Assembly (NCBI GenBank): GCA_001029635.1
Contig: CP011209.1
Coordinates: forward strand, 80,983-144,982
Direction: 5' to 3'
Length of the DNA: 64,000 bases
DNA from: Candidatus Wolfebacteria bacterium GW2011_GWB1_47_1
Lineage (GTDB): Bacteria > Patescibacteriota > Minisyncoccia > UBA6257 > UBA9933
The translations under genes and the position numbers were made by a program. How positions within the stretch are numbered: the stretch's first letter is position 1; each line of letters opens with the position of its first letter. Shown piece after piece: positions 1-64,000 of the stretch. The notes under the pieces were generated by a model. That model searched no databases. It saw nothing but the letters and a program-made list of their open reading frames with translations, and was not told the origin of the DNA.

Positions 1-1399
1 CATAAGCGGCATAATCAACCGCTGAAGCTTCTTTATCAAAATGAGTCTTCTTTGGTGTGCTATGTGCGACAGCAGCCTTCTCCGGTTCAAGCGATGCTAC
101 GGTAACCGCAAACGCAAGAAATGCAAAAAACGGAATGATGGTTGAAATCTGATCGAATACGAACAACAGGTTAAAGAAGAATGCGGTGGCAAAGAAAAGA
201 ATTGCCATCATGTCGAACGAAAATCCTTTCTTGCGGAACACAAGCCAACCAACAGAGATCCAGATGCCAAGATACACAAGCAGCCCAAGTATACCGTTCA
301 TAACGGCAACGTCCATTAGCTTATTATGTGCGCGATCGAACCATGTATGTTCCAGATGGTAATAATCAGGATTATAATACTGGTTATAGGCAATGCTAAA
401 GTTCTCCGGCCCCCAGCCGATCAAAAACTTCTGCAAACCATTCTTCTGTGGATCTATGGCATTTTTACTTACACCCAGCGAGATTAAGCGGGTCTGCACG
501 GTAAAATCATTCAAGGTAAATGTGGCCGCACGGTTAAATCCAGGGATATTTTTCCAAAACGAATTACTACGCGTTGCATAAAATATTCCCCCGACCAATG
601 TCATTACGATCAACACCCAGGCAGAAGCTGTGCGCAAAGAAATGTTCTTTCTTACGGTAATATCCTTCCCATGAAATACACCGTACACAACAAGTGCCAA
701 TGTACCCATAACAAGCCCAAGCATTGCTGCACGCGTTTGTGTTATGAATAAGCCAATAACACCAACGGGAATCATGGTTGTGGCAAACCATCTCCAGATC
801 GGCTCTTTCTTTGCATAATAAAGTACTACGAGTGCGGCAAATACGACAAACAAGAGGTATCCACCAAGGAATGCCGGATTCCCGGTAAACGAACCAGGGC
901 GACCACCCCAATTGCAGATCGTTAAGCCTGCTTCATTAGTGGGGCATAATTCAAACAATTCCTTAATAAAAAGAATGGCACCTGTAACAAGATTCAGCTT
1001 AAAAAACATCACCCAATCCTTCTTTTCAAAAAGCAGAAGCGAATAGACAAAGAATGCATAGAAATATAGGAACCCAAGCAATCCCTCTCCACGTTCAACG
1101 TCGCCAAAAAATGCCCGGAATGGGTTTACTGCAAAGTACGTACTGATTGCGAAGATCGCCATAAATGCGGTCGTCATTACAAAAACCGGACTCTTAAAGA
1201 TCCTCTTGGCTCTTCCGTATGTTTCGCGACGAAATTCCTCATTTGCAACAAGGTGCACTGCAAAAAGAAGCGACGCAAGTGCGATGAATATGCGAATTAT
1301 TAATATCTTTCCAAAAATAAAGGGGAAGAATACAGACGTATTGACGATGAGCGGCACAAAGGCAAGCGCCCACAGGGTAAGTTTGATTAAAAATGCCAT
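1..1399 (-). CDS. O-antigen ligase (Wzy_C)-family polytopic membrane protein; C-terminal end lies beyond window start (not in ORF track because it runs off the edge)
   Basis: Manual minus-strand translation from ATG at 1399-1397: MAFLIKLTLWALAFVPLIVNTSVFFPFIFGKILIIRIFIALASLLFAVHLV... Frame stays open to position 1. About 10 hydrophobic segments, a loop motif TQTRAAMLG, and a later GWGPENFS...WFDRAHNKLMD region resembling the conserved Arg / His-Asn features of Wzy_C ligases. Confidence 0.5.
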   Translation of the reverse strand, partial: MAFLIKLTLWALAFVPLIVNTSVFFPFIFGKILIIRIFIALASLLFAVHLVANEEFRRETYGRAKRIFKSPVFVMTTAFMAIFAISTYFAVNPFRAFFGDVERGEGLLGFLYFYAFFVYSLLLFEKKDWVMFFKLNLVTGAILFIKELFELCPTNEAGLTICNWGGRPGSFTGNPAFLGGYLLFVVFAALVVLYYAKKEPIWRWFATTMIPVGVIGLFITQTRAAMLGLVMGTLALVVYGVFHGKDITVRKNISLRTASAWVLIVMTLVGGIFYATRSNSFWKNIPGFNRAATFTLNDFTVQTRLISLGVSKNAIDPQKNGLQKFLIGWGPENFSIAYNQYYNPDYYHLEHTWFDRAHNKLMDVAVMNGILGLLVYLGIWISVGWLVFRKKGFSFDMMAILFFATAFFFNLLFVFDQISTIIPFFAFLAFAVTVASLEPEKAAVAHSTPKKTHFDKEASAVDYAAY

Positions 1400-1408
1400 A
1401 ATTTTTTT

Positions 1409-1433
1409 GTCATTCCCGCGAAGGCGGGAATCC
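1409..1433. repeat. REP-like hairpin GTCATTCCCGCGAAGGCGGGAATCC (member of dispersed GTCATTCC...GGAAT family)
   Basis: Perfect palindrome ATTCCCGC-GAAG-GCGGGAAT with conserved flanks. Near-identical copy at 3476-3499; covarying copies at 47114, 35053, 26594 (inverted) and 21605. Confidence 0.6.
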
Positions 1434-1572
1434 ACTTCCTTTTGCCGTATATGGATTCCTATGTTCGCGAGAATAATCGAAGACCCACTTGAATAATGGT
1501 CTAATTGTACGCCACGAATAGGCCGATGACAAGAAAAAAAGTCCCCGGATTGCTCCGAGGACTACAGTCCTC

Positions 1573-2886
1573 CTATAGGATGACAAACAGGAATTCCTTA
1601 AACGAGCCGATCACATAATCGAGCATCTCGCGGGTCAGGCCCGGGTACACTCCGATCCAGAACGTATTGTTCATGATGGTATCGGTATTGGCTAGGTCGC
1701 CAACGATACGGTGCTCGATCGCATAGTTCTTGAAGTACGGTTGCCGCGTAGCATTGCCGGCAAACAGCAGTCGCGTGCCAATTTTCCGACTGTCCAGGAA
1801 TTTCAGCAAATCGATCCGATTAAAGCCCGCATTCGGTTTGATCGTAAGCGGGAATCCAAACCAGCTCGGATCCGCACGGGGATCCCAGCTGGGCAGTATG
1901 AAGTGGTCAAAAATAGCTTCATCCTGCTCGAACATGCGATACAGATACCTAAAGTTCTCCTTCCGCTTCTGGATAAATTCCGGCAGGCGTTCCAACTGGG
2001 CCAATCCAAGCGCCGCTTGGATGTCGGTACCCTTCAGGTTGTATCCGATCTCGCTGTACACATACTTGTGATCGTACCCATGGGGCAAATCGCCATGTTG
2101 GTTGCCGAACCGGTTGCCGCAAAAATTGTCGACACCAGTCGGGCAGACGCAATCACGTCCCCAATCCCGCAACGATCGAACGATCGTATTGAGTAGTGGG
2201 TCGTCGGTCAGTACCGCTCCCCCTTCAGCCGTCGTAATGTGATGAGCCGGGTAAAAGCTGCAGGTCGACAGATGCCCGAACGACCCGGTATGTCGGGTAT
2301 CGAGCTTTGATCCAAGTGCATCGCAGTTGTCCTCGATCAGCCACAGTCCACGGTTATAGCAAAACTCCCAAAGGGCTCTCACGTTAAACGGATTACCCAG
2401 CGTATGGGCGATGAAGACGACTTTGGTCTTGGGCGATACGGCACTTGCGATTGCCTCGATTGACGCGTTATACGTACTCAGTTCGACATCCACGAACACC
2501 GGCACCGCGCCGACCTGGATGATCGGGTTGATCGTGGTCGGAAACCCGGCCGCGACCGTGATCACCTCATCGCCCCGCTTAAGCCTACGCTTTTCCGGAA
2601 TTCGGAACGATGTAAGCGCCGAAAGCGCCAACAGATTCGCGGATGAGCCGGAATTGACGAAGGAGCAGTAGCGCGTGCCGATAAACTCGGCGAGCCGCTC
2701 CTCAAACTGTTTTGCGAACTTGCCTTCCGTCCACCAGCCTTCCAGCACCGCATCGATCATCATTACTAGTTCGTTCCTGCCGAAAACCTTGCCGGAAACC
2801 GGCACAGGAGTTACCCCGGGGACAAACGCGTGAGCCCCTACACTTCTTTTTCTTACCGCCTCGTCAATCAGCCGACTGATGTCCAT
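1573..2886 (-). CDS. DegT/DnrJ/EryC1/StrS-family PLP/PMP sugar aminotransferase/dehydrase (RfbH / CDP-4-keto-6-deoxyglucose-3-dehydrase E1-like, ~437 aa)
   Basis: ORF 1573..3027 translation has the DegT fold signature (GxxxFxxxLAEFIGTRYCSFVNSGSSANLLAL...). Internal ATG at 2886-2884 (MDISRLIDEAV) is preceded by GGGGAGG; the upstream 47 codons look like an ORF-finder extension. Family call is robust; the E1-versus-aminotransferase distinction is not verified. Confidence 0.7.
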   Translation of the reverse strand: MDISRLIDEAVRKRSVGAHAFVPGVTPVPVSGKVFGRNELVMMIDAVLEGWWTEGKFAKQFEERLAEFIGTRYCSFVNSGSSANLLALSALTSFRIPEKRRLKRGDEVITVAAGFPTTINPIIQVGAVPVFVDVELSTYNASIEAIASAVSPKTKVVFIAHTLGNPFNVRALWEFCYNRGLWLIEDNCDALGSKLDTRHTGSFGHLSTCSFYPAHHITTAEGGAVLTDDPLLNTIVRSLRDWGRDCVCPTGVDNFCGNRFGNQHGDLPHGYDHKYVYSEIGYNLKGTDIQAALGLAQLERLPEFIQKRKENFRYLYRMFEQDEAIFDHFILPSWDPRADPSWFGFPLTIKPNAGFNRIDLLKFLDSRKIGTRLLFAGNATRQPYFKNYAIEHRIVGDLANTDTIMNNTFWIGVYPGLTREMLDYVIGSFKEFLFVIL

Positions 2887-2959
2887 AGTGAACCTCCCCG
2901 TTCCCTTGATGGTAATGCGATGAAATTGACAAAAAGTTTCTGCCCCTAGCGTCGCCCAT

Positions 2960-3469
2960 TTAAAAAATTTTGTCAATGTCGGGGAAGTGGGACGTTCGCT
3001 TTGTGTCCAATATCGCCTTTCGAACATTCTTCCATAAAATCCGATGTTCAGGAATAATATCTTTCGGCATCGTTTTAAAAAACGTCCCCTGTGCCGGACG
3101 ATCGCTTTTACTTAAAAACACCAATGATACACCACTCCCCCGAGGGCTGTTCCAATAATTGAGCGGGAATAGGAATTTGTATTTTTTGATATGCAACCCT
3201 ACTTCGGCAATAGCCATTTTCTTGATCCGCTCATCAACCGTTTCCCGATACCGCATCAACCCTCCCGGAAAATGCCACCCTTTCCACCATTGGTCTTCAC
3301 GCCAAGTAAGGAGTATCTCTCCTTTTTCATTCATAACAACAAGCTCACACGCAATAAACGGTACTACATCACACAGGGCGTCAAATACCGGCTGAGGCAA
3401 TCCGCTATGAGGATCTTCTATTTTCCCCAAGAGCGTAGCGAGCTGTTCTGTTTCTTTTTTGGTAAGCAT
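2960..3469 (-). CDS. Nudix hydrolase, GDP-mannose mannosyl hydrolase (NudD/Gmm/WcaH)-like
   Basis: 169 aa; KGWHFPGGLMRYRETVDERIKKMAIAEVGL resembles the atypical Nudix box of E. coli Gmm ([30 protein letters not shown]). Paralog at 12549-13046. Confidence 0.65.
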   Translation of the reverse strand: MLTKKETEQLATLLGKIEDPHSGLPQPVFDALCDVVPFIACELVVMNEKGEILLTWREDQWWKGWHFPGGLMRYRETVDERIKKMAIAEVGLHIKKYKFLFPLNYWNSPRGSGVSLVFLSKSDRPAQGTFFKTMPKDIIPEHRILWKNVRKAILDTKRTSHFPDIDKIF

Positions 3470-3475
3470 GTATCT

Positions 3476-3499
3476 GTCATTCCCGCGAAGGCGGGAGTC
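3476..3499. repeat. REP-like hairpin GTCATTCCCGCGAAGGCGGGAGTC
   Basis: Second copy of the 1409-1433 element, between two minus-strand genes. Confidence 0.6.
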
Positions 3500-3541
3500 T
3501 ATTGCTGATCTAATTTTTATTCTGATAGTTTAATTATAAAC

Positions 3542-3569
3542 AAAAAAAATGAGGGGGTCGAACCCCCTC
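3542..3569 (-). terminator. rho-independent terminator after methyltransferase gene
   Basis: GAGGGGG-TCGAA-CCCCCTC perfect 7-bp GC stem followed by an 8-nt T-run on the minus strand, 30 nt downstream of the stop at 3600. Confidence 0.65.
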
Positions 3570-3599
3570 ATCGGATTGTATATTTTGCGCGATCAATTC

Positions 3600-4763
3600 C
3601 TATGCGAACTCGATTTTGTTGTCCCGGAGTACTGCAACGTCCGCTCCGAAATTCAACTGTCTCAACGTTTTCAGTACTTCGTCAGGATAGAGCCCGGGGA
3701 CCATGACGATCACAAGATCGACCGGATTTTCCTCCAAGTGGCTCGGTGCCACGATATTAAAATGTGTGACCGGAGTGAATCTTCCCTGTTTGAACTTTGC
3801 GGAATCAATCACATAGGCAATATCGGTGATATTACTCAGTGCCAGCAGCGTTAATGTTCTATGACCCGCCCCCCACACCGCTATCTTCTGGTTATTTGTC
3901 ACGTAGGTTGCGACGAGACGCTGCAGCTCGTTAATGAGCAAATGCATCGGACCGCGGCGACCAAAAAGGTTTAGAGCCTCTCGCTTTTTCACCGTTGCCG
4001 CAATGTCATTCTCTTCGTTGATGATCCGGCATTCCAGTACGTCAAACCCGTTTGCCTCAAAAGCATGGGTCAACGTCCTCGTCGTGAAGTACGAAATGTG
4101 ATCGGGAACGAATTCGTAGAGACATTTCGTCTTAAGCAGGTATTCCAGGTTGGGGACAGTTACAAACCCCACGGCATTGGCCGCCAAGTTGCCGGATATG
4201 TTTTCGATAATCCTACCAGGATCGGGCAAATGCTCGAGATAGTTCAGACAGATGAACGCATCGAAGGGGCCTCCGGCTATCGCGCCCCTGTCTCCGATGT
4301 ACCGCTGGACCATCGTCCTACCCAAAGCCGCTCCCCTCTCTACCGATTTTCCGGACGCTTCCACCCCTGTTGCTTGCATGCCGACTTCTTCCAAAACATC
4401 CAGCATCGCACCTTCGCCACAGCCGATATCCACTACCTTTTTACCTGCAAGTCCGAATCGCTCGACCAACTCTTGCATCTGGCCCAGCCGGGACAATCTT
4501 GCCTTCTCGGATAATGAAGCGGCGGTAATAACCTCCTTGAAGTAGTCCACTGGCTGCATCCCATGCTGCACCAGTCCGCAATGCGAACACTGCTTGATCG
4601 CCAGGGTAATGCCGGTGTCCTCGGCAAATTCATCGATTTCCGGATAATACTGGGCAGCTTTTGGCATCCCTTTCAAAAGAAGAATCTGACCTGCGGGTAG
4701 TGCGTGATTGCACAAATGACAGCGGTTGTTCGAATCCATGGTTCTCTCCTCCTCTGTATTCAA
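3600..4763 (-). CDS. SAM-dependent sugar C-methyltransferase (TylCIII/NovU-like: N-terminal Zn-ribbon + class I MTase + C-methyltransferase C-terminal domain)
   Basis: 387 aa; CHLCNH...CSHCG zinc-ribbon, a VVDIGCGEGAML SAM-binding motif, and a long C-terminal domain. Architecture is typical of NDP-hexose C-methyltransferases. RBS GAGGAGGAGAGAA upstream. Confidence 0.6.
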   Translation of the reverse strand: MNTEEERTMDSNNRCHLCNHALPAGQILLLKGMPKAAQYYPEIDEFAEDTGITLAIKQCSHCGLVQHGMQPVDYFKEVITAASLSEKARLSRLGQMQELVERFGLAGKKVVDIGCGEGAMLDVLEEVGMQATGVEASGKSVERGAALGRTMVQRYIGDRGAIAGGPFDAFICLNYLEHLPDPGRIIENISGNLAANAVGFVTVPNLEYLLKTKCLYEFVPDHISYFTTRTLTHAFEANGFDVLECRIINEENDIAATVKKREALNLFGRRGPMHLLINELQRLVATYVTNNQKIAVWGAGHRTLTLLALSNITDIAYVIDSAKFKQGRFTPVTHFNIVAPSHLEENPVDLVIVMVPGLYPDEVLKTLRQLNFGADVAVLRDNKIEFA

Positions 4764-4858
4764 TTTTTTAGCGCATAACCCAAAATATATGTGGATATAT
4801 GCACTTTTATATACTGACTATCTTATACTGCTTCAAACAATACGTGTCAAGAAAATAC

Positions 4859-5818
4859 TTACGCTTCCTCCTTTTTAAAATACTTACTGCGTAATTCTTT
4901 TGCGTAATTCAAATACAGGTCCTGTCCTACCGCGTCGACATCCAGATTGTCCTGAATGGTCCTGTAATATGCATACAGCTCGGCGATTGCTGCTTTAGAT
5001 GAGGTGAATTTAAAATCACCCATCTCAGAAAGAAGTTTTTTATTGTCCCCGGAATATTCCACCCCGATCCCCGGATTCAATACCTGTATTTCAGTGGTGT
5101 TACCACTAAGCTCATTAATGATGTTTGCGATCGTCACCAGGTCGATCGATTCCGTCGGCGTAACATTGAATATCTTTTCTTTCGAATCGTTATGTATGAA
5201 ATGCCCGATGATCTTATATAAGTCATTAATATAGAGATAATCGTAAACGACATTTTGATTGATCACGATAGGCATCCCCAATAGGCTTTTCACGATCGCA
5301 TTAGCTATGAATTTATACCGATAATCCTCGTATTTTCCGAATATGCCAAATAGCCTGAGGCACACGAGCTGCTCGCTGTTTATATCGCGGACGTACTTGG
5401 AGATTAGGTATTTTGAGTAGCTATGGCTGTCCTCAGGAATATGCTCGTCAAAATATTCCTCTGCCATTTTTTTGTGCCAATGACTCCTTCCATATTCGGA
5501 ACCGCTCCCTAGATTTATCAGCTTTATCGCCGGCGTCATATGCTTCTGCAAATTGAAGAACATGCGCAAATTATGTTCGCACACCTCCAGAGGATAGGTC
5601 TTACCGGATAGGGATGTCGTCGCGGAATGAATGATGACGTCTATATTATTTTTCTTTAAAAATACCCCGACAGCATCGTCGTCGATCAAATTCAACTCAT
5701 TTCTCAATGGAGCAAATACAACATAATTATCCTGCGAAAACAACTCTGTCAAATTGCGCCCGACAAAACCCCTCGCGCCGGTCACTAGGATATGTATAGT
5801 TTTGTTGTCCTTATGCAT
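4859..5818 (-). CDS. NAD(P)-dependent epimerase/dehydratase-family (SDR) sugar nucleotide reductase/epimerase
   Basis: 319 aa; N-terminal Rossmann ILVTGARGFVGRNL. The gene is visibly AT-richer than its neighbours and has no SD. Confidence 0.6.
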   Translation of the reverse strand: MHKDNKTIHILVTGARGFVGRNLTELFSQDNYVVFAPLRNELNLIDDDAVGVFLKKNNIDVIIHSATTSLSGKTYPLEVCEHNLRMFFNLQKHMTPAIKLINLGSGSEYGRSHWHKKMAEEYFDEHIPEDSHSYSKYLISKYVRDINSEQLVCLRLFGIFGKYEDYRYKFIANAIVKSLLGMPIVINQNVVYDYLYINDLYKIIGHFIHNDSKEKIFNVTPTESIDLVTIANIINELSGNTTEIQVLNPGIGVEYSGDNKKLLSEMGDFKFTSSKAAIAELYAYYRTIQDNLDVDAVGQDLYLNYAKELRSKYFKKEEA

Positions 5819-5904
5819 TGATTCAGGATTGTAGGAAAATTATTGCACGCATGACGATACTACTTACAATATTGTCTAATGTAGACCATGCCCATATAAA
5901 AATC

Positions 5905-5940
5905 AAATAAAAAAAGGCCCGGGCATTACGCACCGGGCCT
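5905..5940 (-). terminator. rho-independent terminator after aldolase gene
   Basis: GGCCCGG-loop-CCGGGCC stem followed by a T7 run on the minus strand, just downstream of the stop at 5959. Confidence 0.6.
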
Positions 5941-5958
5941 TCGCAATCCATCGCTAGA

Positions 5959-6741
5959 CTACTGTAATCGCTTCTCAAGCATCTCGATCCTCTTCTCGTC
6001 CTCTGCCTTGACGCGAGAGTAGTACCGACGCTTGCTTTTGAGCCACAGGAGCTCGAATTCGACTGCCTTCAGGATCGCGGCATCGCCGTATTTCCAGGAA
6101 CTGGCCGGGAACACAACCTTGCGCGTCTCGAACTTGTCCACAAGCCCCTCCTGCTCTAACCGCTGTATAACGGGGATTGCTTCCGTGGAAATACCTCCAC
6201 CAAGGCCGGTTTTCAGACCGACCTTCTTCGCCTTTTCCATCGTCCCTTTGCAGATGTCATACACCTCCCCCGAGGTATTAATGACATCGCGACTCAGGCC
6301 CATCGACCCGACAAGGTCGACACGCCCAAGCGTAACTCCGCTCAACCTGGATACATCCGGCAACGCAAGCATCTCATCGAGATTGCGGTATGCCGTAATC
6401 GTTTCCATGTTGAAGGCGAACTCGATGTCACTTGCGTTATCTTCCGCGATCATGTCGCGGATGAGTATCAGAAATTTCGACAAAGCAAACGGCGTTTCCG
6501 CCATAGGGGCGATCAACCCCTTCACGCCGAGACTCAATGCGTTGTACACATCGGTCACCGCCTCAACGCCGCCGATCTTCAGGATGATCGGCAGGCCAAC
6601 GGCCCCCGTAACATCCTTAAGCCGCATCATTTCTTCTATACGGCTTCCTTCGGCCTCGAATTCGGCTTTAATTTCGAATACACCGAAGTCATTTTTCAGC
6701 GACTTCAGCACCTCGATCATCTCGCGCTCTAATACGTTCAT
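5959..6741 (-). CDS. HpcH/HpaI aldolase / citrate-lyase beta-like family (TIM-barrel, pyruvate/2-keto-acid C-C lyase)
   Basis: 260 aa; METITAYRNLDEMLALPDVSRLSGVTLGRVDLVGSMG matches the conserved VDxxxIGxxDLsxsxG region of HpcH/CitE enzymes. RBS AAAGGAGG precedes the ATG. Confidence 0.5.
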   Translation of the reverse strand: MNVLEREMIEVLKSLKNDFGVFEIKAEFEAEGSRIEEMMRLKDVTGAVGLPIILKIGGVEAVTDVYNALSLGVKGLIAPMAETPFALSKFLILIRDMIAEDNASDIEFAFNMETITAYRNLDEMLALPDVSRLSGVTLGRVDLVGSMGLSRDVINTSGEVYDICKGTMEKAKKVGLKTGLGGGISTEAIPVIQRLEQEGLVDKFETRKVVFPASSWKYGDAAILKAVEFELLWLKSKRRYYSRVKAEDEKRIEMLEKRLQ

Positions 6742-6783
6742 CGGTCTACCTCCTTTTCCTTGAGTGATGTCTGGGATCTACGA

Positions 6784-7833
6784 TCACCAGTTGATGTCTT
6801 TCCAGCTTGCGGGATACTGCTTGGACTTCTCTATTTGCGGCAGGATCTTCTGATAAAACTCGGAGTCCCGGTTACCGCAGAGGCAACTCTGCTTGCAATC
6901 GTACGAGAACCACTGCATCGCCAGTCCGCGTTTGACGATCGTCTCAAGATCTTCTTCGAAGATATTCCCGAGACTGATCGGAATCCACGGGCAAGGCAAT
7001 ACGTCGCCGTATGCCGTGATTGAGAAGTGCTTTTTGAGACACAGGCAACCGAACTCGTGGCCATTGTTGACCGACAGATGCGTAGACGCATTATATATAT
7101 CGGTCAACGACTGGATGTACTGCAGATCCTTGGTATCCAGGATCTCATCCTTGGAATCCTCGAACGCGCCGGTCGCCTTCGCATAGATCATGCTGACGTG
7201 CTGATTGAACTGTTTAACGAATTCCAGCTGCTCGATCAGCTCGCCCGACCCGACGAGACTCTTCGTGACTACGATGTTGATGATGACGCCCAAGCCATGC
7301 TTCCTGCACAACTCCAGGGCATCGATGCATTTTTGCCACGATCCTTCCACACCCCTGAATGCGGTATGGTTAGCTTCCAGGCCGTCGATGCTCAGGTGGA
7401 TCCGGTCGACGCCGATGTCGACCAGCCACTTGATCGTTGCTTCATCCAGTCGGGACCCGTTCGTATCCATGCTGATCACAAACCGTTCCGGCCCGATCGC
7501 ATCGACGATGTCCTTGAGGTTGGGGAAGATCAACGGCTCTCCGCCGGATATGCAGATGCTCGCCAGGCCCATTGCATCTGCCTGATCAGCAATTCGCTCG
7601 ATGTCGGCGATAGCCAGAGACCTTCCGCCCCTTTGCTTAAACCGCTCGATGGCGCAATGCTTGCATTTGAAGTTGCACCGGTAATCGCACTGCAACTGGA
7701 TCAGGGCAACGCTTTCCTTGTTCGCAATCTTCTCCGGATGCCTGATGATCTTTGCGTATGCAAGCGGCTTCCGCTCCTTCAATTCACCCCGTGTCTTTAT
7801 TTCCCGTTCCGTCTGTCCATGCTGGTTAGCCAT
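6784..7833 (-). CDS. radical SAM protein with C-terminal Cys-rich (SPASM/twitch-like) auxiliary-cluster region
   Basis: 349 aa; CNFKCKHC = CX3CX2C motif, GGEPL. C-terminal cysteines (CLCLKKH...CPWIP...CKQSCLCG). RBS AGGGAGGT. Tightly coupled to the HAD gene. Confidence 0.7.
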   Translation of the reverse strand: MANQHGQTEREIKTRGELKERKPLAYAKIIRHPEKIANKESVALIQLQCDYRCNFKCKHCAIERFKQRGGRSLAIADIERIADQADAMGLASICISGGEPLIFPNLKDIVDAIGPERFVISMDTNGSRLDEATIKWLVDIGVDRIHLSIDGLEANHTAFRGVEGSWQKCIDALELCRKHGLGVIINIVVTKSLVGSGELIEQLEFVKQFNQHVSMIYAKATGAFEDSKDEILDTKDLQYIQSLTDIYNASTHLSVNNGHEFGCLCLKKHFSITAYGDVLPCPWIPISLGNIFEEDLETIVKRGLAMQWFSYDCKQSCLCGNRDSEFYQKILPQIEKSKQYPASWKDINW

Positions 7834-7837
7834 TTGT

Positions 7838-8599
7838 CTACCTCCCTTTCTTCAGTAATGAGATTATCTCGTTGAGTGCTCTTGCCTTCATATTCGAAAA
7901 ATCCGAAAAGTTGCCGCCAGGATCAAACAGTATGCTTTGACAGTTGAAGTTGTTGGCCATCCTAATGTCGCTTTCGGGCATGTCCCCTACGACGCAAATT
8001 CTCTCCGGCGAAAGCCCGTGCTCTCTGCATAGCAGTTCGAGCATGTACGTATTGGGCTTTCCGACGTGAACATCTGGAGCATGACCCGTTGCGTTGACGA
8101 TTGCGGCAACCAAAGCGCCGCAACCCGGCAATCTTCGATTATTCTCAATCGGATACGAAGAATCGCCATTTGCGACTATTAGCTTGGCTCCTCCATCGAT
8201 CGCGTCCAGCGCCATTGCTATTTTTTGATAGCTGAATGCTGGGTCGATTCCTACGACCACGGCGGATACGCCCGGATCTTCCTTGATGACAATTTCATTA
8301 GACATCAGCTCTCTCCGCAGATCATTGGTGCCGATTAAGTAAATGGGTCCGATCTCTTCCTCTACTAGATAATGAGAAATGCCACGAGCAATGCAATACG
8401 TATTCCCGCTGTGTGCCGGAAAACCAAGGTTGTTCAACTTGTCGACGATCTGCTTCCGCATCTTCCCGGAATTATTCGTCAGGTAGAATATTCGATACCC
8501 CTCCGCTTCAAGAGCGGCAATGGTTTCGATTGCCCCTTCGACGACTTTTTCACCGAGATACAGAGTGCCGTCCAAATCAAAAACAATGCTATCGATCAC
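7838..8599 (-). CDS. HAD-superfamily hydrolase, subfamily IIA (NagD-like sugar-phosphate phosphatase)
   Basis: 253 aa; FDLDGTLY (motif I), GKP, VGD(M) motifs. GTG start preceded by GGGAGGTGG. Confidence 0.7.
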   Translation of the reverse strand: MIDSIVFDLDGTLYLGEKVVEGAIETIAALEAEGYRIFYLTNNSGKMRKQIVDKLNNLGFPAHSGNTYCIARGISHYLVEEEIGPIYLIGTNDLRRELMSNEIVIKEDPGVSAVVVGIDPAFSYQKIAMALDAIDGGAKLIVANGDSSYPIENNRRLPGCGALVAAIVNATGHAPDVHVGKPNTYMLELLCREHGLSPERICVVGDMPESDIRMANNFNCQSILFDPGGNFSDFSNMKARALNEIISLLKKGR

Positions 8600-8724
8600 T
8601 TTACCACCTCCCTATTTTTCTAGATTATAAAAGGCCTTTTGTACTGAAATCGGTATACAACAATTATAGGTTTAAAGCAAGTATTTTACCTAAAAATATC
8701 TATGCCCACACAACCACTGCATTT

Positions 8725-8758
8725 TAAAAAAAGAGCCCCGTAAAGTATAGGGACTCTT
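8725..8758 (-). terminator. probable rho-independent terminator after TPP-enzyme gene
   Basis: Imperfect AAGAGCCCC...GGGACTCTT hairpin followed by T7 on the minus strand. Confidence 0.45.
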
Positions 8759-8766
8759 AAGACAGA

Positions 8767-10566
8767 TCATTCGGGATCGTCAGCGACGATTATCATATTG
8801 GCACCGAATTCATTCCGCGGAAGTAACGGGCTCATATCTTCCAGCGGATTTGATATCATGCGACCGTCTGACTCCTTCCTCGATGCCAACCGTGGAGCAA
8901 AACCATAGTCGGCATCCAGAATAACTTCGCACAACGCCCCTCCCTTGCTCGACAGGACATTGATAATGCCTTGTCTCATATGCACGGTCGAATCTATCCT
9001 GAAATAGTTTAGACCGTACAGATCCGCAAGCTTTGCATTGTCCGGGAAGGAGACACCACAATCCTCGTCGCACCCGATGAAATTGCCCTCGAAGAATCCA
9101 GCTTGGGTCATTCTGATCGAGTGATACCCTTGATTGTTTAGGATAAATATCTTTATCGGCAGATCGTAATGCTTGATAACCTGCAGTTCCTGAAGATTCA
9201 TCTGAATGCTACCGTCCCCTGCGAGGCAGATAACATCCCGATTACCCGCAAAAGCGGCGCCGATGGCGGCAGGTAGGTCGTACCCCATTGCCGCACAACC
9301 TGAGTTCCAGAAAATGCGCTGCCCTAGCTTAACAATACCCGCATGAAATAAACCGACACATGCCGTTCCATTCCCGGCGACTACGATGGCATTTTCATCC
9401 AGTGCGCCCGTCAGCTCCTCGATAAAATGATAGGGATGTACGGACCATTCATTCGGCTTCTTGTACTCGTCTAGAACAACAGGGTACTGCTTCTTGCGCG
9501 CCTGACACCATTCCAGCCATGGTTTATCAACCTGAAAACCTTTGGGAAGATTACCGAGAAGCTTGGTGATAAAAACGTTGGCATCGGAATGAATCAGGAT
9601 GTCGCCTTTGACCGTCGGTTTGCGCAATTCAGCCTCGTCAATGTCGACGATAATCTTTTTTGCGCGGCTGGCGAATGAAGACCAGTTGTAACTTGCCTGC
9701 CTAATGTTATTTCTAGTGCCAAGAAAAACGACGAAATCGGAGTTTTGCAACGCGAAATTTCCCGCGCGACTCCCCAAGGTTCCTATCCTCCCGATAAAAT
9801 GGTTAGATTCGGAAGCGATCAGATCGAAGCCATTGAACGTCGAGACAACGGGGATATTGATCAGGTCGACCAGTCCCAGAAATTCCTTCTGAGCCTTCGC
9901 GATCCTGATACCGTGGCCGGCGACGAGCAAAGGCCGCTTGGCCTTTTGCAATTCATCGACAACCTGGGAGATTGTTTCGTCTTCCGGAGCGATCACGACG
10001 TGCTCCATGCACTCGCCTTGCAGATTCTGCTCCTCGATCAATGCGCCTTGCACATTCAGCGGGATGTCCAGCCATACCGGACCAGGCCTCCCTGAGGTGG
10101 CGATGCGGATGGCCTTTTCTAATTCCGCTCGTATCCTCGTAGGGTCGGCGACCATTGTTGCATACTTGGTCATCGGCTTGACGATGTCAACGATGTTGAT
10201 CTCCTGATCTCCGAGTTGACGCAATCCGATGTCCGAACAGGATGCGAGAGTAGTCTCGAATTTTACCTGACCGGATAAGTAGAGCACCGGGACGGAATCA
10301 AGCCACTGTCCCAAAACTCCCGTCAAGGCATTGGTCCCTCCAGGACCGGACGTGACGCTAACAACTGCCAGATTTCCCGATACACGGGAGTACCCTTCGG
10401 CGGCGATCGCAGAAGCCTGCTCGTGATGGTTGCAGATGTATTTGATACGCCGTTCGTTCTTCAAGGCGTCATTCAAATGCATCGCCCCTCCGCCCGTTAT
10501 GACAAACACGTGCTCAACTCCATATTCGGCCAGATACTTAAAAATATAGTCAGCTACTCTCATCAT
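8767..10566 (-). CDS. thiamine-diphosphate-dependent enzyme, acetolactate synthase large-subunit-like (YerE-type two-carbon branch-forming candidate)
   Basis: 599 aa; N-terminal Pyr domain; central domain; C-terminal TPP motif GDGSIQMNLQELQ...NNQGY. Confidence 0.8.
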   Translation of the reverse strand: MMRVADYIFKYLAEYGVEHVFVITGGGAMHLNDALKNERRIKYICNHHEQASAIAAEGYSRVSGNLAVVSVTSGPGGTNALTGVLGQWLDSVPVLYLSGQVKFETTLASCSDIGLRQLGDQEINIVDIVKPMTKYATMVADPTRIRAELEKAIRIATSGRPGPVWLDIPLNVQGALIEEQNLQGECMEHVVIAPEDETISQVVDELQKAKRPLLVAGHGIRIAKAQKEFLGLVDLINIPVVSTFNGFDLIASESNHFIGRIGTLGSRAGNFALQNSDFVVFLGTRNNIRQASYNWSSFASRAKKIIVDIDEAELRKPTVKGDILIHSDANVFITKLLGNLPKGFQVDKPWLEWCQARKKQYPVVLDEYKKPNEWSVHPYHFIEELTGALDENAIVVAGNGTACVGLFHAGIVKLGQRIFWNSGCAAMGYDLPAAIGAAFAGNRDVICLAGDGSIQMNLQELQVIKHYDLPIKIFILNNQGYHSIRMTQAGFFEGNFIGCDEDCGVSFPDNAKLADLYGLNYFRIDSTVHMRQGIINVLSSKGGALCEVILDADYGFAPRLASRKESDGRMISNPLEDMSPLLPRNEFGANMIIVADDPE

Positions 10567-10723
10567 CCCATCCTCCTTTTAGCTTTCGCCTAATGACAAT
10601 CTTGTTATTTTTAGTAATGATTCTGATTCAGCAATACCATAGACTACGGTTTAAAGCAAGGATTTGCCTTAATCAAAATACGGAAGACCATATAAAAAAG
10701 AACGTTTAAATAACGAATGATTT

Positions 10724-10752
10724 AAAAAAGAGGGGCGTATTTCGCCCCCTCT
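10724..10752 (-). terminator. rho-independent terminator after B12-radical SAM gene
   Basis: GAGGGGCG-loop-CGCCCCCTC stem followed by a T-run on the minus strand. Confidence 0.6.
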
Positions 10753-10753
10753 G

Positions 10754-12406
10754 TTAAATCAGCTCATATATGCCGAATGTACTCGCATACCGTTGCCACG
10801 AGTGGTCCCGCTGTACTATCTGCTTTGCGATGCCCATATAACGACTTGCCCGTTCCACGTCGCCAAGTTTTCCATAACACTTCGACGCATAGTAATAGGC
10901 GAGCGCATGGTCGGCTCGTACCCGTATCGTGTTTTCAAACCCCTTCAGAGCAGTGGCGTAATTTCCCAATCGCAAGTCGTTATTCTCAACGAAATTCAAC
11001 TCGAGATTAAGTAAGTACACCTTTTCCTGTATCCATTCCGGAGTGAACTCGTCGGTCTCGATAACCGCCCGCTTAAAATCACTCCCAATGTGACTGCCCT
11101 TCAAATAGTTCTTGTCGACGCAGATGTCGTACATCTCGCTTCCCACAAGAGGAGCTGCCGTGTAAATACAAAACCACGAAACATCGATGCTCCTTAAAAA
11201 GGATCGAGTATCCTCGATGTCCTGTTTCGTTTCCCCGGGAAGTCCGATGAGGATGTTCGCGTCCGTATTGATTCCCAGTTTGCGGCAATCCTCAATAACG
11301 CGTTTTATCATCGCCGTATTGATCGGTTTATGCATCACCTCCTTCAAGACCCTGTCGCTTCCCGATTCCATAGCCAACACAAGCTCATCAAGCCCGGCGC
11401 TTTTTATCGCCTCGAGCATTTCTTGATCAAGTGCGTACAAGGCCAATCCGCTGTTGAAGAAGATCTTTATCTTCAACTCCCTCGCAATCTGGATTATCTG
11501 CAAGGCCCGCTTCCGATTGATCATGAAACTGTCATCCTGGAATCCGATTGTCTTGGCTCCATATTCTTTTTGAAGCCGGGTAATATCTTCCTTGACCCGA
11601 TCCACGGTGTGATAGCGCATCTTCCGTCCGTGCACCTTATGCGATGCGCAGAAACAGCACAGATGGGGGCATCCTCGTGATGTGGCGACATGAAAGATCC
11701 TTTTTTTATCCGGATCGAAAGAGGAATAGGCATTAACCGTAGGGCTTAATCCATAATCCTCAACTCTCAGGAGCTTGTAATCATAGAACGGTATTTCATC
11801 AAGATCGGAAATGAAATCGTATTGAAACTGGAATCCCGCCTCGCTTTTTCCTCGGGTGATCCACGACGGATGGGAATTCAAAAATCCCCTTTTGTCGACT
11901 GCGTTCACTAATCCCAGCAACGGCCTTTCGCCTTCGCCATAACACAACGCGTCGAAACACGAAGTGACGGCAAAGATCTCCCGGTGCATGATGGTGGGGA
12001 CCCCGCCTCCGGCAATCATCATCGCATCCGGAAATGCGCGCCGCGCCACCTCGGAGATGGCGACCATGTTATGGTACGCGGGAGTGAACAGGGTCGATAT
12101 CCCGATGATGGTCGGATCGAAATCCAACCATTCCTTTCCAGAAAGAACCTCAAGGAACATTTCCGAAAAAGATTTGTAGATGAAATTATCGGTCTTATTC
12201 AGAATAACATTGAAGTCGAGGAGTTTTACCTCGACCGAAGAATGTTTTTTTAAATAAGCACTGAGAGACAAGAGTCCGATGGGCATATCCGTGACTACGC
12301 TGCCGTAATCCCCCGATTTCTTGGAAACAATCCTTTCGCTCGGGAGCGGGTTCACGTAATTTTCATAGCTCACGTACGGTGGCACTACAAATAGAATTCG
12401 TTCCAT
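10754..12406 (-). CDS. B12-binding (class B) radical SAM enzyme, probable C-methyltransferase, with C-terminal TPR-like tail
   Basis: 550 aa; N-terminal cobalamin-binding-like domain; CPHLCCFC (CX3CX2C) radical SAM core. Confidence 0.7.
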   Translation of the reverse strand: MERILFVVPPYVSYENYVNPLPSERIVSKKSGDYGSVVTDMPIGLLSLSAYLKKHSSVEVKLLDFNVILNKTDNFIYKSFSEMFLEVLSGKEWLDFDPTIIGISTLFTPAYHNMVAISEVARRAFPDAMMIAGGGVPTIMHREIFAVTSCFDALCYGEGERPLLGLVNAVDKRGFLNSHPSWITRGKSEAGFQFQYDFISDLDEIPFYDYKLLRVEDYGLSPTVNAYSSFDPDKKRIFHVATSRGCPHLCCFCASHKVHGRKMRYHTVDRVKEDITRLQKEYGAKTIGFQDDSFMINRKRALQIIQIARELKIKIFFNSGLALYALDQEMLEAIKSAGLDELVLAMESGSDRVLKEVMHKPINTAMIKRVIEDCRKLGINTDANILIGLPGETKQDIEDTRSFLRSIDVSWFCIYTAAPLVGSEMYDICVDKNYLKGSHIGSDFKRAVIETDEFTPEWIQEKVYLLNLELNFVENNDLRLGNYATALKGFENTIRVRADHALAYYYASKCYGKLGDVERASRYMGIAKQIVQRDHSWQRYASTFGIYELI

Positions 12407-12548
12407 CTCGCATCTCCTTTTCTATTGGTTTGGTAATGAACTCCTATCTGCCCATAAAGTACAACGACTTCTGATTTAATACAAGACCCAGAGGCAATAT
12501 GGGCAACTTTATTAAATAGCGAATATTTTAATTAAAAAGTTTTACAGC

Positions 12549-13046
12549 TTATAAATATTGCCTGTAAATAGCGTCATGAAATTTCAATAAATTGTCGGGG
12601 CAAGTTTCATGCCACTGCAAGTAGCCAGGATCGGTTTCTTTCATCCCTTTATTTTCCGGAGCAAAATCAGGCGGTAACGAACATTTATACAAGATGGAGA
12701 TAAAATGACCCCTGACATCGCGCTCCTCGTTTATTATTTGATTTATTGCCAGCGGGTTGGGGTCAAAGTCAACTTCCGTGCCTATTTCAGATTTCGCAAC
12801 CTTTTTTATTCTTGTCTCGAATGTTTCTTTAAACCTGATAATTCCGCCTGGTATATGCCATCCTTTTCCGGCGTACTGATCATCTCTCCATGCCAGGAGC
12901 GTACGACCTTTTTCGTCCTGTATTAAAAGATCGACATTGATAAGTGGAGTTGTCTCGCTGATATAATAAAAAATTTCGTCCGGCAAGCCATAGGACGGAT
13001 TCGGAACATGCTTTTTGAGAATTTCAATAGCATCTTTAATTTCCAT
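12549..13046 (-). CDS. Nudix hydrolase, GDP-mannose mannosyl hydrolase (NudD/Gmm)-like, paralog of 2960-3469
   Basis: 165 aa; GKGWHIPGGIIRFKETFETRIKKVAKSEIG. Confidence 0.65.
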   Translation of the reverse strand: MEIKDAIEILKKHVPNPSYGLPDEIFYYISETTPLINVDLLIQDEKGRTLLAWRDDQYAGKGWHIPGGIIRFKETFETRIKKVAKSEIGTEVDFDPNPLAINQIINEERDVRGHFISILYKCSLPPDFAPENKGMKETDPGYLQWHETCPDNLLKFHDAIYRQYL

Positions 13047-13130
13047 ATAAATAACTTACGCCCCCCAACAAGGCATGTCAATTTTATATTGTAGGCGATA
13101 AACCTAGCACGAGTTCATATTAAAGGTATA

Positions 13131-13159
13131 TAAAAAAACCCGCAGCAAAGCCGCGGGGG
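13131..13159 (-). terminator. probable rho-independent terminator after dehydratase gene
   Basis: CCCGCAGC-AAA-GCCGCGGG hairpin followed by T7 on the minus strand. Confidence 0.5.
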
Positions 13160-13175
13160 ATGAGGTAGAGATGTA

Positions 13176-14147
13176 TTACCGTTCCATCTTGAAGTACTTG
13201 CGATACCACATAGACGTATACTCGATGCCCTCCTCGAACGTGTATTGCGATCTCCATCCGAGGATACTAGTCGCCTTCTCGAAGCTCAGGCTTTGAGAGG
13301 GGATCTCGTTCTTCTGTGTGCTGCGGATCACATACTCACACTTTCGCTTCAACGTCTTCGCGATCGCATCGATCAACTCGATAACGGTGAAGTTGTACCC
13401 GGTGCTGAAATTGAACGCTTCGCCTTTGGAGATATCCATCTGCTCCATAAGGGCAACGTACCCGTCGGCGACGTCCTTTACGTAGACATAGTCACGGACG
13501 AACTGTCCGTCGCTGCGAAGCTCGAGCGGCTCGCAACACCAGGTAGCCCGCATGATGCCGGGCACGATACGGTTGAGGTTGAGATCCCCGGGGCCGTAGA
13601 TGTTCCCAAACCGACTGACTGCAACGGGCAGGCCATAGGTCTTCGCGTAGGTCCGCGCGATCAGGTCGGTGCATGACTTGGAGACATCATACGGATGATC
13701 TCCTGCCATCGGCGCATCCTCGGTCGCATTGTCGCACTTCTTTCCGTACGCCTTGTCGCTCGAAGCAACAACGACGCCTTTGACCATCGTCGAACGCCGA
13801 GCTGCTTCCAAGACATTCACCGTCCCCATGATGTTGGTTTCCAACGTCTCACGTGGATTGACGAATGCCGTGTTGACGATCGGCTGTGCGGCGACGTGAA
13901 AGATGTGTTCGATTTCATACCGGGTGACCACGTCAAGTACGCGTTGCGCATCCTTGATGTCGCACGTTGCGCTGACGACATGATCACCAAGCTTCTTGCC
14001 AGCGAAGTAGGACCACGGATTCGATGCTCGGCACGTGATGTGCACATGCGCACCCATGGCGATCAACTTCTCGGTCAGATGTCCTCCGACAAGTCCTGTC
14101 GCTCCGGTGACCAGAACGTTTCGGCCTCTTAAGTCGTGCTTTGTCAC
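13176..14147 (-). CDS. CDP-glucose 4,6-dehydratase-like NAD-dependent epimerase/dehydratase (RfbG/DdhB-like)
   Basis: ORF track gives 13176..14300. The track's start lies upstream of a terminator hairpin at 14243-14260. A GTG start at 14147-14145 (VTKHDLRGRNVLVTGATGLVGGHL) is preceded by AGGAGG with 6-nt spacing. Rossmann GATG motif; SxxxxxYxxxK-type catalytic region (YDVSK). Confidence 0.7.
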   Translation of the reverse strand: MTKHDLRGRNVLVTGATGLVGGHLTEKLIAMGAHVHITCRASNPWSYFAGKKLGDHVVSATCDIKDAQRVLDVVTRYEIEHIFHVAAQPIVNTAFVNPRETLETNIMGTVNVLEAARRSTMVKGVVVASSDKAYGKKCDNATEDAPMAGDHPYDVSKSCTDLIARTYAKTYGLPVAVSRFGNIYGPGDLNLNRIVPGIMRATWCCEPLELRSDGQFVRDYVYVKDVADGYVALMEQMDISKGEAFNFSTGYNFTVIELIDAIAKTLKRKCEYVIRSTQKNEIPSQSLSFEKATSILGWRSQYTFEEGIEYTSMWYRKYFKMER

Positions 14148-14235
14148 ATGCCACCTCCTGTATGCGATTGTCTTAATGCATGGATATGCTATTAGTGTTC
14201 TGACTTTTGTATAGTGATTTTTAATGAAAAAGTCA

Positions 14236-14262
14236 ACAAAAAGAGGGGCCGAAGCCCCTCTC
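14236..14262 (-). terminator. rho-independent terminator after rfbF
   Basis: GAGGGGC-CGAA-GCCCCTC perfect stem followed by a T-run on the minus strand. Confidence 0.6.
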
Positions 14263-14266
14263 ACGT

Positions 14267-15049
14267 TTACCAGACCTTCCAAAACGGATCGCACTCCCAC
14301 AGCTCATTCAGCTCAAGAACTTCCTTTTGAGTGTCCATGGGTTTCCACCTTCCCCCATGGGAAAAGACAGACAGCTCTCCGCGCTCCGCCAGCGGGATGA
14401 ACACGTGTTCGATCATCGAATCGGGGTCAATCAGGTCGAGCGCCTCGTTCTTGAACACCATGAACCCGCCGTTTACGTAGTCGGCGTGTTCGCCGCCTAT
14501 AAAGTCTTTGACCTTCGCCTGGTGAAAATCCCTAGCCTTACCGGTACTGTCATCGACGGAGATCAGGCCGAATCGCTCTTCCTTGTGTACGCCGGTGATC
14601 GTGCCGATCGTACCCTGCTTTTGATGGAACTCGACCAGCTTGATTACGTTGACATTGCCAACCCCGTCACCGTAAGTAAGCATAAAATCTTCACCACCGA
14701 GATGGCGCCGTAAGCGCCTGACGCGCTCGCCCGTAAGAGAATTCAGACCGGTTTCTACAAATGTGACTTTGAAGTCGTCGCAATCGTTGTTGTGAAACGT
14801 CAGCTCGGCGGTCTTCGTGTCGAGCGTGAAGTCGTTCAGGAATGTCCTCCAGTGCAGGAAGTATTCCTTGATCATATCGCCACGATACCCTAATGCGAGG
14901 ATGAATTCGTTATATCCGTAGTGGGCGTAGATCTTCATGATGTGCCACAAGATCGGCTTACCGCCGACGAGCACCAACGGCTTCGGCTTAAACTCCGTTT
15001 CCTCCTTCATGCGAGTGCCTTGCCCTCCGCACAGAATCACCGTTTTCAT
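14267..15049 (-). CDS. rfbF: glucose-1-phosphate cytidylyltransferase
   Basis: 260 aa; MKTVILCGGQGTRMKEETEFKPKPLVLVGGKPILWHIMKIY closely resembles Salmonella/Yersinia RfbF (DdhA). Confidence 0.85.
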   Translation of the reverse strand: MKTVILCGGQGTRMKEETEFKPKPLVLVGGKPILWHIMKIYAHYGYNEFILALGYRGDMIKEYFLHWRTFLNDFTLDTKTAELTFHNNDCDDFKVTFVETGLNSLTGERVRRLRRHLGGEDFMLTYGDGVGNVNVIKLVEFHQKQGTIGTITGVHKEERFGLISVDDSTGKARDFHQAKVKDFIGGEHADYVNGGFMVFKNEALDLIDPDSMIEHVFIPLAERGELSVFSHGGRWKPMDTQKEVLELNELWECDPFWKVW

Positions 15050-15176
15050 ATACCCCCCCTTATTCGGTTGTATCCGCTGTATGTACAGCTAGTTCTAGTT
15101 ACTGTATAAAAATTTTCTCATTAAAAGTCAAACGGTTCTTTGTTGTCCTGCTGCACTTGTTAACGATTAACCAGCC

Positions 15177-15260
15177 CAAACACCACCACCCCGAACGCAA
15201 CTCCGACATTCAAAGATTCCTTTTTTGCCACGCATTGGGATTTTCAAAAATAGTGTGCTT
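15177..15260. repeat. duplicated remnant of the 3' end of the SpoU methyltransferase gene (52 bp identical to 16424-16475, ~70% over a further 30 bp)
   Basis: Direct sequence match CCCAAACACCACCACCCCGAACGCAACTCCGACATTCAAAGATTCCTTTTT. The two copies flank the Fic gene. Confidence 0.65.
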
Positions 15261-15261
15261 A

Positions 15262-16317
15262 TTAATTTACCGCATAATTTCTCGCAGCAAAATCATATTG
15301 GGCAATAAAAATACTCTTGAACGGCGTCAGAATATTTAATTCATAGAATACAAGAACAGCCTCTCGATATTCCTGCTCGTTCACGCTGCGGTAAGAAAGT
15401 GGCGCCAAATCATATGCCAGCAAGATAGCATCAGCCAAAAGTCTACCAGTTCGCTTGTTTCCATCTTCGAATGGCTGTATATACGAAATGCCAATAACCG
15501 CCAAGAGTGCTTTTCCGTAAGGAGAATCACATTGCACTATTTTTTGAGTAAGTGCGTGTAATGCTTCAGATATCTGAAATTCATTGTCAAGAGGTCTATA
15601 AATAGAGCCAGTAACGCCAACTGCTCTTTTTCTTAAATTAAAACCCACATTAAGATCTTTTACTAAGATCTTATGCAGCTCCTCAATATCATTTTTTGAA
15701 AGACTCTTAAATCGATCAGCATTCTTGTGGACATATTCAAAGGCGCTCTTATGATTCAAGATCATCTGAGTTTCATCTTTTGTCTTCCCCGGTGCTGCAA
15801 TGTGTCGGAGAATTAACATCTCAGTATCTAGGAGACTATACGTATTTCCTTCAATCTTTGACGACTTCCAAGAAAGCTCGATAATCAGCCGCTCTAGCTC
15901 CTTTCTTCGTATGCTTTCTGGCAGATCATTGATCCTCCGCCGATATTCATGAGTCGCTTCATCAAGAACCCGCTCTTCTGTCTCATTAAAAAGAACCGTG
16001 GGCATTTCAACAAATAGATCAAAGTTATATCGGGTCATCCCATATCGATTATCGGGGTCAACTGAACAATAAGCAGAAGCGTCTATATCTGCAAAAACTC
16101 TCCCGGTCGTACTTATTGCATACGCCGTGGATCGTCCCGACCCAGAAACCCTTAACACATTCAACTTGACCAATTCGGACAAGATTCTCTTTACAGTCAC
16201 GAGAGAAATTTGCTCGCCAGATTCCTTTAAATCGGAGTATATCTGAGATGACGAAAAAGTCTCCCCTTTTAGTAAGGTTGTCACTATTAGTTGTTGTTTT
16301 TGATTCAATTGGGTCAT
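15262..16317 (-). CDS. Fic-family protein (AMPylator/adenylyltransferase-like) with N-terminal winged-HTH
   Basis: 351 aa; canonical Fic motif HPFEDGNKRTGR. Confidence 0.8.
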   Translation of the reverse strand: MTQLNQKQQLIVTTLLKGETFSSSQIYSDLKESGEQISLVTVKRILSELVKLNVLRVSGSGRSTAYAISTTGRVFADIDASAYCSVDPDNRYGMTRYNFDLFVEMPTVLFNETEERVLDEATHEYRRRINDLPESIRRKELERLIIELSWKSSKIEGNTYSLLDTEMLILRHIAAPGKTKDETQMILNHKSAFEYVHKNADRFKSLSKNDIEELHKILVKDLNVGFNLRKRAVGVTGSIYRPLDNEFQISEALHALTQKIVQCDSPYGKALLAVIGISYIQPFEDGNKRTGRLLADAILLAYDLAPLSYRSVNEQEYREAVLVFYELNILTPFKSIFIAQYDFAARNYAVN

Positions 16318-16336
16318 ATTCGTATCATTTATATAT

Positions 16337-16365
16337 AATTATCGTATCATTATGATACGATAATT
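16337..16365. promoter_or_regulatory. perfect 14+1+14 bp palindrome AATTATCGTATCAT-T-ATGATACGATAATT immediately upstream of fic start (candidate autoregulatory operator)
   Basis: Seen directly in sequence; additional half-site-like CGTATCAT / TGATACGA copies flank it. Confidence 0.55.
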
Positions 16366-16401
16366 ACAATACTTTGATACGAAAACACGCCCTGGTCTTA
16401 T

Positions 16402-16887
16402 TCACTTGGCCCTATTCAGAATCCCAAACACCACCACCCCGAACGCAACTCCGACATTCAAAGATTCCTTTTTCCCGTGCATCGGAATTTCCAAAATATG
16501 GTCTGTGCGGGCCAGGATCCCCTTTGGCAGTCCTTCTACCTCATTGCCCATTATCAGGGCTAATTTGGCCGTTTTTGGGGCGTTAAAGCCTATATACGGC
16601 ACCGAATCAGCAGATTGTTCGACTGCGCAAATGGTATACCCCTCCTTTTTTAATCTCCCTATGAGGCGAACAGCCGATTTTGAATATTCCCAAGGAATAT
16701 AATCCTCCGCACCAAGCGATACCTTGGAAATATCTTGACGCTTACGCCCAAATTGGTCGACGGGTTGTGGCGTGATGCCACACAAAAACACCTTCTTTAC
16801 ACCCGCCGCATCGGCAGTCCGGAATATGGATCCGACATTATGCGTACTGCGAATGTCGGGCAAGATGACTACGATTTCCATTCGCAA
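16402..16887 (-). CDS. SpoU-family (SPOUT) RNA 2'-O-methyltransferase, TrmL/TrmH-like
   Basis: 161 aa; size and LCGITPQPVD...ALIMGNEVEGLP...NVGVAFGVVVF match minimal SpoU (TrmL-type) methyltransferases. Confidence 0.7.
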   Translation of the reverse strand: MRMEIVVILPDIRSTHNVGSIFRTADAAGVKKVFLCGITPQPVDQFGRKRQDISKVSLGAEDYIPWEYSKSAVRLIGRLKKEGYTICAVEQSADSVPYIGFNAPKTAKLALIMGNEVEGLPKGILARTDHILEIPMHGKKESLNVGVAFGVVVFGILNRAK

Positions 16888-16924
16888 AGTATATCATAAA
16901 AGACCCGCTTAAGCGGGTCTTTTA

Positions 16925-19900
16925 TTAATTAATCTCGAAATACATATCATGAACACCAACATCACGTCCTTCGCTCCCCACGTATGTCGTCAATCCTCCG
17001 TTCACATATGCGCCATACTCAGCAGCACCATACACACTACTTAGAGCATCGGACGGCGGGATAAAGTACAAAACATAATTAATAGCAGGATCAAGTGCGA
17101 TCAAATTGCCAAAATCAAACACCATCGACGTCTTTACATCCGCGACGTTATTTTCTTCACTTGAATAAACCTCTGCGATACTTGTCTTTGCACACGAAGC
17201 GAGGTCGGTACAAATGCCGACGCGCCATCGCCCGGCCCTTTCGCTTTCGCCATAGATCCGAACTATTTTTATTGATGAGATAGCATTCTTTCCAATTACC
17301 TGCTGATAACGCGCTTTTACGGTCGGGGTAGAGCGTATGGAATCATTCAGCTGGGAGAGCGTTGCGGGGCCGGAAGGGAACGCCACTACATCACTATCGA
17401 CAAAATCGGTCGTTGTTGATTCTGTAGACGTGGGTTCAGGTTCGAGTACGACTACAGGCATAACATTTTCCATCCCTGGAGTTGATGATGCCGCTTGCCA
17501 TACATCGCCGAACTTTTGCAATGAATTACCGTCGCCCTGTGCGCCGGTAGCCGATGCGTACATTGTTGTATCGATAACCAAGTCGCCATTCTTTAACACA
17601 AGAAATTCGCCCTCATTACTCAATGAGAACGTGCTATCAAAAAGCGTTCCAGTAAAACCGCTGTTATCAGCAAGAAACGCCGTACTATCATTTCCAATAA
17701 CCGCATACCCCGCCGGAAGTAGCGAGGGACTGCCTTGTTTTAGAGTCAGCCCATGATGCGTTTCGTTCTCGTAGAATTTCCATTCGGCAATATCAACAGT
17801 TGTGGTCCCGTTATTATACAACTCAATCCACTCGCGACCCTCATCAGCCCCCGGGAGGTCATACATGGCCTCGTTAATAATAACCGGATAAAACTGCATT
17901 ATAGTGGTTGTGGCAGTAGTGGTAGCAATATCTTCTGTCGAAGACTCAGTTACCTGCGTTGTTGTCGCAAGTGCAATAGAACTGATCGCAAAATACATAT
18001 CCGCGAGACCCGTATCGATTGCCTCATTGATGTAATAGGGCTCATATTGTCCAAACGCATACAACTTTCCGCCGAGATATACATCAGCAGCAGATCCCCG
18101 AATATGCGATACTCTATCTTTGGCAGGAACGCTTCCCGTCGGTTCAACAAACAGCGCATATAGCATGCCAGCATCAAGCGCCACGGGTTCATTAAATCCA
18201 AACGTAAGCAACGTTTCAGTATCTCCACCAGGCATATCCCGATCAGCAAAGGCCTGAACCAAAACAGTTGAGCACTTGAGAGTCAACGGGTTGAATGCAC
18301 AAACGCCACCTCTCCACTTACCCGCAACTCCCGAACCATATACCGAAAAAGATCCGACGGTATACGAAGTACTGGTCGCTAATGATTGATAATAGGTTAT
18401 CACGCTCAACCCTCCCGAATCGGCACTGTGAATTGACTGCGAAGACGTTGCATACATATCCGCAGTCGTCGTGGCCACATTAACAATAGGCGCACTGTTT
18501 ATGCGCCCGGGAGTCGAAGATGCGGCAACCCAAACGCCATCAATCAATTGCAGTGAAGCACCATCACCGTAGGCACCTGTACTCGACGCATAGGAAGTCG
18601 AGTCTATGGTCAACGTGCCATTTTTAAAAGAAAGCTGTTCTCCGTCATTGTTAAGCGAAAAGGAGCTTTCAAGAATACTCCCGGTAAACCCTGCGTTATC
18701 CTTTAAAAATTCATCTTTACTTCCCGTGATAATTACATAGCCATCAACCGACATAACGGAAGATCCCTGCACAGCAGCGAGTTCATGGTTCACCTCGCCC
18801 TCGAATAATTTCCAATCTAGAATATCAACAGTAGTCGAACCGGTATTGCGCAGCTCTATCCATTCCCGATTTGTATCAGCCCCCGGTAGATCATACATGA
18901 TCTCGTTGATGGTAACCGGATAAAACTGCGGTTCGGCAATCGAAAGCGAATCGCCACCGCGCCCACTTTGCGCCGAACTCAAAGAAACGGAAATTCCCCC
19001 GCCATTTGAATACGTGACGCCGGCAGAATTTTCTTTCTTAGGTGTTCCTCCCACGCTCGAAGATGTGCGCCAGCCACCACCTGAGTTGCGCTCCATCGTC
19101 TGCTTGGAATCATTACTCCCTGCAGTCCAATGCGCCGCAACGGGGATCTCGTCAACAATACTGCACGAGGAATCAAACAAATGCAGTCCATCGCTGGAAT
19201 TTCCGAGCGCACCCGAATAAATAAGATCTGCCGTGACGCCAACCGCAGAATTATTATCGGTTCGCTCCAGAAGCACGATCTGCCCTGCCTTAACGGTTGA
19301 ATTTTTTAAATCATCTAATCGAATTTTAACGCCACCTCCTTTGTTTAATAATTGCCAACCCGAAACATCGACATCGTTTGAAGAAACGTTTTTGAGCTCG
19401 ATCCACTCGTCACCTGCACTGCGCACACCGCCCATCCATGCCACCTCATTTATAACGACACCCCTCTGTATAGATTTAGTGGTAGACCCATATGGGCATA
19501 AAGGAGCATCTAATTGCTTTGACGAAGCACTCTTCACTAGCTCTACCTCCTGCGCATCAGACTCAACAACTTCGGGCTTTTTCTTCTCTAGGGCAAGTAC
19601 CGTTTTATCTTGCACTTGCGCTTCCTTCTGCAATTGAGCTATCTGCAGCTTTAACGCAGCAATCTCATCATTCTTCTTTGTAGCCGCGTCTTTTTTAACC
19701 GTAGTCGTATTGGGACCGGCAGACGCATCCGCTTCGTCATTACTACCGGTATCAAGCTCACTGGATTCCAGTCCTACACTGCCCACATCAGTCAATCCAT
19801 TGTCGTTAGTAAACAACCCTCCGACAAATTTTGCCGAAGAAGTAATGCCATTTCCGATAGCACCCAGTACGTTTCCAAAGAACGCTCCTGTCTTCACTGT

Positions 19901-20983
19901 AACACTCTTCACACCACCCCAAATAGAACTAACAACGTTAGAAGCCCTTGCGACAATACTCGGCTTCGGCGTTTCTTCTTTCAAAAAATCAGGATCTTGT
20001 CGAGCCTTTTCAACATCGTGGAAGAATAGGTCAATCACCCCAGCGCTATAGTGAACCGTACGGACGGAAAGAAGGGACCAGTAGGATTCCATAACTAAAT
20101 CCTTAGTCACAGAAGTATTAGCACTATTCGTTCCATAAATATCATCTAGATTTCGCTGGGCAACTAAGAAATATTGACTCCCCTCATCATCCTTACTCTT
20201 AAAATAATACCATCCGTCATTTTTAGACTCAGCAGTCTTAAAATCAAGCTCCGGGAAATCGTACGCCCCTATAGATTCGGGACTATAGAAATATTTATTG
20301 GAATACTTTGCCAACCCATCGAAGTACTTATCGAGCGAACGAAGACTGACGGGCTTTTTATCTCCGATGCGACTCCTAAGCTGATCATCAGGACTATTTG
20401 AATCGTACCGGGCTGTGTATTCTTCATATTTACTACCCTTTACGTGACTGTCGTTTCTTGTATGCTCAGGTACCCCCATATCCTCCATAAGATGGAGAAT
20501 GTGGCCGAGCACCTCCATGGCCATTGCTTCGTCGCCATTAAGCCAATAGCGAATCCCCTCATTCCATGCAAAGTTCGAGGTTGGATAAAATCCTTCTATT
20601 TTTTCTTTATCAACCGGAGCAAGAGAGGAATCCGAAAGGAGTGTGTATTCAACACCGCCCTGACTCACTAAGTCATTAGCCCATTCCTTCGCCGACTCAC
20701 CGTCAAGAAGACCATCACTAAGCCCCGCATCATTAATGGGATCATAAAAATGATTCCGATACCGAGGATCGTCATCCTCGTGGATAGATCCGTCTATCAA
20801 GAAGCGCTTCAGATCAGCAGATATCTTATTCTCCGCCGTGTTTTTGTTATACAGCTCGATTGCTTCAGCAGTTAGATAGGCATGCGTATTGACTTCGTAT
20901 CCATACACCAATTGCGCAGAAAAAAATAAACCAACCACCAGTAGAAGCGAGGGAATCAAAACGCCAAATTTTCTATTTTCCAT
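16925..20983 (-). CDS. giant secreted protein: N-terminal Zn-dependent phospholipase C-like domain + coiled coil + three lamin-tail-domain (LTD) repeats
   Basis: 1352 aa; signal peptide; HFYDPINDAG matches the PLC zinc-binding region (B. cereus ASHFYDPD). LTD signatures VINEVAWMGG...EWIELKN, QFYPVTINEIMYD...REWIELRN, QFYPVIINEAMYD...REWIELYN. Two ~300-aa internal tandem repeats. Confidence 0.7.
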   Translation of the reverse strand: MENRKFGVLIPSLLLVVGLFFSAQLVYGYEVNTHAYLTAEAIELYNKNTAENKISADLKRFLIDGSIHEDDDPRYRNHFYDPINDAGLSDGLLDGESAKEWANDLVSQGGVEYTLLSDSSLAPVDKEKIEGFYPTSNFAWNEGIRYWLNGDEAMAMEVLGHILHLMEDMGVPEHTRNDSHVKGSKYEEYTARYDSNSPDDQLRSRIGDKKPVSLRSLDKYFDGLAKYSNKYFYSPESIGAYDFPELDFKTAESKNDGWYYFKSKDDEGSQYFLVAQRNLDDIYGTNSANTSVTKDLVMESYWSLLSVRTVHYSAGVIDLFFHDVEKARQDPDFLKEETPKPSIVARASNVVSSIWGGVKSVTVKTGAFFGNVLGAIGNGITSSAKFVGGLFTNDNGLTDVGSVGLESSELDTGSNDEADASAGPNTTTVKKDAATKKNDEIAALKLQIAQLQKEAQVQDKTVLALEKKKPEVVESDAQEVELVKSASSKQLDAPLCPYGSTTKSIQRGVVINEVAWMGGVRSAGDEWIELKNVSSNDVDVSGWQLLNKGGGVKIRLDDLKNSTVKAGQIVLLERTDNNSAVGVTADLIYSGALGNSSDGLHLFDSSCSIVDEIPVAAHWTAGSNDSKQTMERNSGGGWRTSSSVGGTPKKENSAGVTYSNGGGISVSLSSAQSGRGGDSLSIAEPQFYPVTINEIMYDLPGADTNREWIELRNTGSTTVDILDWKLFEGEVNHELAAVQGSSVMSVDGYVIITGSKDEFLKDNAGFTGSILESSFSLNNDGEQLSFKNGTLTIDSTSYASSTGAYGDGASLQLIDGVWVAASSTPGRINSAPIVNVATTTADMYATSSQSIHSADSGGLSVITYYQSLATSTSYTVGSFSVYGSGVAGKWRGGVCAFNPLTLKCSTVLVQAFADRDMPGGDTETLLTFGFNEPVALDAGMLYALFVEPTGSVPAKDRVSHIRGSAADVYLGGKLYAFGQYEPYYINEAIDTGLADMYFAISSIALATTTQVTESSTEDIATTTATTTIMQFYPVIINEAMYDLPGADEGREWIELYNNGTTTVDIAEWKFYENETHHGLTLKQGSPSLLPAGYAVIGNDSTAFLADNSGFTGTLFDSTFSLSNEGEFLVLKNGDLVIDTTMYASATGAQGDGNSLQKFGDVWQAASSTPGMENVMPVVVLEPEPTSTESTTTDFVDSDVVAFPSGPATLSQLNDSIRSTPTVKARYQQVIGKNAISSIKIVRIYGESERAGRWRVGICTDLASCAKTSIAEVYSSEENNVADVKTSMVFDFGNLIALDPAINYVLYFIPPSDALSSVYGAAEYGAYVNGGLTTYVGSEGRDVGVHDMYFEIN

Positions 20984-21609
20984 ACGCTTGAATATTTATC
21001 CTTAGTTATTTCAACACCTATCTGAGCTCTTCCATTCTCAAGATAAGAAAACCAGACATTATTATCCGAGGAGTTTGAATCTTTTTCCAACTTCGCCTTC
21101 CCTAAATAATCAAGCAGCGTCTCAAACTTTCCCTCCGCACGAATCCGATCGAGATTTGCTATCAGCATGTCCTGCCGCTTCTGCGGTTCAATCACAAAAT
21201 ATTTTTCCGCTTGCTCAATGTCGCCTTTTTTTAACGCCGCAGTAAATAACTGCAACGTTTCTTCCGGCGTTGCGCCGCCATCCTTGTCATTCTTCAACCG
21301 CTCTTGCAGTTCGCTCATCGCTTGCTGATTGCGCTCCATGCCCTCCACAAATTCCATATCCTCCTGCTTCTGTATGTACATACCAATGGCAGGGATGCCG
21401 ATAAATCCGACCAATAACAATGCAAAAAATCCTCCAATAAACTTCCAATAATGGTTTTTGATCGAGCCTTGCTCACTGTTCCCATTAGTTCCCTTATCCC
21501 GTTGTTCCGTCCCCGCAATGCCGTTCTCCCCTAAAAGCTCTGCGTCCTTTTCCAAATATTGTGCAATAATACCTTCCTTTTGCTGTTCTTCCATAGTTTT
21601 CTTTGTCAT
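20956..21609 (-). CDS. hypothetical single-pass membrane protein
   Basis: 217 aa, one TM helix (FIGGFFALLLVGFIGIPAIGMYI), charged N-terminus; overlaps downstream gene start by 28 nt. Confidence 0.4.
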   Translation of the reverse strand: MTKKTMEEQQKEGIIAQYLEKDAELLGENGIAGTEQRDKGTNGNSEQGSIKNHYWKFIGGFFALLLVGFIGIPAIGMYIQKQEDMEFVEGMERNQQAMSELQERLKNDKDGGATPEETLQLFTAALKKGDIEQAEKYFVIEPQKRQDMLIANLDRIRAEGKFETLLDYLGKAKLEKDSNSSDNNVWFSYLENGRAQIGVEITKDKYSSVWKIENLAF

Positions 21610-21790
21610 TCCTGCGCATGCAGAAATCCATTACCCTAATTAATTTTTCCTAACCTTTTACGTCGTCATTCCGATCTCATTCGACAGGCTCAGGGCAAAC
21701 TCCGAAGTACTCTTCGGAGTCGAGGAATTTGTTGCAGATTAGTCGACTGCACTCCCTTTCGCTCGGGATGACAGAGTGGGCAAGCTCACA
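21605..21790. repeat. cluster of degenerate GTCATTCC-type hairpin repeats (REP-like) next to the RAYT gene
   Basis: GTCATTCCTGCGCATGCAGAAATCC (21605-21629), GTCATTCCGAT...CTCCGAAGTACTCTTCGGAG, and an inverted GTCATCCCGAGCGAAAGGGAGTG copy (~21741-21775). Confidence 0.4.
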
Positions 21791-21943
21791 AAATAAAAAC
21801 GGGCGTCAAAGACCCCGCATTCCAAAAAAATTACTGAATAAAGTTGTTGTCGATCATCTTCTTCATCTGTCGATAACAAAGTGAAATAGAGAAACGACGC
21901 AAGTGGATACAGTATACCATACTTTTATTTTGTATGCACAAAT

Positions 21944-22737
21944 ATGTACGTCATCTGATGACGTACATACCGGAATATTATTTTTCCAGAAGAACATCAT
22001 ATATTTCTCCAATACTGATATCCTTCACCCATTGATCCAACGCCTGCGCATACCCCTTCTCTCCTCCAAAAAATTCGAGCAGCAATTCTCGCTGTGTAAC
22101 CGATGGAAAGTTTTTCTTTCCTAAATAATCCAAGTGACTCGACCACCGATAATTCTCCAAGTAACTCATCGCATCAGCATGATTATGTACAGCACGCTCT
22201 CGCCACCCATAATCAAACATATCGAGTGGATTTAAGTGAATATAATATGGCAGATGAACAAAATGTGCATGCGCCGTAACTAATATCGACTTATATCTCC
22301 CTTCAAATAGTGTCCCTTTTCGTTCATATCGTTCATTAAAATATCGCGAATACCCCATATTTAATTTCTTCATAAACTTCGAGATGCCACCTTCGATCGC
22401 GGGACTAAGTAATAGATGATAATGATTTGGCATTAAACAGAAAGCATGAATATGAACCAAAAGCTTCCGGGTATGTCCTTCATCTATGGCGATATGTCCT
22501 TCGTCGGCTATTTGCTTGGCTTTTTCGAAAATGCGGTGACTCGTACCAACAGATTCAACGTCATTAAACTCATAAAGGTCATGAATAAATCTAAGATAAT
22601 CAAAAGTATCCTTAAAAATTTCTCGCTTATCGACTCCCCGAGTCAACGCATGATAAAGATCTGCCATATAATACATCGTACTACAATACACGCGCCATCG
22701 CTACATATGTACGTCATCTGATGACGTGCATATGTAG
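21944..22737 (-). mobile_element. IS200/IS605-like element: HUH Y1 transposase (RAYT-like) flanked by palindromic hairpins
   Basis: Flanks are ATGTACGTCATC-T-GATGACGTACAT (21944-21968) and an 18+1+18 version with one mismatch (22701-22737). A third inverted copy is at 22921-22945. Confidence 0.65.
21978..22691 (-). CDS. IS200-like / REP-associated tyrosine transposase (HUH Y1)
   Basis: 237 aa; HUH motif HAFCLMPNHYHLLL and catalytic YRWSS region. Confidence 0.75.
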   Translation of the reverse strand: MYCSTMYYMADLYHALTRGVDKREIFKDTFDYLRFIHDLYEFNDVESVGTSHRIFEKAKQIADEGHIAIDEGHTRKLLVHIHAFCLMPNHYHLLLSPAIEGGISKFMKKLNMGYSRYFNERYERKGTLFEGRYKSILVTAHAHFVHLPYYIHLNPLDMFDYGWRERAVHNHADAMSYLENYRWSSHLDYLGKKNFPSVTQRELLLEFFGGEKGYAQALDQWVKDISIGEIYDVLLEK

Positions 22738-22920
22738 ATGAGAAGCGCCTTCAGAAGCTTTCCTACTCCGCGCTCATAGGTTTATCGTATATGTCATATA
22801 TCATGGCTAATTTGACCCATTTTATGGCATTAAAGGGCACGACAAATACCTTATCACATCGCTTTATATACCTGTTAACTATTTTTCAGTCTAGCATAAG
22901 GGAATCCCACCTGATGCGGA

Positions 22921-22945
22921 ATGTACGTCATCAGATGACGTACAT
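22921..22945. repeat. third copy (inverted orientation) of the RAYT-associated palindrome
   Basis: ATGTACGTCATC-A-GATGACGTACAT. Confidence 0.6.
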
Positions 22946-22960
22946 ATTTTTATAAAACAA

Positions 22961-22989
22961 AAGACCCACACATTGTGTGGGTCTTTTGA
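22961..22989. terminator. bidirectional terminator-like hairpin
   Basis: AAGACCCACAC-ATT-GTGTGGGTCTT perfect 11-bp stem with A-run before and T-run after. Confidence 0.5.
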
Positions 22990-23387
22990 AAGTATTTTAT
23001 TGCTTCGTGGTCATCATATACATAATCCTGCCTTCGCAGTCATGCACATGTCTTGCGTCAACCATGAAGTTTTTTGCTTATTCGCATCTGGCGAATAAGT
23101 ACATGGGATTTGATTTGGTTGTCCCGACTCCCTTTTGTCAAAGACGAAAGGCTTGCGTGAATCGGAGCCAAACGATTGTTTAGTTCTTTTATCCTTTGCG
23201 ATAAAAGATTCAAAGTTTTGTTCATATCGGTTTTCCCGGACCACCCTCCCCTAGACGAATCAAGGGGAGAATGACCTGGGTCACACACACCTATTACAGG
23301 AGTAGTGAGACCGATATTCAGAATTGGTTTCCTCAAGCCGCCGAAGCGACTTGAGGATAGAGTTCAGTCAAACGATAAGCAAGAAGC

Positions 23388-26300
23388 TTATTGTCGTACT
23401 GAGTAGCTCTGGGTTGGGAAGTTATACAAGTTGGCAGCAGTCAATCCAAGTCCGCCTCCTGTTACATCATCCCAAAGGAAATTCGTGGTTCCCTGCACCT
23501 GTGCAGAAACTGCAGCAGTTGCACCTGAAGATACTACGCCGCCAGTGTTGGTTGCGAAGAGGCTAAAGGTCTTCGAGGTTCCCGCCGGGATGGAATATCC
23601 ATCGCTGGTGGTTGCGGTATCACCAAAGTCAACAGTGATGACCGGGGAAGTGGTCGAAGTGGTGGTTGTTGCGGTCGTTCCGCTGATGGTCGTTGAACCA
23701 TCTGCGATGCGAACAGCCGAGAGAGCAGGACCAGTGCTGAATCCTGAGTATCCAATGTTGAATACCAACTTGTTCAGCTTGATGTCACCCTTTGCGTCAG
23801 CAATGACGGTGACTTCTCCGATCTTGTTCTCAGAACCAAGCAACAATCCGCCCTGCTGAGTTCCATTGACGGTCAAGCTCGGCTTAGAAGCAACGAGCTG
23901 CATCGCATTGGAAACAAGCGTGGTGGAAGCTGTGGTCAAAGTAGCAGAAGTGTTTCCACTGGTGTACTTAACAGCAGTAAGCGTGATGGTATCAACCGCA
24001 GCAGACTGCGAAGCGATTCCACCATTCGTGTTAACGTTACCAAAGGTTACGTCAACAGCAATGTTCAATCCAGAAGCACCGGCCGGAACAGCAATGTTCA
24101 AACCAGTTACTACATTACCTGAAGTTGCAGTGATCGTCTTGGTAACTCCACCAACCTTGAGCGCAGTGATTGCGTCGGTTGAAGTAGCTACGTCGAAGGT
24201 CAACTCAGTGATTGTTACCGGAGCAGTTGAAGCCTTTACGTTATAGGTAACGGTCGGCATAACGGTTCCAGAAACAACGAGCTGGCTCGGAGCAGACGAC
24301 GAAAGCTTAGTTACATCAGCCGCTACGAGAGTTGCCGTGTTGGCAGTCATCGAAACGCCAGTTGCAGCTGCGGTCGTCGAAACACCTGAGCTGATTCCGC
24401 GGTATGAAGAAGTTGCGTTCGTAAGAACAGATGCTGTTGAAGAAGCAGAAGCTCCAAGATCAGCAGTAACTTCAAATACCTTGGTCGAATTCATCGGGAC
24501 AACAACATCCATCGTGAAGTTGTTGGCCGCAGTCGGCTGAGCAACGATGGTTGCTGAGTCGGTTACGCGCAAGTTGGAGATGTTCGAAAGAGCCATCTGT
24601 CCTGCGGTAACAACCAAACCAACTGCCATGTTCGTGACTCGGACATCCTCGTAGTTAGAGTTCGAGATCGTGAACGATCCAAGCTTAACATTCGAGTTCG
24701 GAGTAACGGTCTGGCCCAAGAATCCTCCAGTCTTGCTAAAGGAAACAGTAGCAGAACCAATGGTCAAGTTCTTTCCGGTTGCAGAAGCGCTCGTGGCAGT
24801 AGCCTGAGACTGCTGTCCGCGTCCAACAAAGGAGGTTACGTCAACCTGCACAGATCCTGCGGTGTAGTTGTTGCCAGCTCCATCGCGCAAATCTCCGCGC
24901 ACTTCAAGGGTAACAGTTCCAGCTGCCGGGATGATCATGTTTGCGCCCGGAGTGAATGTAAGGGTTCCAGAAGTCCAGTTCTGTGAAGAACCGACTGCTA
25001 CGCCATTTACATACAACGTTGCATTCTGGATCTTAGCACCGGAAACATATCCAGTGAAGGTTCCAGACGGGGTCAAAACCAACGTTTCGATCTTAACATC
25101 TTCTCCGTATGCCTTGAAAGCAAACTTACCAAGGATAACATTTGAAGATCCACCCACTACCTGAGTAGCAGAGTAAGACTGATCCTGGTTAACCGTTACG
25201 GTCCCCTTCTGGATCTGGAAGTTGTAACCATAGACGTTAGCTCCACTGATCGGGGCGATAAACGCACCCATAACCTGTGAATCCTCAATCATATAGTCAG
25301 CCAAGTTCTGTATATAGAACTGAGCAGATCGATCTGAACCCTTTACGAAGTCGCCGCGCAACTCAATAGTGCGGTTGCCAGCAGCCATATTTACCGGAGA
25401 TCCGGAGAAGTCGAAGGCAACAAGGCCATTCGCATTCACAGTCGCAGTAGAACCAACCTTTACACTATCAACAAAGACGGAAAGGTTTGCAACTGAATCA
25501 GATGAAGCAGAACCGACGTACTTGAAGGTGATTCCCTTCAATACAACGGCGCGAGTTCCAATAGTAAAGGTTGAATTCCAAACGCTCTGGTTAACTGCAC
25601 CAGCATCTACGTTCAAGTTGGTGTTCCCTTGGCTGTTGGTCTGCAAGGTTACAGTAGCCAATGAAGCGGCCGAGATCTGCATCGTATTACCCTTTACGCC
25701 GGTAACTGCAGTTGCAGTTCCACCGCTCATGGTGTACGAAACAACTTCGATCGCAACAGTGGTCTGGCTTGTTGTAGCTGTCGAAGGAACATCTCCTCGG
25801 ATCTCGATAGCCTTTGGAGAAGTGAACAATCCAGACGGATTGTTGAAGGTGATCATGCCTTCTGCATTGATGGAAGCTGCATCAGAGATGCGGGTATTTC
25901 CATCGTACAAGTAGACATTAGTCAACACATCATTGGTCGAAAGACCAGTGCGGCGGAGCTGCAAGTTGGTAACTGCACCGGTTCCTGAGAACTGGAGAGA
26001 AACCATACGAGCGGCTGCCTGTCCTGCTACGATGTATCCTGCTGCCGGGTTATTGGAAGCGAGAGATACCGGACCGGTTGCGGTCGGAGTAGTAGGAGTA
26101 GTAGGAGTAGTCGGAGTGGTCGGAGTGGTCGGAGTTGTGCTCGTCATCATTCCGTTTACTTTGCCGCGAGTCAACGCGCCAAAGTATCCAACTGCTGGGG
26201 AAATGCCGTTAGCTGCCTGGAACTTTGCCAAAGCTGCTTTAGTTGCATTACCGAAGTAAGCGGTCGGGGTTGCGAGAACCAGGTGTCCTTGTGCAACAAG

Positions 26301-26552
26301 GAACTTCTGGAGCTCAGTGACATCTGCTCCACGTGAACCAACAGTGAGGTTGCGGGTAAACGTGTACGACGATGTCATTGTCGTTGCCGGAGTTCCGGAC
26401 AACTGAGTGTTGAGGGCATTGATCTGGGCCATCAAGGCTGCGATCTGTGCCTGCAACTCTTCAGTCGTCGCGGCCGAAGCCGGAGCTGCTACGCCTGCCA
26501 ACAAGGCAAACGAGAGCACAACGATGGAAAGTTTTTTAAATACTTTACTCAT
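23388..26552 (-). CDS. large secreted S-layer-like surface protein with N-terminal coiled coil, peptidoglycan-binding domain (PG_binding_1-like) and (TP)n linker, then long beta-rich Thr/Ser/Gly/Val region
   Basis: 1054 aa; signal peptide MSKVFKKLSIVVLSFALLAGVAAPASA; GSRGADVTELQKFLVAQGHL...FGNATKAALAKFQAANGIS matches the PG-binding-domain consensus; TTPTTPTTPTTPTTPTTPT linker. Confidence 0.6.
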   Translation of the reverse strand: MSKVFKKLSIVVLSFALLAGVAAPASAATTEELQAQIAALMAQINALNTQLSGTPATTMTSSYTFTRNLTVGSRGADVTELQKFLVAQGHLVLATPTAYFGNATKAALAKFQAANGISPAVGYFGALTRGKVNGMMTSTTPTTPTTPTTPTTPTTPTATGPVSLASNNPAAGYIVAGQAAARMVSLQFSGTGAVTNLQLRRTGLSTNDVLTNVYLYDGNTRISDAASINAEGMITFNNPSGLFTSPKAIEIRGDVPSTATTSQTTVAIEVVSYTMSGGTATAVTGVKGNTMQISAASLATVTLQTNSQGNTNLNVDAGAVNQSVWNSTFTIGTRAVVLKGITFKYVGSASSDSVANLSVFVDSVKVGSTATVNANGLVAFDFSGSPVNMAAGNRTIELRGDFVKGSDRSAQFYIQNLADYMIEDSQVMGAFIAPISGANVYGYNFQIQKGTVTVNQDQSYSATQVVGGSSNVILGKFAFKAYGEDVKIETLVLTPSGTFTGYVSGAKIQNATLYVNGVAVGSSQNWTSGTLTFTPGANMIIPAAGTVTLEVRGDLRDGAGNNYTAGSVQVDVTSFVGRGQQSQATATSASATGKNLTIGSATVSFSKTGGFLGQTVTPNSNVKLGSFTISNSNYEDVRVTNMAVGLVVTAGQMALSNISNLRVTDSATIVAQPTAANNFTMDVVVPMNSTKVFEVTADLGASASSTASVLTNATSSYRGISSGVSTTAAATGVSMTANTATLVAADVTKLSSSAPSQLVVSGTVMPTVTYNVKASTAPVTITELTFDVATSTDAITALKVGGVTKTITATSGNVVTGLNIAVPAGASGLNIAVDVTFGNVNTNGGIASQSAAVDTITLTAVKYTSGNTSATLTTASTTLVSNAMQLVASKPSLTVNGTQQGGLLLGSENKIGEVTVIADAKGDIKLNKLVFNIGYSGFSTGPALSAVRIADGSTTISGTTATTTTSTTSPVITVDFGDTATTSDGYSIPAGTSKTFSLFATNTGGVVSSGATAAVSAQVQGTTNFLWDDVTGGGLGLTAANLYNFPTQSYSVRQ
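26084..26140. repeat. hexanucleotide tandem repeat (GGAGTA / GTCGGA units) encoding the (Thr-Pro)n linker
   Basis: tcggagtagtaggagtagtaggagtagtcggagtggtcggagtggtcggagt read directly. Confidence 0.6.
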
Positions 26553-26593
26553 TTTAATGTTTATTCTTTTTCAGCGGCAACGAGAGTAGTACT

Positions 26594-26618
26594 GGATTCC
26601 CATTTTCACGGGAATGAC
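26594..26618 (-). repeat. REP-like hairpin (GTCATTCCCGTGAAAATGGGAATCC on minus strand)
   Basis: Same conserved flanks as 1409 / 3476 / 47114 with covarying stem. Confidence 0.5.
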
Positions 26619-27127
26619 AAATAGTTCATTCGTTGTTCGCTTTTGTGTTTTTCAGTAATTCTGAATGGTTAATTTCAATTCTAATTCAATTCGGTCTCAG
26701 AAAGTAATCGCCCCATCAATCGACCAACAGCCGAACCGGTGTGAGGTAAGGTGGCGGTTTGATCAAGGGATACTCTGATTTCTTTCCTCGCACTCGCCGA
26801 ACCGAAGTTCGGCAAGAACGCGAAAGCCTCGCCGGAGCGAGGCTAAATAAGATTCCAAAGAAACGCACAAAAACATCACAATGGATGCCTTTGTGCCTAT
26901 CCCCCACCACCGTGTATGCACAAGGTGTGCGGGGAATTTTTAGAATCTTGGTTTAGCCTCACTCCAAACCAGTTATATACATTGTAAAGTATGCATGCAC
27001 TTTGTCAACAACTGAGACCAGCCAGCGACTAGTATGCATCCATACTTAAGATAACGGTGCTGTCCTGTATTTGTTACACAAACACAGGACAGCGACAAAT
27101 AACTTATAACGAATGACAGGAAATGCA

Positions 27128-27168
27128 GAAAAACAAAGGGTCCGCCGTAGGCGGACCCTTTGTTTTGT
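27128..27168 (-). terminator. rho-independent (bidirectional) terminator
   Basis: AAAGGGTCCGCC-GTA-GGCGGACCCTTT 12-bp perfect stem with T-runs on both strands; 30 nt downstream of the gene end at 27196. Confidence 0.65.
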
Positions 27169-27195
27169 CATAAGTTATCAGTCACTAGTCGCTGG

Positions 27196-28227
27196 TTATT
27201 TCGCCCGATACGCAGCCCCCGGACCGGTAGATCCGATACGATCAATGGATCCGTTATCCACAAGCTTTTGCAGATAGAAACGAATGGTTCGCTCGCTGAT
27301 CTCGGGGAAGTTTGCAGTCAGCTCTTTAGTGGTGGTCTGTCCAAGATCCTTCACCTTTTGCAGGATAACATTCTGCCATGAGCCAGTTGTGGCGACTTGC
27401 GCTTGCCTGGTCGGGGTAATGACCGGAGCAGTAGTCGCGACTGGTCGGGACTGCGCCGGGACTGCCGGACTCTGCGCGATGAACTCAGACTGCCGAGCTG
27501 ATTGAGTAGGCTGAACAACCTCCTGTACTGCCGATTGCATGAATTGATTCAAAGGATTGGCATTTGCCGATATTGCCGAATTTGATCCTCCATCCGCCGT
27601 GATGCTTGGGCGAGTAGCTACGGAAAGCAATTGTTCAATACTGCCGAATTGGCTTGCCTTGTCCTGAGTTTGCCGAATGGCTGAATTATCAACGCCCTGT
27701 TTCTGAACGCTCTGAATTCCAGATTCCGCCGGAACAGCAAGAGAGGCGCTTAGGATAGTCGAGGCAATACTTGCCGAATTGGCATTCGGCAATCCGTTGT
27801 CGGTTGTGAGTTGTAGGTTATTTGTATATGCCGAATTGGTAAACATACTATCCAGCGATACAGAAATGTTCTTCTTGTCTCGACGCTCGGAAATCTCGAA
27901 TCGAATGGCCTTCGACAAATTATCAAGTTCTCGGTACAGGACACTCGCATTCACGGATGCGATCTGCCCAACGGACTCTGCCAAACGAATCAAAGAAGTT
28001 AGCTTCTCGATACGGGGAGATTCGTTTTCCGCTACCTCTAATAGGGTTCCGGGGTCGACGGTGAGCTCAACAGCCGCAGCTTCAACCTCCTTGCGCAACT
28101 TGTCTTGAGTGAACAATTCAGTACATCGGAATACTGCCCACGAAAGTTCGAAGGTCTGCGTCTTAATAAACTCGTAGTTGCTGATCATGGGGGTATTGTA
28201 TACGGCAGTTCGGCAAGGTGTCAACAC
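27196..28227 (-). CDS. hypothetical DNA-binding protein: N-terminal helical domain, low-complexity Ser/Ala/Gln/Asn linker, C-terminal winged-HTH
   Basis: 343 aa; C-terminus ISERTIRFYLQKLVDNGSIDRIGSTGPGAAYRA is wHTH-like. Confidence 0.45.
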   Translation of the reverse strand: MLTPCRTAVYNTPMISNYEFIKTQTFELSWAVFRCTELFTQDKLRKEVEAAAVELTVDPGTLLEVAENESPRIEKLTSLIRLAESVGQIASVNASVLYRELDNLSKAIRFEISERRDKKNISVSLDSMFTNSAYTNNLQLTTDNGLPNANSASIASTILSASLAVPAESGIQSVQKQGVDNSAIRQTQDKASQFGSIEQLLSVATRPSITADGGSNSAISANANPLNQFMQSAVQEVVQPTQSARQSEFIAQSPAVPAQSRPVATTAPVITPTRQAQVATTGSWQNVILQKVKDLGQTTTKELTANFPEISERTIRFYLQKLVDNGSIDRIGSTGPGAAYRAK

Positions 28228-28298
28228 CTATATCTGATTCGGCATTAAAGTAATGAAAAGGCCGGCATAAGCCGGCCATAATGAGAAGGAAGTGTGCA

Positions 28299-28706
28299 TT
28301 AGACCAAAAAGCATCTATGCCGCACACGAAGAAAGGAAAGGGCCATATCGGTATCCTCCGACCAGCGCAAATCTCGCAAATACAGCTCGGGGGTTGCCCA
28401 GCACGCGATTGCCTTACGCAACGAAGGGAATGCCGCGACTAGACCAACGACGGCCATCGACCCGGCTTCGGACAGAAGGCCAAGCTTTTCGTCGCGCACG
28501 CAAATGGCGCGCAACGATACATACATATCCTTACTACACATTGGCGATGCTCCGATGTGTCGAGTAAGCACAGCCTCTCCCCTACTAAAGATGACTTTCA
28601 AAACCGAGGTTTGTGCCCCGACCTGAGTTACCAAATAATAAACTCCGTTCACGCATCCTCCTCTACAAATAGATAATAGCTGCCCGAAGGATACGGTAAA
28701 TAACAC
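28299..28706 (-). CDS. hypothetical protein (weak; may be non-coding)
   Basis: 135-aa ORF with no recognisable motifs. Confidence 0.2.
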   Translation of the reverse strand: MLFTVSFGQLLSICRGGCVNGVYYLVTQVGAQTSVLKVIFSRGEAVLTRHIGASPMCSKDMYVSLRAICVRDEKLGLLSEAGSMAVVGLVAAFPSLRKAIACWATPELYLRDLRWSEDTDMALSFLRVRHRCFLV

Positions 28707-28835
28707 ACCTGGTCAACCCAGAAAAATTCGGCAAAGCGTATCGCATTATTCGGCAATATGTGAACTTGTACTGAGTCCGCCGAAATATTGCCGAATTCGG
28801 CAAAGCGCATAAATACTAGAGTATATACATGCCGA

Positions 28836-28863
28836 ACAAAAAAAGAGCGGCCGAAGCCGCTCT
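28836..28863 (-). terminator. rho-independent terminator
   Basis: GAGCGGC-CGAA-GCCGCTC perfect stem followed by T7 on the minus strand, after the gene ending at 28879. Confidence 0.6.
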
Positions 28864-28878
28864 GTGCGTAGTACTCGA

Positions 28879-29271
28879 TCAGACCGTGAGTTCAACTACT
28901 CCGAAAGAGCACCGCTGACCAGGAGCTGTCTTAAAGAGTCCCAGAACCTCGGCGGTGAACCCAGCCCAACGGGAATCGCAGGGTCGAACATCCATGACGC
29001 CGTAACATTCCGTTGCCCTGGAGAAGGAGGTGAACGCGCCGATGAGCTTGCGTGTCACCTCTTCTGCATTTCCGTAGAACGTCATCCGGTCTGCCGAAAG
29101 GGTTACTTTACGTAACTCCTTTTCGGAGATCAGTGACGTCGCGCCGCTTCTCCCCCTGGCCATCTTCTCGCTCAGCATAAGAATGCCGTCGCGCTGGTCA
29201 ACCGAGTACAGGATCCGATGTTCCGGAGCCTCCACCGCAACTGCAACGAAATACAACTTTCTGTCTGGCAT
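28879..29271 (-). CDS. hypothetical protein (~130 aa)
   Basis: ORF track 28879..29391; internal ATG at 29271-29269 (MPDRKLYFVAV) preceded by AGGAGG. Confidence 0.45.
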   Translation of the reverse strand: MPDRKLYFVAVAVEAPEHRILYSVDQRDGILMLSEKMARGRSGATSLISEKELRKVTLSADRMTFYGNAEEVTRKLIGAFTSFSRATECYGVMDVRPCDSRWAGFTAEVLGLFKTAPGQRCSFGVVELTV

Positions 29272-29350
29272 ATGATTCCTCCTTGGAAGGTGCGGTACAT
29301 AGGTCAGATTGACCGTTGGTATACTATACTCACATATTGATAACGATGTC

Positions 29351-29377
29351 AAAAAAGACGCCTCACTAAGAGGCGCC
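29351..29377 (-). terminator. probable rho-independent terminator after MFS gene
   Basis: GGCGCCTC-TTAGT-GAGGCG(T)C hairpin followed by T6 on the minus strand. Confidence 0.5.
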
Positions 29378-29383
29378 TTTTGG

Positions 29384-30595
29384 CTAGCCATCCCCGTTCT
29401 TTAACTTAAGAAACACGGGGATTGTAATCGCAAGGGCGACACCCGAAACGATCCAAGCGGTCGAGATCGAGTAGTACTTTGCCAACCACCCGCCAACCAC
29501 CAGGCCGATAAACGCACCTGCATTGTTGACCATCGAGTCGAAGGACAAAATTGTCGCACGCTGCTTGCTCGGGATACGCTTGTTCATGTACGCCCGCTTA
29601 AGTGGAACAATCATTCCCCGACCAATCTCGTGAACAAGAAATGCGGGCAGAACAATCCACGCTCCGACCATACATGCTGCGACAAGTACGCCAGCGGTGG
29701 TAATGGCCTGAGACAAAATGAGCGCCCGCTTTTCATTCCCAACACGCTCCATGAATTTGCGAGAGAGGAAGCTGCCAAGCATGACGAATATCGATATGCC
29801 CACATACCCCCAACTAAGCCCCATAGTGTTAAAAGAAAAATCCTGCACAAGACGCAACTGCCATTGCATATTCAATGGCTGCACGCACATCGTAATGAGG
29901 GATCCGAAGATAACCACATAGAGTACCGATTTGCGCCTAACCCCATAGCGAATACTTTCGACAATGACCGTTCGAATCACAGAGAGGCTAAACGTGAACT
30001 GTTTACGCTCAAAGTATTCCTCCCTCATGATGCAAAGCGCAACAATGCCAAGCACGAACAATCCAACGCTCGAATAGAGCCAGGGCAACGCCAAGTCGCC
30101 CTGGGCGATATACCCTCCCAGCAGGCTACCGATAATACTGCCAATGCGTACAACATACTGCTCGCGACGAAAGATGCTATGCAACTGTCCCCGCATACCA
30201 GTATGCTTTACCGAATCAACGGCCCACGCCTCGAGCGAACCCGAACAGAAGGCAGACCCTGCAGCTCCTATAAGCTCAGCAAGGACACACATCCAGAACG
30301 AATCAGCCATATAATAGATTCCCATGGCAGCAGAAAGCACGAAGCAAGCAGCGATGAACGAATTTCTTCGCCCCAAAACATCTGCATACGCTCCCGTAGG
30401 AATCTCCATGCAGAATACCCCTACCACAAAGAAACAATTGACGAGATTCATCTGCAGCAGATCGAATCCTTTTGCGATAAGGAATACGGAATAGGTAGAA
30501 AAGATAAATGAGAGTGCAGTGGTAAAACATCCCGAGAACAGGTAGTACTGCCAAACAATACTTCGCACCTTGTGCCGATCGATAGACTGCCGCAT
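29384..30595 (-). CDS. MFS (major facilitator superfamily) transporter
   Basis: ~12 TM helices; ATG at 30595-30593 (MRQSIDRH) preceded by AAGGAGGTG; ORF-track start 30739 is probably an extension. Confidence 0.7.
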   Translation of the reverse strand: MRQSIDRHKVRSIVWQYYLFSGCFTTALSFIFSTYSVFLIAKGFDLLQMNLVNCFFVVGVFCMEIPTGAYADVLGRRNSFIAACFVLSAAMGIYYMADSFWMCVLAELIGAAGSAFCSGSLEAWAVDSVKHTGMRGQLHSIFRREQYVVRIGSIIGSLLGGYIAQGDLALPWLYSSVGLFVLGIVALCIMREEYFERKQFTFSLSVIRTVIVESIRYGVRRKSVLYVVIFGSLITMCVQPLNMQWQLRLVQDFSFNTMGLSWGYVGISIFVMLGSFLSRKFMERVGNEKRALILSQAITTAGVLVAACMVGAWIVLPAFLVHEIGRGMIVPLKRAYMNKRIPSKQRATILSFDSMVNNAGAFIGLVVGGWLAKYYSISTAWIVSGVALAITIPVFLKLKNGDG

Positions 30596-31116
30596 AACAC
30601 ACCTCCTTTGATTGGCTGCTTGCCTAGATATGCGCACAATGCGCCCTTCTACTACTGCCAACGCGTCATCACCTCCCCCGTTTGTTGTGCTTCCTATATA
30701 GTATTGTGAATGTTCTCCCCAGATGAGCACCGGATACAAAAAATCTCGGCTTTCTATCTGGCCGAGATCGTCTTATACGCACATGGTTATAGCGAAAAAG
30801 CTATAGATTGGGGTATGGAGATAGAACACTGCCTTGGCCAAACAGAAATGGGGTTTGCAAAATGAGGCCTCCCTTGGAGACGACAAATGCCTGCGAAATC
30901 GCGAAAGGATTCACTATTCCGCACATATTCTGTTGTTTGGTGGTATACCAAGACATATAAATGTTGTGTGTTATATCGCCTACTATATAGTGTAGGCTGT
31001 ACTGAATATAACGACACAAATGGTGATTTGTTTCAAGTTTCGCCCTGCGATGTATACCGCTGCTGATTTTTGACAAATGGCATAAAATCTATACAATTAT
31101 ATATACGTTTAAATAA

Positions 31117-31196
31117 GCCCGGGTGGCGGAACTGGTAGACGCACACGACTCAAAATCGTGCGAGAAATCGTGGGAGTTCGAGTCTCCCCCTGGGCA
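31117..31196 (+). tRNA. tRNA-Leu (anticodon CAA), class II with long variable arm
   Basis: GCCCGGG acceptor stem, D-loop GGAACTGGTAGA, anticodon loop CT-CAA-AA, long variable arm, T-arm GGGAGTTCGAGTCTCCC, discriminator A; no encoded CCA. Confidence 0.8.
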
Positions 31197-31226
31197 CATA
31201 TATAAAAATACCCTTGCGGGTATTTT

Positions 31227-31688
31227 TTATTCAAACCTTACTTTCACCTTCTTCATCTTTTGCTTATTCACCTTAGGCAAGGTGATGCGCAAGACGCCGT
31301 TTTTAAATGTGGCAGTCGAATGATCCGGGTTGATCTCCTGCGGAAGGATGATCGAACGGGAAAACTTACCCCAATAGCACTCCTGATACAGATAGTCGTT
31401 ATCTTCAACCTTTTCACGCTGTTCGCGCTTACCCCGAATGGCGACGGATTCCGGTGATATTTCCAGATCCAGGTCATCAATGCCTACGCCCGCGACAGGT
31501 GCTTCAATAATGATGTCATTCCCCGCCTGATACACATCAATGGCGAGCTGCCCCTCCCCTTCCTCAAAATCATCAGATTCGTCATCGTCCGATTCTATTT
31601 CATCAACTTTGGCCAATTTCGGTTCAAATTCTTCCTGCTCGGTTGCACCCGCGAGCTTCTCGAAGAATTTCTTGGTGTCATTGTTCAT
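31227..31688 (-). CDS. Hsp20 / alpha-crystallin-family small heat-shock protein
   Basis: 153 aa; ...ATFKNGVLRITLPKV C-terminal alpha-crystallin signature. Confidence 0.8.
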   Translation of the reverse strand: MNNDTKKFFEKLAGATEQEEFEPKLAKVDEIESDDDESDDFEEGEGQLAIDVYQAGNDIIIEAPVAGVGIDDLDLEISPESVAIRGKREQREKVEDNDYLYQECYWGKFSRSIILPQEINPDHSTATFKNGVLRITLPKVNKQKMKKVKVRFE

Positions 31689-31728
31689 AGTGTAATGGTA
31701 TCATTTTTCGCAAAACCTGTCCAAATGA

Positions 31729-32436
31729 TCAGAGACTTGTAGACTGCTTAAGCTTTTCAAAATCATAAAACACAAAGAATGCCGCCAAGATTAATGCACC
31801 GATGGAATATAGCAGTCCGCCTTCAAATACGACAATGTAATAATTGAAGATCGTATGCAGCAGGGTCGCCATAATAAGTCCCCAGATCAAATAGATAAAG
31901 GTATGTTTTTTGATGATCCCGCGAGCCCAATAATACCCCATCACAGAAGAGCTCAATGCGTGAAGCAATGTAGCTCCCAAAAATCTAAACATCAGTGATC
32001 CAATAGTAATCGCGGCAAATCCGTTTTCGAAGGCAACTGCGATGTTTTCCACGGCAGCAAGTCCCATGGCAGCCGCCATCATATAGATCATTGCGTCGAC
32101 AGGCTCATCAAAATACTTGCTATGCCGAATGACCGCATATGCGGCAAGGAATTTAATCAACTCCTCGATCGCGGCAAATGCCGTAGCATAGCGCAACGAG
32201 TCTTGGAAGATGCCGAAGGTAATGAGGTAACTACTAGTCCATACCTGGGCAAAATACGCCCCCAAGGCAGCAAGCGCGCCGACCACAAAGACGGAAAAGA
32301 TCATCTTACGGGGCTCGGGGTGGAGGTCTTCCTGTAAAAAGAAACTGAGCCAGATGAAACTCGGAAGGAGCCCAAGAATAAGAACGAGAAAATTCATGTA
32401 TCCAGTATAGCAAAAATGCCGCACAAAGCGCGACAT
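31729..32436 (-). CDS. PrsW-family intramembrane metalloprotease-like membrane protein
   Basis: Multi-TM; conserved-looking acidic/His motifs AAIEELIKFLA, AAVENIAVAFENG, TLLHAL. Confidence 0.5.
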   Translation of the reverse strand: MSRFVRHFCYTGYMNFLVLILGLLPSFIWLSFFLQEDLHPEPRKMIFSVFVVGALAALGAYFAQVWTSSYLITFGIFQDSLRYATAFAAIEELIKFLAAYAVIRHSKYFDEPVDAMIYMMAAAMGLAAVENIAVAFENGFAAITIGSLMFRFLGATLLHALSSSVMGYYWARGIIKKHTFIYLIWGLIMATLLHTIFNYYIVVFEGGLLYSIGALILAAFFVFYDFEKLKQSTSL

Positions 32437-32450
32437 TATTGCTGATCAGC

Positions 32451-33728
32451 TTAGAGCTCCATATAGCCCTTGATGATATATTCCTTCATCATAGCTTCCA
32501 TTTCCTCTTGTCCAAAATATTCAAGGAATATCTTATTCCACATTGACTCCTGGTGATGGTAGAGATATTTGACCATCTCCTTCTGCTGTACCAGTGCCAT
32601 GGCTGTGTCAACAAGGTTGAAGCTTACCAACACGTCGATCCCGGCATCACTCTTAAAGTAATCACCAACCCAGTTTAAGTTCTTCCAGAACGCAAGATCG
32701 GTAGAAAATCCATCAATCTGGCGGGCAACAACCATAAGGAGATGTTCTGCCTTTTCCCAGTGCAATGCCTCAGGGTTAATATGCGGAGCAAACAAGCGCC
32801 AGTCAAATTCATCATCCTTTGCGAGATAGCGTTGCACAACCATCCATGGCATCTTGCCTCCGTCGGCAGTAATTTGAGTATCAAGCACATCACCGCGGAG
32901 CAATGACTGCAGATTTCCCACGAATGTTTCCGGCTGGTTTGCAAACTTACGGATGATGTCCGAATAAAACGGAATTTCATTGAAGTAGTGGAGAAGCAAT
33001 GCGAGATTACGCAACGTTTCACCGGAGATCTCGAGCGGTAACGGGATCACGTAAATGATACCCATTTCCTTCAAATGACTGATGTTATGGTACTTCTTCT
33101 TCATGAAGCCCTCGGCAAGCGTTCCCCACTTCTTTGGCAACGCGATCGGAGTGATGGGGCGCTCTTCAAAATCATCCGGAGTAACCTTCTCGTATTGCTT
33201 AAAGAATACGGTATTGAGCCATTCGCCACCCTGGAGGAAGCGCAACGCACAGTAGATTTCCATCAGGTCTTCATTTTCGAGTAACTGGTCGATATTGTCA
33301 TACCCTAATGCTTCGATGACTTTCGTTGGCGGCTCAGCCTTCAAAAACTCGATTGCCTTTTCCTTCTTAAGGAAGAAGCCTGGCTTTGGATTAATAGAGG
33401 TTACGATTGTATCAAGTACACGCTGCCAATCGGCAGGTTCGGTGACCTGCGGACGACCAAACGCTTCATAGAACGATGCGTCATCTGCCTCGATCTTACT
33501 GATCAATGCATCATAAATCTCCTTAGCGGATGACTCGCGCGTCAACCCAAGAATATTGAGCCGCCCGTCGATAGAGGTCCAATTTTCCTCCATGATCTTA
33601 TCCAGCACGCCGACCTTCCCCGTCAAAGCGGAGAGTCGTTCTTCTGCAACGCGGATCGTATCTTGGTCCGTGCGCAGTATCTTTGCGATCTTTTCATATG
33701 ATTTCATAATGGTCTCATTATACAGCAC
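32451..33728 (-). CDS. hypothetical cytoplasmic protein (425 aa)
   Basis: Long ORF with coherent composition; no recognised motifs. Confidence 0.4.
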   Translation of the reverse strand: MLYNETIMKSYEKIAKILRTDQDTIRVAEERLSALTGKVGVLDKIMEENWTSIDGRLNILGLTRESSAKEIYDALISKIEADDASFYEAFGRPQVTEPADWQRVLDTIVTSINPKPGFFLKKEKAIEFLKAEPPTKVIEALGYDNIDQLLENEDLMEIYCALRFLQGGEWLNTVFFKQYEKVTPDDFEERPITPIALPKKWGTLAEGFMKKKYHNISHLKEMGIIYVIPLPLEISGETLRNLALLLHYFNEIPFYSDIIRKFANQPETFVGNLQSLLRGDVLDTQITADGGKMPWMVVQRYLAKDDEFDWRLFAPHINPEALHWEKAEHLLMVVARQIDGFSTDLAFWKNLNWVGDYFKSDAGIDVLVSFNLVDTAMALVQQKEMVKYLYHHQESMWNKIFLEYFGQEEMEAMMKEYIIKGYMEL

Positions 33729-33804
33729 CAGAGCCGGGATAACAAAATGGCGCCCGAGGGCGCCATTTTTATCTCATATCGCTTACTTCAAAATCTCTAT
33801 TCTC

Positions 33805-35025
33805 TTATTGCGCCTCCGTGTGATCCCCGCAATGCGGGCAAAACGGTAACCCGACAAATCGATCCTTGCCACAGTGCGCACATACTGCACGCGTATGCGC
33901 ACCGCAATTCGGGCAATACATCGCAGCGAGATCGAGATTCGTCTGACACTGCGGGCATTCCTTCGCGCGGAATCGCCTAATAATCACACGTCGCGGATCA
34001 AAGATCTTCTTTTGCAGGAAGTAGACCGCGCCTCCGAAGATGGCAAACGAAAGGAACATGCCGAAGTAGAAGAGTAATGATCGAAGAATATTATACTTCC
34101 CAAACCACTCAATCAGTACACGCAAGATCTCCGCAAGGAACAATCCCCAGAACCAGAAGAGGACCGTCTTAAGTAGTAATAATCCAAGAACCGCAACGAT
34201 GGTCGTTATGATGACCGTATACGGACTGTTCTTGCGATGCAATTCGAGGTACTTGCGCAACGCAAGGAAGAAGAACGGGATAATCAAAAGAAATTGCAAC
34301 AGGAACACTTTGAACTCATACCATCGCATCGCACGCTCATGCGCCTTGAATACTGGTTTGTATGCAGTAGTAAGATCCTTGTCGATCGCATCAAACGCAG
34401 GGCGAAATGCGTCAACCTGCATCCGAAGCTGGTTCAACCGTGAGACCAATGGCGCTTCTCGCTGACGCAACTGTACAATGGATTGCTGTGATGGGGTTGT
34501 GGGAAATATCGGCTTATCGATTTCTGCCTGTTTTTCCTGCAATCCAACACCATACTCGCCCGTCGCCCGCTCAATCTGTGAGCGGATTGATTGTAAATTG
34601 TTATCAAGCTGTATATATTCGGTCACAACCGGGTCGATCTGTTGCTCGATGGTGATACGTCGCTGATACAGGGCGGCAACGCCTCCAGCCTCCTCCAACG
34701 GGCTGAGCCGGATGGCGCAGTTATTCGAATCTTCATAGGCTAATGAACGAACCAAATCTTCCTCGTAATAAGTCGGTAGCTTATTTTCATACGGTCGCTC
34801 TCCCGCTGTATTAGTCTGATATCGATACGAACAACTTGAAAGTGCCTTTGGCCGATCAGGGATATTTGAGAGGTCGTCCATTGCATAGAGCCCAAAGTAG
34901 ATGCCCGCAATAAACATCAAGATAAGCAATATAATACCGGTCTTCGGCGTTCGCCGCTCGGTTTCCTCATATCCCGGCGTTGTGCGGGATATCTCTTCTT
35001 GGTTTTTTTTAAATAGATTGAACAT
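33805..35025 (-). CDS. membrane protein with coiled-coil segment and C-terminal double zinc-ribbon
   Basis: 406 aa; TM helices; C-terminus CPQCQTNL...CPNCGAHTRAVCAHCG...CPHCG. Confidence 0.5.
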   Translation of the reverse strand: MFNLFKKNQEEISRTTPGYEETERRTPKTGIILLILMFIAGIYFGLYAMDDLSNIPDRPKALSSCSYRYQTNTAGERPYENKLPTYYEEDLVRSLAYEDSNNCAIRLSPLEEAGGVAALYQRRITIEQQIDPVVTEYIQLDNNLQSIRSQIERATGEYGVGLQEKQAEIDKPIFPTTPSQQSIVQLRQREAPLVSRLNQLRMQVDAFRPAFDAIDKDLTTAYKPVFKAHERAMRWYEFKVFLLQFLLIIPFFFLALRKYLELHRKNSPYTVIITTIVAVLGLLLLKTVLFWFWGLFLAEILRVLIEWFGKYNILRSLLFYFGMFLSFAIFGGAVYFLQKKIFDPRRVIIRRFRAKECPQCQTNLDLAAMYCPNCGAHTRAVCAHCGKDRFVGLPFCPHCGDHTEAQ

Positions 35026-35052
35026 AGTTGTTTATCTGAAACTATTAGTTTA

Positions 35053-35087
35053 GGGTGTCATTCCCATAGAGGCGAGAATGGCACCCT
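35053..35087. repeat. hairpin of GTCATTCC family (GGGTGTCATTC-loop-GAATGGCACCC)
   Basis: 11-bp stem with 1 mismatch; shares the GTCATTC/GAATG core. Confidence 0.4.
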
Positions 35088-35120
35088 CCCTTTCCGTATT
35101 TCGTATTTCTTTTTTCGCAC

Positions 35121-35993
35121 TTAGTTATGTTCCGCTTCAATCTTCCCCCACAACGTGCGCAGCTCACGGATGGCATCCTTTGCCTGTTCCTTGTTGGGCG
35201 GCATGCCGTGCCAGGCATAATTGTTTTCCATGAAGCTAACTCCTTTGCCGGGGATTGTGTGGACGATAATAGCAGTCGGACGCTCGTAGATCGCCTGGGC
35301 TTCGACGACAGCCCCGGCGATGGCACGGAAGTTGTGCCCACCCACATCGATTACGTGCCAATTAAATGCTTCGTATTTATCGCGCAATGGCTCAAGCGGC
35401 ATCACATCCTCCGTAAACCCACTGATCTGGATATTGTTTCGATCAATGATCGCAGTAATATTATTCATGCGATTCTTCCCCGCGTAGAGGATGGCCTCCC
35501 AAGTATTGCCCTCGTTATGCTCACCATCGGACATCAAGCAGTAAATACGATGTTTCTTATTGTCGAGCTTCGCCGCATGCGCCATGCCAATTGCTTGTGA
35601 CAATCCCGATCCGAGCGGCCCCGATGTCGTCTCAATACCCGGCAATGCCGTGCGATGCGGGTGTCCCTGTAGTCGGGATCCGAGCTTACGTAGCGTCTTA
35701 AGCTCCTCGACCGGGAAGTATCCGGCATGAGCAAGTGTCGCGTAGAGCACGGGACAAATATGTCCGTTCGATAATACGACGCGATCCCGATCGGCCCAAT
35801 GAGGGTTCTTCGGATCGTGGTTAAGCAAATGAAAATACAGCGTAGTAAACACATCAGCCATACCAAGCGGCCCGGCGCTATGCCCGGAGCCGGCCTCTTC
35901 GAGCATCGCAATAACGTCCTGCCGGATCACATTTGCCTTTTCTTCTAATAATTTCAACTTCCGTTCATGCAATTGGTCCATATAAATAAGCAT
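35121..35993 (-). CDS. transketolase, N-terminal (TPP-binding) subunit of a split transketolase
   Basis: 290 aa; SGHSAGPLGMADV...GHPHR...GPLGSGLSQAIGMA...CLMSDGEHNEG matches the transketolase N-terminal section. Confidence 0.8.
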   Translation of the reverse strand: MLIYMDQLHERKLKLLEEKANVIRQDVIAMLEEAGSGHSAGPLGMADVFTTLYFHLLNHDPKNPHWADRDRVVLSNGHICPVLYATLAHAGYFPVEELKTLRKLGSRLQGHPHRTALPGIETTSGPLGSGLSQAIGMAHAAKLDNKKHRIYCLMSDGEHNEGNTWEAILYAGKNRMNNITAIIDRNNIQISGFTEDVMPLEPLRDKYEAFNWHVIDVGGHNFRAIAGAVVEAQAIYERPTAIIVHTIPGKGVSFMENNYAWHGMPPNKEQAKDAIRELRTLWGKIEAEHN

Positions 35994-36160
35994 ACCATAT
36001 TACACAATACTTCTGCACGCATAATTCAAAGCACAAATTACCTACTTCTAATACGGCGGGATGATGTAATATGTATAATTATACCATCATCGCAAAGCAC
36101 ACTATATTATTTAATCCGCCAATTGAGTATACTATATACCATAATTCACTTACTTAAAAT

Positions 36161-36481
36161 ATGGAGATAATAAATCAAATACTCGGCAGCATAAGTGTGC
36201 TCATAAGTGTCGTACTTGCCATCGTTTTAATTCGATCGAGTAAATCACTCACCGGTTCATTTTTTAAAAAATACTACCGGCTCATGACTATCGCTGCAGT
36301 TATGTTTGCCGCAGGCTTTTTAATCGAAGTCATTAGAAAACCGGCGGCATTGGATTACGAGATTATGGAATTTTTCCACCATATTTCACTCATAACCGGA
36401 GCAGTTGTTCTTGTGTATGCTTCCATCGTAATGCCAAAAGAAGCAGTAAAAATATCGGAAGTCGTTAACACGCTACAATAA
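36161..36481 (+). CDS. small hypothetical membrane protein
   Basis: 106 aa with 3 hydrophobic helices; preceded by a 170-bp AT-rich region. Confidence 0.4.
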   Translation: MEIINQILGSISVLISVVLAIVLIRSSKSLTGSFFKKYYRLMTIAAVMFAAGFLIEVIRKPAALDYEIMEFFHHISLITGAVVLVYASIVMPKEAVKISEVVNTLQ

Positions 36482-36518
36482 TAAAAGTTTCAAAATGTGG
36501 CAATCACCACACGCAATT

Positions 36519-36552
36519 TAAAGGGGCCGGTCATTTGACCAGCCCCTTTAAA
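36519..36552. terminator. bidirectional terminator hairpin between convergent genes
   Basis: AAAGGGGCCGGTCA-TT-TGACCAGCCCCTTT long imperfect palindrome. Confidence 0.5.
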
Positions 36553-37242
36553 TTATTCCCCTTTCTTTTCTATATCAATCGGGGTCTTCATTTTCATAAA
36601 TGTCGGGAATCGAAATGGAATAGTGATGGTTGCCTTGGGCATGACCAGGTCAGGAACCATCAACAATAACATGGCACTAAAGAACGAAAATACGCTCGCA
36701 AGAATGAATACGATATCGAATCCAAATGCATTTGCGAGTCCACCTCCAACAAATGCGGCAACCCCGGAGGCAAGCCCGATCGTCGTACTATCAAGCGACC
36801 AATCAAACGCATAATGTTCCTTGTCTAGATGGCGGGAAAAAATGCCAGACCATGCCGGCGCATACAACCCGAATGATAAACCCTGCAAAAATGCGACGAT
36901 ATACAATGTTGAGATATCTGTAACAAGCAGGTATGCAAGCGCAGTAAACCCGGCAAGCAACAAGGCGAGGATGAGCGTATAGAAATCATCACGCTCTCCC
37001 TCGTGGCGATCAAGCGTGATGGCGACCGGCAATTGAACCAACGACTTGGTGATCCAATAGGTTGCCACAACACCGCCAACAGTGGCGACCGTCGCTCCAG
37101 GGATGGATTCAACAAGGAAGATTGAGAAGATCGGCCCAATCAATCCCCATCCACCCCACAGCATAAGGTCGGACATGACAAAAAACTTGATAATGCGATT
37201 GATTTTCAATCCGGTCGTATCGATGTTTATTTTGATTCTCAT
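36553..37242 (-). CDS. hypothetical 6-TM membrane protein (MFS-like half)
   Basis: 229 aa, hydrophobic. Confidence 0.4.
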   Translation of the reverse strand: MRIKINIDTTGLKINRIIKFFVMSDLMLWGGWGLIGPIFSIFLVESIPGATVATVGGVVATYWITKSLVQLPVAITLDRHEGERDDFYTLILALLLAGFTALAYLLVTDISTLYIVAFLQGLSFGLYAPAWSGIFSRHLDKEHYAFDWSLDSTTIGLASGVAAFVGGGLANAFGFDIVFILASVFSFFSAMLLLMVPDLVMPKATITIPFRFPTFMKMKTPIDIEKKGE

Positions 37243-37271
37243 ATAATATAATTTTAAAATTGAAGGGATGC

Positions 37272-38087
37272 TTATTCTAAGGGACTTTTAATGTTCTTCA
37301 ACATCGGGTTTGTCACTTTCGTATATATTTGCGTCGTCCTAATGTTAGCATGACCGAGTAATTCTTGCACATAGCGCACATCGACACCATTTTCCAATAA
37401 GTGTGTAGCAAAGCTGTGACGCAAAGAATGGAATGTCGCATCTTTTTGAATTCCCGCATTTTGTAATGCGCTTTCAAAAACCTTTTGTGCGGTCCGCTCA
37501 GTTAATTTTCCGCCACGTTCGCTCGCAAGTAAATATTCATTAAAATCACGCCCCGCTATCAATTTACTTATACCATTATTTAATATTTCCGGGAATACCG
37601 TAATGCGATCCTTATTTCCTTTTGCACCCTTGATATGGATTGTTAGCTCTGCCAAGTTTATGTCTTTGATCTTCATATTGACAACCTCACTAACTCGCAA
37701 TCCTCCGGCATAAGCCAATGAAACCATCAGGTTATGTTTTTCATTAGCAATGCCATCTAATAGCGATTGAATTTCGGAGCGGGACAGCACTACTGGCAAT
37801 TTGCTCGGTGTCTTGGCAAAACGGATATCTATTTTTCCGCGATAATTCAACACATTCCAGTAGAAGAAATTGATGGCCTGCAAAGCTTGGTTGGTTGTTT
37901 GTGAAGATTTACCGGCATCTACCTTAGACAGCAGATATGTTTTAATAAAATCCACATCGACTAAATTGAGATTCTCGCCTTTTGCGCGTAAATAGTCGGC
38001 AACACACACACGATAACTCTTGATCGTTTTAGGGCTATAATTCCGCAGCCGCAATTCGTCCTCCAGCTTTTTTAAATAGACGTCCAT
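37272..38087 (-). CDS. tyrosine site-specific recombinase, XerC/XerD-like (phage integrase family)
   Basis: 271 aa; C-terminal catalytic region HSLRHSFATHLLENGVDVRYVQELLGHANIRTTQIYTKV (R...HxxR...Y). Confidence 0.8.
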   Translation of the reverse strand: MDVYLKKLEDELRLRNYSPKTIKSYRVCVADYLRAKGENLNLVDVDFIKTYLLSKVDAGKSSQTTNQALQAINFFYWNVLNYRGKIDIRFAKTPSKLPVVLSRSEIQSLLDGIANEKHNLMVSLAYAGGLRVSEVVNMKIKDINLAELTIHIKGAKGNKDRITVFPEILNNGISKLIAGRDFNEYLLASERGGKLTERTAQKVFESALQNAGIQKDATFHSLRHSFATHLLENGVDVRYVQELLGHANIRTTQIYTKVTNPMLKNIKSPLE

Positions 38088-38192
38088 ATAGACATGGTAT
38101 ATAATAATGAAGGTGTGTTCAAATTATATGTGATATTCGCCTAGTCAGCAATATTGAGTAGCATATACGAAAACACTTCGCATATAAATGAG

Positions 38193-38367
38193 TTACGCAA
38201 AATGTCGTTCGGCTTCACTCCATTTTTCGTAACGTGGAGCTTTGCGAGGGTTGGGCTTCCTCTCTTCCCTATCGGGACAAGTAAACAAGCCTCGCACCAC
38301 ATCGCCTAACAACCGCTTGGCGGCGTCCGCCCAAATCCCGCTCCGCGGGACTTCGCAAAGCTCCACG
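38193..38367 (+). repeat. 175-nt structured repeat, copy 1 (with a diverged ~28-nt 5' extension from 38166)
   Basis: 100% identical to copies 2 and 3. Contains a 12-bp hairpin (TTACGCAAAATG...CATTTTTCGTAA), a 15-bp closing stem (CGTGGAGCTTTGCGA...TCGCAAAGCTCCACG) enclosing ~106 nt with small GC hairpins (GGCGG-CGT-CCGCC; CCCGC-TCC-GCGGG), and an internal GCCTAAC. Confidence 0.8.
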
Positions 38368-38523
38368 TTCAACGAAATAAATTTTTTATCTTGGTGAAAA
38401 TTTAAAGTTTTGTGAGATAAATGGGGACAGAAAATTTGATTTTTTATTAATTTAAAGAGGGGGATACGGAGTTTTTCTGCTCTTTGGGGAGCAGAAAAAA
38501 TTAATTCATTTATAATCAAAAAT

Positions 38524-39135
38524 ATGCTCGAAAAACCTTACATTCCATCGCAAGCTGAAATGGAAAAAGCTGAAACAATGGCAGCTGATTATCAAAAAAC
38601 ACCCGAACAAGTCAAGGAGGATGAAGAAAAAAAAGACAAAAACAATGAGGCTCTAATTTCAGATTTAGCTGGAATAGAGATTTACGGCTCTAATTCAGTG
38701 AGTGAGCAGATAAAACAAAATTATGCTGAAATGGCAATTAAAGTCATCACTGATATAAATAAAAGCGCAGGAAAAAAATTATCATGGACTTTTAGGTTAT
38801 TTGGACCGAAATCAGATAAGGATATGAAATTCAAAATGGAGGAAACATTGAATAATATGGCAGCAGCTTTACGTCTTGAGCATGAGAAGGCAGCAAACGA
38901 GGTGGGCCTAATTCGCAAGAGAGGCGATAATACAGAAATGGATAAATTTATTGCGGAAAGAGAACTAGAAAGAAAAGGCCTCTTGAAAAGTTTAAAGGAA
39001 GGATATGCCGATTTTGTATTAAATAAAGACGAAGGAACAATTCAGATAGGTATGACATCGGATGGCTATAAACTTAAATCTGGAGAATTAATGAATTTTG
39101 ATGAAATAACAAAATACATCAGAGAGAATATGTAA
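38524..39135 (+). CDS. hypothetical Lys/Glu-rich protein (cassette ORF between repeat copies 1 and 2)
   Basis: 203 aa. Confidence 0.4.
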   Translation: MLEKPYIPSQAEMEKAETMAADYQKTPEQVKEDEEKKDKNNEALISDLAGIEIYGSNSVSEQIKQNYAEMAIKVITDINKSAGKKLSWTFRLFGPKSDKDMKFKMEETLNNMAAALRLEHEKAANEVGLIRKRGDNTEMDKFIAERELERKGLLKSLKEGYADFVLNKDEGTIQIGMTSDGYKLKSGELMNFDEITKYIRENM

Positions 39136-39388
39136 TGCCGATGAGGAGTTTTGAAAAATGAAATTCACCCCTAGCCCCTCTTTCATTTTTCAAAAGAAAA
39201 AATCAAATTTTCTTATACGATAAACTAATGTATAATGAATTTAATAACGAGATAAAAAATTGACATCGTCGAACAACTCATATCTGGCTCAAGAAATTGA
39301 CACTTTAATGTTTCAGATGAAAGCCAATTTCTTTCGACCCAAATTTTTTCGCAATTGCATTGCGCAAAAACTTCAGATATAAGTAACG

Positions 39389-39563
39389 TTACGCAAAATG
39401 TCGTTCGGCTTCACTCCATTTTTCGTAACGTGGAGCTTTGCGAGGGTTGGGCTTCCTCTCTTCCCTATCGGGACAAGTAAACAAGCCTCGCACCACATCG
39501 CCTAACAACCGCTTGGCGGCGTCCGCCCAAATCCCGCTCCGCGGGACTTCGCAAAGCTCCACG
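39389..39563 (+). repeat. 175-nt structured repeat, copy 2
   Basis: Identical core; 5' flank GTAACG shared with copy 3; 3' junction ...CCACG|TTGGAC. Confidence 0.8.
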
Positions 39564-39683
39564 TTGGACGAAATGCCATAAGGAAATTAGGGGGATGGCA
39601 CATCGTCCAACACTGTGTATCTGGTTTCATGAAAAGGGATTCAACAAATAATCTTTTACAATTCAAAATGCCATTTTTTGGGA

Positions 39684-39716
39684 TAAAAAAATCCGCCAAT
39701 CTTTCGAGAGGCGGAG
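39684..39716 (-). terminator. rho-independent terminator after small cassette ORF
   Basis: TCCGCC-loop-GGCGGA hairpin followed by T7 on the minus strand. Confidence 0.5.
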
Positions 39717-39743
39717 GATGTGTTGTTTGCTGATTTATTATGT

Positions 39744-39941
39744 TCAGCTCATATTTTTCTTGACGACCTCGAGATTGCTTTCGAGCAGCTCTTCCTTGAC
39801 GTCGTCGTCGATGTCATCCCATGCGTTGTCCAATCCTCTGCGGCCTGTCAGATCGCCGAGGATAGCAAACAGAATTTTTTTTGCCGGTTCGGTCGGCTTG
39901 GTTGTGTAGCGCTCCTGAAACTCCTCAAGTAACGTTGTCAT
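39744..39941 (-). CDS. small acidic hypothetical protein (65 aa; cassette ORF between repeat copies 2 and 3)
   Basis: ATG at 39941 preceded by GAGGAGG (6-nt spacer); MTTLLEEFQERYTTKPTEPAKKILFAILGDLTGRRGLDNAWDDIDDDVKEELLESNLEVVKKNMS. ORF-track 118-aa version is probably over-extended. Confidence 0.45.
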   Translation of the reverse strand: MTTLLEEFQERYTTKPTEPAKKILFAILGDLTGRRGLDNAWDDIDDDVKEELLESNLEVVKKNMS

Positions 39942-40171
39942 AAAGTCCTCCTCATGATTTTGATATATTATCCAAATGTTGTTGAATAATATATTATGAT
40001 AGCACATTATTCGTTGTATGTCAAATATAGAGGAGTAAAAATTCCAAAAATGGCTCAAGTTAAGGAAATTATTTGTTGAATTCCTTTTCATTCCACCCAA
40101 ATTTTTGCTTCTTTTATCTATTTGAACTAATATTGAGGAAGCGAAGCAAAAACTTCAGATACACAGTAACG

Positions 40172-40346
40172 TTACGCAAAATGTCGTTCGGCTTCACTCC
40201 ATTTTTCGTAACGTGGAGCTTTGCGAGGGTTGGGCTTCCTCTCTTCCCTATCGGGACAAGTAAACAAGCCTCGCACCACATCGCCTAACAACCGCTTGGC
40301 GGCGTCCGCCCAAATCCCGCTCCGCGGGACTTCGCAAAGCTCCACG
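40172..40346 (+). repeat. 175-nt structured repeat, copy 3
   Basis: Identical core; 3' junction ...CCACG|CTATGCGAAGACGTTGTAC differs from copies 1 and 2. Confidence 0.8.
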
Positions 40347-40392
40347 CTATGCGAAGACGTTGTACGAAATTACTTCTTTATTAGGTACTATA

Positions 40393-40426
40393 AAAATCCC
40401 GCCGATACGATCGGCGGAATTTTTTA
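40393..40426 (-). terminator. rho-independent (bidirectional) terminator after Clp ATPase gene
   Basis: CCGCCGAT-ACG-ATCGGCGG stem flanked by A5 / T6. Confidence 0.55.
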
Positions 40427-40467
40427 TGCTTCCCACGCAAAACCCCGGGAGTGAGCCCATGAGGACT

Positions 40468-43002
40468 TCATTCTCCCATATTCACGAACCGCACCTCCTC
40501 GCCTTCGAGCGTTAGGTGTAAATGACTCCCCTTTCGCACCTCCCCCCGCAAGATCATCTCGGCAAGCTCACTCTTGATGCGATCGTTGATCACGGTGCGT
40601 AGCGGACGGGCGCCGAATACCGGATCATAGCCAACGTTCGCCAAATGTTCCACGACGGCATTGTCGATCTCCATCGCGATGCCTTGTTCTTCGCCGAGCG
40701 TCTTTGCCAACTTTTGTATCTGCATGCGCGCAATGGCGATTGTGTCGTCGACCGACAGATTCTTGAATATGATCACATCGGAAAAACGATTCAATAATTC
40801 AGGACGGAAATATCCAGTCAATTTCTTCTTAAATTCATCCTTAATATCTTCAATATTACGCCCCGCCTCGATAGATTCCTTAATGAAATCGGAATTTGCG
40901 TTGGACGTTGCGATGACGATAGTGTTCTGGAAATCAACCACGCGCCCCACGTTGTCGGTGATGCGCCCATCGTCGAGTACCTGCAGGAAAAGATTCAATA
41001 CGTCCGGATGCGCCTTTTCGAATTCATCCAATAGAATTAGGCTATACGGCTTCTGAATCACCGACTCGGTAAGCGTGCCGCTCATCTTGCCGTCAGGGGT
41101 TCCGATAAATCGAAAGATGCTTTGCTTGTCCTGATATTCGGACATATCGAAGCGGAGCAGCAGCTGGTCAGACCCAAACTGCGTCTTTGCCAAAATCTTT
41201 GCAAGCTCCGTCTTACCGACGCCCGTAGGCCCAACAAAGAGAAATGTGGCAATCGGCCCGTTGGATCGGGCAAGTCCGCTGCGATACTGACGCAATGCGC
41301 GTGCGACTGCGGTGACCGCCTGTTCCTGGTCGATCAGATTCTGATGAATAATATCCTCGAGATTGAGTAGTTTCTCTGCTTCCTCCTTGGTCGTCTTATG
41401 GATCGGGATATTGATCTTCCGCTCGGCAACGGCGATGACGATCTCATCGGTAAGCATCTTTTCTCCCCGCTGGGTTGCGTCGGCAAGTGCCTCTTTAAGC
41501 AGATCTTCCGCACTCGCGGGAAGAAGCTTTTGTTTAAAATATTTATGAGCGATCGAAACGGCGGCTTTAATGGCTTCAAAGCTGATGACGACGTTGTATT
41601 GCCGTTCCAGGATGATGCCGGAATAGATCAAGACACGAATGGAATCATCCTCAGAAAGCTCTTCGACGCGAACCACTTCAAATGCATTGAGAAAATCGGT
41701 ATGCGGTTCGATCTCGGTCTTCATTTCCTTTGCATAAGAAGACCCGATAACCTGAAACGCATCACTGGCAATGGCCGGCAACATAAGCGTGGCCACATCC
41801 ATATACCCTTCCCCCGACGTCTTGAATAGATTATGAATATCGGGGATATAGAGGATGATATTCTTTGCCGCAATGATCTCCCGAACGACGGTATTGACCC
41901 GAGTAGAAATTTCTTCAGGCCCCGCGCCGGAAACAAGTTCTCCAATAGAAAGCGCAACAAGCCGCTTATCGAATAGCTCCTCAGGAACTTTGTCTTTGAC
42001 GATATTAAATGCCAAATGGCTGACGATGGTCTCTTTTCCACTTCCCGGATCGCCCACTAAAAGAACATTCTGCTTTGCGGCGCGAGAAAGAACATTAACA
42101 ATTGTTCCATATTCCTGTTCGTGGCCAATCAAAAACCCGACACGCTGTTCGCGAGCAAGATCGGTCAGGTCGTCGCTAAACATATCCAATGTCGGCGTAA
42201 CGCGCGCAGTCCACGCACGATTCATAATACGATGTCGCCCTCCTTTGCGACCAAACCCGCCAAGCGTGGAAGGGATAGTCTTGAGCCACGCAAATCGCTG
42301 TCGATAACGGCTAAAGATGAGTGCCTTTTGTAGATCATTTGTATCAAGCGAGAAGAGATAGAACACGCGCCGCACGGCGGCATCGTCAACCGTACCCAAT
42401 GCGGAAAAAAGATCATTGAGAGCAATATACTTTCCCCCGTTGTCATAGGCATCCATGAATGCGACCTTCACCAATATATGAATGCGCGAAAGCAGTTCGT
42501 CATGAGCATAAAGGTTCGTATTTTTGTACTTCTCGACTTCTTCATCAATCTTATGCTCAAACTCCTCCGGAGAAATCTCAAGCCGCCACAAAGCGCCACG
42601 AATGCCGTCATCCCGAATAAGCGTCTTCATGAGATGCAAATAATAGTTACCCCCGGCGATCGCGGTTTTATCAAGCGCACGGATAATTACGCGGAAACTC
42701 TTTGGTAAAAGATATTGGGTAATATTAACTCCTTCGATCTCATCTGCCTTCAGATCGGTGATCGCATGCAATGGAGTGTTAATATGTAAGGCTCGGTCGA
42801 TCAGCACCAGGGTGCACAAGATGCCGAACCAATACAACCATTCGATATCGGACAATACCGCAAGGATAGTGCCTACGGTGAATATGGCATAAAACGCATA
42901 CGTGATCAGCCCCCATAAGAAGCGCAATGATGCGGAGAATTCGAGACGCGGATCAGAGAAGGTGAGTTTTTCAACGGGAAAGTTCGTGTTCATACCAATC
43001 AA
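40468..43002 (-). CDS. Clp/Hsp100-family AAA+ ATPase (ClpA/ClpB/ClpC-like) with N-terminal transmembrane region instead of Clp_N
   Basis: 844 aa; D1 Walker A is GDPGSGKE (non-canonical), D2 GPTGVGKT canonical; N-terminal ~60 aa hydrophobic. ORF-track start is TTG; ATG (MNTNFPV) at 42993 is an alternative. Confidence 0.7.
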   Translation of the reverse strand: MIGMNTNFPVEKLTFSDPRLEFSASLRFLWGLITYAFYAIFTVGTILAVLSDIEWLYWFGILCTLVLIDRALHINTPLHAITDLKADEIEGVNITQYLLPKSFRVIIRALDKTAIAGGNYYLHLMKTLIRDDGIRGALWRLEISPEEFEHKIDEEVEKYKNTNLYAHDELLSRIHILVKVAFMDAYDNGGKYIALNDLFSALGTVDDAAVRRVFYLFSLDTNDLQKALIFSRYRQRFAWLKTIPSTLGGFGRKGGRHRIMNRAWTARVTPTLDMFSDDLTDLAREQRVGFLIGHEQEYGTIVNVLSRAAKQNVLLVGDPGSGKETIVSHLAFNIVKDKVPEELFDKRLVALSIGELVSGAGPEEISTRVNTVVREIIAAKNIILYIPDIHNLFKTSGEGYMDVATLMLPAIASDAFQVIGSSYAKEMKTEIEPHTDFLNAFEVVRVEELSEDDSIRVLIYSGIILERQYNVVISFEAIKAAVSIAHKYFKQKLLPASAEDLLKEALADATQRGEKMLTDEIVIAVAERKINIPIHKTTKEEAEKLLNLEDIIHQNLIDQEQAVTAVARALRQYRSGLARSNGPIATFLFVGPTGVGKTELAKILAKTQFGSDQLLLRFDMSEYQDKQSIFRFIGTPDGKMSGTLTESVIQKPYSLILLDEFEKAHPDVLNLFLQVLDDGRITDNVGRVVDFQNTIVIATSNANSDFIKESIEAGRNIEDIKDEFKKKLTGYFRPELLNRFSDVIIFKNLSVDDTIAIARMQIQKLAKTLGEEQGIAMEIDNAVVEHLANVGYDPVFGARPLRTVINDRIKSELAEMILRGEVRKGSHLHLTLEGEEVRFVNMGE

Positions 43003-43376
43003 ATGTTCACATTAAATACATGCGCTGCAGGCGTTTGTCCGGCGATCTTGAGTAGGACATAAATAGGAATACCCGCCCATGCGAGAAAAATAACCGCGGC
43101 AACCCCAATAACTACAGCATAGAGTACGCTGCCGATCACCAGACGGATCGCGCGAAAGATAAATCCCAGTACATACCCGAAGATGTTATACTCCTGATAG
43201 AGTGGTTGAAAGATATTACGCCAGGTAACCTTCAGAGCGATAGATTGATCCATTTCTTCCAAGCGCGCGATAATAAACCTACTATAGGACATAAAACTAT
43301 CGACGTACCAATGTCGGATAAAATGGGAGATGCGATAAACGAACCGATCAAAAAGATAGACAAGAAAGATATCCAT
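42999..43376 (-). CDS. small hypothetical membrane protein
   Basis: C-terminal 125 aa of ORF 42999..43652, starting at MDIFLVYLF; two TM helices; stop overlaps Clp start codon. Confidence 0.25.
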   Translation of the reverse strand: MDIFLVYLFDRFVYRISHFIRHWYVDSFMSYSRFIIARLEEMDQSIALKVTWRNIFQPLYQEYNIFGYVLGFIFRAIRLVIGSVLYAVVIGVAAVIFLAWAGIPIYVLLKIAGQTPAAHVFNVNI

Positions 43377-43667
43377 GATAGAGCCAATTGATCTATTACG
43401 AGTTACGGGTTGACTCACATTACAGATCCGTATTTTTCTAAATTCGCAATTCGTAATCGAGTAATTCTTCCAATAGTATATCCGATTTCCGCCCGCCGAA
43501 CAAAAAAGACACCACGCAAGCGGATGTCTTTTTATTGAACATGTAAATTGTACAAATTTTGATGAGATGTGAGACGCGGGCATGGCGCAAGGAAGTCGTA
43601 CTACCAGTACGCGACCGAAGCGCCAGGAGACCCGCAACAAAGCAGCTCGCAAAATATGTAGAGTTAT

Positions 43668-44351
43668 TTACTTTTCGGAGGTCTCCCGCTTTAACTTCTC
43701 AATAAGAGAAGCTGCGTAGTCCTTTCCGCCGAGGCCGAAGGCAATACCACCTGCGAGGGCGAGCATAGCAACAACACCGGTAATGACCGTCTGGAGAACA
43801 TAGACGTTGATTCCAAGCTGCATCAAAGCAGTAATGAGACCAAAAACGACAACAATCCACCAAACGAACGATCCGAGGAAGTTAGCTGCGTAAAGCTTCG
43901 CACTCGAAACGGAGGCCTTTACCAATGATTTTGAAAACTTCGCAACTACCAAGGTCGCGAGCATTATCAATGCAGCGGCAACGATATTTGGAAAATACAA
44001 GAGTACTTGTTTCAAGAAATCAGAAAAGACATCCAATCCCAAGAGACTGGAAACTGCCAAAATGGCAACGATCGCGAAGAACCAATAGACAGCCCGACCC
44101 AAGAATCGTCCTGAGTCAAGACGCATATCGCCGCGCTCAACATATTGAGCAACGCCGATTTTCTTCAACAATTCGTCCAATTTAATCGCTTTAATAATCT
44201 GTTCAACTACCGTTCCGAATACGGAAGCGATGACCAAACCGATAATCAACACGATAAGAGCTCCAAGAAACTTAGGCACGAACGCCATTACTCCAAGCCA
44301 CACGTTTGCCAGCGAACCGTAAAGCGTGCTTGTTAAATTTTGTACGAACAT
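43668..44351 (-). CDS. membrane protein with conserved TM-helix repeats (MscS-associated TM_helix family-like)
   Basis: 227 aa, 5-6 TM helices. Confidence 0.45.
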   Translation of the reverse strand: MFVQNLTSTLYGSLANVWLGVMAFVPKFLGALIVLIIGLVIASVFGTVVEQIIKAIKLDELLKKIGVAQYVERGDMRLDSGRFLGRAVYWFFAIVAILAVSSLLGLDVFSDFLKQVLLYFPNIVAAALIMLATLVVAKFSKSLVKASVSSAKLYAANFLGSFVWWIVVVFGLITALMQLGINVYVLQTVITGVVAMLALAGGIAFGLGGKDYAASLIEKLKRETSEK

Positions 44352-44674
44352 TTGTTTGTTATCACCCGCCGATCGAAACCGACAGATGACACCATTATGT
44401 GTTTTCGACCTTTCAACTTGTTACCAGTATACCCCGTTAGAGAATTTATTCCAACACCCACTAATAAAATCAACGCTTATCGACTACAAATGGCACACCT
44501 TAGATATATCGTGGCGTTAAATTCTCTAACGGGTATATATATCAAAAAGTCATTTGATCGCATAGAGGACAATTAGCCAAGGTTCAAATCCATGATCCCC
44601 AGCGTATAAATACTACAAATACAAAAATCTCCATAATCTCGCAGAGGTACTGGCTCTGTGATATAATAGGGACA

Positions 44675-45064
44675 ATGAAATTCTTATCTCGATTCCTGTT
44701 TTCAATATTCTCAAACCTCCTGGCGTTTCTGATCGCGATCAAATTCGTCGAAGGGTTTACGATCGCCGATGGGTCCACAACATTATTCGGCATCAGTGTG
44801 CCGGTCCTGGTCGCCGTAGTGGCGCTATTCACGGTCATTAACCTATTTATCCGACCGATTATCAAGCTTATCCTGAGTCCGATCATCATCCTAACCTTCG
44901 GGCTCGGCATCCTTGTTGTAAACGCATTAATGCTGTATCTGCTTGATTATTTCTCGAAAAATGTTACCATACAGGGACTTGAGCCACTCGCCTACGCGAC
45001 ACTCATCATTAGTGTCGTCAACCTCATTATAGGTGTGTCGGCGCGTAAAACCTACAAAGACTAA
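44675..45064 (+). CDS. YvlD / phage-holin-4_2-family small membrane protein
   Basis: 129 aa, 4 TM; preceded by TATAAT -10 box. Confidence 0.45.
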   Translation: MKFLSRFLFSIFSNLLAFLIAIKFVEGFTIADGSTTLFGISVPVLVAVVALFTVINLFIRPIIKLILSPIIILTFGLGILVVNALMLYLLDYFSKNVTIQGLEPLAYATLIISVVNLIIGVSARKTYKD

Positions 45065-45069
45065 CTACC

Positions 45070-45288
45070 ATGGACTATTTATCAATTGCTCAGCTCGTTT
45101 TATCGATTGTATTGATTATCATCATTCTTCTACAGGAGCGTTCTTCGGGCCTTTCTGGCGCTTTTGGTGGCGGAACCGAGGGAGGAACCTACCAGACCCG
45201 TCGCGGATTTGAACGTATAATCTTCGGAGCAACCATTGTCATTGCGGTTGCATTTGCGGCGCTTTCCCTTGTCGACCTCATTAAATAA
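45070..45288 (+). CDS. secG: preprotein translocase subunit SecG
   Basis: 72 aa; LLQERSSGLSGAFGGGTEGGTYQTRRG matches the SecG signature. Confidence 0.75.
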   Translation: MDYLSIAQLVLSIVLIIIILLQERSSGLSGAFGGGTEGGTYQTRRGFERIIFGATIVIAVAFAALSLVDLIK

Positions 45289-45458
45289 ATTAGAGGCGTT
45301 CTTGTTTTACCGAACTGCTTCGCATGTTGTCGTTACTAACGATTCATTAGTAGCTGAAGCATATACGAAATACCCGAGTACCGACGAGACATCCGCGCGA
45401 TAACGAAGCCCGGAGCATCTCCTCCTTACCCTTAAAATAAGGACGTCTTACTACTTTC

Positions 45459-47096
45459 TTGTTAAAGACAGCTCTCAATCTTTTCTTTTTATTCTCCCGC
45501 AAAGAACGCATCGCGTTCATTGCGGCATTTTTTGTATTGATCATCTCGTCATTACTCCTTCTAATCAGTATCATAAAAACGAATACGGTATTATCCCCTG
45601 TTGATGGTGGCGAATATGTCGAGGGTATCGTCGGTCAGCCGATCTATATCAACCCGATTTTCGCGGAAAACAACAATCCCGACAACGACCTTTCGCAGCT
45701 ATTTTTCGCGAACATGCGGGCGATCGCAGAAAAGGTGGAAATGGGCGAAGACGGAAGAACGTTCACTATTCGCCTCAAGGGAGACATCGCATGGCAAGAC
45801 AATCAGCCGCTTACGGCAGATGATATCATTTTTACCCTGCAGTTAATCCAAGACCCGGACGTGGGGTCTTCGCTTGCGGCGGCATGGAAAGGGGTCCAGA
45901 TCAATCGCATCAGTGAACGCGAGTTACAAATCATCGCCCCCACGACCTATTCCTTCTTCGAAAACACACTTTTATCGCTACAGCCGATCCCAAAGCACCT
46001 CTTTGAAAGCATCCCGCCCGCGAACATACGCCTCTCGGACTACAACCGAGAACCGATCGGTAGCGGCCCGTACAAATTTGATTCCTTTGAAAAACGCCGG
46101 GACGGGTTCATCACGCAAATCACTGCAAAGAAGAACGACAAATACTTCGGAAATCACGCCTACATAGAAACGCTCATAGTGCGGTTCTATCAAAACGAAC
46201 CAGACGCAGTGGAAGCGCTCAATGATGGAGATATCGACGGCATGGCTATTATCGATCCGAAGAATTTCGACGGGGTATCTATTCCCTCCCGTATTCATAA
46301 GCTCGAAATGCCAAGGTATTATGCGGTATTTCCGAATTCCTTTGCTAACCCGATTCTCACGCCGATGAGTATGCGAACTGCGCTCGATCTCGCGATAGAC
46401 AAAGTGGCAATCACGCAGGAGATCTTTGGAGAAAATGCTGTCATGATAACCGATCCGATCCCTCCGTTTACGCCGGAAACGCAAGGCGTGCAGGAATATT
46501 CTCCGGAAAAGGCAAGTGCGATCCTCGAAGAGTATGGGTGGCGTATGACCGACTCAGGCATTCGAGAAAAAGATGGGGAACGACTCGAATTCATATTGAC
46601 GGTATACCCAACACCATTTCTTGAACAAACAGCGGAAATACTTAAAAAACAATGGAAGGTGGTTGGCATTGACGTACAAGTCCATATCGCATCGGCACAC
46701 AACTTCAACAGCGAAGTGATCAAGCCACGTAATTATGAGTTACTCCTCTTTGGGAACAATTACGGTAAAAACCTCGACCCCTATTCCTTCTGGCACTCAA
46801 GTCAAAAGCTAGCACCGGGACTAAATCTATCTGTCTATAGCAATAAGGATGTCGATAAATTCATTGATGTAGTTCGCACGGATTTCGACCCCGCGAGCAG
46901 AGCCATTGGTATGGGACAGATCGAACCGGTTATTATGGAAGATAAACCGGCGGTATTCCTCTACTCACCGTACTATCTCTACGTCAGTAATAAATCTCTT
47001 AAGGGATTTGATGTGCCGTCAATAGGAACACCAAGCGAACGCTTCACGCTCATCGATACATGGTATATCAAGACGGTGCGAACATTCAAAAAATAA
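45459..47096 (+). CDS. ABC transporter substrate-binding protein, family 5 (oligopeptide/nickel OppA-like) with N-terminal membrane anchor
   Basis: 545 aa; TTG start; REPIGSGPYKF signature region. Confidence 0.75.
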   Translation: MLKTALNLFFLFSRKERIAFIAAFFVLIISSLLLLISIIKTNTVLSPVDGGEYVEGIVGQPIYINPIFAENNNPDNDLSQLFFANMRAIAEKVEMGEDGRTFTIRLKGDIAWQDNQPLTADDIIFTLQLIQDPDVGSSLAAAWKGVQINRISERELQIIAPTTYSFFENTLLSLQPIPKHLFESIPPANIRLSDYNREPIGSGPYKFDSFEKRRDGFITQITAKKNDKYFGNHAYIETLIVRFYQNEPDAVEALNDGDIDGMAIIDPKNFDGVSIPSRIHKLEMPRYYAVFPNSFANPILTPMSMRTALDLAIDKVAITQEIFGENAVMITDPIPPFTPETQGVQEYSPEKASAILEEYGWRMTDSGIREKDGERLEFILTVYPTPFLEQTAEILKKQWKVVGIDVQVHIASAHNFNSEVIKPRNYELLLFGNNYGKNLDPYSFWHSSQKLAPGLNLSVYSNKDVDKFIDVVRTDFDPASRAIGMGQIEPVIMEDKPAVFLYSPYYLYVSNKSLKGFDVPSIGTPSERFTLIDTWYIKTVRTFKK

Positions 47097-47113
47097 TCTT
47101 GGTCATAAAGGTT

Positions 47114-47137
47114 GTCATTCCGGCGGAGGCCGGAATC
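47114..47137. repeat. REP-like hairpin GTCATTCCGGCGGAGGCCGGAATC
   Basis: Conserved GTCATTCC/GGAATC flanks with covarying stem CCGGC/GCCGG. Confidence 0.55.
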
Positions 47138-47184
47138 TAGAAGTCTTCTTTAAGGTAATATCTACTCATAAAACTCTGGATCCC

Positions 47185-48036
47185 GTGTCGTGGCACGGGA
47201 TGACAGATACAAAAATGCTCAACCTCAAAAAACAAAGTGGGATCTCCGCAACATTCGAAGATAACATGATCGCATTCGGTAAGGATATCGTCTCCGAGCC
47301 CGTGCGCACACGCACGCTCGAAGACGTCCGCCCGTATTTAATGCACAAGGATGCAACGTCGCGCCGAAAGAATTTCTACTTGATGTACCGAGATCCACAT
47401 CGCACACAGGACGAGGCAGTCTTTAGACAATACGGCATCCGTTATGACATCACCGTCCTCTTTCCCGGCACGATCGGTGGAAAGAAAGGCGAGTATGTTA
47501 AAACGATCGGACATACCCATTCGGCTGCCGAACTCTACGAGGTCCTTCACGGGACCGCCCTCTTCGTGCTTCAAGAAATAGCGGGAGAAAATCGAATATT
47601 CTTTATCAAGGCGACTAAAGGGGAGAAGGTCATCATCCCTCCGGAGTTTGGCCACATCACCACCAATATAAGCGATGAGCCGTTGATCCTCGCTGATCTA
47701 TTCCAAGATAGCGTGAAGTCGGATTATTCGTTCTTTAAGGAGCACCAGGGGGCAGCATACTGGGTAAGCGCGCTTGGCCTAAGCTCAGATACAAAGGACA
47801 ACGCATTGGCTACAGAGGGCATTACGCTCACTCAGAACACGAAACATAAGAACGTAGGTGAAGTAATCATGGGAACTCCTGCGGAATATACCGGACTCTC
47901 AAAGAAAACTCCTATCTACACCGCATTCGTGTCCGATCCGAAGCAATTCTCTTTTCTTCTGGATCCTAAAAAAGCATGGAAGATTCTCGATGAACAGGGC
48001 CTTTGTTATGCGGAATGGAAAGAGCAGCTTGCATAA
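47185..48036 (+). CDS. cupin-type (archaeal-type) glucose-6-phosphate isomerase with C-terminal extension
   Basis: 283 aa; TIGHTHSAAELYEVLHGTA and IPPEFGHITTN match the cPGI motifs TxGHxHxxxxExY and PPxxxHxxxN. Confidence 0.65.
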   Translation: MSWHGMTDTKMLNLKKQSGISATFEDNMIAFGKDIVSEPVRTRTLEDVRPYLMHKDATSRRKNFYLMYRDPHRTQDEAVFRQYGIRYDITVLFPGTIGGKKGEYVKTIGHTHSAAELYEVLHGTALFVLQEIAGENRIFFIKATKGEKVIIPPEFGHITTNISDEPLILADLFQDSVKSDYSFFKEHQGAAYWVSALGLSSDTKDNALATEGITLTQNTKHKNVGEVIMGTPAEYTGLSKKTPIYTAFVSDPKQFSFLLDPKKAWKILDEQGLCYAEWKEQLA

Positions 48037-48096
48037 TACCCCTAATAAGGGTATTATGGGGTATTATTTCGGCGGCTGAACAAGCCCCGAACACCT

Positions 48097-48181
<85 letters not shown>

Positions 48182-48447
48182 CATCTTTCAGCATTACTAC
48201 ATAAGAGAGTTGTGGTTCTGCCAGAAAAATATATAATCCGTCAACCGACGGACAAACAAACAATAATCATACGAACAACGTATTGGCGTAAAAATTGGCA
48301 CCCATCCGTCCTAACGGACACGCGCCACTTTTTATAGTTTCCTATTATGCAGGGCGTATGTTTGCGAAATGTGTCAGATCACAATGCGTAAACATAGGCC
48401 CTCCATGAGAAGGCATCCAGACGTACTACGTATATATCTAAAGAAAA

Positions 48448-50529
48448 ATGGAACAAAAAAACACACCATCTCGACGACCGTTCCGGCCACGCACCGCGCA
48501 GCCAGGAGCAGTACCAAAAACACACAACATAGGCGAAGGAGCCCCAAGCGTAAGGCCACAACGACCTGTAAAGCCGTTTGGTGAAGGAGCAAGACCACAC
48601 CGACCCGCAGGTGCCCCGCGTGACGGCGGCACACCACAACGCACCGAAGGACCTCGCCCATTTGGAGCTCAGCGTGAAGGAGGACGCCGCCCACGCCCGC
48701 AAAGCATCGGAGGACAATATATCCCCCGCCGTGGACGTGAAAAGCACGACTACGACCCAAAGATGCTCCCGGTAACAACCGACCAACCGCTTAAGCCCGA
48801 ACGCCCTATGGGTACCGTACGCCGCGCAGAGCATGGCAAGCGCGCGGGATTCCGCGAATCCGCAAAGGATATCGTTCGTTTTTGTGCACTCGGAGGACTC
48901 GAAGAAATCGGGCGCAATATGTCTTTCTTCGAATATGGAGATGAGATCGTCATCTTTGATGCCGGACTTGAATTCGCAGGAGAAGAAAACCCGGGAGTCG
49001 ACTACATTATCCCGAACACAACCTACCTCGAGCAAAACAAGCATAAAATCCGCGCAATGGTGGTAACCCACGCACACTACGACCACATCGGTGCAATTCC
49101 ACACATTATGGAAAAGTTAGGGAACCCGACCATCTATACAACCCCACTGACGAAGGAGATTATCAACAAGCGCCAAGGAGATTATCCCAACACGCCAAAG
49201 CTCGACTTCGAGATTGTGAAGAATCGCGACGTCATTAAAGTGTCTGACAACATAACGTTGGAATTCTTTAACATCATCCACAGTATCCCGGATTCCATTA
49301 GCATCCTAGTCAAGACACCGGTAGGAAATTTTGTATACGCGACCGATGTAAAGGTTGAATACGATACAAAGGGCAACGAACACGGACTGGATGAGTACAA
49401 GCGGGTTGCCGAACAAGGCATCCTTGGCCTCTTCCTCGAAAGTACCAATGCGGAAGTTCCCGGCAAATCGCTTGCAAGTGATTTGATCATGGACAACATC
49501 GAGAACATCTTCCTTAAGACCAAGGGGCGCATGGTTATTGCGATGTTTGCATCCATGCTGACTCGCGTTGGCGAAGTGATCACCCTTGCAGAAAAACACA
49601 ACAAAAAAATCGCATTCTCGGGACTGTCAATGAAAACCAACGTGCAGATCGCGCAAAATCTTGGATATATCAAGATCAAACAAGGCACGGTCATCCCGCT
49701 CGATGATATTCATAAATATCCGGACGATAAGGTTGTTATTCTCTCAACAGGAGCACAGGGAGAAGAAAATGCAAGTCTCATGAAGATCGCAACGGGAGAA
49801 AATCGATCATTTCAGGTTCGCCCAGGAGATACGATCATGTTCTCGTCATCGATCATTCCAGGCAATGAGCGCGCCGTACAGACCGTCAAGGACGCACTAG
49901 CACGCCAAGGAGCAATCATTTATCACTCAAAGAACTCCGACATTTATTCCAGTGGTCATGCCACGGCAGATGAATTGAAGGCGATTATCAAAGCGGTCAA
50001 ACCGAAGTACTACGTACCGATCCATGGATACTACTTCATGCGATCAACTAACGCGTTGCTCGCACAGGAATGTGGCGTTTTAAAGGAAAATACCATAGTA
50101 GCCGATAATGGATTGGTTGTTGAATTCTCAAAGACAGGGTTCCAGGTGGATATGGATCACCAGCTTCCCGCTCATTACGTCATGGTTGATGGATTGGGCG
50201 TCGGCGATGTCGGAGAGATCGTCATGCGCGACCGCAAAATGCTCGCAGAAGAAGGCATGGTCGTGATCGTTGCCACGATCGACAAGAAAACCGGAAACAT
50301 CATCAAAAATCCGGATATCATATCTCGCGGATTCATCTATCTTAAGGAAAATGTTGGAATCGTTGAAGAAATGCGCAAGAAGATCAAGGGAATCATCGTG
50401 CAAATGCCGGTACACAAAGAAGTCGAGATGGACTATCTAAAGTCGCTCGTTCGTGACCAGATCGGCCAATTCCTGTATACTAAAACGAAGCGAAGACCAA
50501 TGGTCCTCCCAGTCATTATATATGTGTGA
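48448..50529 (+). CDS. rnj: ribonuclease J (metallo-beta-lactamase / beta-CASP) with ~130-aa Arg/Pro/Gly-rich N-terminal extension
   Basis: 693 aa; VVTHAHYDHIGAIPHI motif 2, beta-CASP and C-terminal domains. Confidence 0.8.
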   Translation: MEQKNTPSRRPFRPRTAQPGAVPKTHNIGEGAPSVRPQRPVKPFGEGARPHRPAGAPRDGGTPQRTEGPRPFGAQREGGRRPRPQSIGGQYIPRRGREKHDYDPKMLPVTTDQPLKPERPMGTVRRAEHGKRAGFRESAKDIVRFCALGGLEEIGRNMSFFEYGDEIVIFDAGLEFAGEENPGVDYIIPNTTYLEQNKHKIRAMVVTHAHYDHIGAIPHIMEKLGNPTIYTTPLTKEIINKRQGDYPNTPKLDFEIVKNRDVIKVSDNITLEFFNIIHSIPDSISILVKTPVGNFVYATDVKVEYDTKGNEHGLDEYKRVAEQGILGLFLESTNAEVPGKSLASDLIMDNIENIFLKTKGRMVIAMFASMLTRVGEVITLAEKHNKKIAFSGLSMKTNVQIAQNLGYIKIKQGTVIPLDDIHKYPDDKVVILSTGAQGEENASLMKIATGENRSFQVRPGDTIMFSSSIIPGNERAVQTVKDALARQGAIIYHSKNSDIYSSGHATADELKAIIKAVKPKYYVPIHGYYFMRSTNALLAQECGVLKENTIVADNGLVVEFSKTGFQVDMDHQLPAHYVMVDGLGVGDVGEIVMRDRKMLAEEGMVVIVATIDKKTGNIIKNPDIISRGFIYLKENVGIVEEMRKKIKGIIVQMPVHKEVEMDYLKSLVRDQIGQFLYTKTKRRPMVLPVIIYV

Positions 50530-50609
50530 GTTTTGAGTGGTGAGGTATAGGGCACGAAAAATGCAATTGTACTCAACACCTTACCTCTTACCTCAATCTC
50601 TAATATCTT

Positions 50610-51632
50610 ATGCAAAAGCCAGTCCTCTTCTCCGGCATGCAGCCGACCGGAAAACTCCATATCGGAAACTACTTCGGCGCGTTAAAAAATTGGGTTGAGC
50701 TGCAAAACTCAGGGAGATACCAATGCTACTTCTTCGTCGCCGACCTGCATTCAATCACCGCGTCATTTGATCCGGCTGAAAAATATAGACAATCAGTAGA
50801 AGTGATCGCGGATTACATTGCCGCAGGTATCAGTCCGGAAAAATCCATTGTATTTATACAATCGCAGATTCCGGAACACAGCGAGCTCGCATGGGTACTT
50901 AATTGCATTACTCCATTCGGAGAATTACGTCGCATGACGCAATTCAAGGACAAATCGACGACACAAGCAGAAAACATCAATGTCGGACTATTCGACTATC
51001 CAGTCCTGATGGCAGCAGATGTCCTACTCTATGACACAGAAGTCGTACCGGTCGGAGAAGATCAGCTGCAGCACCTTGAACTTACCCGCACCATCGCGCG
51101 CAAGTTTAATGGACAATTCACAAAGATCATGCAAGAACCGGAGCCGCTATTGACTGAAGTTCCGCGTCTTATGAGCTTGAGCGATCCGCTCAAGAAGATG
51201 TCCAAGTCGATGCCAGAGGGGTGCCTTTTTCTCGACGACGAGCCCGATGTCATTCGCGATAAAGTAAAGCGCGCGGTGACCGACTCGGATGCGAAAGTGC
51301 TCTATAGTCCATCCAAAAAACCGGGCATTGCAAACCTAATGCGTATCTACCGCGGATTTACCAATCTACCAATCAAAGAAATCGAAAAGAAGTACGCAGG
51401 TGCAAACTACGGTGTGTTCAAGAAAGAGCTTGCCGAAGTGATTGTCGAAGGCTTGCGACCATTCCAGGTGCGTAAAAAGCTGCTCATGAAGAAGTCGGGT
51501 GAAATAGATCGGATCATTGAGAAAGGACGAAAAAAAGCTCAGAAAAAAGCGACTGAAAAGATGGACCAGGTAAAGGTAACGCTCGGCATCGCAAAAAAAC
51601 CGATGAAGAAAACAGTCACAAAAAGCGCATAA
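50610..51632 (+). CDS. trpS: tryptophan--tRNA ligase
   Basis: 340 aa; SGMQPTGKLHIGNY (HIGH) and KMSKS motifs; Lys-rich C-terminal tail. Confidence 0.85.
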   Translation: MQKPVLFSGMQPTGKLHIGNYFGALKNWVELQNSGRYQCYFFVADLHSITASFDPAEKYRQSVEVIADYIAAGISPEKSIVFIQSQIPEHSELAWVLNCITPFGELRRMTQFKDKSTTQAENINVGLFDYPVLMAADVLLYDTEVVPVGEDQLQHLELTRTIARKFNGQFTKIMQEPEPLLTEVPRLMSLSDPLKKMSKSMPEGCLFLDDEPDVIRDKVKRAVTDSDAKVLYSPSKKPGIANLMRIYRGFTNLPIKEIEKKYAGANYGVFKKELAEVIVEGLRPFQVRKKLLMKKSGEIDRIIEKGRKKAQKKATEKMDQVKVTLGIAKKPMKKTVTKSA

Positions 51633-51649
51633 TGCGCTTTTTGTTTTTT
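51622..51649 (+). terminator. rho-independent terminator of trpS
   Basis: AGCGCAT-AA-TGCGCT hairpin spanning the stop codon, followed by TTTTTGTTTTTT. Confidence 0.6.
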
Positions 51650-51696
51650 AGTGAATTGCGCAACTCAACAAAGTCGCGCACTCCTGCCCATTAAAA

Positions 51697-51734
51697 TTGC
51701 TGTCCAAATTGACGGTCGTCAATTTGGACAGCAA
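51697..51734. repeat. perfect 17-bp inverted repeat TTGCTGTCCAAATTGAC-GGTC-GTCAATTTGGACAGCAA
   Basis: Seen directly; no T-run, so more likely a protein-binding palindrome or REP than a terminator. Confidence 0.4.
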
Positions 51735-51971
51735 CTACCAAGCCTTAATGTAATCAGTTTTTTCACATACATCTCTGCGTCCCCATCCTCTACTCACCAG
51801 GAAGTATCTAGGTACTGGGATTTTTAAGTGATGTATTTTACACGGTATGCGTGTTCGACAGCCCAATTCTTGCTTTTAGCGTAGCAAGGCGAAAATGGCA
51901 ATATTCTATGACAGGTGGATCACACGTGGTTTTCTGATAAGGTGGTACCGAGATTGAATGGCCCACAATAC

Positions 51972-52006
51972 AAAAGCCCCTCGAATAATCGAGGGGCCGT
52001 TTTTTT
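51972..52006. terminator. bidirectional rho-independent terminator
   Basis: GCCCCTCGA-ATAA-TCGAGGGGC 9-bp stem flanked by A4 / T8; downstream of the minus-strand lipoprotein gene. Confidence 0.6.
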
Positions 52007-52023
52007 ACCGGGGAAGATTTTTA

Positions 52024-52683
52024 TTATCCTTTCCCGGGGAAGAAGGGGTCGAAGAGAAGCACGGGGCTACCCAACGCCTCCCCGTGCACGTGCAAGATCT
52101 TACCGCTCGTCGCTCCGCGGACGACGATATGGCTACCGATCCCGCCGGAAAACATACCCGTCCCCGCATCGGGAAGCGTGACCACGATCTGCTCAAGCAA
52201 GGACCATCCGATATCGGCAACAATCCGGAAGGTTACCACCTTTCCCTTGGGGATAAGAACCCCGCACGGGATGTACGCATAGGTCGTATCGACCCATCCG
52301 TTTTCCGGTGATGCCTGTCTGGGCATCACCGATGTCGCCGTGGGACTTGCCTGGATGTCATTTTGCGTAAGGCGGATGTTGTGCAAGACATTTTCCTGCA
52401 GTAGTTCCTGATACCGGGAACTGTAGATTTCCGGGATCACGAATTCCAGGATACCATCTTCGACATCGTCGACGGCAACTGCGAATTCATTGACAACGAC
52501 ACTTCGCTGTCCGTAATCCACACACTGTAGATAGCCATCGTTGAAGTTCGTCGAGGAAACGTATACGTTCCCCGAAGGCCCATTGTCGGGAAGCGTCGCG
52601 GTGGATACATATTGCGTATCCCCACATCCGGCAAACAACGCCACCAGAGCTCCCAAAACCACCGCCAAAAACATTCTCTTCAT
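52024..52683 (-). CDS. hypothetical lipoprotein
   Basis: 219 aa; signal peptide with lipobox LFAGC. Confidence 0.5.
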   Translation of the reverse strand: MKRMFLAVVLGALVALFAGCGDTQYVSTATLPDNGPSGNVYVSSTNFNDGYLQCVDYGQRSVVVNEFAVAVDDVEDGILEFVIPEIYSSRYQELLQENVLHNIRLTQNDIQASPTATSVMPRQASPENGWVDTTYAYIPCGVLIPKGKVVTFRIVADIGWSLLEQIVVTLPDAGTGMFSGGIGSHIVVRGATSGKILHVHGEALGSPVLLFDPFFPGKG

Positions 52684-52775
52684 ATATACCCCCTTAGTTT
52701 TTTAACTGCTGAATATATTGTATACTAAAAACATATTTATGTCAATAGGAAAGAAAACCCCGCTTTCGCGGAGGG

Positions 52776-53294
52776 TTATGTAGTATTCTCCTTTTCTTCA
52801 TTCTCCGGGGCATCTTCTGCTTCTTCCGCAGATTCTCCAACAATGGGCCCAAGTTCAAGTTCCGTAATCTTGTCGATCCTTCGCTGGTGATGCTCGGCTC
52901 CGTCATATGCAGTTTCAATGAACGCATCAACGATTGCCTTTGCCGTATCTGCATCAAGAAAATCGGCAGCGAGTGCAAGCACATTCGCATCATCATCGTT
53001 CCGCGCAGCCTTTGCTTGATCTGAGTTAGAGATCAATGCCGAGCGAATATCGATAAACTTGTTCGCCACGATATCGACACCCACTCCCGAACCGCAAATC
53101 ACGATCCCCCGATCCTCGACAGGATTATTCGAAACAGCATCGGCAACCGCAGCGGCGAAATCAGGATAATCATCCCCCTCCTCCTCTACTTCATTACCCA
53201 TATCGACGACATCATACCCTCTATCAAACAAAAACGCCTTAAGCTCTTCCTTTAATGCGAACCCACGATGATCCGCGCCAAGATAAATAATCAT
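52776..53294 (-). CDS. rpiB: ribose-5-phosphate isomerase B / LacAB-family sugar-phosphate isomerase with acidic C-terminal tail
   Basis: 172 aa; MIIYLGADHRGFALKE...VICGSGVGV matches RpiB. Confidence 0.75.
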   Translation of the reverse strand: MIIYLGADHRGFALKEELKAFLFDRGYDVVDMGNEVEEEGDDYPDFAAAVADAVSNNPVEDRGIVICGSGVGVDIVANKFIDIRSALISNSDQAKAARNDDDANVLALAADFLDADTAKAIVDAFIETAYDGAEHHQRRIDKITELELGPIVGESAEEAEDAPENEEKENTT

Positions 53295-53381
53295 ATGTAA
53301 ATAAATTTCTAATTTTTAACTTCTAAAAAATACGAATTTTAACATGCGCTCTTAGAAATTCGTAATTAGTAAATTCGCTAT

Positions 53382-54410
53382 TCAAGTAAGCGCTACTGAC
53401 TTCTCTACATGTTTTTCAAGCGTCGAAACATACCCCCACTCGTTATCATACCACGACAAGACCTTTACCAAATCGCCATCGACAACCTTGGTCATCCGCA
53501 AGTCGACAAGTGCTCCCGTTTCTTGTCCAAGCACATCACTTGATACGATCTGTTCATTCGTAACCGTCAAGATGCCCTTCCAGCGCGGAGATTGTGCCGC
53601 TTCCTTCAAAATAGTGTTCACTTCTTCGACAGTAGTCGGCCGAGATGCGACAAAGGTGATGTCGGCAACTGATCCGGACGCGACGGGGGTTCGCAAAGCA
53701 ATGCCATCAAACTTCCCCTCAAGTGCCGTAAATGCGCGCGTTACCGCAATGGCTGCCCCCGTCGTAGAAGGCACGATATTCTGTGCGCCTGCCCGACCGC
53801 GACGAAAATCGCTTCCTTTGACAGGGCTGTCGACCATGGTCTGCGTATTGGTATACGCGTGTGCAGTGGTCATCATAGCTTTAAGAATACCAAGCTTCTC
53901 GGATAGTACCGCAACAACAGGCGATATGCCATTGGTCGTACATGACGCATTTGAAGTTACCGCGCATGAGCTCATGACGTCATCATTAATACCCATTAGT
54001 ACTGTACGGCCAAGCTCGCCGTCCGCATCCTTTGCAGGGGCAGAAATGACAACTCGCTTCGCGCCCGCTTTGATATGTGCCTGGTTCTTCTCGAATGATT
54101 CGTAGACTCCGGTGGATTCGATAACAAGATCAACCCCCAAAGCACCCCACGGGAGCATGGTCGGATCCTTTTCGGATACAAACGCGATCTCCTTGTCATC
54201 GACAACAATGGCATTCTTGCCCTCACTCTTAATGAAGGAGACTTCTTTATCGTATTGGCTATAGACCGTATCATACTTCAAAAGATATGCGAGATTCTCG
54301 ACATCTCCCAGGTCGTTAATGGCTACTATTTCGAAATTCGGATTACCGAACGCTTTACGGAAGAATAATCGTCCAATGCGTCCAAACCCATTGATGGCAA
54401 CTTTTTTCAT
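53382..54410 (-). CDS. gap: type I glyceraldehyde-3-phosphate dehydrogenase
   Basis: 342 aa; INGFGRIGR, ASCTTN active site. Confidence 0.85.
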   Translation of the reverse strand: MKKVAINGFGRIGRLFFRKAFGNPNFEIVAINDLGDVENLAYLLKYDTVYSQYDKEVSFIKSEGKNAIVVDDKEIAFVSEKDPTMLPWGALGVDLVIESTGVYESFEKNQAHIKAGAKRVVISAPAKDADGELGRTVLMGINDDVMSSCAVTSNASCTTNGISPVVAVLSEKLGILKAMMTTAHAYTNTQTMVDSPVKGSDFRRGRAGAQNIVPSTTGAAIAVTRAFTALEGKFDGIALRTPVASGSVADITFVASRPTTVEEVNTILKEAAQSPRWKGILTVTNEQIVSSDVLGQETGALVDLRMTKVVDGDLVKVLSWYDNEWGYVSTLEKHVEKSVALT

Positions 54411-54517
54411 ATCCTCATTATACCAATTGTTGTCATATTTAATAACCCTTGACGAAAGAGCCCAAGCCCTGTTATACAGTAATCTGCTGTTTATAGATCA
54501 CAGGGCGTGGAGGCTGT

Positions 54518-54874
54518 ATGAAAAAGTTATTAGTAGTAGGAAGGATCATCCCCCAAGAGTTGCTCGAACGCCTCAAGGGTGGCGGCGTACAAGCGAATGT
54601 AATGCGCTTTCCGGAGCAACACGACTTTCAGGAAACGCTCAGGACATTTGAGCCCGATGCGGCAGTGTTCCTATGGCCAAGCGGGCAAGAGGAAACAACG
54701 CTCCAAACGAAGCTTATCGATGACCATATGAAGAACATCCCGACGCTCGTGCTGAGCCCTGCCTTATGGCAGCGATACGCGCAAGCAGAAGAAATGGACA
54801 TCCACATCGGAGCCATCTCAGAACCGCGCGCGATTCTGGAATGGGTGCATCAGGTATGCCCCGGACACACCTAG
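54518..54874 (+). CDS. hypothetical protein (first of tandem paralog pair)
   Basis: 118 aa. Confidence 0.35.
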   Translation: MKKLLVVGRIIPQELLERLKGGGVQANVMRFPEQHDFQETLRTFEPDAAVFLWPSGQEETTLQTKLIDDHMKNIPTLVLSPALWQRYAQAEEMDIHIGAISEPRAILEWVHQVCPGHT

Positions 54875-54999
54875 CAACCCATAGATACAAGCCGCCGGCA
54901 CTACGCTGGCGGCTTTTTTGTCTTTATGCGTTTCTTGACACACTGTACCATCACTGCTATAAAAAGAGCAGAACCATATCACACACGATCGGAGGAAGT

Positions 55000-55347
55000 A
55001 TGGGCCACAGAATATTGATCGTAGGACGAGCGATCTCATGCACTATGACCGAACATCTCGAAGCACATGGGATCGAGGTGAAACGCCTACAAGAGATCAA
55101 AAGGGAGCGGTTTGAAGAAGAGCTGGAGACGTTCAAGCCCGACGGGATCATCTTCACGCAAATGCCGTTTACCGCCGACGAGCGCCAAAGGCAACGCATG
55201 ATACTCGAAACGAAAGTGATTCCCATCCTTGTCACCGGATCCTTCACATGGAGCGACTGCGTAATAGCGCGGTCACCTCATGTGTATTTCGCATCGATCG
55301 TAACGCCAGACCAAGCATTGGCCTGGTTCAAGTGCGCGTGCCAATAG
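55000..55347 (+). CDS. hypothetical protein (second of tandem paralog pair)
   Basis: ATG at 55000 preceded by GGAGGA; MGHRILIVGRAISCTMTEHLEAHG...; ORF-track version 54766..55347 overlaps the first paralog. Confidence 0.35.
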   Translation: MGHRILIVGRAISCTMTEHLEAHGIEVKRLQEIKRERFEEELETFKPDGIIFTQMPFTADERQRQRMILETKVIPILVTGSFTWSDCVIARSPHVYFASIVTPDQALAWFKCACQ

Positions 55348-55434
55348 CATCGGCGCTGCACTGCATACACAAAATCCGTGCGCCCTGGGCGCACGGATTT
55401 TTTCATCTACACACCTCTTTGTACGCGCCTCGCA

Positions 55435-56454
55435 TCATGCCTTCGGCGCAGGAATCGGACACTTTGCAATGCCCTTTCCAAGAAACTCCTGAATGTTGCA
55501 AATATCCGTATCAAGAATGCGCTGCAATGCCTCCTGCGTATTGAACGCATTGTGCGGCGTAACGAGCACATTCGGCATATCGATCAGAACATGATTTTCA
55601 AGAACGGTCTTGAGATTATGCTCCTCTGGATGTCCATAGAGCACAAGGGTTTTTTCATCAGCAAGAACACCTTCTTCTTCGAGCACGTCGAGTCCCGCTC
55701 CACCGAGGATGCCATCAGCCAAACCTTTTACCAACGCGTCCGTTTCGACAACCGCCCCCCGAGCAGTATTGATAAGCAACGCGCCCTTCTTGATCTTGGT
55801 AAGGCTATCCATATTGATCAAATGGTGCGTAGAAGGAAGATACGGCACATGGATCGTGATCACGTCGGATCGTCCCAAGAGATCATCGAGCCCAACATAT
55901 TCGAACCCGAGCTCGGTGGCAAGCTCAGCCTTAGGGAACGCATCAAACGCAATGACCTGCATACCAAATCCTTTTGCGATACGGATCACGTGCTGACCGA
56001 TACGGCCGGTCCCCATAACTCCAATGGTCTTGCCCTGCAAATCAAATCCGCGCAAGCCAACATAGGAATACACGCCTGTTTCACGCAAGCGATCGACAGA
56101 ATCGTAGATCTTACGGGAGAGCGCAAGAATGAGCCCAAAGGCAAATTCAGCGACCGTATTATCGCCATATCCCGGAACATACCCGGTGGCAATATTCATG
56201 CTTTGCGCCATAGGCAGATCGACATGATCGAATCCGGTCGAACGAGTCGTGACCAATTTAAGATTTGGCAATGCGGCAAGCACCGCTTGATCAATTTTTG
56301 AACCGACGAATACGGAAACAATGTCAAAATCGCGCTGCTCCGGGAGCGCCTCCGCGGAAAGCTTTTCCTTACTGAAAAACAATTCGTGACCGGCGAGCTG
56401 TTCTTTAATGTGCTCGATTTCCCAGTCTTCGATCTGAAAGAATGCTATTTTCAT
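55435..56454 (-). CDS. D-isomer-specific 2-hydroxyacid dehydrogenase (D-lactate / glycerate dehydrogenase-like)
   Basis: 339 aa; GVMGTGRIGQHV NAD motif and catalytic His region VTPHNAF. Confidence 0.75.
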   Translation of the reverse strand: MKIAFFQIEDWEIEHIKEQLAGHELFFSKEKLSAEALPEQRDFDIVSVFVGSKIDQAVLAALPNLKLVTTRSTGFDHVDLPMAQSMNIATGYVPGYGDNTVAEFAFGLILALSRKIYDSVDRLRETGVYSYVGLRGFDLQGKTIGVMGTGRIGQHVIRIAKGFGMQVIAFDAFPKAELATELGFEYVGLDDLLGRSDVITIHVPYLPSTHHLINMDSLTKIKKGALLINTARGAVVETDALVKGLADGILGGAGLDVLEEEGVLADEKTLVLYGHPEEHNLKTVLENHVLIDMPNVLVTPHNAFNTQEALQRILDTDICNIQEFLGKGIAKCPIPAPKA

Positions 56455-56737
56455 ATAACCCTAGTATATCAAAAGAAATAAGCATCCGCTATCGCATAAT
56501 ACTTCTCCTGCGAGCATGTAAAAACGACGATCAAATAGATGAAATGAATTTCCCCAGAAACCGAAGGTCGGGGTCCCGGTCAGCCAGGCGGGCGATCCTT
56601 CGGTTTCGTAAGAAATTCATGAGCCTATTAGTCGTTTTTACTCCGCTCGCGAATTTTTTGGTACTTTTTTAGGAAAAAAGTACAGAAAAATAAGCTCTAA
56701 ACTTCGCGCTCCGCTGGACATAGCCTTTGGCCATGTG

Positions 56738-56771
56738 CAACCGGAAAATACAAAGGAGCGCAATGCGCTCA
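56738..56771 (-). terminator. probable terminator after clpP
   Basis: GAGCGC-AAT-GCGCTC hairpin followed by CTTTGTATTTT on the minus strand. Confidence 0.5.
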
Positions 56772-56787
56772 TTTGTATTTTCCACTA

Positions 56788-57375
56788 TTATTTCTTACTC
56801 GCTTTAAACACCTCATCGATCAATCCATACTCCTTCGCCTCGGTGGCCGAAAGATAGAAGTCCCGATCAGAATCCTTTTCGACTCGATTGAGTGGCTGTC
56901 CGGTCGCCTTGGAAAGGAATTGATTCAACTTCTCCTTCGTTTTCAAAATATGCTTTGCATTGATTTCGATATCAGAAGCCTGGCCCTCGAATCCACCCAT
57001 GACCTGATGCAACATCACTTCGGAATTCGGGAGTGCAAAACGCTTTCCTTTCTTTCCTCCGGCAAGCAATACGGCACCCATCGAAGCAGCGATGCCGACA
57101 CAAATGGTCGACACCTCCGGCTTGATATAGTTCATGGTGTCCAAGATGGCGAGCCCGGCAGTCACCGATCCGCCCGGCGTATTCAGGTACAATTGGATAT
57201 CCTTTTTCGGATCTTCATGCGCCAAGAACAACAGCTGTGCAATGACCGTATTGGCAACGTTATCATCGATCACACCTCCCAAAAAAATAATGCGATCGCG
57301 CAGTAGACGGGAATAAATATCATACGCCCGCTCGCCATAGGTACTCTTTTCAATTACGGTTGGAATTAAATTCAT
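56788..57375 (-). CDS. clpP: ATP-dependent Clp protease proteolytic subunit
   Basis: 195 aa; GIAASMGA catalytic Ser, LHQ His. Confidence 0.85.
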
Positions 57376-57457
57376 GCTGCGAGAAAAATGAAATATGAAA
57401 TATGAAAAATGAATGAATGCATTTTTCCCTATTCCTTTTTTCCTTTTTCATGTTGCG
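57376..57457 (-). promoter_or_regulatory. ~80-bp leader/promoter module with tandem heptad direct repeats (TCATATT x3-4), copy 1 upstream of clpP
   Basis: Minus strand: ATGAAAAAGGAAAAAAGGAATAGGGAAAAATGCATTCATTCATTTTTCATATTTCATATTTCATTTTTCTCGCAGC-ATG; about 90% identical to 57986-58072. Confidence 0.5.
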
Positions 57458-57985
57458 TTATTCGTGCTTATACGCCTCTTGAGACTTCTTGATTTCTGTA
57501 ATGGCTGATTCCTTTCCTTCCCATCCCTTGATCTCAACCTCCTTACCCTGTAAGTCCTTGTATACCTTGAAGAAATGCGCAATCTCCTTCAAAAGATGTG
57601 GGTTGTGCAACTCGACATCGCTTAAATCCTTGATCGAATCAAAGCGAGGATTTTTTGCTTGTACACCCAAGATCTTTGCGTCTGGATCCCCCGAATCAAT
57701 CATATGGAACACGCCGATCGGACGCATCTCGACGACACACCCGGTAAATACCGGATCGCTACCGATGATAAGTGCGTCCAAATGATCGCCATCCTCAGAG
57801 CGGGTCTGCGGAATGAATCCGTAGTCAAGCGGATAATGCATCGGGGAATACAATACGCGATCTAATTTAAATACGCCCGTTTCCTCGTCATACTCATACT
57901 TGTTATGGCTCCCTTTCGGAATCTCCACGACAACATTTACAACTTCAGGGGCCTTCTTTCCCACTCCTAATGCTTCAAAATCCAT
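57458..57985 (-). CDS. ppa: inorganic pyrophosphatase (family I)
   Basis: 175 aa; EIPKGSHNKYEYD...DGDHLDALI...HMIDSGDPDAKIL motifs. Confidence 0.85.
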   Translation of the reverse strand: MDFEALGVGKKAPEVVNVVVEIPKGSHNKYEYDEETGVFKLDRVLYSPMHYPLDYGFIPQTRSEDGDHLDALIIGSDPVFTGCVVEMRPIGVFHMIDSGDPDAKILGVQAKNPRFDSIKDLSDVELHNPHLLKEIAHFFKVYKDLQGKEVEIKGWEGKESAITEIKKSQEAYKHE

Positions 57986-58072
57986 ATTGCAAGAAAAATG
58001 GAATATGAAATATGAAAAATGAATAAATGCACTTTTCCCTATTCCTTTTTTCCTTTTTCATATTTCGATTTG
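57986..58072 (-). promoter_or_regulatory. ~80-bp leader/promoter module, copy 2, upstream of ppa
   Basis: Near-identical to 57376-57457. Confidence 0.5.
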
Positions 58073-59326
58073 TTATTCGTTTTCAGTTATCGGTTCTGAG
58101 ATGTTACTTGCCGGTTCTTCTCCAAAATCAACGACACCTTCATCTTCTGCCTGCCCGTACACACCACCCGAATGGGCTGCGTCCGGATGCGCCTGAGAAC
58201 GGATATCGATCTTCCATCCGGTCAATCGGGCCGCAAGTCGCGCATTCTGCCCGTCTTTTCCGATAGCAAGACTGAGTTGGTCTTCAGGAACAATAACCTT
58301 CGCTTCGCGACGATCATGCACCTCGACACTGGTAACCTTTGCCGGAGAAAGTGCCGCGGAAATAAACTGTCCCGGATCTTCGTGCCACTGGATAATATCG
58401 ATCTTTTCATTACCCAGTTCATTAGTAACAGTCATAACACGTGTTCCGCGCTGTCCAACACATGCTCCAATCGGATCAATTCCTTCTTCCTTGCTATACA
58501 CGGCGATCTTCGTGCGGCTTCCCGGCTCTCGTGCGATGGATTTAATTTCCACCAGCCCTTCGGCAATCTCAGGAACCTCCAACTCAAACAACTTGCCAAC
58601 AAACTTCGGATGCGATCGGGACAAGATGATCCCCGGTCGTTTGCCCTCTTCATCCTGTACGGCAACAACGTAGAAGCGCATGCGCTCACCTATATTATAT
58701 CGTTCGCCACGAATGACTTCGTTGTAGAACATAACGCCCATAGCGCGCCCAAGGTCGATAAACGTATTTCCACGCTCAACGCGCTGAATAATACCACTCA
58801 CGATTTCTCCTTCTTTGCCCTGATATTCCTTGCGTACGGAATCACGCTCAGCTTCGCGGATCTTCTGTAGCACAACCTGTTTTGCGGTCTGTGCAGCGAT
58901 ACGTCCAAAGTCTTGCTTTTCTTCCAAAGGGAACGAAAGTTCATCCCCCAATTCAGCGTCCTTTTTAATCTGTTTTGCCTCCTCAATCATAATATGACGA
59001 TCGGGATTGTAGCGCGGAAGTAAGTCTTCTTCGTCTTCAAGCTCAATAATTGGCTCTTTTTCTACCGCAACTTCACCTTCGACAAGCTCCTCTTCTTCTA
59101 TGATGCGCACGGTTGATTCATCGACGACAGTTTTTGTCTTCCAGAATGTAAATGTCCCGGCATCCGTATCAATCTTCGCGTGCACGATCTCTCCCTTTTC
59201 GCAATATTCCTTTTTATACGCGGCAGCAAGAGCCGATTCAACGGCTGATAGTATCTGATCTTCCGGGAGGGCTTTTTCCTCAGAAATCTGCTTGATTGCG
59301 TAATTTAATGATTTTAAATCTAACAT
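58073..59326 (-). CDS. nusA: transcription termination/antitermination factor NusA
   Basis: 417 aa; N-terminal domain, S1 domain, two KH domains. Confidence 0.85.
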   Translation of the reverse strand: MLDLKSLNYAIKQISEEKALPEDQILSAVESALAAAYKKEYCEKGEIVHAKIDTDAGTFTFWKTKTVVDESTVRIIEEEELVEGEVAVEKEPIIELEDEEDLLPRYNPDRHIMIEEAKQIKKDAELGDELSFPLEEKQDFGRIAAQTAKQVVLQKIREAERDSVRKEYQGKEGEIVSGIIQRVERGNTFIDLGRAMGVMFYNEVIRGERYNIGERMRFYVVAVQDEEGKRPGIILSRSHPKFVGKLFELEVPEIAEGLVEIKSIAREPGSRTKIAVYSKEEGIDPIGACVGQRGTRVMTVTNELGNEKIDIIQWHEDPGQFISAALSPAKVTSVEVHDRREAKVIVPEDQLSLAIGKDGQNARLAARLTGWKIDIRSQAHPDAAHSGGVYGQAEDEGVVDFGEEPASNISEPITENE

Positions 59327-59454
59327 ATGTTGTTTTTATTTAGTTGTTTATTAAATTGTCCAACCACAAACAGTTACACCATCCCGAAATGTTCCAATTC
59401 CGTTGTTGGTCGTGAGTTGTTTATTGTTGGTTAGTATTAGTATACGACGATTGT

Positions 59455-59486
59455 ATAAAATAGAAAATCCGCACAAGTGCGGAATT
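59455..59486 (-). terminator. probable terminator
   Basis: TCCGCAC-AAG-TGCGGA hairpin followed by TTTCTATTTT on the minus strand. Confidence 0.4.
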
Positions 59487-59563
59487 TCTACTAAGAATAT
59501 AAACAACAATAGGAATGCTGTCAATAGGCAAAGAATTAGCAGATTAAACGCTCTTCTTTATGG

Positions 59564-60097
59564 TTACTTAATAGCCTTTACTCCTTTAGGCTCAGGAATT
59601 ACATATATATCCAAAAATGCAACAGGGCTATCAGTAGAAATATCGGTGCCAACCGTCTCGTAGCGGGCAAGATACGTCAAGGCAGGATCAATAATAGTAA
59701 GATCGTTAGACCGCAGCTCTTCGATCACAGGAGCCTTCCCGGCGACAGTGGTTATCTTCGTAATCTTAGTATTCCCGTCTATGCGCACGGCGTGTACCTC
59801 AGCATCTGAAGCGTGCACCGTTTCATATGCCGGGATATCCTGCGTAGACTGATGTCCTTTAAGATCGAGAATTTTTACCGAACCATCCATTCGAAGAACG
59901 GAGGTGGTGGGTTTTCCGATAAATCCGCGGGTAACGAGATTTGGAGCTTCGGGAGAACCTCCAACGACGATCGGCATACTATCAGACTGATTCGATCGGA
60001 CCAAGAGAAAAACAGCCATTCCTAACGCAACAAGTCCGACGAGACCGGTTGCAATCACTCCACCCGTAACCAATTTGTTTATTTTTGATTGTTCCAT
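59564..60097 (-). CDS. small N-terminally membrane-anchored protein (module A, gene 1)
   Basis: 177 aa; MEQSKINKLVTGGVIATGLVGLVALGMAVFLL TM; paralog of 62904-63404. Confidence 0.4.
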   Translation of the reverse strand: MEQSKINKLVTGGVIATGLVGLVALGMAVFLLVRSNQSDSMPIVVGGSPEAPNLVTRGFIGKPTTSVLRMDGSVKILDLKGHQSTQDIPAYETVHASDAEVHAVRIDGNTKITKITTVAGKAPVIEELRSNDLTIIDPALTYLARYETVGTDISTDSPVAFLDIYVIPEPKGVKAIK

Positions 60098-60112
60098 GGT
60101 TAAGTAAGTAGG

Positions 60113-61132
60113 TTATTTATACAAAACCTCCATTGTGCAGTTTACCGCCCCCGCCGACGGACCATCCACAAAGTTTGACTTTAGTGTGAACACAGTCTCT
60201 GCCAAAACATTCAATATGCTCGGGGTTGTTTTGGTGGCAAACCCTCCGGCACCCCAAGGATTCTGGCAAATTTTTGCAGTTCCGTCATTGGTAAAGAGGG
60301 CGGGGTTCGTTGGACACGTATTGTACCCTTCAAAACATAGATAATGATCAGAGTCATCAGGATTTGTCGCAAGTATTAACTGTAGCTCTCCTCTTGGACA
60401 GGTATACCCGCCCGTACTTGGTACGTAAATAGGGTTTGAGTAAATAGACGATCCATCATAATATCTATTATTGACATTATACACCCCCACAGAGGTGTCG
60501 TGCCGCCATGTCGCGATATTGCCGCTTCCCCATGATGCATAGCAATATCCACCGTCGTCAGACCCCCCCGATACGCGAACGCCCGCAATAGGTCCATTGG
60601 AAGTCCATGATACGCTCTTTTCGGTAGCCCATATTTCATCCGTGCTCTGGGAAGGCTTATTCGCCGTAGCAACAGCTACCCAGTTCGTCTCGCGAGTCGC
60701 ATTGCATGGGGAGCTAATTCCCCCTCCAGACCCGTTACAAAGCCATGACCAGGTCGTCCCACTTGTAGAAACTGCGGAAGCAATCCCTGATACGCACAGT
60801 TCGTCGTTGGGAGCTGTTGCGAACAACCTGCTAGCCGCAGGACCGCAGACACCATTGACCAAATCTCCCGTAGGAATAGGGGCTGCGGCGTCCGGCCAAG
60901 CACTAAGGCAAACCCCTCCTAAACAAACTCTTCCGTTAACGGTGAGATCGGATCCGATAGTAAGGGCGCCAGTTTTTGTTTGCGATGCAGCGCCTACATT
61001 AAGAGGCGCAGGAGTATTGGATGCCGGAGGAAGTCCTAGGGGATTCGACCAATCGGCAAGAACAGAAATGACTCCAATAAGAACAGTAAGAACCACGGAG
61101 CCAATAATGGTGAATAGCTTTGTTTTGTTCAT
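60113..61132 (-). CDS. secreted Cys-containing Gly/Ser/Thr-rich protein (module A, gene 2)
   Basis: Start taken at MNKTKLFTIIG (signal anchor); 12+ Cys; paralog of 63439-64000 partial ORF. Confidence 0.4.
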   Translation of the reverse strand: MNKTKLFTIIGSVVLTVLIGVISVLADWSNPLGLPPASNTPAPLNVGAASQTKTGALTIGSDLTVNGRVCLGGVCLSAWPDAAAPIPTGDLVNGVCGPAASRLFATAPNDELCVSGIASAVSTSGTTWSWLCNGSGGGISSPCNATRETNWVAVATANKPSQSTDEIWATEKSVSWTSNGPIAGVRVSGGSDDGGYCYASWGSGNIATWRHDTSVGVYNVNNRYYDGSSIYSNPIYVPSTGGYTCPRGELQLILATNPDDSDHYLCFEGYNTCPTNPALFTNDGTAKICQNPWGAGGFATKTTPSILNVLAETVFTLKSNFVDGPSAGAVNCTMEVLYK

Positions 61133-61210
61133 AGTGAATATATATTGCATATAGTATACACCATTGACGAGTATTTTGACACAAACAAAAAATGAATTAC
61201 GTATAGCCAA

Positions 61211-62836
61211 TCAAAACGGGGTCATAATGGCATAGTTAGGAGCAAATACACGACTAGCTCGCACATCCTCAAGCGAAAGATCAGAAAGTTTTTCCCATGG
61301 TAAACCGGATAGATACTCTTTTGCAGAAGAAACAGTTTCGTTGCGATCATAATCGAACGTGCGAACACCTTCACGCTTGGTAAATACATAAAAAATATCA
61401 CCTGTAAATTGAGATCGATATATCGAATTACGCGCATGATAAACAAAGTAATCGTTAAATCCTGCCTCGGAAATACCCTTGAACAAAACTTTTAGATGTT
61501 CATGGCGGTCATACGACTTTCCGGGGATCTGCCATGGCGCGCTTTCAAGCGATCCATATTCCCAGGTAACAAACATCCCCCGCTCCGAAAGGGACCGCCG
61601 CAAAAAAGTGAAGAATTCCTGCGATCCAAGATGGATAAGCTTCTCACTTCCGTATCCAGGCAGACTCACGACAACAAGATCATATTGTTTTTTATTTTGT
61701 CGAAGAAAGGCGAATGCATCCTGCTCATAGGTTGTGAGTCGTGGCGACTCAAATCTACCTTCATTAAGCGCAAGAAAAAACGGATCGGACTTTGCGTAAT
61801 CCAAAAACTTGCCGTCAATGTCGACTTGATCGATCTGCACATTATTATAATGCAATAGATTTTTGATCGGAAGCAGGCTCCCCCCACCCAATACAAGAAC
61901 ATCCATCGTCGTCGTAGCATCAAAAAATGCCATAGGCACGTGCACAAGTGCATCATGATACTCATCAGCCCAACTTTTGCAAATATTGGTATGATTACCC
62001 AATATGACGCACGTATCAGGGACACCGCCCGAAATACGGCGATATTTTGCAACCTCCTGATAGGGAGTCGTAAAATGGGCGAGCACCTTGACTGTCCGTC
62101 GTTCAGTACTAAAAAGAGCACTTTCGCGCTCAATATTAGTTAAGAGATATATCTTAGTAAAGAAAGAATCAATCAAACGACCATTCAATATTGCAAACAG
62201 GAACAAAAGGATAAGAGCTCCTCCAAAGACGATGAGCACGGTCTTCTTCCGTAGATACGCCCACGCAAATACAATAGAAATAGCTGCATTAATCGCGCCA
62301 ACGAGCAGCACAGTCCGGATAAGGCCAAGTTCGGGATAAAACACTAGCCCAAACAGCACTGCGCCGGCAAGACTACCAAAATAATCGATACCAAGAACTT
62401 CAACGAAGAAATTCTTCCTTTCATCATCGCGCTCTGCAAGGGCGGCGAGGAAAGGAATCTGTATTCCCGCAAGGATTCCTACGACAAGTATCGGAAGGTG
62501 GGAGATCATGACGACTAGCCGATCATACCGCAGCATACCAAGATCGAATGCAGCGCTATTAAGCCATATGATAAAAAAGACGCCAAGCGGACCGATCAAC
62601 GCAAGGAGCGTTTCAATGGACCAAAAAGAGATTGCAAGATTTTTACGGGGAAAAAGTCTAAACAAAAAGGCACCGATTCCCAAAGAAAAAAGATAGAGTC
62701 CGATCGTCATCGCATACCGCAAAACGGTATTGCCTAGGAGGACGGAGAGAAGCTGAGAGTACAGTAATTCGTAGATGATGCTACAAAACGCGGCAAAAAA
62801 AGTAATGATAAAAATATTCAACTGCTTTCGATGCAT
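61211..62836 (-). CDS. membrane-anchored polyamine aminopropyltransferase (spermidine synthase)-like protein: N-terminal ~7-TM domain + C-terminal SpeE-like Rossmann domain
   Basis: C-terminal motifs VLVLGGGSLL, VDIDGKFLDYAK, DLVVVSLPGYG resemble SpeE. Start taken at the internal Met (MHRKQLNIF); the ORF-track TTG start at 62938 would overlap the neighbouring gene. Confidence 0.5.
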   Translation of the reverse strand: MHRKQLNIFIITFFAAFCSIIYELLYSQLLSVLLGNTVLRYAMTIGLYLFSLGIGAFLFRLFPRKNLAISFWSIETLLALIGPLGVFFIIWLNSAAFDLGMLRYDRLVVMISHLPILVVGILAGIQIPFLAALAERDDERKNFFVEVLGIDYFGSLAGAVLFGLVFYPELGLIRTVLLVGAINAAISIVFAWAYLRKKTVLIVFGGALILLFLFAILNGRLIDSFFTKIYLLTNIERESALFSTERRTVKVLAHFTTPYQEVAKYRRISGGVPDTCVILGNHTNICKSWADEYHDALVHVPMAFFDATTTMDVLVLGGGSLLPIKNLLHYNNVQIDQVDIDGKFLDYAKSDPFFLALNEGRFESPRLTTYEQDAFAFLRQNKKQYDLVVVSLPGYGSEKLIHLGSQEFFTFLRRSLSERGMFVTWEYGSLESAPWQIPGKSYDRHEHLKVLFKGISEAGFNDYFVYHARNSIYRSQFTGDIFYVFTKREGVRTFDYDRNETVSSAKEYLSGLPWEKLSDLSLEDVRASRVFAPNYAIMTPF

Positions 62837-62903
62837 ATACAGACAACTATAACAGAGAACCACGGGTGTGTAAAAAAACAAGCCCAATAAGGCTTGTTTT
62901 GCG

Positions 62904-63404
62904 TCATGGATTAATATGAATCGACAGTGAGCTCGCAACAGATTTATCGAATGCGATACTGTCTCCAGGCGTCTCGTAAGAGACCAGGTAGATCTCGTCC
63001 AAAGATCCTATTGAGAAAGCTTCAAATGGAACTTCTATAACATCAGGAGCCTTTCCTTCCTCTCCCGAAGGGACGACTTTGTAGATCTTTGTTGTCTCAT
63101 CAATCGCCACTGTTACAAGATCGCCGCCTTCAGTAGAGCTGAGCTGGTACGGATTGTCATTTCCCGTAGAGATCTGTCCGCGCAAGGAAAATATTTTTTT
63201 ACCACCACGAGTGTTAATCGATTCAGACTCGGGAAGACCAATAAAACCTTTGCGATTGATTGGCTCACTGGCGATCTCATTTACTTTGCCTTCTCCATCA
63301 TTTCTAAGAAGCTTCATGTAGATGACTCCACTCATTGCAATAACGCCAACAAAGCTAAGTAGGGCAAGAACAAGAGTTATAATCTGCAGTTTTTTTGATT
63401 CCAT
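62904..63404 (-). CDS. small N-terminally membrane-anchored protein (module B, gene 1)
   Basis: Start taken at MESKKLQIITLVL. Confidence 0.4.
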   Translation of the reverse strand: MESKKLQIITLVLALLSFVGVIAMSGVIYMKLLRNDGEGKVNEIASEPINRKGFIGLPESESINTRGGKKIFSLRGQISTGNDNPYQLSSTEGGDLVTVAIDETTKIYKVVPSGEEGKAPDVIEVPFEAFSIGSLDEIYLVSYETPGDSIAFDKSVASSLSIHINP

Positions 63405-63438
63405 AGTTAATGTATTAATAATGGTTGTCTTATATGAA

Positions 63439-64000
63439 TCACTCGGCATATTGAATATCAAGACTGCAGTTGATCGAGTCCCCTAGATTTCCAATGACGT
63501 GTGCGCCTTGTAGCGTAACGGTCGTCCCGGCAGGGATGGTTCCAGGACCCGTTCTCCCTGAAAATGAAAGGATTTTCGTCATCATCGCTCCTGCATCATA
63601 ATTAAGCTGGCATAATCGCGCAGTTCCATCATTAGAAAAGAACGGGGTTGCGGTCGGACAGGTGTTGTAGGTAGTGGGGGCATACACAACGCTCGCACTC
63701 GCACCGGTACCCGTAGTCACAAGACTTGCGTCTTTACCCGTGCCTGTCGTTAATGGAGTAGCATCTTTAGCGCTAATACTTGCACGCCCATCATAATAAA
63801 GATTATTAACGCTATAGACGCCAATTGTTCCGTCATGTCGCGTTGTTGCCAAATGTCCAGTACCCCAATACACATAGCAATACCCCCCATCATCCGAGAA
63901 TCCACGTACGCGAATATCATCGATCGCGTACTTCGTAGTAAACGATGTCTTTTGCGTAATGCCCCAGGTATCGTCAGAATCATTTTGGACATAGTTAATG
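63439..64000 (-). CDS. secreted Cys-containing protein, paralog of 60113-61132 (module B, gene 2); N-terminal part beyond window end
   Basis: Frame stays open from 63873 to 64000; TRHDGTIGVYSVNNLYYDG matches WRHDTSVGVYNVNNRYYDG in module A. Confidence 0.4.
   Translation of the reverse strand, partial: INYVQNDSDDTWGITQKTSFTTKYAIDDIRVRGFSDDGGYCYVYWGTGHLATTRHDGTIGVYSVNNLYYDGRASISAKDATPLTTGTGKDASLVTTGTGASASVVYAPTTYNTCPTATPFFSNDGTARLCQLNYDAGAMMTKILSFSGRTGPGTIPAGTTVTLQGAHVIGNLGDSINCSLDIQYAE

Follow-up and report, generated by a model that had tools for sequence, protein, structure and literature searches.

The window analysed here, a stretch of 64,000 nucleotides from Candidatus Wolfebacteria bacterium GW2011_GWB1_47_1, contains a gene for a Fic-domain protein enclosed between the 3′ end of a SpoU methyltransferase gene and a second, damaged copy of that end, and this raises the question of how the gene came to lie there, how it is controlled and what its product might do. 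The genes of the locus are all on the minus strand, and the features referred to below are collected in Table 1. As the initial annotation had stated, the two copies share an exact repeat, which proved to be 51 bp and not 52 nt long; it occurs twice in the window, where no occurrence is expected by chance, and the 51-mer is not dispersed. Because of the orientation of the genes, the exact repeat is internal to the SpoU 3′ end (codons K137–G153), and the weaker similarity (~70% identity over ~30 nt) previously placed downstream of the gene is present but lies upstream, inside the coding sequence (16474–16506). The duplication as a whole extends over 99 nt in the remnant (copy A) and 105 nt in the intact gene (copy B), and identity amounts to 82/106 aligned positions in total, made up of 51/51 core positions and 31/55 others (~56%, that is ~44% diverged). 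Two 1-nt indels outside the core give copy A its frameshifts, and the last seven SpoU codons and stop (16402–16422) have a diverged counterpart in it (15160–15174). The copies do enclose the 351-aa reading frame exactly: the remnant begins 3 nt after its TAATAA stop, and homology to the host DNA of relatives picks up again 26 nt beyond the remnant stop.

Table 1. Features of the SpoU–Fic–rfbF locus, in window coordinates.
Feature	Position	Strand	Evidence
Intact SpoU/TrmH-family RNA 2′-O-methyltransferase gene, 159 aa as called	16402..16881	-	Pfam SpoU_methylase 2e-33
Copy B (intact SpoU gene, 3′ end), 105 nt	16402..16506	-	Alignments
Copy B, exact 51-bp core	16423..16473	.	0 mismatches, 0 expected by chance
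Fourth, outer half-site	16375..16381	.	Closest relatives only (L176, partly L009)
Leader between SpoU stop and Fic start, 84 nt, 27% GC, with putative promoter and operator	16318..16401	-	
Putative −35 box TTGTAA (family consensus TTGaca), left edge of conserved cassette	16364..16369	-	Conservation starts there
Perfect 29-bp palindrome, 14+1+14, AATTATCGTATCAT-T-ATGATACGATAATT	16337..16365	.	
Third half-site (gene sense: TGATACG), 4 nt 5′ of ATG	16321..16327	.	Kept family-wide
wHTH-Fic(Gln) gene, 351 aa	15262..16317	-	Pfam Fic 1.5e-12
N-terminal winged helix-turn-helix, ~residues 1–75	16093..16317	-	AF2 and weak Pfam
Class II inhibitory-helix motif S152-S-K-I-E156-G-N158	15844..15864	-	Aligns to FICD TVAIE234GN
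Fic motif Q281-PFEDGNKRTG-R292	15442..15477	-	Gln codon CAG at 15475–15477
Copy A, frameshifted SpoU 3′-end remnant (..FLKIPMRGKK/ESLNVGVAFGVVVFGLVNR-stop)	15160..15258	-	Alignments
Copy A, exact 51-bp core	15175..15225	.	Repeat comparison
rfbF-proximal host sequence, promoter-like GTTTGACTTT...TATACAGT	15092..15134	-	Homology to relatives resumes

The unit bounded by the repeats measures 1.25 kb and contains the Fic gene only, the GC content of which is 40.2% (GC3 36.9%) against 48.7% for SpoU and 52.9% for rfbF. Neither an integrase nor a transposase was found within the repeats, nor a recombinase within ±6 kb; the nearest mobility gene, an IS200-type Y1 transposase (21978–22691), is 5.6 kb off and outside the repeats. 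Terminal inverted repeats are absent from the ends of the cassette, and between the SpoU stop and rfbF there is no partner (antitoxin) reading frame, only the SpoU remnant. The locus shows the structural pattern described for insertion with long target duplication, namely an insert of less than 20 kb, direct repeats longer than 30 bp and no mobility gene inside. A TTG at 16887 is a possible alternative start of the SpoU gene; exact-protein look-up returned no record of the resulting 161-aa version.

The encoded protein matches the Pfam Fic family (PF02661) with 48.6 bits (cut-off 24; E = 1.5e-12), and in PDB profile searches it matches FICD (5.5e-16), which was also the best Foldseek match (3e-10, TM ~0.6) of its AF2 model (pLDDT 88.8, pTM 0.88). 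The model divides into two domains, a winged helix-turn-helix (wHTH) and a ~270-aa class II Fic core. The N-terminal winged HTH reported previously is borne out by the H-H-H-beta-beta order of residues 6–68 (H6–16, H23–32, H39–51, E55–58, E65–68) and by weak Pfam matches to FUR/Penicillinase_R. PADLOC gave homology matches to SoFic and PDC-S04, and among NCBIfam models none was specific, every match being far under the cut-offs. The Fic motif, QPFEDGNKRTGR, reads I-Q-P-F-E-D-G-N-K-R-T-G-R and is not the canonical motif that it had been taken for: the codon CAG places Gln281 where FICD has its catalytic His363, a residue described as invariant in the definition of the family (PMC4454073). The other canonical positions (F, D, G, N, K, R) of HxFx[D/E]GN[G/K]R are satisfied, and GN[G/K]R falls within the published Fic consensus (PMC2686095). 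Gln occupies the catalytic position in 24/24 and 120/120 close homologs and, down to ~30% identity, in 117 of the 118 motif-bearing representatives of 50% clusters, as well as in relatives from IMG/VR, which speaks against the proposed AMPylator toxin. The inhibitory motif SS[KR]IEGN is present in 117/120 homologs; here S152-SKI-E156-G157 precedes the Fic core in agreement with the class II pattern (S/T)xxxE(G/N), and inhibition is predicted. The recommended check for an inhibitory helix or a cognate antitoxin thus returned the former, with no separate small antitoxin gene adjacent as in FicTA-type modules. In the literature, searches for the Gln motif strings or for Fic proteins in Patescibacteria found nothing. 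It is improbable that the protein is a conventional His-dependent AMPylator. With the Gln invariant superfamily-wide and the residues for nucleotide binding preserved, the Fic domain probably still functions as an auto-inhibited module that binds nucleotides, either with a non-canonical chemistry or as a sensor; this is the weakest step of our interpretation, and residual catalysis by Gln, discussed in PMC4454073, is possible.

The short leader upstream of the Fic gene contains the perfect 14+1+14 palindrome and the additional half-sites noted before. The palindrome occurs once in the window, and the outer half-sites, CGTATCA next to the start codon and TGATACG on the SpoU side, are each 22 bp from the inner ones and symmetric about 16351; a region of 65 bp (16319–16383) takes in all of these sites. 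In gene sense, the right half of the palindrome contains an extended −10-like element, TGaTACGAT, with 17 nt separating TACGAT (16341–16346) from the −35 box. The promoter-like element, TTGaca-17-TGnTACGAT, has its spacer and −10 occupied by the palindrome. This layout of −35 box, 10-3-10 palindrome (family core ATCGTATCA-NNN-TGATACGAT) and start-codon half-site is kept in 79/80 loci from many CPR classes, and in the alignment of the loci the upstream information content is limited to these three elements. A generic promoter scan missed the promoter in the window (score 8/12), so its assignment rests on family conservation, from which we infer that the −35/−10-like boxes serve as the promoter of the cassette. 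The idea that the palindrome is an autoregulatory operator is strongly supported by conservation, palindrome and start-codon half-site standing upstream of 79/80 homologs. Like CccR, an HTH-Fic protein discussed below, the gene combines a DNA-binding domain fused to Fic with a palindrome over its own promoter-like element. Distant subfamilies carry different half-sites, in three to five repeats upstream, and these differences lend indirect support to the predicted binding and repression. We propose that a wHTH dimer would bind the ATCGTATCA-N3-TGATACGAT palindrome within the spacer and extended −10, that further subunits would occupy the half-site abutting the ATG and, here, the fourth outer site, and that the gene would therefore repress itself. 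As to a wider regulon, the window contains one further operator-like match, with three mismatches (59976–59996), which is consistent with chance.

The family to which this gene belongs is large: its members form more than 7,900 clusters when grouped at 90% identity and 293 at 50% identity (E ≤ 1e-30), and more than 500 copies are encoded in genomes. From −35 box to stop codon the cassette spans ~1.11 kb family-wide and, with its longer leader, ~1.14 kb here. Of the 30 protein pairs of highest similarity (75–87.5% aa), 27 lacked homologous 2-kb flanks, and between cassettes in unrelated contexts nucleotide homology set in at the −35 box in 7/12 pairs (positions −52 to −56) and in all 12 never extended past the stop codon, beyond which the family comparison revealed no conserved 3′ element (attC or att-like end). 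Relatives were also found on plasmids and on IMG/VR viral contigs. Together, these comparisons of sequences suggest that the family is a mobile, self-repressed, single-gene cassette moving among CPR genomes without a recognisable recombinase. An integron gene cassette was considered and rejected, as the gene has its own promoter and conservation ends at the stop codon; so was a classical DDE transposon or insertion sequence, in view of the lack of terminal inverted repeats, repeat lengths of 21–117 bp differing from locus to locus and no short target-site duplication at repeat-negative loci, and a ‘target duplication’ in the transposon sense is likewise not supported. Genomes usually carry one copy.

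Long direct repeats (21–117 bp) of different neighbouring gene ends flank the cassette at 16/80 other loci, compared to 4/121 displaced control windows at the same loci, an enrichment of ~6-fold (Fisher p = 1.7e-4). The repeats differ across the family in sequence, length and gene target; they are missing at ~80% of loci, and at these repeat-negative loci short target-site duplications were not detected above the null. A 23-bp direct repeat around a RhuM-Fic gene (locus L097) was discarded as a target duplication because it proved to be a REP-like palindromic repeat. At two loci (L033 and L070), an arrangement of ychF, Fic gene and remnant has been inherited vertically, with ~22% nucleotide divergence around it and a repeat ~91% identical, and an identical core could therefore arise by gene conversion, without import. 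In a codon-position test of the framed repeats, from which two mis-framed loci were excluded by eye, 18 differing codons were synonymous and 13 non-synonymous, a result which is suggestive, not decisive, evidence against in-situ duplication followed by selection on one copy.

Comparison with relatives of the SpoU gene upheld the view that the Fic gene was inserted into the 3′ end of SpoU and that this end was duplicated: the orthologs of highest similarity (83–87% aa) keep the synteny LTD-pilin-SpoU...rfbF-rfbG and have a single SpoU 3′ end and no such cassette, and none of the relatives shows the duplication without the Fic gene. The SpoU–rfbF gap is a variable hotspot across relatives. It holds other cargo in place of a clean empty site, which is why no clean empty site was seen among 80 metagenome SpoU loci; the cassette itself was found at 0/80 of these, and a SpoU neighbour beside Fic at 0/80 loci in genomes. 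Exact-protein look-ups with Fic, SpoU and rfbF (~24 contigs each) returned occupied loci throughout, an exact-pattern metagenome scan for the predicted empty-site junction (...CCGATGCACGGGAAAAAGGAATC-core-GGGCTGGTTAATCGTTAACAAGTG, or H5-core-H3) gave 0 matches, and no excised circle, the junction of which (as of a tandem) is predicted to read Fic-stop-GCACACTATTTTTGAAAATCCCAATGCGTGGCAAAAAAGG-core-GGGATTCTGAATAGGGCCAAGTGAATAAGACC-operator, was seen in the contigs examined. The SpoU-linked lineage of the cassette so far consists of the window and a 1152-bp contig (L176, from SRR22387828). Another SpoU gene with a similarly odd tail, GLMNRPR (P0122), was tried as a donor context and rejected, since a terminator and a large multi-pass membrane protein follow it, not Fic.

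The two copies differ in a manner that bears on the age and origin of the insertion. The tail of the intact gene, ...GILNRAK-stop, is atypical and disagrees with those of the orthologs, which end in ...GL(I/V)N(R/H)-stop, and the remnant tail LVNR-stop agrees with them. The core region of the orthologs varies at several third-codon positions, which makes the 51/51 identity of the core special. Both flanks of the repeat differ by coding-like substitutions, which suggests an imported allele or gene conversion. The remnant has an extra T (TTTTTG), compared to ATTTTG in all real SpoU genes, and shares it with the remnant on contig L176, the cassette of which is 76% identical in nucleotides. Recent acquisition, as initially proposed, is thus unsupported, because the flanks of the repeat are ~56% identical, with two frameshifts of which one is shared, and because the 76%-identical cassette has the same junction between Fic gene and SpoU remnant.

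Overall, we consider it rather probable that the locus represents a mobile, autorepressed wHTH-Fic(Gln) cassette that was inserted with a long duplication of its target gene end. Its protein joins an N-terminal winged HTH to a class II Fic fold in which the inhibitory glutamate and the GNKR..R anion nest are retained and Gln replaces the catalytic His. The structure of the locus places the cassette in the last ~35 codons of the SpoU/TrmH gene; these codons encode the SPOUT knot, where disruption would not be tolerated. As to mechanism, recombination would have left two hybrid copies of the last ~100 bp of the gene. In the version that we prefer, the incoming DNA, a circle or linear piece from another SpoU–Fic locus, would already have borne a decayed SpoU 3′ fragment beside the cassette, and homologous recombination would have taken place inside the conserved 51-bp stretch. 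The upstream product would be the host 5′ part, the core and the donor tail ILNRAK-stop, then the cassette; the downstream product would be the donor frameshifted 5′ part, the core and the host tail LVNR-stop, followed by 26 nt and the rfbF promoter. The protein may confer an addiction-like or defence-like benefit on the cassette. Homologous recombination of this kind cannot explain the first insertions at new targets.

The same arrangement could have arisen by one old in-situ insertion which duplicated ~100 bp of the cell’s own SpoU end, followed by decay of the remnant, re-homogenisation of the core by gene conversion and vertical inheritance, and we hold this to be possible, if doubtful. 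Long variable direct repeats without a mobility gene are the pattern described for restriction-modification (RM) genes (PMC2853133), the vertically inherited ychF arrangement with its well-preserved repeat in diverged surroundings is a precedent, the extra T common to both SpoU remnants fits common descent and the two frameshifts fit pseudogene decay. However, the intact copy, which is under selection, would have had to change its tail drastically (LVNR-stop to ILNRAK-stop, with the stop shifted) while the neutral remnant stayed ortholog-like, and similarly distant relatives (SpoU ~78% nt) have neither cassette nor duplication. It is very unlikely that the copies are attL and attR of an integrase-mediated integration, with a 51-bp att core and the Fic gene as the leftover of an island or a satellite mobilised in trans. 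An identical core, diverged arms and a replacement 3′ end are typical of integrase-mediated integration into gene ends, the 3′ end being supplied by the element in such a case. Integration into gene ends with this outcome is discussed in PMC2853133. Yet the 1.25-kb unit and the ±6 kb around it lack an integrase, the conserved unit stops exactly at the stop codon with no att-like end, and a single site-specific recombinase could not serve all loci, because the repeats of the family vary in sequence, length (21–117 bp) and gene target.

A recently acquired, conventional AMPylating toxin, that is a single-protein toxin-antitoxin system held in check by its inhibitory helix, would agree with the class II fold and its best structural match to FICD, with the inhibitory motif, the PADLOC matches to SoFic and PDC-S04 and the presence of GN[G/K]R in the published consensus (PMC2686095), but we regard it as unlikely: all members examined have Gln in place of the supposedly invariant catalytic His (PMC4454073), CccR needs the equivalent His for its toxicity (PMC9755527) and recent acquisition is not demonstrable. 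Least probable, and scarcely credible to us, is that the gene is an ancient, vertically inherited CPR regulator which does not move, with repeats incidental to a rearrangement hotspot. One copy per genome as a rule, the variable SpoU–rfbF gap with its other cargo and the 80% of loci at which repeats are missing would all suit such a history; against it stand highly similar genes whose surroundings are unrelated and whose homology is bounded exactly by −35 box and stop codon, the ~6-fold enrichment of repeats over controls, relatives on plasmids and IMG/VR viral contigs and the deviant composition of the Fic gene. A bolder extension of the mobile-cassette reading, to which we give little weight, is an autonomous selfish element, a promoter-to-stop gene whose product promotes its own spread or retention through Gln-Fic chemistry or addiction and which carries a portable homology arm. 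If true, the targets of Gln-Fic chemistry might be DNA ends, a protein of recombination or repair, or a nucleophile needing no general base; such chemistry might make the staggered breaks behind long target duplications or enforce addiction, and the element would spread among CPR genomes with a degraded fragment of some conserved host gene as its arm.

Fic proteins have been studied almost wholly as His-dependent AMPylases, kinases and phosphocholinases. Here, a very large clade with an invariant Gln keeps the nucleotide-binding features and the inhibitory glutamate, is fused to a wHTH and has its own operator, and for this reason an undescribed activity or a sensor role is suggested rather than decay. 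The conserved 10-3-10 operator and the small size of the protein make the regulation directly testable in E. coli. The family also shows, many times over in nature, a promoter-to-stop gene that passes between compact CPR/Patescibacteria genomes without a recombinase, a form of mobility, often with long duplications of gene ends, documented so far mainly for RM systems; with so many independent junctions, comparative genomics can address how insertion takes place. What appears to be new is the combination of known themes, namely CccR-type Fic autorepressors, a Gln-Fic clade defined in silico and insertion with long target duplication.

With regard to the first of these, CccR of Yersinia pseudotuberculosis, which was shown to repress its own gene in experiments with EMSA, footprinting and lacZ fusions (PMC9755527), likewise joins a Fic fold with an intramolecular inhibitory helix (SxxxEG) to an HTH and has a palindrome over its own −35/−10. 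Its HTH is C-terminal and its half-sites are 26 bp apart, whereas the window protein has an N-terminal wHTH, a 10-3-10 palindrome and extra half-sites at 22-bp spacing; CccR is a T6SS effector that AMPylates FtsZ and has a catalytic His192, where the window protein has Gln and its gene, unlike CccR, is a stand-alone mobile cassette in CPR bacteria. Sequence relatedness of the two does not go beyond the Fic fold in general. Among class II AMPylases (FICD/HYPE, SoFic, CdFic) FICD is the best match, and its inhibitory Glu and GNxR..R nest align, at ~20% identity and with His363 against Gln281; FICD lacks the wHTH, and the window protein lacks the TPR and transmembrane parts of FICD. Insertion with long target duplication was described for RM genes (Nobusato et al. 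2000; Furuta et al. 2010, PMC2853133), for the most part in bacteria with natural competence, and the likeness lies in a selfish-type unit without integrase or transposase and in long (>30 bp), variable direct repeats, often over the 3′ end of a neighbour. There, the cargo is an RM system, and near-identical copies and an empty site with a single copy were shown; in the window it is a single regulator/Fic gene, the central 51 bp alone are identical and no clean empty site was found. Finally, the consensus Qx[F|Y]x[D|E][G|V]NKR of the Gln-type ‘D2’ Doc/Fic clade defined in silico (Khater & Mohanty 2015; PMC4454073) fits, by comparison of motifs, QPFEDGNKR here and QPFEDVNKR, QAFGDGNKR and QFYYDGNKR in relatives. 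D2 comprises 45 mostly single-domain Doc-like proteins, in contrast to the thousands of members of ~350 aa, with wHTH, class II FICD-like core and inhibitory helix, that make up the wHTH-Fic(Gln) family, and both groups are restricted to bacteria.

All genes of the cassette region lie on the minus strand, and the Fic gene is placed between two copies of a SpoU gene end (see the table for coordinates). The exact 51-mer common to both copies has no third occurrence in the 64 kb, where 0 would be expected by chance; hence the repeat reported in the initial annotation is real, and its structural observation of a gene between repeat copies, with a palindrome, also stands. Alignment of the neighbourhoods showed that the full duplication is longer than the exact part, with identity at 82 of 106 columns overall, 51/51 in the core and 31/55 outside it. 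The weaker similarity described in that annotation is present, but it had been placed downstream of the methyltransferase gene, whereas on the coding strand it is upstream, inside SpoU. The downstream copy (henceforth the 'remnant') starts 3 nt past the TAATAA stop of the Fic gene and is frameshifted by two 1-nt indels (translation, with frameshifts, ..FLKIPMRGKK/ESLNVGVAFGVVVFGLVNR*), and is a pseudogene fragment of a SpoU C-terminus. The window belongs to a CPR genome (GCA_001000945.1), and since the locus is identical in independent assemblies, it is not an assembly artefact.

Features of the cassette region and of other loci in the window
Feature	Position	Strand	Remarks
SpoU/TrmH-family methyltransferase gene	16881->16402	-	Pfam SpoU_methylase 2e-33
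AT-rich leader, 84 nt	between SpoU gene and Fic gene		
Fic-domain gene, 351 aa	16317->15262	-	
Gln codon (CAG) of the Fic motif	15475-15477		
rfbF-like gene (glucose-1-phosphate cytidylyltransferase-like)	15049->14267	-	212 nt after Fic gene
Exact 51-mer	15175-15225; 16423-16473		
Full duplication	15160-15258; 16402-16506		99 nt; 105 nt
Perfect palindrome	16337-16365		14+1+14
Further half-sites	16321-16327; 16375-16381		each 22 bp outside inner ones
rfbF-like and CDP-glucose-4,6-dehydratase-like genes	13176-15049	-	34-nt overlap
LTD protein gene, 1352 aa	16925-20983	-	
IS200/IS605-type Y1 transposase gene	21978-22691	-	Pfam Y1_Tnp 1.2e-10

Pfam placed the Fic domain at residues 206-299 and gave weak wHTH-type matches at the N-terminus. 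With a profile of 24 homologs, the best solved-structure match was human FICD (5.5e-16), the catalytic His363 of which was aligned to Gln281, while S152-SKIE156-GN was aligned to TVAIE234GN, the inhibitory helix of class II Fic proteins. The AlphaFold2 model built on the 24-homolog alignment was confident (pLDDT 88.8, pTM 0.88) and comprised an N-terminal winged helix of three helices and two strands (residues 6-68) and, after it, a Fic core made up entirely of helices; Foldseek again returned FICD and other class II Fic proteins. The protein had initially been taken for a canonical AMPylator toxin with an 'HPF...' motif; the actual motif is I-Q-P-F-E-D-G-N-K-R-T-G-R, and the replacement of His by Gln is shared across the family rather than peculiar to this protein. 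Gln occupies the catalytic position in 24/24 aligned homologs and in all of the 120 best homologs; among cluster representatives (50% identity) that bear the motif it does so in 117 of 118, down to ~30% identity. Relatives on IMG/VR contigs also carry it, and the search pattern used there left Gln out. Given the FICD-like fold, the aligned inhibitory helix and the family-wide Gln, the protein is a class II Fic fold in which the inhibitory motif and nucleotide nest are intact and the general base is absent; its reading as a canonical AMPylator toxin is not supported. The catalytic His is invariant in the published definition of the Fic family, and a small Doc clade, 'D2', singled out in one in-silico survey has the consensus Qx[F|Y]x[D|E][G|V]NKR, to which the motif of the present family conforms (PMC4454073). 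Gln excepted, the remaining motif, GNKR included, falls inside the accepted Fic consensus HPFx[D/E]GN[G/K]R (PMC2686095). There is no specific NCBIfam model for the protein, and PADLOC returned the generic Fic matches SoFic and PDC-S04.

The palindrome and the further half-sites form a 65-bp imperfect palindrome centred at 16351. We fetched 80 loci encoding homologs 52-63% identical, from genomes of many CPR/Patescibacteria lineages, and in 79 of them found a common upstream layout: a -35-like TTG(aca), two bases past it the palindrome ATCGTATCA-NNN-TGATACGAT, and ~9 nt past the palindrome AAATGATACGAwwATG, in which a third half-site adjoins the start codon. Across the 80 loci information content is restricted to these three elements, with no conservation farther upstream or past the stop codon. 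The right half-site, TGnTACGAT, resembles an extended -10 element and lies 17 nt from the -35 box, so that the palindrome would occupy the promoter core; the window's own, weaker version was not called by a generic promoter scan. Distant Gln-Fic subfamilies on putative viral contigs (L178-L196, IMG/VR; 30-44% identity) have different N-terminal helices and different half-sites of 7-9 bp (AAGCTCAA, CTGCTCA, ACTGCGCCA and TGGCGAAC, among others), each subfamily carrying its own 3-5 times upstream of the gene in both orientations. That the site varies with the subfamily is the strongest indication so far that the wHTH may bind its own promoter, and these half-sites are a ready data set from which to read its recognition code. 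An experimentally characterised precedent for such autorepression is CccR, a class II Fic protein that represses its own promoter via a palindrome over the -35/-10 boxes, although its HTH is C-terminal (PMC9755527). Elsewhere in the window a single operator-like match occurs (ATACTATCAGACTGATTCGAT, 59976-59996, 3 mismatches), most likely by chance.

The cassette is a mobile unit bounded by its promoter and its stop codon. Among the 80 loci, 27 of the 30 most similar protein pairs (75-87.5% aa) had no detectable homology in the 2-kb flanks on either side. In 12 such pairs the -35 box marked the start of nucleotide homology (position -52 to -56 relative to the ATG for seven pairs, somewhat farther out for the others), which never continued past the stop codon; the moving unit is ~1.11 kb with one gene. 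No terminal inverted repeats, conserved 3' element or recombinase were found in the cassette. Relatives 30-44% identical are on plasmids and viral contigs. In one sublineage (L012:~3888-4000, L016:~3875-4000) the shared mobile unit reaches ~60-70 nt farther upstream and includes a terminator-like hairpin (AAAAGTCGCCTAAATGGCGACTTTTT), and cassette limits thus differ between lineages.

Direct repeats of 21-117 bp (83-100% identity) bracket the cassette just outside its limits in 16 of the 80 loci as well as in the window. When windows were shifted by 2.3 kb at the same loci, scores as high occurred in 4 of 121 (Fisher p = 1.7e-4), and none of 150 mismatched locus pairs scored above 39.1 bits. 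What is repeated changes between loci and comes from the ends of adjacent genes. Upstream genes contribute 3' ends, such as a ychF-like ...DGDVMEFRI* and one carrying a ...DPCMSCAAH... motif; downstream genes contribute 5' ends, among them one with a product that begins MPEKFFITTAIPYTNAEPHIGHLLEF; and convergent genes contribute 3' ends. Loci lacking long repeats had no short target-site duplication. The closest described phenomenon is the 'insertion with long target duplication' of restriction-modification genes, in which a recombinase is also absent, the length varies and the 3' ends of genes are frequent sites (PMC2853133).

We next consider how the present insertion arose. The nearest cassette relative, P0001 (80% aa, 76% nt), lies on a 1152-bp contig (L176) in which TTTTTGGAAATCCCGATGTT, 6 nt past the Fic stop, is the same SpoU fragment with the same starting point; both remnants share an extra T (TTTTTG), where every real SpoU gene has ATTTTG. 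The Fic-remnant junction is therefore older than 24% nucleotide divergence, and the earlier description of the module as recently acquired is not supported; the lower GC of the Fic gene (40% vs 49-53% in neighbours; GC3 37% vs 53-71%) agrees with a foreign origin but gives no date. The remnant ends in LVNR*, an ortholog-type tail (L[IV]N[RH]*), and the intact SpoU gene in the unusual ILNRAK*. Since orthologs differ in the core at several third-codon positions, the perfect identity of the two copies does not reflect simple conservation. It could stem from an old in-situ duplication, inherited vertically, with the core homogenised by gene conversion; the family does include a case of such vertical inheritance accompanied by concerted evolution, at two loci sharing a ychF-Fic-remnant arrangement (L033 and L070). 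We prefer an origin in which the cassette is accompanied by a decayed SpoU fragment as it moves and enters the genome through homologous recombination within the conserved core; the product would be host-5'/core/donor-tail - cassette - donor-5'/core/host-tail. Import of the fragment would explain the frameshifted 5' part of the remnant, because that part was never functional, and it would also account for an intact though odd replacement tail and a displaced tail that still looks ancestral.

Alongside the anatomy, fold, family-wide Gln, conserved promoter/operator, promoter-to-stop limits, context changes and long-repeat enrichment shown here, we propose that the wHTH, as a dimer, occupies the palindrome and the half-sites beside it and thereby silences the promoter of its own cassette, that an insertion into the essential SPOUT knot region can persist because the gene end is duplicated, and that the Fic(Gln) domain may be a ligand-binding or non-canonical catalytic module from which the cassette draws its selective or selfish value. 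Three known themes thus meet in one locus, namely an autorepressing HTH-Fic protein as in CccR, the Gln-type Fic/Doc clade, so far noticed only in silico, and insertion with long target duplication; their combination is a configuration without earlier description, and the family to which the locus belongs, centred on CPR bacteria, is very large and uncharacterised.

An empty site was not found among near-identical strains. Synteny (LTD-protein/pilin-like/SpoU...rfbF/rfbG) is retained around the closest SpoU orthologs (83-87% aa; ~78% nt); these loci lack the Gln-Fic cassette and contain the SpoU 3' end only once. Their SpoU-rfbF gap (L093:3529-4226, L094:3539-4558, L097:3558-5913; approximately window 15050-16400) holds other accessory cargo, namely an HTH_17 and Doc (HPFQNGNKR) pair, a ParA-like ATPase, or a RhuM-Fic/DOC protein (HPFTDGNKR) with a type-IV-pilin-like paralog. 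The gap is a variable hotspot, with Fic/Doc-fold cargo in three of four alleles, the window included. Homology between window and relatives resumes at a promoter-like GTTTGACTTT...TATACAGT, 26 nt past the remnant stop codon. In L097 the RhuM-Fic gene lies between copies of a palindromic, REP-like repeat (GTCATTCCCGCGGAGGCGGGAA; 3485-3507 and 4569-4591, with an inverted copy at ~4607-4629), and spurious ORFs of L093 and L094 hold similar sequences (translation ..IPAKAGI..RGND..), which are probably members of a small repeat family dispersed in these genomes. The Y1 transposase gene is outside the repeats, at a distance of 5.6 kb from the cassette, and no link between it and the Fic insertion was found. 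The rfbF-like and CDP-glucose-4,6-dehydratase-like genes are compositional outliers (GC 53%, GC3 67-71%, vs a window mean of 47%), and this deviation suggests that the sugar-nucleotide cluster is itself foreign in origin. Lamin-tail (LTD) domains occur repeatedly in the 1352-aa protein, which also contains internal sequence repeats and in one strain (L004/L008) is split into ORFs of 522 and 783 aa.

Follow-up and report, generated by a model that had tools for sequence, protein, structure and literature searches.

Does a tyrosine recombinase gene followed by three long, identical repeats mark a cassette array built by site-specific recombination, and if so, of which kind? The initial annotation of the 64-kb window (the whole stretch of DNA analysed here) proposed an integron-like or Xer-mobilised cassette array. 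We consider that the locus is probably a site-specific-recombination gene-cassette platform, a functional analogue of the integron, on a Xer-family (XerA-like, 'Cand') recombinase. The recombinase-linked array is supported by comparison with relatives, but the locus is not an integron by membership. Its features are listed in Table 1.

Table 1 Features of the recombinase locus (window positions; R1, covariance model of junction units; E176, 176-nt repeat).
Feature	Position	Strand	Basis or detail
Tyrosine recombinase, 271 aa	37272..38087	-	PF00589 and PF13495 matches
attI-like double-strand core site, ATATACGAAAACACTTCGCATAT-AAATGA-G|TTACGCAAAAT	38163..38203	.	conservation across CPR loci
attI-like site, inverted half-sites	38164-38173 / 38175-38185		
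attI-like site, spacer	38186-38191		
attI-like site, junction	38191/38192		followed by arm of GTTnnnnCGAAAT type
Array extent	38192-40370		
E176 copy 1	38192..38367	-	cargo-less composite cassette; identity across copies; R1 match 38299-38378(-), E = 8e-9
E176 copy 1, hairpin hp1	38192-38233		
E176 copy 1, outer stem arm	38234-38249		
E176 copy 1, decayed nested mini-cassette	38250-38310		ends in ACATCGCCTAAC
E176 copy 1, unit core	38311-38366		
Gene cassette 1, carrying ORF203	38367..39274	+	inverted repeat I2, cassette-arm signature
Gene cassette 1, terminal inverted arms	38367-38391 / 39250-39274		GTTCAACGAAAT... / ...ACATCGTCGAAC
ORF203, 203 aa	38524-39135	+	cargo of gene cassette 1
Junction unit 1, attC-like three-way junction, AACTCATATCTGG...CCCAAAT...ACTTCAGATATAAGTAAC	39275..39387	-	folds, P1 covariation, consensus structure
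E176 copy 2	39388..39563	-	copy identity; R1 match 39495-39574(-), E = 3e-9
Empty cassette, 49 nt, GTTGGACGAAATGCCAT - 15 nt - ATGGCACATCGTCCAAC	39563..39611	+	read from sequence
Junction unit 1'	39612..40170	-	inverted repeat I1; partial R1 match 40029-40182(-), E = 2e-5
Junction unit 1', hairpin arm	39629-39652 / 40068-40091		24-bp inverted repeat enclosing ORF65
ORF65, 65 aa	39744-39941	-	inside hairpin arm of junction unit 1'
E176 copy 3	40171..40346	-	copy identity; R1 match 40278-40357(-), E = 3e-7
Array end, CTATGCGAAGAC, then unpaired arm GTTGTACGAAAT (40359-40370)	40347..40370	+	read from sequence

The open reading frame and its domains confirm the minus-strand, Xer-like protein noted initially. 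Judged by its sequence, the recombinase is XerA-like: it scores 228 bits against NF040815 (recomb_XerA_Arch, cutoff 220), and the closest solved structure in the PDB comparison is XerA 5HXY (E = 5e-41). The tyrosine-recombinase catalytic set R-K-H-R-H-Y is intact, and its residues (R131, K153/156, H220, R223, H246 and Y255) are the same in all 12 homologues compared and match those of XerA and IntI in alignment. Alignment to VchIntIA (2A3V) pairs residues 5-172 with IntI 6-176 and residues 195-270 with IntI 242-317; the recombinase has 22 residues between these blocks and VchIntIA has 65, so that the IntI-specific insertion is absent and the protein is indeed too short for an IntI. Against the integron-integrase model TIGR02249 the score is 214 bits, short of the cutoff of 265, and the match is split into two stretches. 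According to a passage of PMC9668308 that cites Messier and Roy (2001), an additional domain around patch III defines integron integrases. Since the recombinase is XerA-like and lacks this domain, the locus is excluded from the integrons by membership. The recombinase belongs, as placed by description and not with the models of that study, to the 'Cand' subgroup of simple tyrosine recombinases, which passages of Smyshlyaev et al. (2021, PMC8138268) describe as Xer-related recombinases of candidate phyla and presume to have a Xer (dimer-resolution) role. The protein family has thus already been catalogued there, while the searched passages of that paper make no mention of cassette arrays or structured sites. 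We found no published description of the system in the open-access literature searched.

In window orientation, every cassette starts with GTTnnnnCGAAAT and finishes with the near-complement ACATCGnnnnAAC. Between ...AAC and GTT... lies a conserved junction unit of 60-190 nt, whose consensus structure is a three-way junction of stem P1 and two hairpins, with the internal motifs GAAGT, ATTTGGGYGGA and GGAACC and the ending ...ACTTCrnATAT-(7-8 nt)-C|GTT. The cassette arms are 92.8% paired, a value biased upward since the cassettes for the arm statistics were found by an inverted-repeat search; 18 of 24 pairs are changed on both sides, and none of 500 shuffles was as good. Arm position 10 is an invariant T.G, and position 11 is a T.T mismatch in 16 of 19. 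Stem P1 is 88.5% paired, with 9 of 11 pairs changed on both sides (0/500 shuffles), and slid controls collapse. The junction sites combine conserved AAC/GTT, two covarying helices and fixed defects in a three-way junction with long arms, unlike the attC layout.

The covariation of arms and P1 does not by itself discriminate between DNA and RNA. In 13 of 16 units the better fold is that of the recombinase-sense strand (p = 0.007). GCGNAGC, which we take to form extraordinarily stable DNA GNA mini-hairpins, is found 30 times on this strand versus 0 on the other (about one expected). RNA-type loops are not enriched (GC-GNRA-GC, 1 versus 1; CUUCGG, 1 versus 8). This strand specificity of the mini-hairpins favours folding as single-stranded DNA. 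Since every junction also has a complete double-strand core, folding may not be mechanistically required.

The attI-like core lies 104 nt from the recombinase start codon in the window. Its conserved form on the recombinase-sense strand, AAC|TnnTTTATATrCGAAGTGTTTTCGTATA, is located 71-162 nt ahead of the start codon in 24 of 34 CPR loci, compared with 3 of 23 non-CPR loci and 7.5% of random windows; it was not found in viral contigs. In these 24 of 34 loci, ATTTCGnnnnAAC|TnnTTnnTATrCGAAGT has the layout of a Xer-type core, with two inverted 10-11-bp arms and a 6-8-bp centre. A covariance model, R1, was built from 12 junction units, none of them from E176. All 40 matches of R1 in CPR loci are upstream of the gene and on the recombinase-sense strand, in arrays of up to 5 units, and its matches in the window are confined to the array. 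Across CPR phyla, and in three loci of Spirochaetota MAGs, junction units separate the cassettes that lie upstream of orthologous recombinase genes, and the cassette cargo is different in every lineage examined.

The same locus might be read as a purely double-strand Xer/dif-module system (pdif- or IMEX-like), in which the recombinase would be the lineage's chromosome-dimer resolvase, the adjacent site dif, recombination would join direct core repeats in duplex DNA, and the inverted arms would be by-products or serve termination or insulation. This explanation is rather unlikely, although it agrees with the XerA-like and highly conserved recombinase (75-82% identity across CPR classes), its operon-like contact with housekeeping genes, the Xer-related treatment of the 'Cand' subgroup in passages of Smyshlyaev et al. 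(2021, PMC8138268), and the two inverted half-sites with a 7-8-nt spacer at each unit|cassette junction. Against it, GC skew is negative and monotonic over all 64 kb, with no switch, and dnaA-dnaN lies about 61 kb from the recombinase on a shared contig (Ga0209212_1000035); the attI-like site thus lies away from the replication terminus and does not qualify as a classical dif. One genome carries two attI-like copies. Covariation preserves pairing in P1 and in the cassette-specific arms of 17-30 nt, whereas sites bound as duplex would have no need of it, and the defects and the GCGNAGC bias (30:0) are strictly strand-polar. By our own count from the sequences, the distance from AAC to the CGAAGT-type half-site is 1 nt shorter in the attI-like site than in junction units, so that the two spacers differ.

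If the locus is instead an integron analogue on a Xer-family enzyme, cassettes would stack outward from the attI-like core, some 100 bp upstream of the gene. The cassette-end arm, the unit (P1 and two hairpins) and the cassette-start arm would fold together on the recombinase-sense strand into a long stem topped by the three-way junction. The stem has fixed defects, a T.G and a T.T at positions 10 and 11 of the arms and an internal loop (3 versus 1 nt) at AAC/GTT, and the folded form would follow the logic of attC sites (R'' - L'' ... L' - R'). Strand exchange, presumably catalysed by this recombinase and cleaving at a position we tentatively set at AA|C / G|TT, may excise cassette circles and insert them at the attI-like site or another junction. 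The substrate is probably the folded single strand, with resolution by replication, and E176 would be one cargo-less cassette copied to at least four positions in this genome.

The three E176 copies are identical base for base over 176 nt, the 175 nt reported initially plus one shared G, and a 28-mer from the repeat occurs exactly 3 times in the window versus 0 in 100 shuffles. The perfect 15-bp closing stem was found as described (38233-38247 / 38353-38367); the accompanying hairpin is present, but measures 13 bp with one mismatch (38192-38204 / 38221-38233) and not 12 bp. The extreme self-complementarity is evident on both strands (z = -5.6 and -4.9 versus shuffles). On the other hand, the repeat itself is not the attC-like site that it had been taken for, as relatives have the same cassette architecture without it, and R1 finds a junction unit at the 3' end of every copy. 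E176 is a cargo-less composite cassette, made of an 'empty' hairpin, a nested remnant and one junction unit; in L019, L021 and L115, an analogous hairpin and GC-rich unit adjoin attI. The GCCTAAC heptamer, proposed as an R''-like inverse core, does belong to the cassette-end arm ACATCGCCTAAC and resembles the R'' idea, but it lies inside the decayed mini-cassette. Copies 2 and 3 do have the diverged 5' extension, which proved to be the key element, the conserved junction-unit type, and comparative evidence supports the abrupt end of identity at ...CCACG|TT as a crossover position.

We consider it highly improbable that E176, lying near the recombinase by coincidence, would be a multi-copy structured RNA gene or a selfish (MITE-like) non-coding repeat. 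In favour of this, the copies are without a single difference, are GC-rich within AT-rich surroundings and fold strongly on both strands, copies also lie 57 kb away with no recombinase beside them, and in RNA the invariant G.T pairs would simply be G.U pairs. However, Rfam 15 reached its gathering threshold in the window with two tRNAs alone and gave no credible match in 38000-40500 even at E ≤ 10, which counts against the structured-RNA proposal, and the loop motifs are of DNA type. No target-site duplications flank the copies. Every E176 copy that was found lies in a cassette array headed by an attI-like site, and its ends coincide exactly with GTT junctions of the array; the 3' part is matched by a model from junction units of other organisms, and relatives carry the array without E176.

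One orphan ORF had been assigned to each spacer. Both ORFs exist, but a simple ORF cassette is the wrong description of the second spacer, whose true cassette is the empty one of 49 nt. This shows the same arm signature, with AA against TG at positions 10-11, and ORF65 lies in the junction-unit hairpin arm with its own near-consensus promoter (TTGACA-17-TATCAT at 40024-39996). Junction unit 1 scores 117 bits against R1, of which it is a training sequence. ORF203 and ORF65 have no match in Pfam, NCBIfam or PHROG, and PADLOC gave for them a single non-significant Cas1g match (ORF203, E 0.006). The unpaired arm GTTGTACGAAAT at the array end is probably the original right arm of the site, and no partner arm or further unit was found between it and a clpB-like gene (40468-43002, minus strand). 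Cassettes differ in the orientation of their genes.

A second array, 57 kb from the first, is headed by the second attI-like copy and contains a fourth identical E176 copy and LysE and YgjV cassettes. The count of repeats in the source genome and relatives, advised at the outset, thus gave at least four E176 positions in this genome. A cassette encoding a 73-aa zinc ribbon is DNA-identical from exactly C|GTTGTGCGAAAT in two contexts, after attI-E176 (L112, L018) and after a different hairpin and GC mini-unit (L115), so that one cassette occurs in different arrays with its breakpoint, C|GTT, at the core site. The zinc-ribbon contigs have a 989-nt 'circular' signature, which repeat-bounded assembly explains equally. 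All assemblies of this strain have the same array 1, and no gain or loss was seen there.

As in integrons, the recombinase gene neighbours a cassette array and is divergent from it, most of the small cassettes hold a single gene, and a distinct primary site lies by the gene. Each cassette has an imperfect-palindrome site whose halves lie at opposite cassette ends (boundary G|TT / AA|C), conserved helix defects make the folded site polar, and of the two strands the recombinase-sense ('bottom') one folds better. Cassettes without cargo also occur in both, as do arrays without a recombinase gene (CALIN-like), here the second array. Unlike integrons, the Wolfebacteria recombinase is closest to XerA, the sites are three-way junctions with internal motifs and long cassette-specific outer arms, cassette genes lie in both orientations, at least one (ORF65) with its own promoter, and the system is hosted by CPR bacteria and by some Spirochaetota MAGs. 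An integron of the canonical, if divergent, kind, with IntI and attC sites, would account for the divergent gene, the GTT/AAC boundaries, the folded imperfect palindromes and the TIGR02249 score, but is barely credible, since the missing IntI-specific domain refutes membership, the TIGR02249 match is in two pieces and below cutoff, and 60-190-nt three-way junctions with 17-30-bp (up to 70-nt) outer arms are unlike attC. Segmental duplication or assembly artefact is just as implausible: identical repeats confuse assemblers, the L002 and L012 assemblies have different internal repeat deletions and in contig L016 the repeat links array 1 with array 2, but the three-copy arrangement recurs in at least 7 independent assemblies (JGI, NCBI, ENA), the sequences between copies are mutually unrelated, and identity stops at the same functional junction in each copy.

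CTX-phi integrates by XerCD, an IMEX mechanism of the Xer family, through a folded single-stranded attP, in which inverted dif-like half-sites form a hairpin that mimics the core site and has mismatches at or close to its centre. From this established knowledge, the present system shares with CTX-phi a Xer-family recombinase and two inverted half-sites, about 60-190 nt apart, foldable into a core-mimicking hairpin. It differs in having arrays of tiny cassettes instead of phage genomes, no phage genes, a site off the terminus, and many tandem insertions, each with its own folded site. Acinetobacter plasmid pdif modules likewise place small gene modules between Xer-type sites, and in XerS-difSL the site is immediately beside the recombinase gene. 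In contrast to both, the sites here are long, structured units whose stems covary, the arrays lie on the chromosome and have a polarity, and the single recombinase is of another subfamily.

Integrons are the textbook gene-capture device, and they pose the question of how IntI and attC arose from Xer-like ancestors. CPR/Patescibacteria form a very large radiation of ultra-small symbionts, in which little is known about how genes are acquired horizontally. The chances seem even that CPR and some Spirochaetota share a lineage-wide integron-like gene capture by a short Xer-type recombinase without the IntI domain, acting on single-stranded three-way-junction sites with GNA mini-hairpins, either as an independent invention of the integron principle or as a living intermediate between Xer/dif (IMEX-type) systems and integrons. 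If so, a cassette platform on such an enzyme would make the origin of integrons experimentally testable, in particular what a plain Xer fold requires for using hairpin substrates, and would provide a dedicated gene-flux route in CPR/Patescibacteria. The compact recombinase (~270 aa) and its structured sites could also serve genome engineering. The platform would further explain a recurrent assembly break beside the recombinase gene in CPR MAGs: by our own table count, contigs end within 600 nt upstream of the gene in 20 of 31 CPR-type cases versus about 2 of 49 others, which fits repeated or variable DNA there. Some junctions, in L021 and L115, are merely 19-23-nt GC hairpins without the ACTTCG half-site.

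We class the locus as a cassette platform of the integron type that differs in its recombinase subfamily and in the architecture of its sites. Comparison with L019, L021, L023 and L025 (L numbers denote comparison contigs) and with about 30 genome-contig loci carrying orthologous recombinases reveals one precise architecture in common. These loci lack the 176-nt repeat (E176) yet share that architecture, which speaks against the proposal of the initial annotation that the repeat is the conserved site of the system. In the window orientation, cassettes start with GTTnnnnCGAAAT... and end with ...ACATCGnnnnAAC, and the two ends form cassette-specific inverted repeats, usually of 17-30 nt and up to 70 nt, that without exception differ at positions 10-11 (AA vs TG). 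A junction unit of 60-190 nt separates the AAC that closes each cassette from the GTT that opens the following one; it is laid out as AAC|GTn-P1L-GAAGT-hairpin A-ATTTGGGYGGA-hairpin B-GGAACC-P1R-T|GTT. What was noticed earlier as a "diverged 5' extension" before repeat copies 2 and 3 is precisely a unit of this kind. The window array runs from the attI-like site through E176, the ORF203 cassette with unit 1, a second E176, an empty 49-nt cassette with unit 1' and a third E176 to an orphan arm, GTTGTACGAAAT. The three-copy arrangement was recovered in at least seven independent assemblies, from a Rifle aquifer population of Candidatus Wolfebacteria (CPR/Patescibacteria).

The tyrosine recombinase next to the array contains Phage_integrase and SAM-like domains in profile searches and passes the NCBIfam XerA model (228 bits vs a cutoff of 220), and its closest solved structure is XerA (5HXY). 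The integron-integrase model matched it in two pieces only, below cutoff. The alignment with VchIntIA (2A3V) breaks at the IntI-specific domain, where the recombinase has 22 residues and IntI has 65, in agreement with the earlier remark that the protein is too short for a canonical IntI; its catalytic residues are invariant among homologues. Since the IntI-specific domain is absent, the system is not an integron by membership. Homologues with 75-82% identity occur in Wolfebacteria, Moranbacteria and Pacebacteria, often overlapping downstream housekeeping genes. Smyshlyaev et al. 2021 define a "Cand" subgroup of Xer-related recombinases (PMC8138268), to which the recombinase corresponds as far as the description of the subgroup in that paper goes. 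Our search of the open-access literature turned up neither cassette arrays nor structured sites described in connection with this family, and a prior description is possible.

Both cassette arms and junction units covary. In 19 cassettes from about 12 organisms, 92.8% of arm positions are paired, a percentage inflated by the way the cassettes were selected, namely by searching for inverted repeats; in 18 of 24 pairs both partners have changed, none of 500 shuffles was as good, and the count of differing sequences that keep the pairing is unaffected by the selection. On the recombinase-sense strand, the arms invariably have a T.G at position 10 and, in 16/19, a T.T mismatch at position 11. The P1 stem of 15 units is 88.5% paired, with 9/11 pairs changed on both sides and 0/500 shuffles as good, and slid controls collapse to 16-56%. 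The RNAalifold consensus of the units is a three-way junction with further invariant G.T pairs, in which the conserved motifs close both hairpins. The recombinase-sense strand is the better folder in 13/16 units (p = 0.007). Among 49 units, GCGNAGC occurs 30 times on this strand, where about one would be expected, and is absent from the other. The units show no enrichment of the RNA-type loops GNRA and UUCG. Since d(GCGNAGC) reportedly forms exceptionally stable DNA mini-hairpins, as described by Hirao and co-workers, this strand bias is the strongest argument we have for single-stranded DNA over RNA.

By analogy, the system may work like an integron, and like the CTX-phi-type use of folded sites by Xer, as a member of neither. 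The sequences themselves establish the anatomy, the covariation, the polarity, the linkage to the recombinase and the breakpoint; we infer that the window recombinase is the catalyst, that its substrate is single-stranded and that cleavage falls at the positions given here. The recombinase would bind arms of the A(T/C)TTCG-N4-6 type, and its strand exchange, at AA|C / G|TT, would involve one junction and either the attI-like site or a second junction. Its preferred substrate would be a cassette's own arms plus the unit, folded on the recombinase-sense strand, which would be the lagging-strand template here provided that replication starts at dnaA. The site may owe its polarity to the fixed T.G/T.T defect and the 3:1 loop, and replication would resolve the product. 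A Xer-module mechanism acting on duplex DNA only is possible because each junction also holds a complete duplex core, and we consider it rather unlikely.

The attI-like site, a conserved double-strand site about 100 nt upstream of the recombinase gene, reads ATTTCGnnnnAAC|TnnTTTATATrCGAAGTGTTTTCGTATA on the recombinase-sense strand. It was found at 24/34 CPR loci, 71-162 nt from the start codon, vs 3/23 non-CPR loci and 7.5% of random windows; these counts use a looser pattern with controls, since the strict pattern (13/34) under-counts. The core had no match in the viral contigs scanned. The site was also considered as dif, following the dif-like alternative in the initial annotation, and this was rejected: GC skew is negative over the entire window and dnaA lies about 61 kb away, which places the site proximal to the origin rather than at the terminus, and the site is duplicated, the second copy heading array 2. 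Its half-site ACTTCGTATA (written ACTTCGCATA in the window, and also present in L019) matches what we take to be 10 nt on the inner side of the loxP arm ATAACTTCGTATA; a Cre/lox relationship was dropped, the likeness probably being a coincidence.

The three E176 copies are base-for-base identical over 176 nt, and no further copy lies within the 64-kb window; a 28-mer of the repeat occurs three times in the window vs 0 in shuffles. The self-complementarity ascribed to the repeat is borne out by folding far better than shuffled controls on both strands (z = -5.6 and -4.9), and no Rfam family matches it at the gathering threshold or at a permissive E <= 10. An internal 29-mer had no match in the genome contigs scanned, and the only match of the 3' 21-mer in metagenome contigs was the 1-kb contig L018. 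The covariance model R1, built from 12 units and none from E176, recovers in the window unit 1, part of unit 1' and the 3' ~70 nt of every E176 copy (E between 3e-7 and 3e-9). Since R1 thus finds a unit at the 3' end of each copy, E176 parses into four pieces, listed in the table for copy 1. The internal GCCTAAC heptamer, previously likened to an attC core, is indeed present, but within the cassette-end arm of the decayed nested mini-cassette. E176 starts with GTT and is directly followed by GTT, as is any cassette with its unit, and from this sequence anatomy we read E176 as a putative cargo-less composite cassette. Insertion of the repeat into palindromic terminators was rejected, because the complementary arms pair across cassettes and not across the repeat.

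Features of the window and of comparison contigs
Feature	Contig	Position	Strand	Remark
Tyrosine recombinase	window	37272-38087	minus	271 aa; 104 nt from E176 copy 1
attI-like site	window	38163-38203
Half-site	window	38175-38184
Half-site	L019	7912-7921
E176 copies 1, 2, 3	window	38192-38367; 39388-39563; 40171-40346
Hairpin hp1 of E176	window	38192-38233		"empty cassette"; like kind adjoins attI-like site in L019, L021, L115
Outer stem arm of E176	window	38234-38249
Decayed nested mini-cassette of E176	window	38250-38310		ends in arm ACATCGCCTAAC
Unit core of E176	window	38311-38366		far arm makes 15-bp "closing stem"
R1 matches in E176	window	38299-38378; 39495-39574; 40278-40357	minus
Junction units before copies 2 and 3	window	39275-39387; 39612-40170
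ATTTGGGYGGA	window	39317-39327		reverse complement
ATTTGGGYGGA	L023	5983-5993
ORF65	window	39744-39941	minus	inside 24-bp inverted repeat containing ATTCAAC / GTTGAAT (39629-40091)
Gene downstream of recombinase	window	36553-37242	minus	229 aa
ClpB-like gene	window	40468-43002	minus	844 aa
tRNA genes	window	31117-31196; 48098-48181	plus
E176 copies with internal deletions	L002	7853-7990; 8598-8730; 9751-9896
E176 copies with internal deletions	L012	9719-9844; 10865-10981; 11589-11711
Rearranged E176 of array 2	L105	10739-10856		also L016 2069-2186
Spirochaetota MAG array	L085	5731-10089
Spirochaetota MAG array	L061	1349-4045
Spirochaetota MAG array	L055	13371-13478
Cassette-end modules	L023	6051-6135 / 7812-7901
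Cassette-end modules	L049	6340-6414 / 7903-7992
Cassette-end modules	L035	410-485 / 4225-4296

Every E176 copy in two GenBank assemblies of the same population (GCA_001000945.1, GCA_001002795.1) has lost ~30-50 nt at roughly positions 20-80. The endpoints of the internal deletions in L002 and L012 differ from copy to copy, and these deletions may either have arisen during assembly, at a strong hairpin, or be genuine losses mediated by the hairpin.

Array 2 lies 57 kb away on the same 283-kb contig, between relA/spoT and rnpA-dnaA, without a recombinase. It consists of a second attI-like core (30 nt identical), E176, a LysE cassette with its unit, a rearranged E176, a YgjV cassette with its unit and a truncated hp1. 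In the rearranged E176, the 40 nt flanked by the short inverted repeats GCGAGG/CCTCGC have been inverted and the stretch flanked by the direct repeats TCGCA...TCGCA has been lost; since the form is the same in independent assemblies, it is probably real. Contig L016, where ORF203 is joined to LysE, had been considered a strain-specific cassette replacement. We rejected this, since on the long contig LysE/YgjV belong to the separate array; L016 is probably a chimera joined through the repeat.

A zinc-ribbon cassette (73 aa) is confined to ~1-kb contigs, which come from seven assemblies. It follows attI-E176 in L112 and L018; in L115 it is preceded by another hairpin and a GC mini-unit of 19 nt. 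The DNA of L115 is 100% identical to that of L112/L018 from exactly C|GTTGTGCGAAATG on and unrelated before, so the breakpoint falls at the predicted crossover. Closed into circles, the zinc-ribbon contigs would measure 989 nt (cassette, unit and E176). In L018, L110, L111 and L113 (about 1 kb each), the contig ends share a direct overlap of 22-88 nt, within E176, which in each case implies the same 989-nt unit, a signature that an excised circle or a repeat-bounded assembly fragment would explain equally well.

Across 87 loci, R1 gave 58 matches. At CPR loci, 40/40 matches lie upstream of the recombinase on the recombinase-sense strand, and the longest array has five units. Three loci assigned to Spirochaetota by their MAGs, with the same short XerA-like recombinase type, also carry arrays of the same junction units; that of L085 lies downstream of the recombinase gene on the opposite strand, inverted vs the CPR arrangement. 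By our own table count, the contig ends <=600 nt upstream of the gene in 20/31 CPR-type contigs vs about 2/49 others. Weak R1 matches (E 0.001-0.009) near XerA-like genes in L053 (positions 1-136; Pacearchaeota, DPANN), L073 and L079 (Flavobacteriia) may be distant relatives or chance; the upstream region of L053 holds an AAC|ACTATCATATCGAAAAT-like site.

The unit motif ATTTGGGYGGA (TCCRCCCAAAT in the window orientation) is nearly invariant across distant phyla, and in the RNAalifold consensus its GG(T) pairs with the (A)CC of GGAACC; it may have a purely structural role or be bound by a protein. Cassette-end modules (75-90 nt) share 85-92% identity among Pacebacteria, Gracilibacteria and another Patescibacteria MAG with differing cargo between them, and L039 and L072 have cassette ends in common, which suggests that such modules may be exchanged or conserved independently of cargo.

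ORF203 and ORF65, which both lie between E176 copies, and the zinc-ribbon protein matched nothing meaningful in Pfam, NCBIfam, PHROG or PADLOC. ORF65 and its own promoter, a near-consensus TTGACA-17-TATCAT with TG, lie inside one hairpin of unit 1', and a hairpin follows the stop codon; cargo can thus sit within a unit hairpin, or this is a secondary insertion site. The gene just downstream of the recombinase matches only the N-terminal half of MFS_1 (7-175 of 347) and has the same form in all assemblies, either a half-size transporter or a truncated gene. The only Rfam gathering-threshold matches in the window are two tRNA genes, neither adjoining the array. The ClpB-like gene does adjoin it, and its product carries a hydrophobic-looking N-terminal ~280 aa with no domain match before the AAA+ modules, which is unusual for ClpB.

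Follow-up and report, generated by a model that had tools for sequence, protein, structure and literature searches.

The two intergenic spacers that flank the inorganic pyrophosphatase gene ppa in a 64,000-nucleotide stretch of the Candidatus Wolfebacteria contig CP011209.1 (hereafter the window) are, in the reading that we prefer and to which we give a probability of roughly one half, paralogous heptad-repeat quasi-palindromes of a lineage-wide class, which would have spread at the DNA level and whose transcribed hairpins would allow the coupled translation of genes that have no Shine-Dalgarno (SD) sequence. If this reading is true, clpP and ppa share a cassette because it was copied locally and not because of a common regulator, and the finding carries no regulon signal. 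Hitherto, STRR-like heptamer hairpins have been described chiefly in cyanobacteria, with a few other groups besides; that they would also occupy the spacers between stop and start within housekeeping operons of CPR bacteria, whose small genomes are largely without SD sequences, is a modest but real point.

Probable operon context and Shine-Dalgarno usage

The host genome is that of a Wolfebacteria-like member of the Paceibacteria, within the CPR. The genes nusA (58073..59326; Pfam NusA_N and KH_NusA), ppa (57458..57985) and clpP (56788..57375; Pfam) follow one another in the same direction on the minus strand, and ppa has one copy of the spacer on either side. A consensus scan of positions 56400..59700 returned a sole good sigma-70-like site, TTGACA-17-TATATT (11/12), at 59496..59524 on the minus strand upstream of nusA, and this arrangement recurs in relatives; a conserved leader hairpin with a U tract (59468..59483, minus) lies between promoter and nusA. 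An intrinsic terminator with a G+C-rich core (56756..56770) and a T run was found downstream of clpP (56743..56783, minus), and across the same scanned interval no terminator was called ahead of the spacers or inside either of them. With one promoter and one terminator, nusA, ppa and clpP look like the first, second and third genes of a single, co-transcribed operon.

Both clpP and ppa are without an SD sequence, as an earlier note on this DNA had stated, although the contrast that it drew with most other genes, said to use AGGAGG, fails: only 5/58 candidate genes carry an SD sequence (at least four consecutive bases of AGGAGGT, ending 4–13 nt ahead of the start), a count that is approximate since the gene calls are crude (longest ORF). 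All five are in one cluster (5959..12406). At many genes of this genome TATAAT stands 6–9 nt ahead of the ATG, giving them a leaderless look.

Two paralogous heptad-repeat hairpins

Copy 1 (57376..57457, minus) is the entire 82-nt spacer from the ppa stop to the clpP start and copy 2 (57986..58072, minus) the entire 87-nt spacer from the nusA stop to the ppa start, and the two are evidently paralogues. The identity of ~90% previously reported for the two upstream regions was reproduced (90% over 90 nt, gapless, as repeat family D4), so that ‘identical’, the word used for the module in the earlier title, is too strong; an alignment of the two copies has a single indel, of 5 nt, and a mean identity per column of 91%. 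The tandem heptads before both start codons were likewise recovered, as 4–5 units (by TRF, 4.4 in one array and 5.1 in the other, at a period of 7), and the lag-7 autocorrelation is 0.60 in each copy. What had been overlooked is that each spacer is an imperfect inverted repeat, or quasi-palindrome, in which the T-rich heptads have a purine-rich heptad counterpart, the two arms pairing in a predicted hairpin of ~30 bp that reaches from stop codon to start codon. In copy 1 (all positions on the minus strand) a purine-rich 5′ arm of period ~7, ATGAAAAAGGAAAAAAGGAATAGGGAAAAATG (57420..57451), is recognisable in both sequence and fold, and is followed by a predicted loop, CATTCATT (57412..57419), and by the 3′ arm CATTTTT CATATTT CATATTT CATTTTT CT (57382..57411; sequence, fold and TRF), which is the heptad run first noticed and ends 6 nt from the clpP ATG. 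The 5′ arm of copy 2 (58030..58061, minus; from sequence and fold) differs from that of copy 1 solely by an A-to-G change near the loop, the predicted loop is CATTTATT (58022..58029, minus), and the 3′ heptad arm (57992..58021, minus) again ends 6 nt from the ATG, here that of ppa. Predicted folding energies are −16.5 kcal/mol (z −3.5) for copy 1 and −17.1 kcal/mol (z −3.0) for copy 2, with covariance model scores of 97.7 and 84.3 bits respectively. A·T pairs dominate the stems, whose top helix has ~2 G·C pairs, and neither spacer has the G+C-rich stem followed by a T run of an intrinsic terminator.

At up to three mismatches, a 29-mer from the 5′ part and a 32-mer of the heptad run each matched the two spacers only, with 0 matches expected in shuffles. 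Of the further copies of the 80-mer that were to be looked for, no third one was found in the ~67 kb (~7% of the genome) searched, the covariance model included. A near-identical cassette lies upstream of ppa in another species (L143). A metagenome scan with the 19-mer AAAAAAGGAATAGGGAAAA gave at least 117 loci, nearly all of them chance or coding (KKGIGK) matches, and among the matches listed a single true copy (L060) was present, at the same locus. A scan of representative-genome contigs for the 21-mer GGAAAAAAGGAATAGGGAAAA turned up two hits, both unrelated and due to chance, and none in the source species, and viral contigs gave no match to the cassette. The NCBI, JGI and ENA assemblies are 100% identical over 12.8–17.2 kb (one 99.9%), and since they are essentially identical throughout, the invariance of the element among strains proves nothing. 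No Rfam family covers the spacers, the only matches in the window at gathering score being tRNAs; in E-value mode the spacers match only miRNA-precursor models, at 17–20 bits and on both strands, and they are therefore generic hairpins as far as Rfam is concerned.

Heptad hairpins at other junctions and in relatives

In the ~67 kb of this genome there are five heptad hairpins, which represent at least four types of sequence. An 87-nt hairpin of ATTAGAA heptads (53295..53381, minus; z −4.1) fills the spacer between gapdh and rpiB, an 80-nt hairpin of CTTACCT heptads, also detected by TRF (50530..50609, plus), fills that between the RNase J gene and trpS, and both belong to the same class as the cassette but to other sequence families. 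At the yebC–ruvC junction a 69-nt heptad hairpin is followed by a TTG start. The units seen were TTCATWT/TTCATAA, CGTAATY, ATTAGAA and CTTACCT, which are not known to match any of the consensus units of the cyanobacterial STRR repeats. None of them is TAACTGA (PMC4679880). These sister families, together with the copying of the cassette to both sides of ppa and its presence in L143, bear out the proposal that the module is portable.

The gene order nusA-ppa-clpP is retained in 11 related loci of the Paceibacteria, where spacer length is bimodal: spacers are either 26–32 nt without structure or hairpins of 72–94 nt, with one 144-nt composite. The hairpin spacers at these junctions are unrelated in sequence to the window cassette, and their bases lie 0–16 nt from the stop and 2–15 nt from the start. 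In 20 hairpin spacers the lag-7 autocorrelation is 0.49, versus 0.25 in 14 controls, and 19 of the 20 have their best lag at 7 or 14; the 7-nt period is the one feature common to all heptad families. Several families are shared across species, at different junctions in different genomes. Turnover is seen in the pair L016 and L017, whose flanks are 98–99% identical whilst the ppa–clpP spacer has been swapped exactly from stop to start (that of L016 is 26 nt), with neither a common flank within the two spacers nor a target-site duplication. The more distant L146 has spacers of 26 and 28 nt, and no heptad segment in 20.5 kb. Since L016 and L146 carry short spacers instead, the hairpins are dispensable. 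Similar variety exists between yebC and ruvC, which overlap at ATGA in L140 and are separated by a terminator and TATAAT-6-ATG in L015. One junction may thus be found in close relatives as an overlap, a ~30-nt spacer, a terminator with a leaderless promoter or a heptad hairpin, natural variants that form a comparative series for asking whether the hairpins serve translational coupling.

Pairing is kept within the family of the cassette (family A), where 93% of cells pair and compensatory change is seen in 5/15 pairs, a covariation score reached by 0/500 shuffles. Folding showed no strand asymmetry, sense being equal to antisense, and G·U-type and A·C-type mismatches were about equally frequent (38 vs 35, p = 0.82), so nothing here indicates selection at the RNA level.

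Origin and possible role of the hairpins

On the preferred reading each element consists of 7-nt units in an array, followed by a short loop and by the same array inverted, and the class would comprise several sequence families, all 7-periodic and each filling the entire stop-to-start spacer of co-directional genes. Such elements may have arisen at the DNA level through slippage of 7-nt units and inverted duplication or template switching, and may have spread by local copying or gene conversion between spacers. Each would be transcribed within an operon mRNA that starts at the sole promoter, ahead of nusA, and in this mRNA the predicted A·U-rich hairpin of ~30 bp would loop out ~70 nt and leave the stop and the next start no more than ~20 unpaired nt apart, much as in the 26–32-nt spacers of relatives, and the SD-less ppa and clpP would then be translated through coupling or re-initiation. 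A hairpin would be tolerated at such junctions, and possibly be mildly useful, because stop and start are kept close enough for coupling, and the spacers may in this sense have the part in SD-independent translation that the earlier note had in mind with its ‘translation enhancer’. Several observations count against this reading: plain looping-out leaves the 7-nt period of every family unexplained, the hairpins are dispensed with in L016 and L146, and there is no RNA-level asymmetry. Re-initiation across a hairpin base is, to our knowledge, not an established mechanism in bacteria.

A possible though doubtful alternative is that the hairpins are selected elements of mRNA processing or stability, either as substrates of a double-strand- or structure-dependent RNase or as protective stems at 3′ ends, by which the nusA-ppa-clpP transcript would be segmented and the steady-state levels of the three products would differ. 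Stable hairpins are predicted exactly between cistrons, their structure is retained while the sequence turns over, an RNase J gene is present in the window, and REP and Correia-type hairpins act as mRNA processing or stability elements. Against this stand the lack of a G·U over A·C asymmetry, the hairpin-free junctions of L016 and L146 and the 7-nt period, which processing does not explain. Transcript stabilisation has also been proposed for the STRR hairpins (PMC2670836), a further point for this alternative. A weaker variant, in which RNase III cleavage would generate leaderless mRNAs, was considered as well; it is weak because cuts within the stem would leave leaders of at least 10 nt.

We consider it improbable that in these CPR bacteria the heptad-array hairpins exist specifically to have the internal genes of operons expressed independently of SD sequences, with a 7-nt period that is functional instead of a signature of slippage. 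The hairpin base would here bring the stop beside the start so that terminating ribosomes cross it, as a bacterial counterpart of shunting or termination-reinitiation, and, alternatively or in addition, ribosomes would be loaded there by a cold-shock-domain or S1-like factor that reads RNA with a step of 7 nt.

More doubtful again is the notion that the heptads are bound, in a register of 7 nt, by a protein that co-regulates ppa and clpP, acting either on RNA, as a cold-shock-domain or S1-like translation factor, or on DNA, as a repressor of CtsR-like or omega/ribbon-helix-helix type that polymerises along heptads in both orientations. The 7-nt period, as the single feature that all families share, and the ending of the arrays 2–15 nt ahead of SD-less start codons would fit such a protein, and the omega repressor binds 7-bp heptads in both direct and inverted arrays. 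The omega arrays of pSM19035, which also consist of contiguous 7-bp units in both orientations, are placed at promoters or centromere sites and have the single consensus WATCACW, unlike the spacers, which have no promoter and many different unit sequences. The CtsR operator of Gram-positive clp genes is a direct heptad repeat, A/GGTCAAA-NAN-A/GGTCAAA, that overlaps the promoter. Tandem heptads upstream of clpP are all that the spacers share with it: the consensus is absent, there is no overlapping promoter, and the spacer is a palindrome that also precedes ppa and has unrelated replacements in relatives. The earlier suggestion of a CtsR-type operator found no echo in the sequence, RGTCAAA-NAN-RGTCAAA giving 5 matches at three mismatches against 6.2 expected, with 0 in the spacers; the spacers contain no CIRCE element, and of the CtsR/HrcA-like repressor gene that was to be looked for, a Pfam scan of 50 ORFs of the window (~7% of the genome) revealed no domain. 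Neither CtsR boxes above chance nor CIRCE elements were found in the window. Nor did the covariance model, run on the window only, place a cassette near the other clp/hsp genes, hsp20 (31227..31688) and a gene for a ClpB/C-like ATPase (40468..43002), which, with the unrelated junction sequences of relatives, speaks against the regulator or regulon supposed to be shared by clpP and ppa. In the spacers a DNA-level repressor would have no promoter to block. This one genome, moreover, has at least four heptad sequences that are unrelated to each other, and heptads are swapped at the same junction between close relatives, so that a sequence-specific binder would need changing each time. A comparable proposal has been published for the TAACTGA repeats (PMC4679880), which counts on the other side.

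Very unlikely is an internal promoter in each spacer, with CATATT/CATAAT as −10 box and ppa and clpP transcribed separately with very short leaders. Hexamers resembling a −10 box, A being the second base and T the sixth, do occur in the heptads, and many genes of this genome have TATAAT 6–9 nt from the ATG; in the spacers, however, the −10-like hexamer ends 16 nt from the ATG, a −35 box is lacking, the spacers are not preceded by a terminator, and the CGTAAT, ATTAGAA and CTTACCT families have no such hexamers. The portable promoter once suggested is also contradicted by the consensus scan, which was negative in both spacers and found a good site only upstream of nusA. A leader peptide that begins at the ATG with which the module opens, and that controls the downstream gene, is barely credible: the ORF pointed out earlier does exist in both window copies (33 and 28 codons) and overlaps the downstream start, but in family-A elements of four other species it is missing or has another position and frame, another length and another peptide, 5/7 differences within it alter an amino acid between copies 1 and 2, and neither an SD sequence nor a promoter stands ahead of it. 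In the preferred reading the two spacers are neither operator, promoter nor leader-peptide gene.

Two further candidates were rejected. Integron attC sites, which came into question as structured sites lying between cassettes, were dismissed by eye, there being no RYYYAAC/GTTRRRY cores and the flanking genes being core housekeeping genes, and a fourU or ROSE-type thermometer fails because there is no SD sequence to mask and the AUG is outside the stem.

Comparison with known intergenic repeats

REP/BIME, ERIC and Correia/NEMIS elements are short imperfect palindromes of operon spacers that are co-transcribed, fold as RNA and can influence how an mRNA is processed or how stable it is. Strains gain and lose them, they exist in many near-identical copies, and they include MITEs with target-site duplications. 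These families are not known for an internal 7-nt periodicity. The spacers resemble them as short, strain-variable, imperfect intergenic palindromes, and differ in that replacement is exact from stop to start, without target duplication; of the cassette family, two copies were seen in ~67 kb.

Closer in build are the 7-bp STRR repeats of cyanobacteria, which form a hairpin between the co-transcribed hupS and hupL for which a role in transcript stability or translational coupling has been proposed (PMC2670836). In both cases tandem 7-bp units capable of forming a hairpin lie between genes that are co-transcribed (here, probably so). The present arrays belong to a CPR/Paceibacteria host, have unrelated units, are short (3–5 degenerate units) and always have an inverted partner, the pair taking up the whole spacer between stop and start. 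The TAACTGA heptamers of marine Beggiatoaceae, some Cyanobacteria and Bacteroidetes are found directly upstream of SD-less starts (MacGregor 2015, PMC4679880), with one dominant heptamer, 169 direct sets and one indirect repeat (PMC4679880). Like these, the tandem heptamers described here end a few nt before SD-less starts in a genome in which SD sequences are uncommon, and precede housekeeping genes without a functional theme; unlike them, they comprise several families, each with an inverted, hairpin-forming partner. The literature on leaderless translation in CPR bacteria and on Parcubacteria hairpins yielded nothing specific. The window also encodes a Y1/IS200-like transposase (21978..22691), flanked by palindromes of its own that are unlike the spacer cassette.

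Two ~90%-identical spacers on either side of ppa

The genes nusA (58073..59326), ppa (57458..57985) and clpP (56788..57375) lie head to tail on the minus strand, in that order, and are separated by an 87-nt nusA→ppa spacer (57986..58072) and an 82-nt ppa→clpP spacer (57376..57457) that together form repeat family D4. The spacers are 90% identical across 90 nt without gaps, whilst an alignment of both gave 91% mean column identity with one 5-nt indel. Similarity begins within the upstream gene, in its final codons (ACGAATAA), and extends into the ATGRATTT of the downstream gene. In the window, both a 29-mer from the 5' part of the spacer and the 32-mer heptad run matched the two spacers alone with up to three mismatches allowed, where shuffled sequence expects 0, and copy searches spanning ~67 kb (~7%) of the organism's own genome gave no third copy. 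The duplication upstream of clpP and ppa is real and not due to chance; the earlier note gave its location and ~90% identity correctly, ‘identical’ being the wrong word for it.

Each spacer is a quasi-palindrome made up of a purine-rich arm (ATGAAAAAGGAAAAAAGGAATAGGGAAAAATG), an 8-nt loop and then a T-rich heptad arm (CATTTTT CATATTT CATATTT CATTTTT CT), with 6 bases from there to the ATG. TRF detected arrays with a period of 7 and 4.4 and 5.1 copies of the unit, and the predicted RNA folds have energies of -16.5 and -17.1 kcal/mol (z about -3.5 and -3.0). Neither spacer reached the gathering score of any Rfam family, and in E-value mode they matched microRNA-precursor models alone, on both strands and far under threshold, marking them as generic long hairpins.

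Spacer turnover in related genomes

The ClpP and Ppa proteins are identical on contigs of the NCBI, JGI and ENA assemblies, and same-species assemblies, being essentially 100% identical over 12.8-17.2 kb, are uninformative on constraint. A cluster mate of these proteins bears the name Candidatus Wolfebacteria, and close Ppa homologues that of Candidatus Paceibacterota; 11 related loci (given L numbers) were picked through Ppa homologues of 73-96% identity. The order nusA-ppa-clpP was conserved in every related locus reaching far enough. Spacers were either short and unstructured (26-32 nt; nusA→ppa in L015, L140, L144 and L146, ppa→clpP in L016 and L146) or hairpins, which were 72-94 nt long except for a 144-nt composite (L019 ppa→clpP). 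The distance from the hairpin base was 0-16 nt to the stop codon and 2-15 nt to the start codon. One locus, L020/L021, with a 172-nt nusA→ppa spacer containing a G+C-rich hairpin, falls outside both classes. From species to species, the hairpins occupying a given junction mostly have unrelated sequences.

The flanks of two strains, L016 and L017, are 98.2-99.1% identical and their alignment stops exactly at the ppa stop and clpP start codons, between which L016 has 26 nt (4523..4548) and L017 an 85-nt heptad hairpin (4523..4607), with neither similarity nor target duplication when these two spacers were compared. In the more distant L146, whose Ppa is 73% identical, the spacers measure 26 and 28 nt and 20.5 kb of sequence contained no heptad-periodic segment. 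The ancestral state is probably the short spacer, with hairpins as a subclade feature. The yebC→ruvC junction was found in three states among close relatives: an ATGA overlap in L140 (about 494), an intrinsic terminator followed by TATAAT-6-ATG in L015 (97..148) and, in the window's own species (L004 721..789, ~2.6 kb past the window end), a 69-nt heptad hairpin preceding a TTG start codon.

A common 7-nt period with several unit sequences

Across 20 hairpin spacers of all sequence types mean autocorrelation was 0.49 at lag 7 and 0.44 at lag 14, and the best lag was 7 or 14 in 19 of them, whilst 14 other co-directional window spacers used as a control had a mean lag-7 autocorrelation of 0.25 and a lag-7 peak in none. 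Local alignments (null 99th percentile, 24) resolved several families. Family A (TTCATAW/TTCATWT units) comprises both window copies, L015, L020, L139 (two spacers), L144 and L143, where a near-identical copy precedes ppa (52 bits by covariance model, E about 4e-8; alignment 71-85). Family B (CGTAATY/ATTCGCA units) comprises two L142 spacers, L143 ppa→clpP and the own-species yebC→ruvC hairpin, and family C (ATTAGAA units) the nusA→ppa spacer of L016/L017, three L019 spacers and the window's gapdh→rpiB spacer (53295..53381). Other units are CTTACCT, found in the RNase J→trpS spacer of the window (50530..50609), and TCTTATC, found in L017 ppa→clpP. A family can thus occupy different junctions from one genome to another. 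The two sides of ppa share a family in the window, as they also do in L142, with a weaker version in L019 and L139. The portable module proposed in the earlier note is borne out.

Two further structured minus-strand spacers have no clean fit to the heptad class. That at 35026..35120 has GAAATAC about three times, then a G+C-rich hairpin, whilst that at 16318..16401 contains a 16-bp palindrome close to perfect (GTAATTATCGTATCAT/ATGATACGATAATTAT; z -6.9), a possible operator upstream of the Fic-domain gene.

Transcription context and start sites

A promoter and terminator consensus scan of 56400..59700 returned, all on the minus strand, a single strong sigma-70-like promoter (TTGACA-17-TATATT, 59524..59496) ahead of nusA, a U-tract hairpin within the nusA leader (59483..59468) and an intrinsic terminator after clpP (core 56770..56756), with no promoter-like or terminator-like site in either spacer. 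Given one promoter and one terminator, neither in the spacers, nusA, ppa and clpP would most simply form one operon.

Within the nusA leader (59327..59524, minus strand) the hairpin following the promoter (TAGAAATTCCGCACTTGTGCGGATTTTCTATTTTATAC) is near-identical in L015, L016/17 and L019 and missing from the distant L146, and could be a NusA autoregulatory attenuator. Beyond the clpP terminator, a 333-nt spacer holds a 150-nt rod-like hairpin (56505..56655, minus strand; dG -68.4 kcal/mol, z -7.8) without an Rfam family, a candidate sRNA or palindromic insertion; the equivalent L020 spacer is just 95 nt.

A Shine-Dalgarno sequence (SD; by a standard rule, at least four consecutive AGGAGGT bases ending 4-13 nt ahead of the start) was present in 5 of 58 candidate genes, all within one cluster (5959..12406), and a TANNNT box ending 6-10 nt ahead of the ATG gave 13 genes a leaderless look, both counts being approximate as gene calls were crude (longest ORF). 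Most genes do not, then, use AGGAGG as had been claimed: an SD-less start is the norm in this genome and not special to ppa and clpP. Strong AGGAGG-type SDs occur only in that minus-strand cluster (an HpcH-like aldolase, two radical-SAM enzymes, a HAD hydrolase and a TPP enzyme), which may be foreign or have a different mode of expression; outside it, TATAAT 6-9 nt ahead of the ATG makes many genes look leaderless.

Maintenance, origin and possible role of the hairpins

The family A consensus hairpin (seven-sequence alignment) has 15 pairs with 93% of cells paired and both-sided changes at 5 of the 15; its covariation score was reached by none of 500 shuffles and slid controls were just 34-52% paired, indicating that the palindrome is maintained. 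Folding was equal for sense and antisense strands, and G·U-type and A·C-type mismatches across 19 hairpins did not differ (38 vs 35, p = 0.82), so there is no sign that this maintenance acts on RNA. DNA-level processes, e.g. template switching within quasi-palindromes, would also yield paired changes. Selection of the hairpin for mRNA stability or processing, one of two main rival readings, is compatible with the maintained pairing but unlikely, this symmetry being among the points against it.

Beyond the observed anatomy, class, turnover and absence of promoter and operator signals, we infer that the elements originate and spread at the DNA level. Slippage of heptanucleotides, cited in PMC4679880 as the commonest long-simple-repeat class in many bacteria, would be followed by inverted duplication and then local copying between spacers, perhaps aided by the GAATAA...ATGRATTT flanks common to them. 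Presumably transcribed as part of the operon mRNA, the elements would fold and take ~70 nt out of the path, leaving at most ~20 unpaired nucleotides from stop to start, as in the short-spacer relatives. The bimodal spacer lengths, the downstream genes without a preceding SD or -10 box and the three yebC→ruvC states fit with coupling or re-initiation in an SD-poor genome, a role we suggest tentatively. We give the whole reading (heptad-repeat identity, DNA-level origin and coupling) a probability of about 0.5, whilst identity as a class of heptad-repeat elements, taken separately, is very probable.

Were the heptads binding sites of a factor reading a 7-nt register, the universal period would be accounted for, as it is by no other idea, but such a factor, the other main rival, is hard to square with a single genome having four or more unrelated heptads, and we consider it improbable. 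An internal promoter is very improbable, neither spacer having one detectable by consensus scan, and a leader peptide is scarcely credible: its ATG-led ORF is limited to the two paralogues, and the ORFs in homologous elements from other species have a different position, frame, length and sequence. The CtsR-type operator advanced in the earlier note is rejected, the consensus being unenriched (5 matches vs 6.2 expected) and absent from the spacers, which also have no promoter, with no CIRCE found and no CtsR or HrcA domain among 50 window ORFs scanned. Nor is a clp/stress operator shared by the window's other stress genes, as neither hsp20 (31227..31688) nor a ClpB/C-like ATPase gene (40468..43002) has a spacer copy upstream, even by unfiltered covariance model. 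The heptad spacers are a repeat-element phenomenon and not a regulatory signal.

Comparison with known repeats

The closest known kinds are cyanobacterial STRR, usually 7-bp repeats, which form a hairpin in the region separating hupS from the co-transcribed hupL and have a proposed role in transcript stability or translational coupling (PMC2670836), and the TAACTGA heptamers of marine Beggiatoaceae, which are found a few nucleotides ahead of start codons lacking an SD, with S1, Csp or CsrA-type proteins as proposed binders (PMC4679880). The window elements share with these 7-nt units, an intergenic position, a hairpin and an SD-less start right after, but their unit sequences and phylum are different, and their arrays always come as inverted pairs occupying the spacer. 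REP, ERIC and Correia elements are transcribed palindromes with target duplications and many near-identical copies. The window elements, presumably transcribed, resemble these as palindromes but have no target duplications, and the ~67 kb searched did not contain many near-identical copies. They are a further instance, in a different phylum and with different unit sequences, of a kind of repeat that is already known though poorly understood.

Other repeats in the window

A unit resembling IS200/IS605 or RAYT elements (21942..22946) contains a Y1/IS200-like transposase gene (21978..22691, minus strand) flanked by three copies of a perfect 28-nt palindrome (ATATGTACGTCATCTGATGACGTACATA; 21942, 22705 and 22919), whose hairpins are unrelated to the heptad elements. 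A 191-nt repeat in three copies, 96-98% identical, occupies a low-GC stretch (38186..40355; 0.39-0.41) adjoining a tyrosine integrase gene (37272..38087), and this stretch is probably an integrated mobile element. The short hairpin repeat GTCATTCCCGCGAAGGCGGGAATC looks like a REP-like or terminator-like family, with four copies at gene ends (1402, 3469, 21598 and 47107; 63-100% identity). Finally, a 9-nt tandem repeat (GTCGGAGTA, 5.9 copies, 26083..26135) is in-frame coding sequence inside a 1054-aa ORF (23388..26552).
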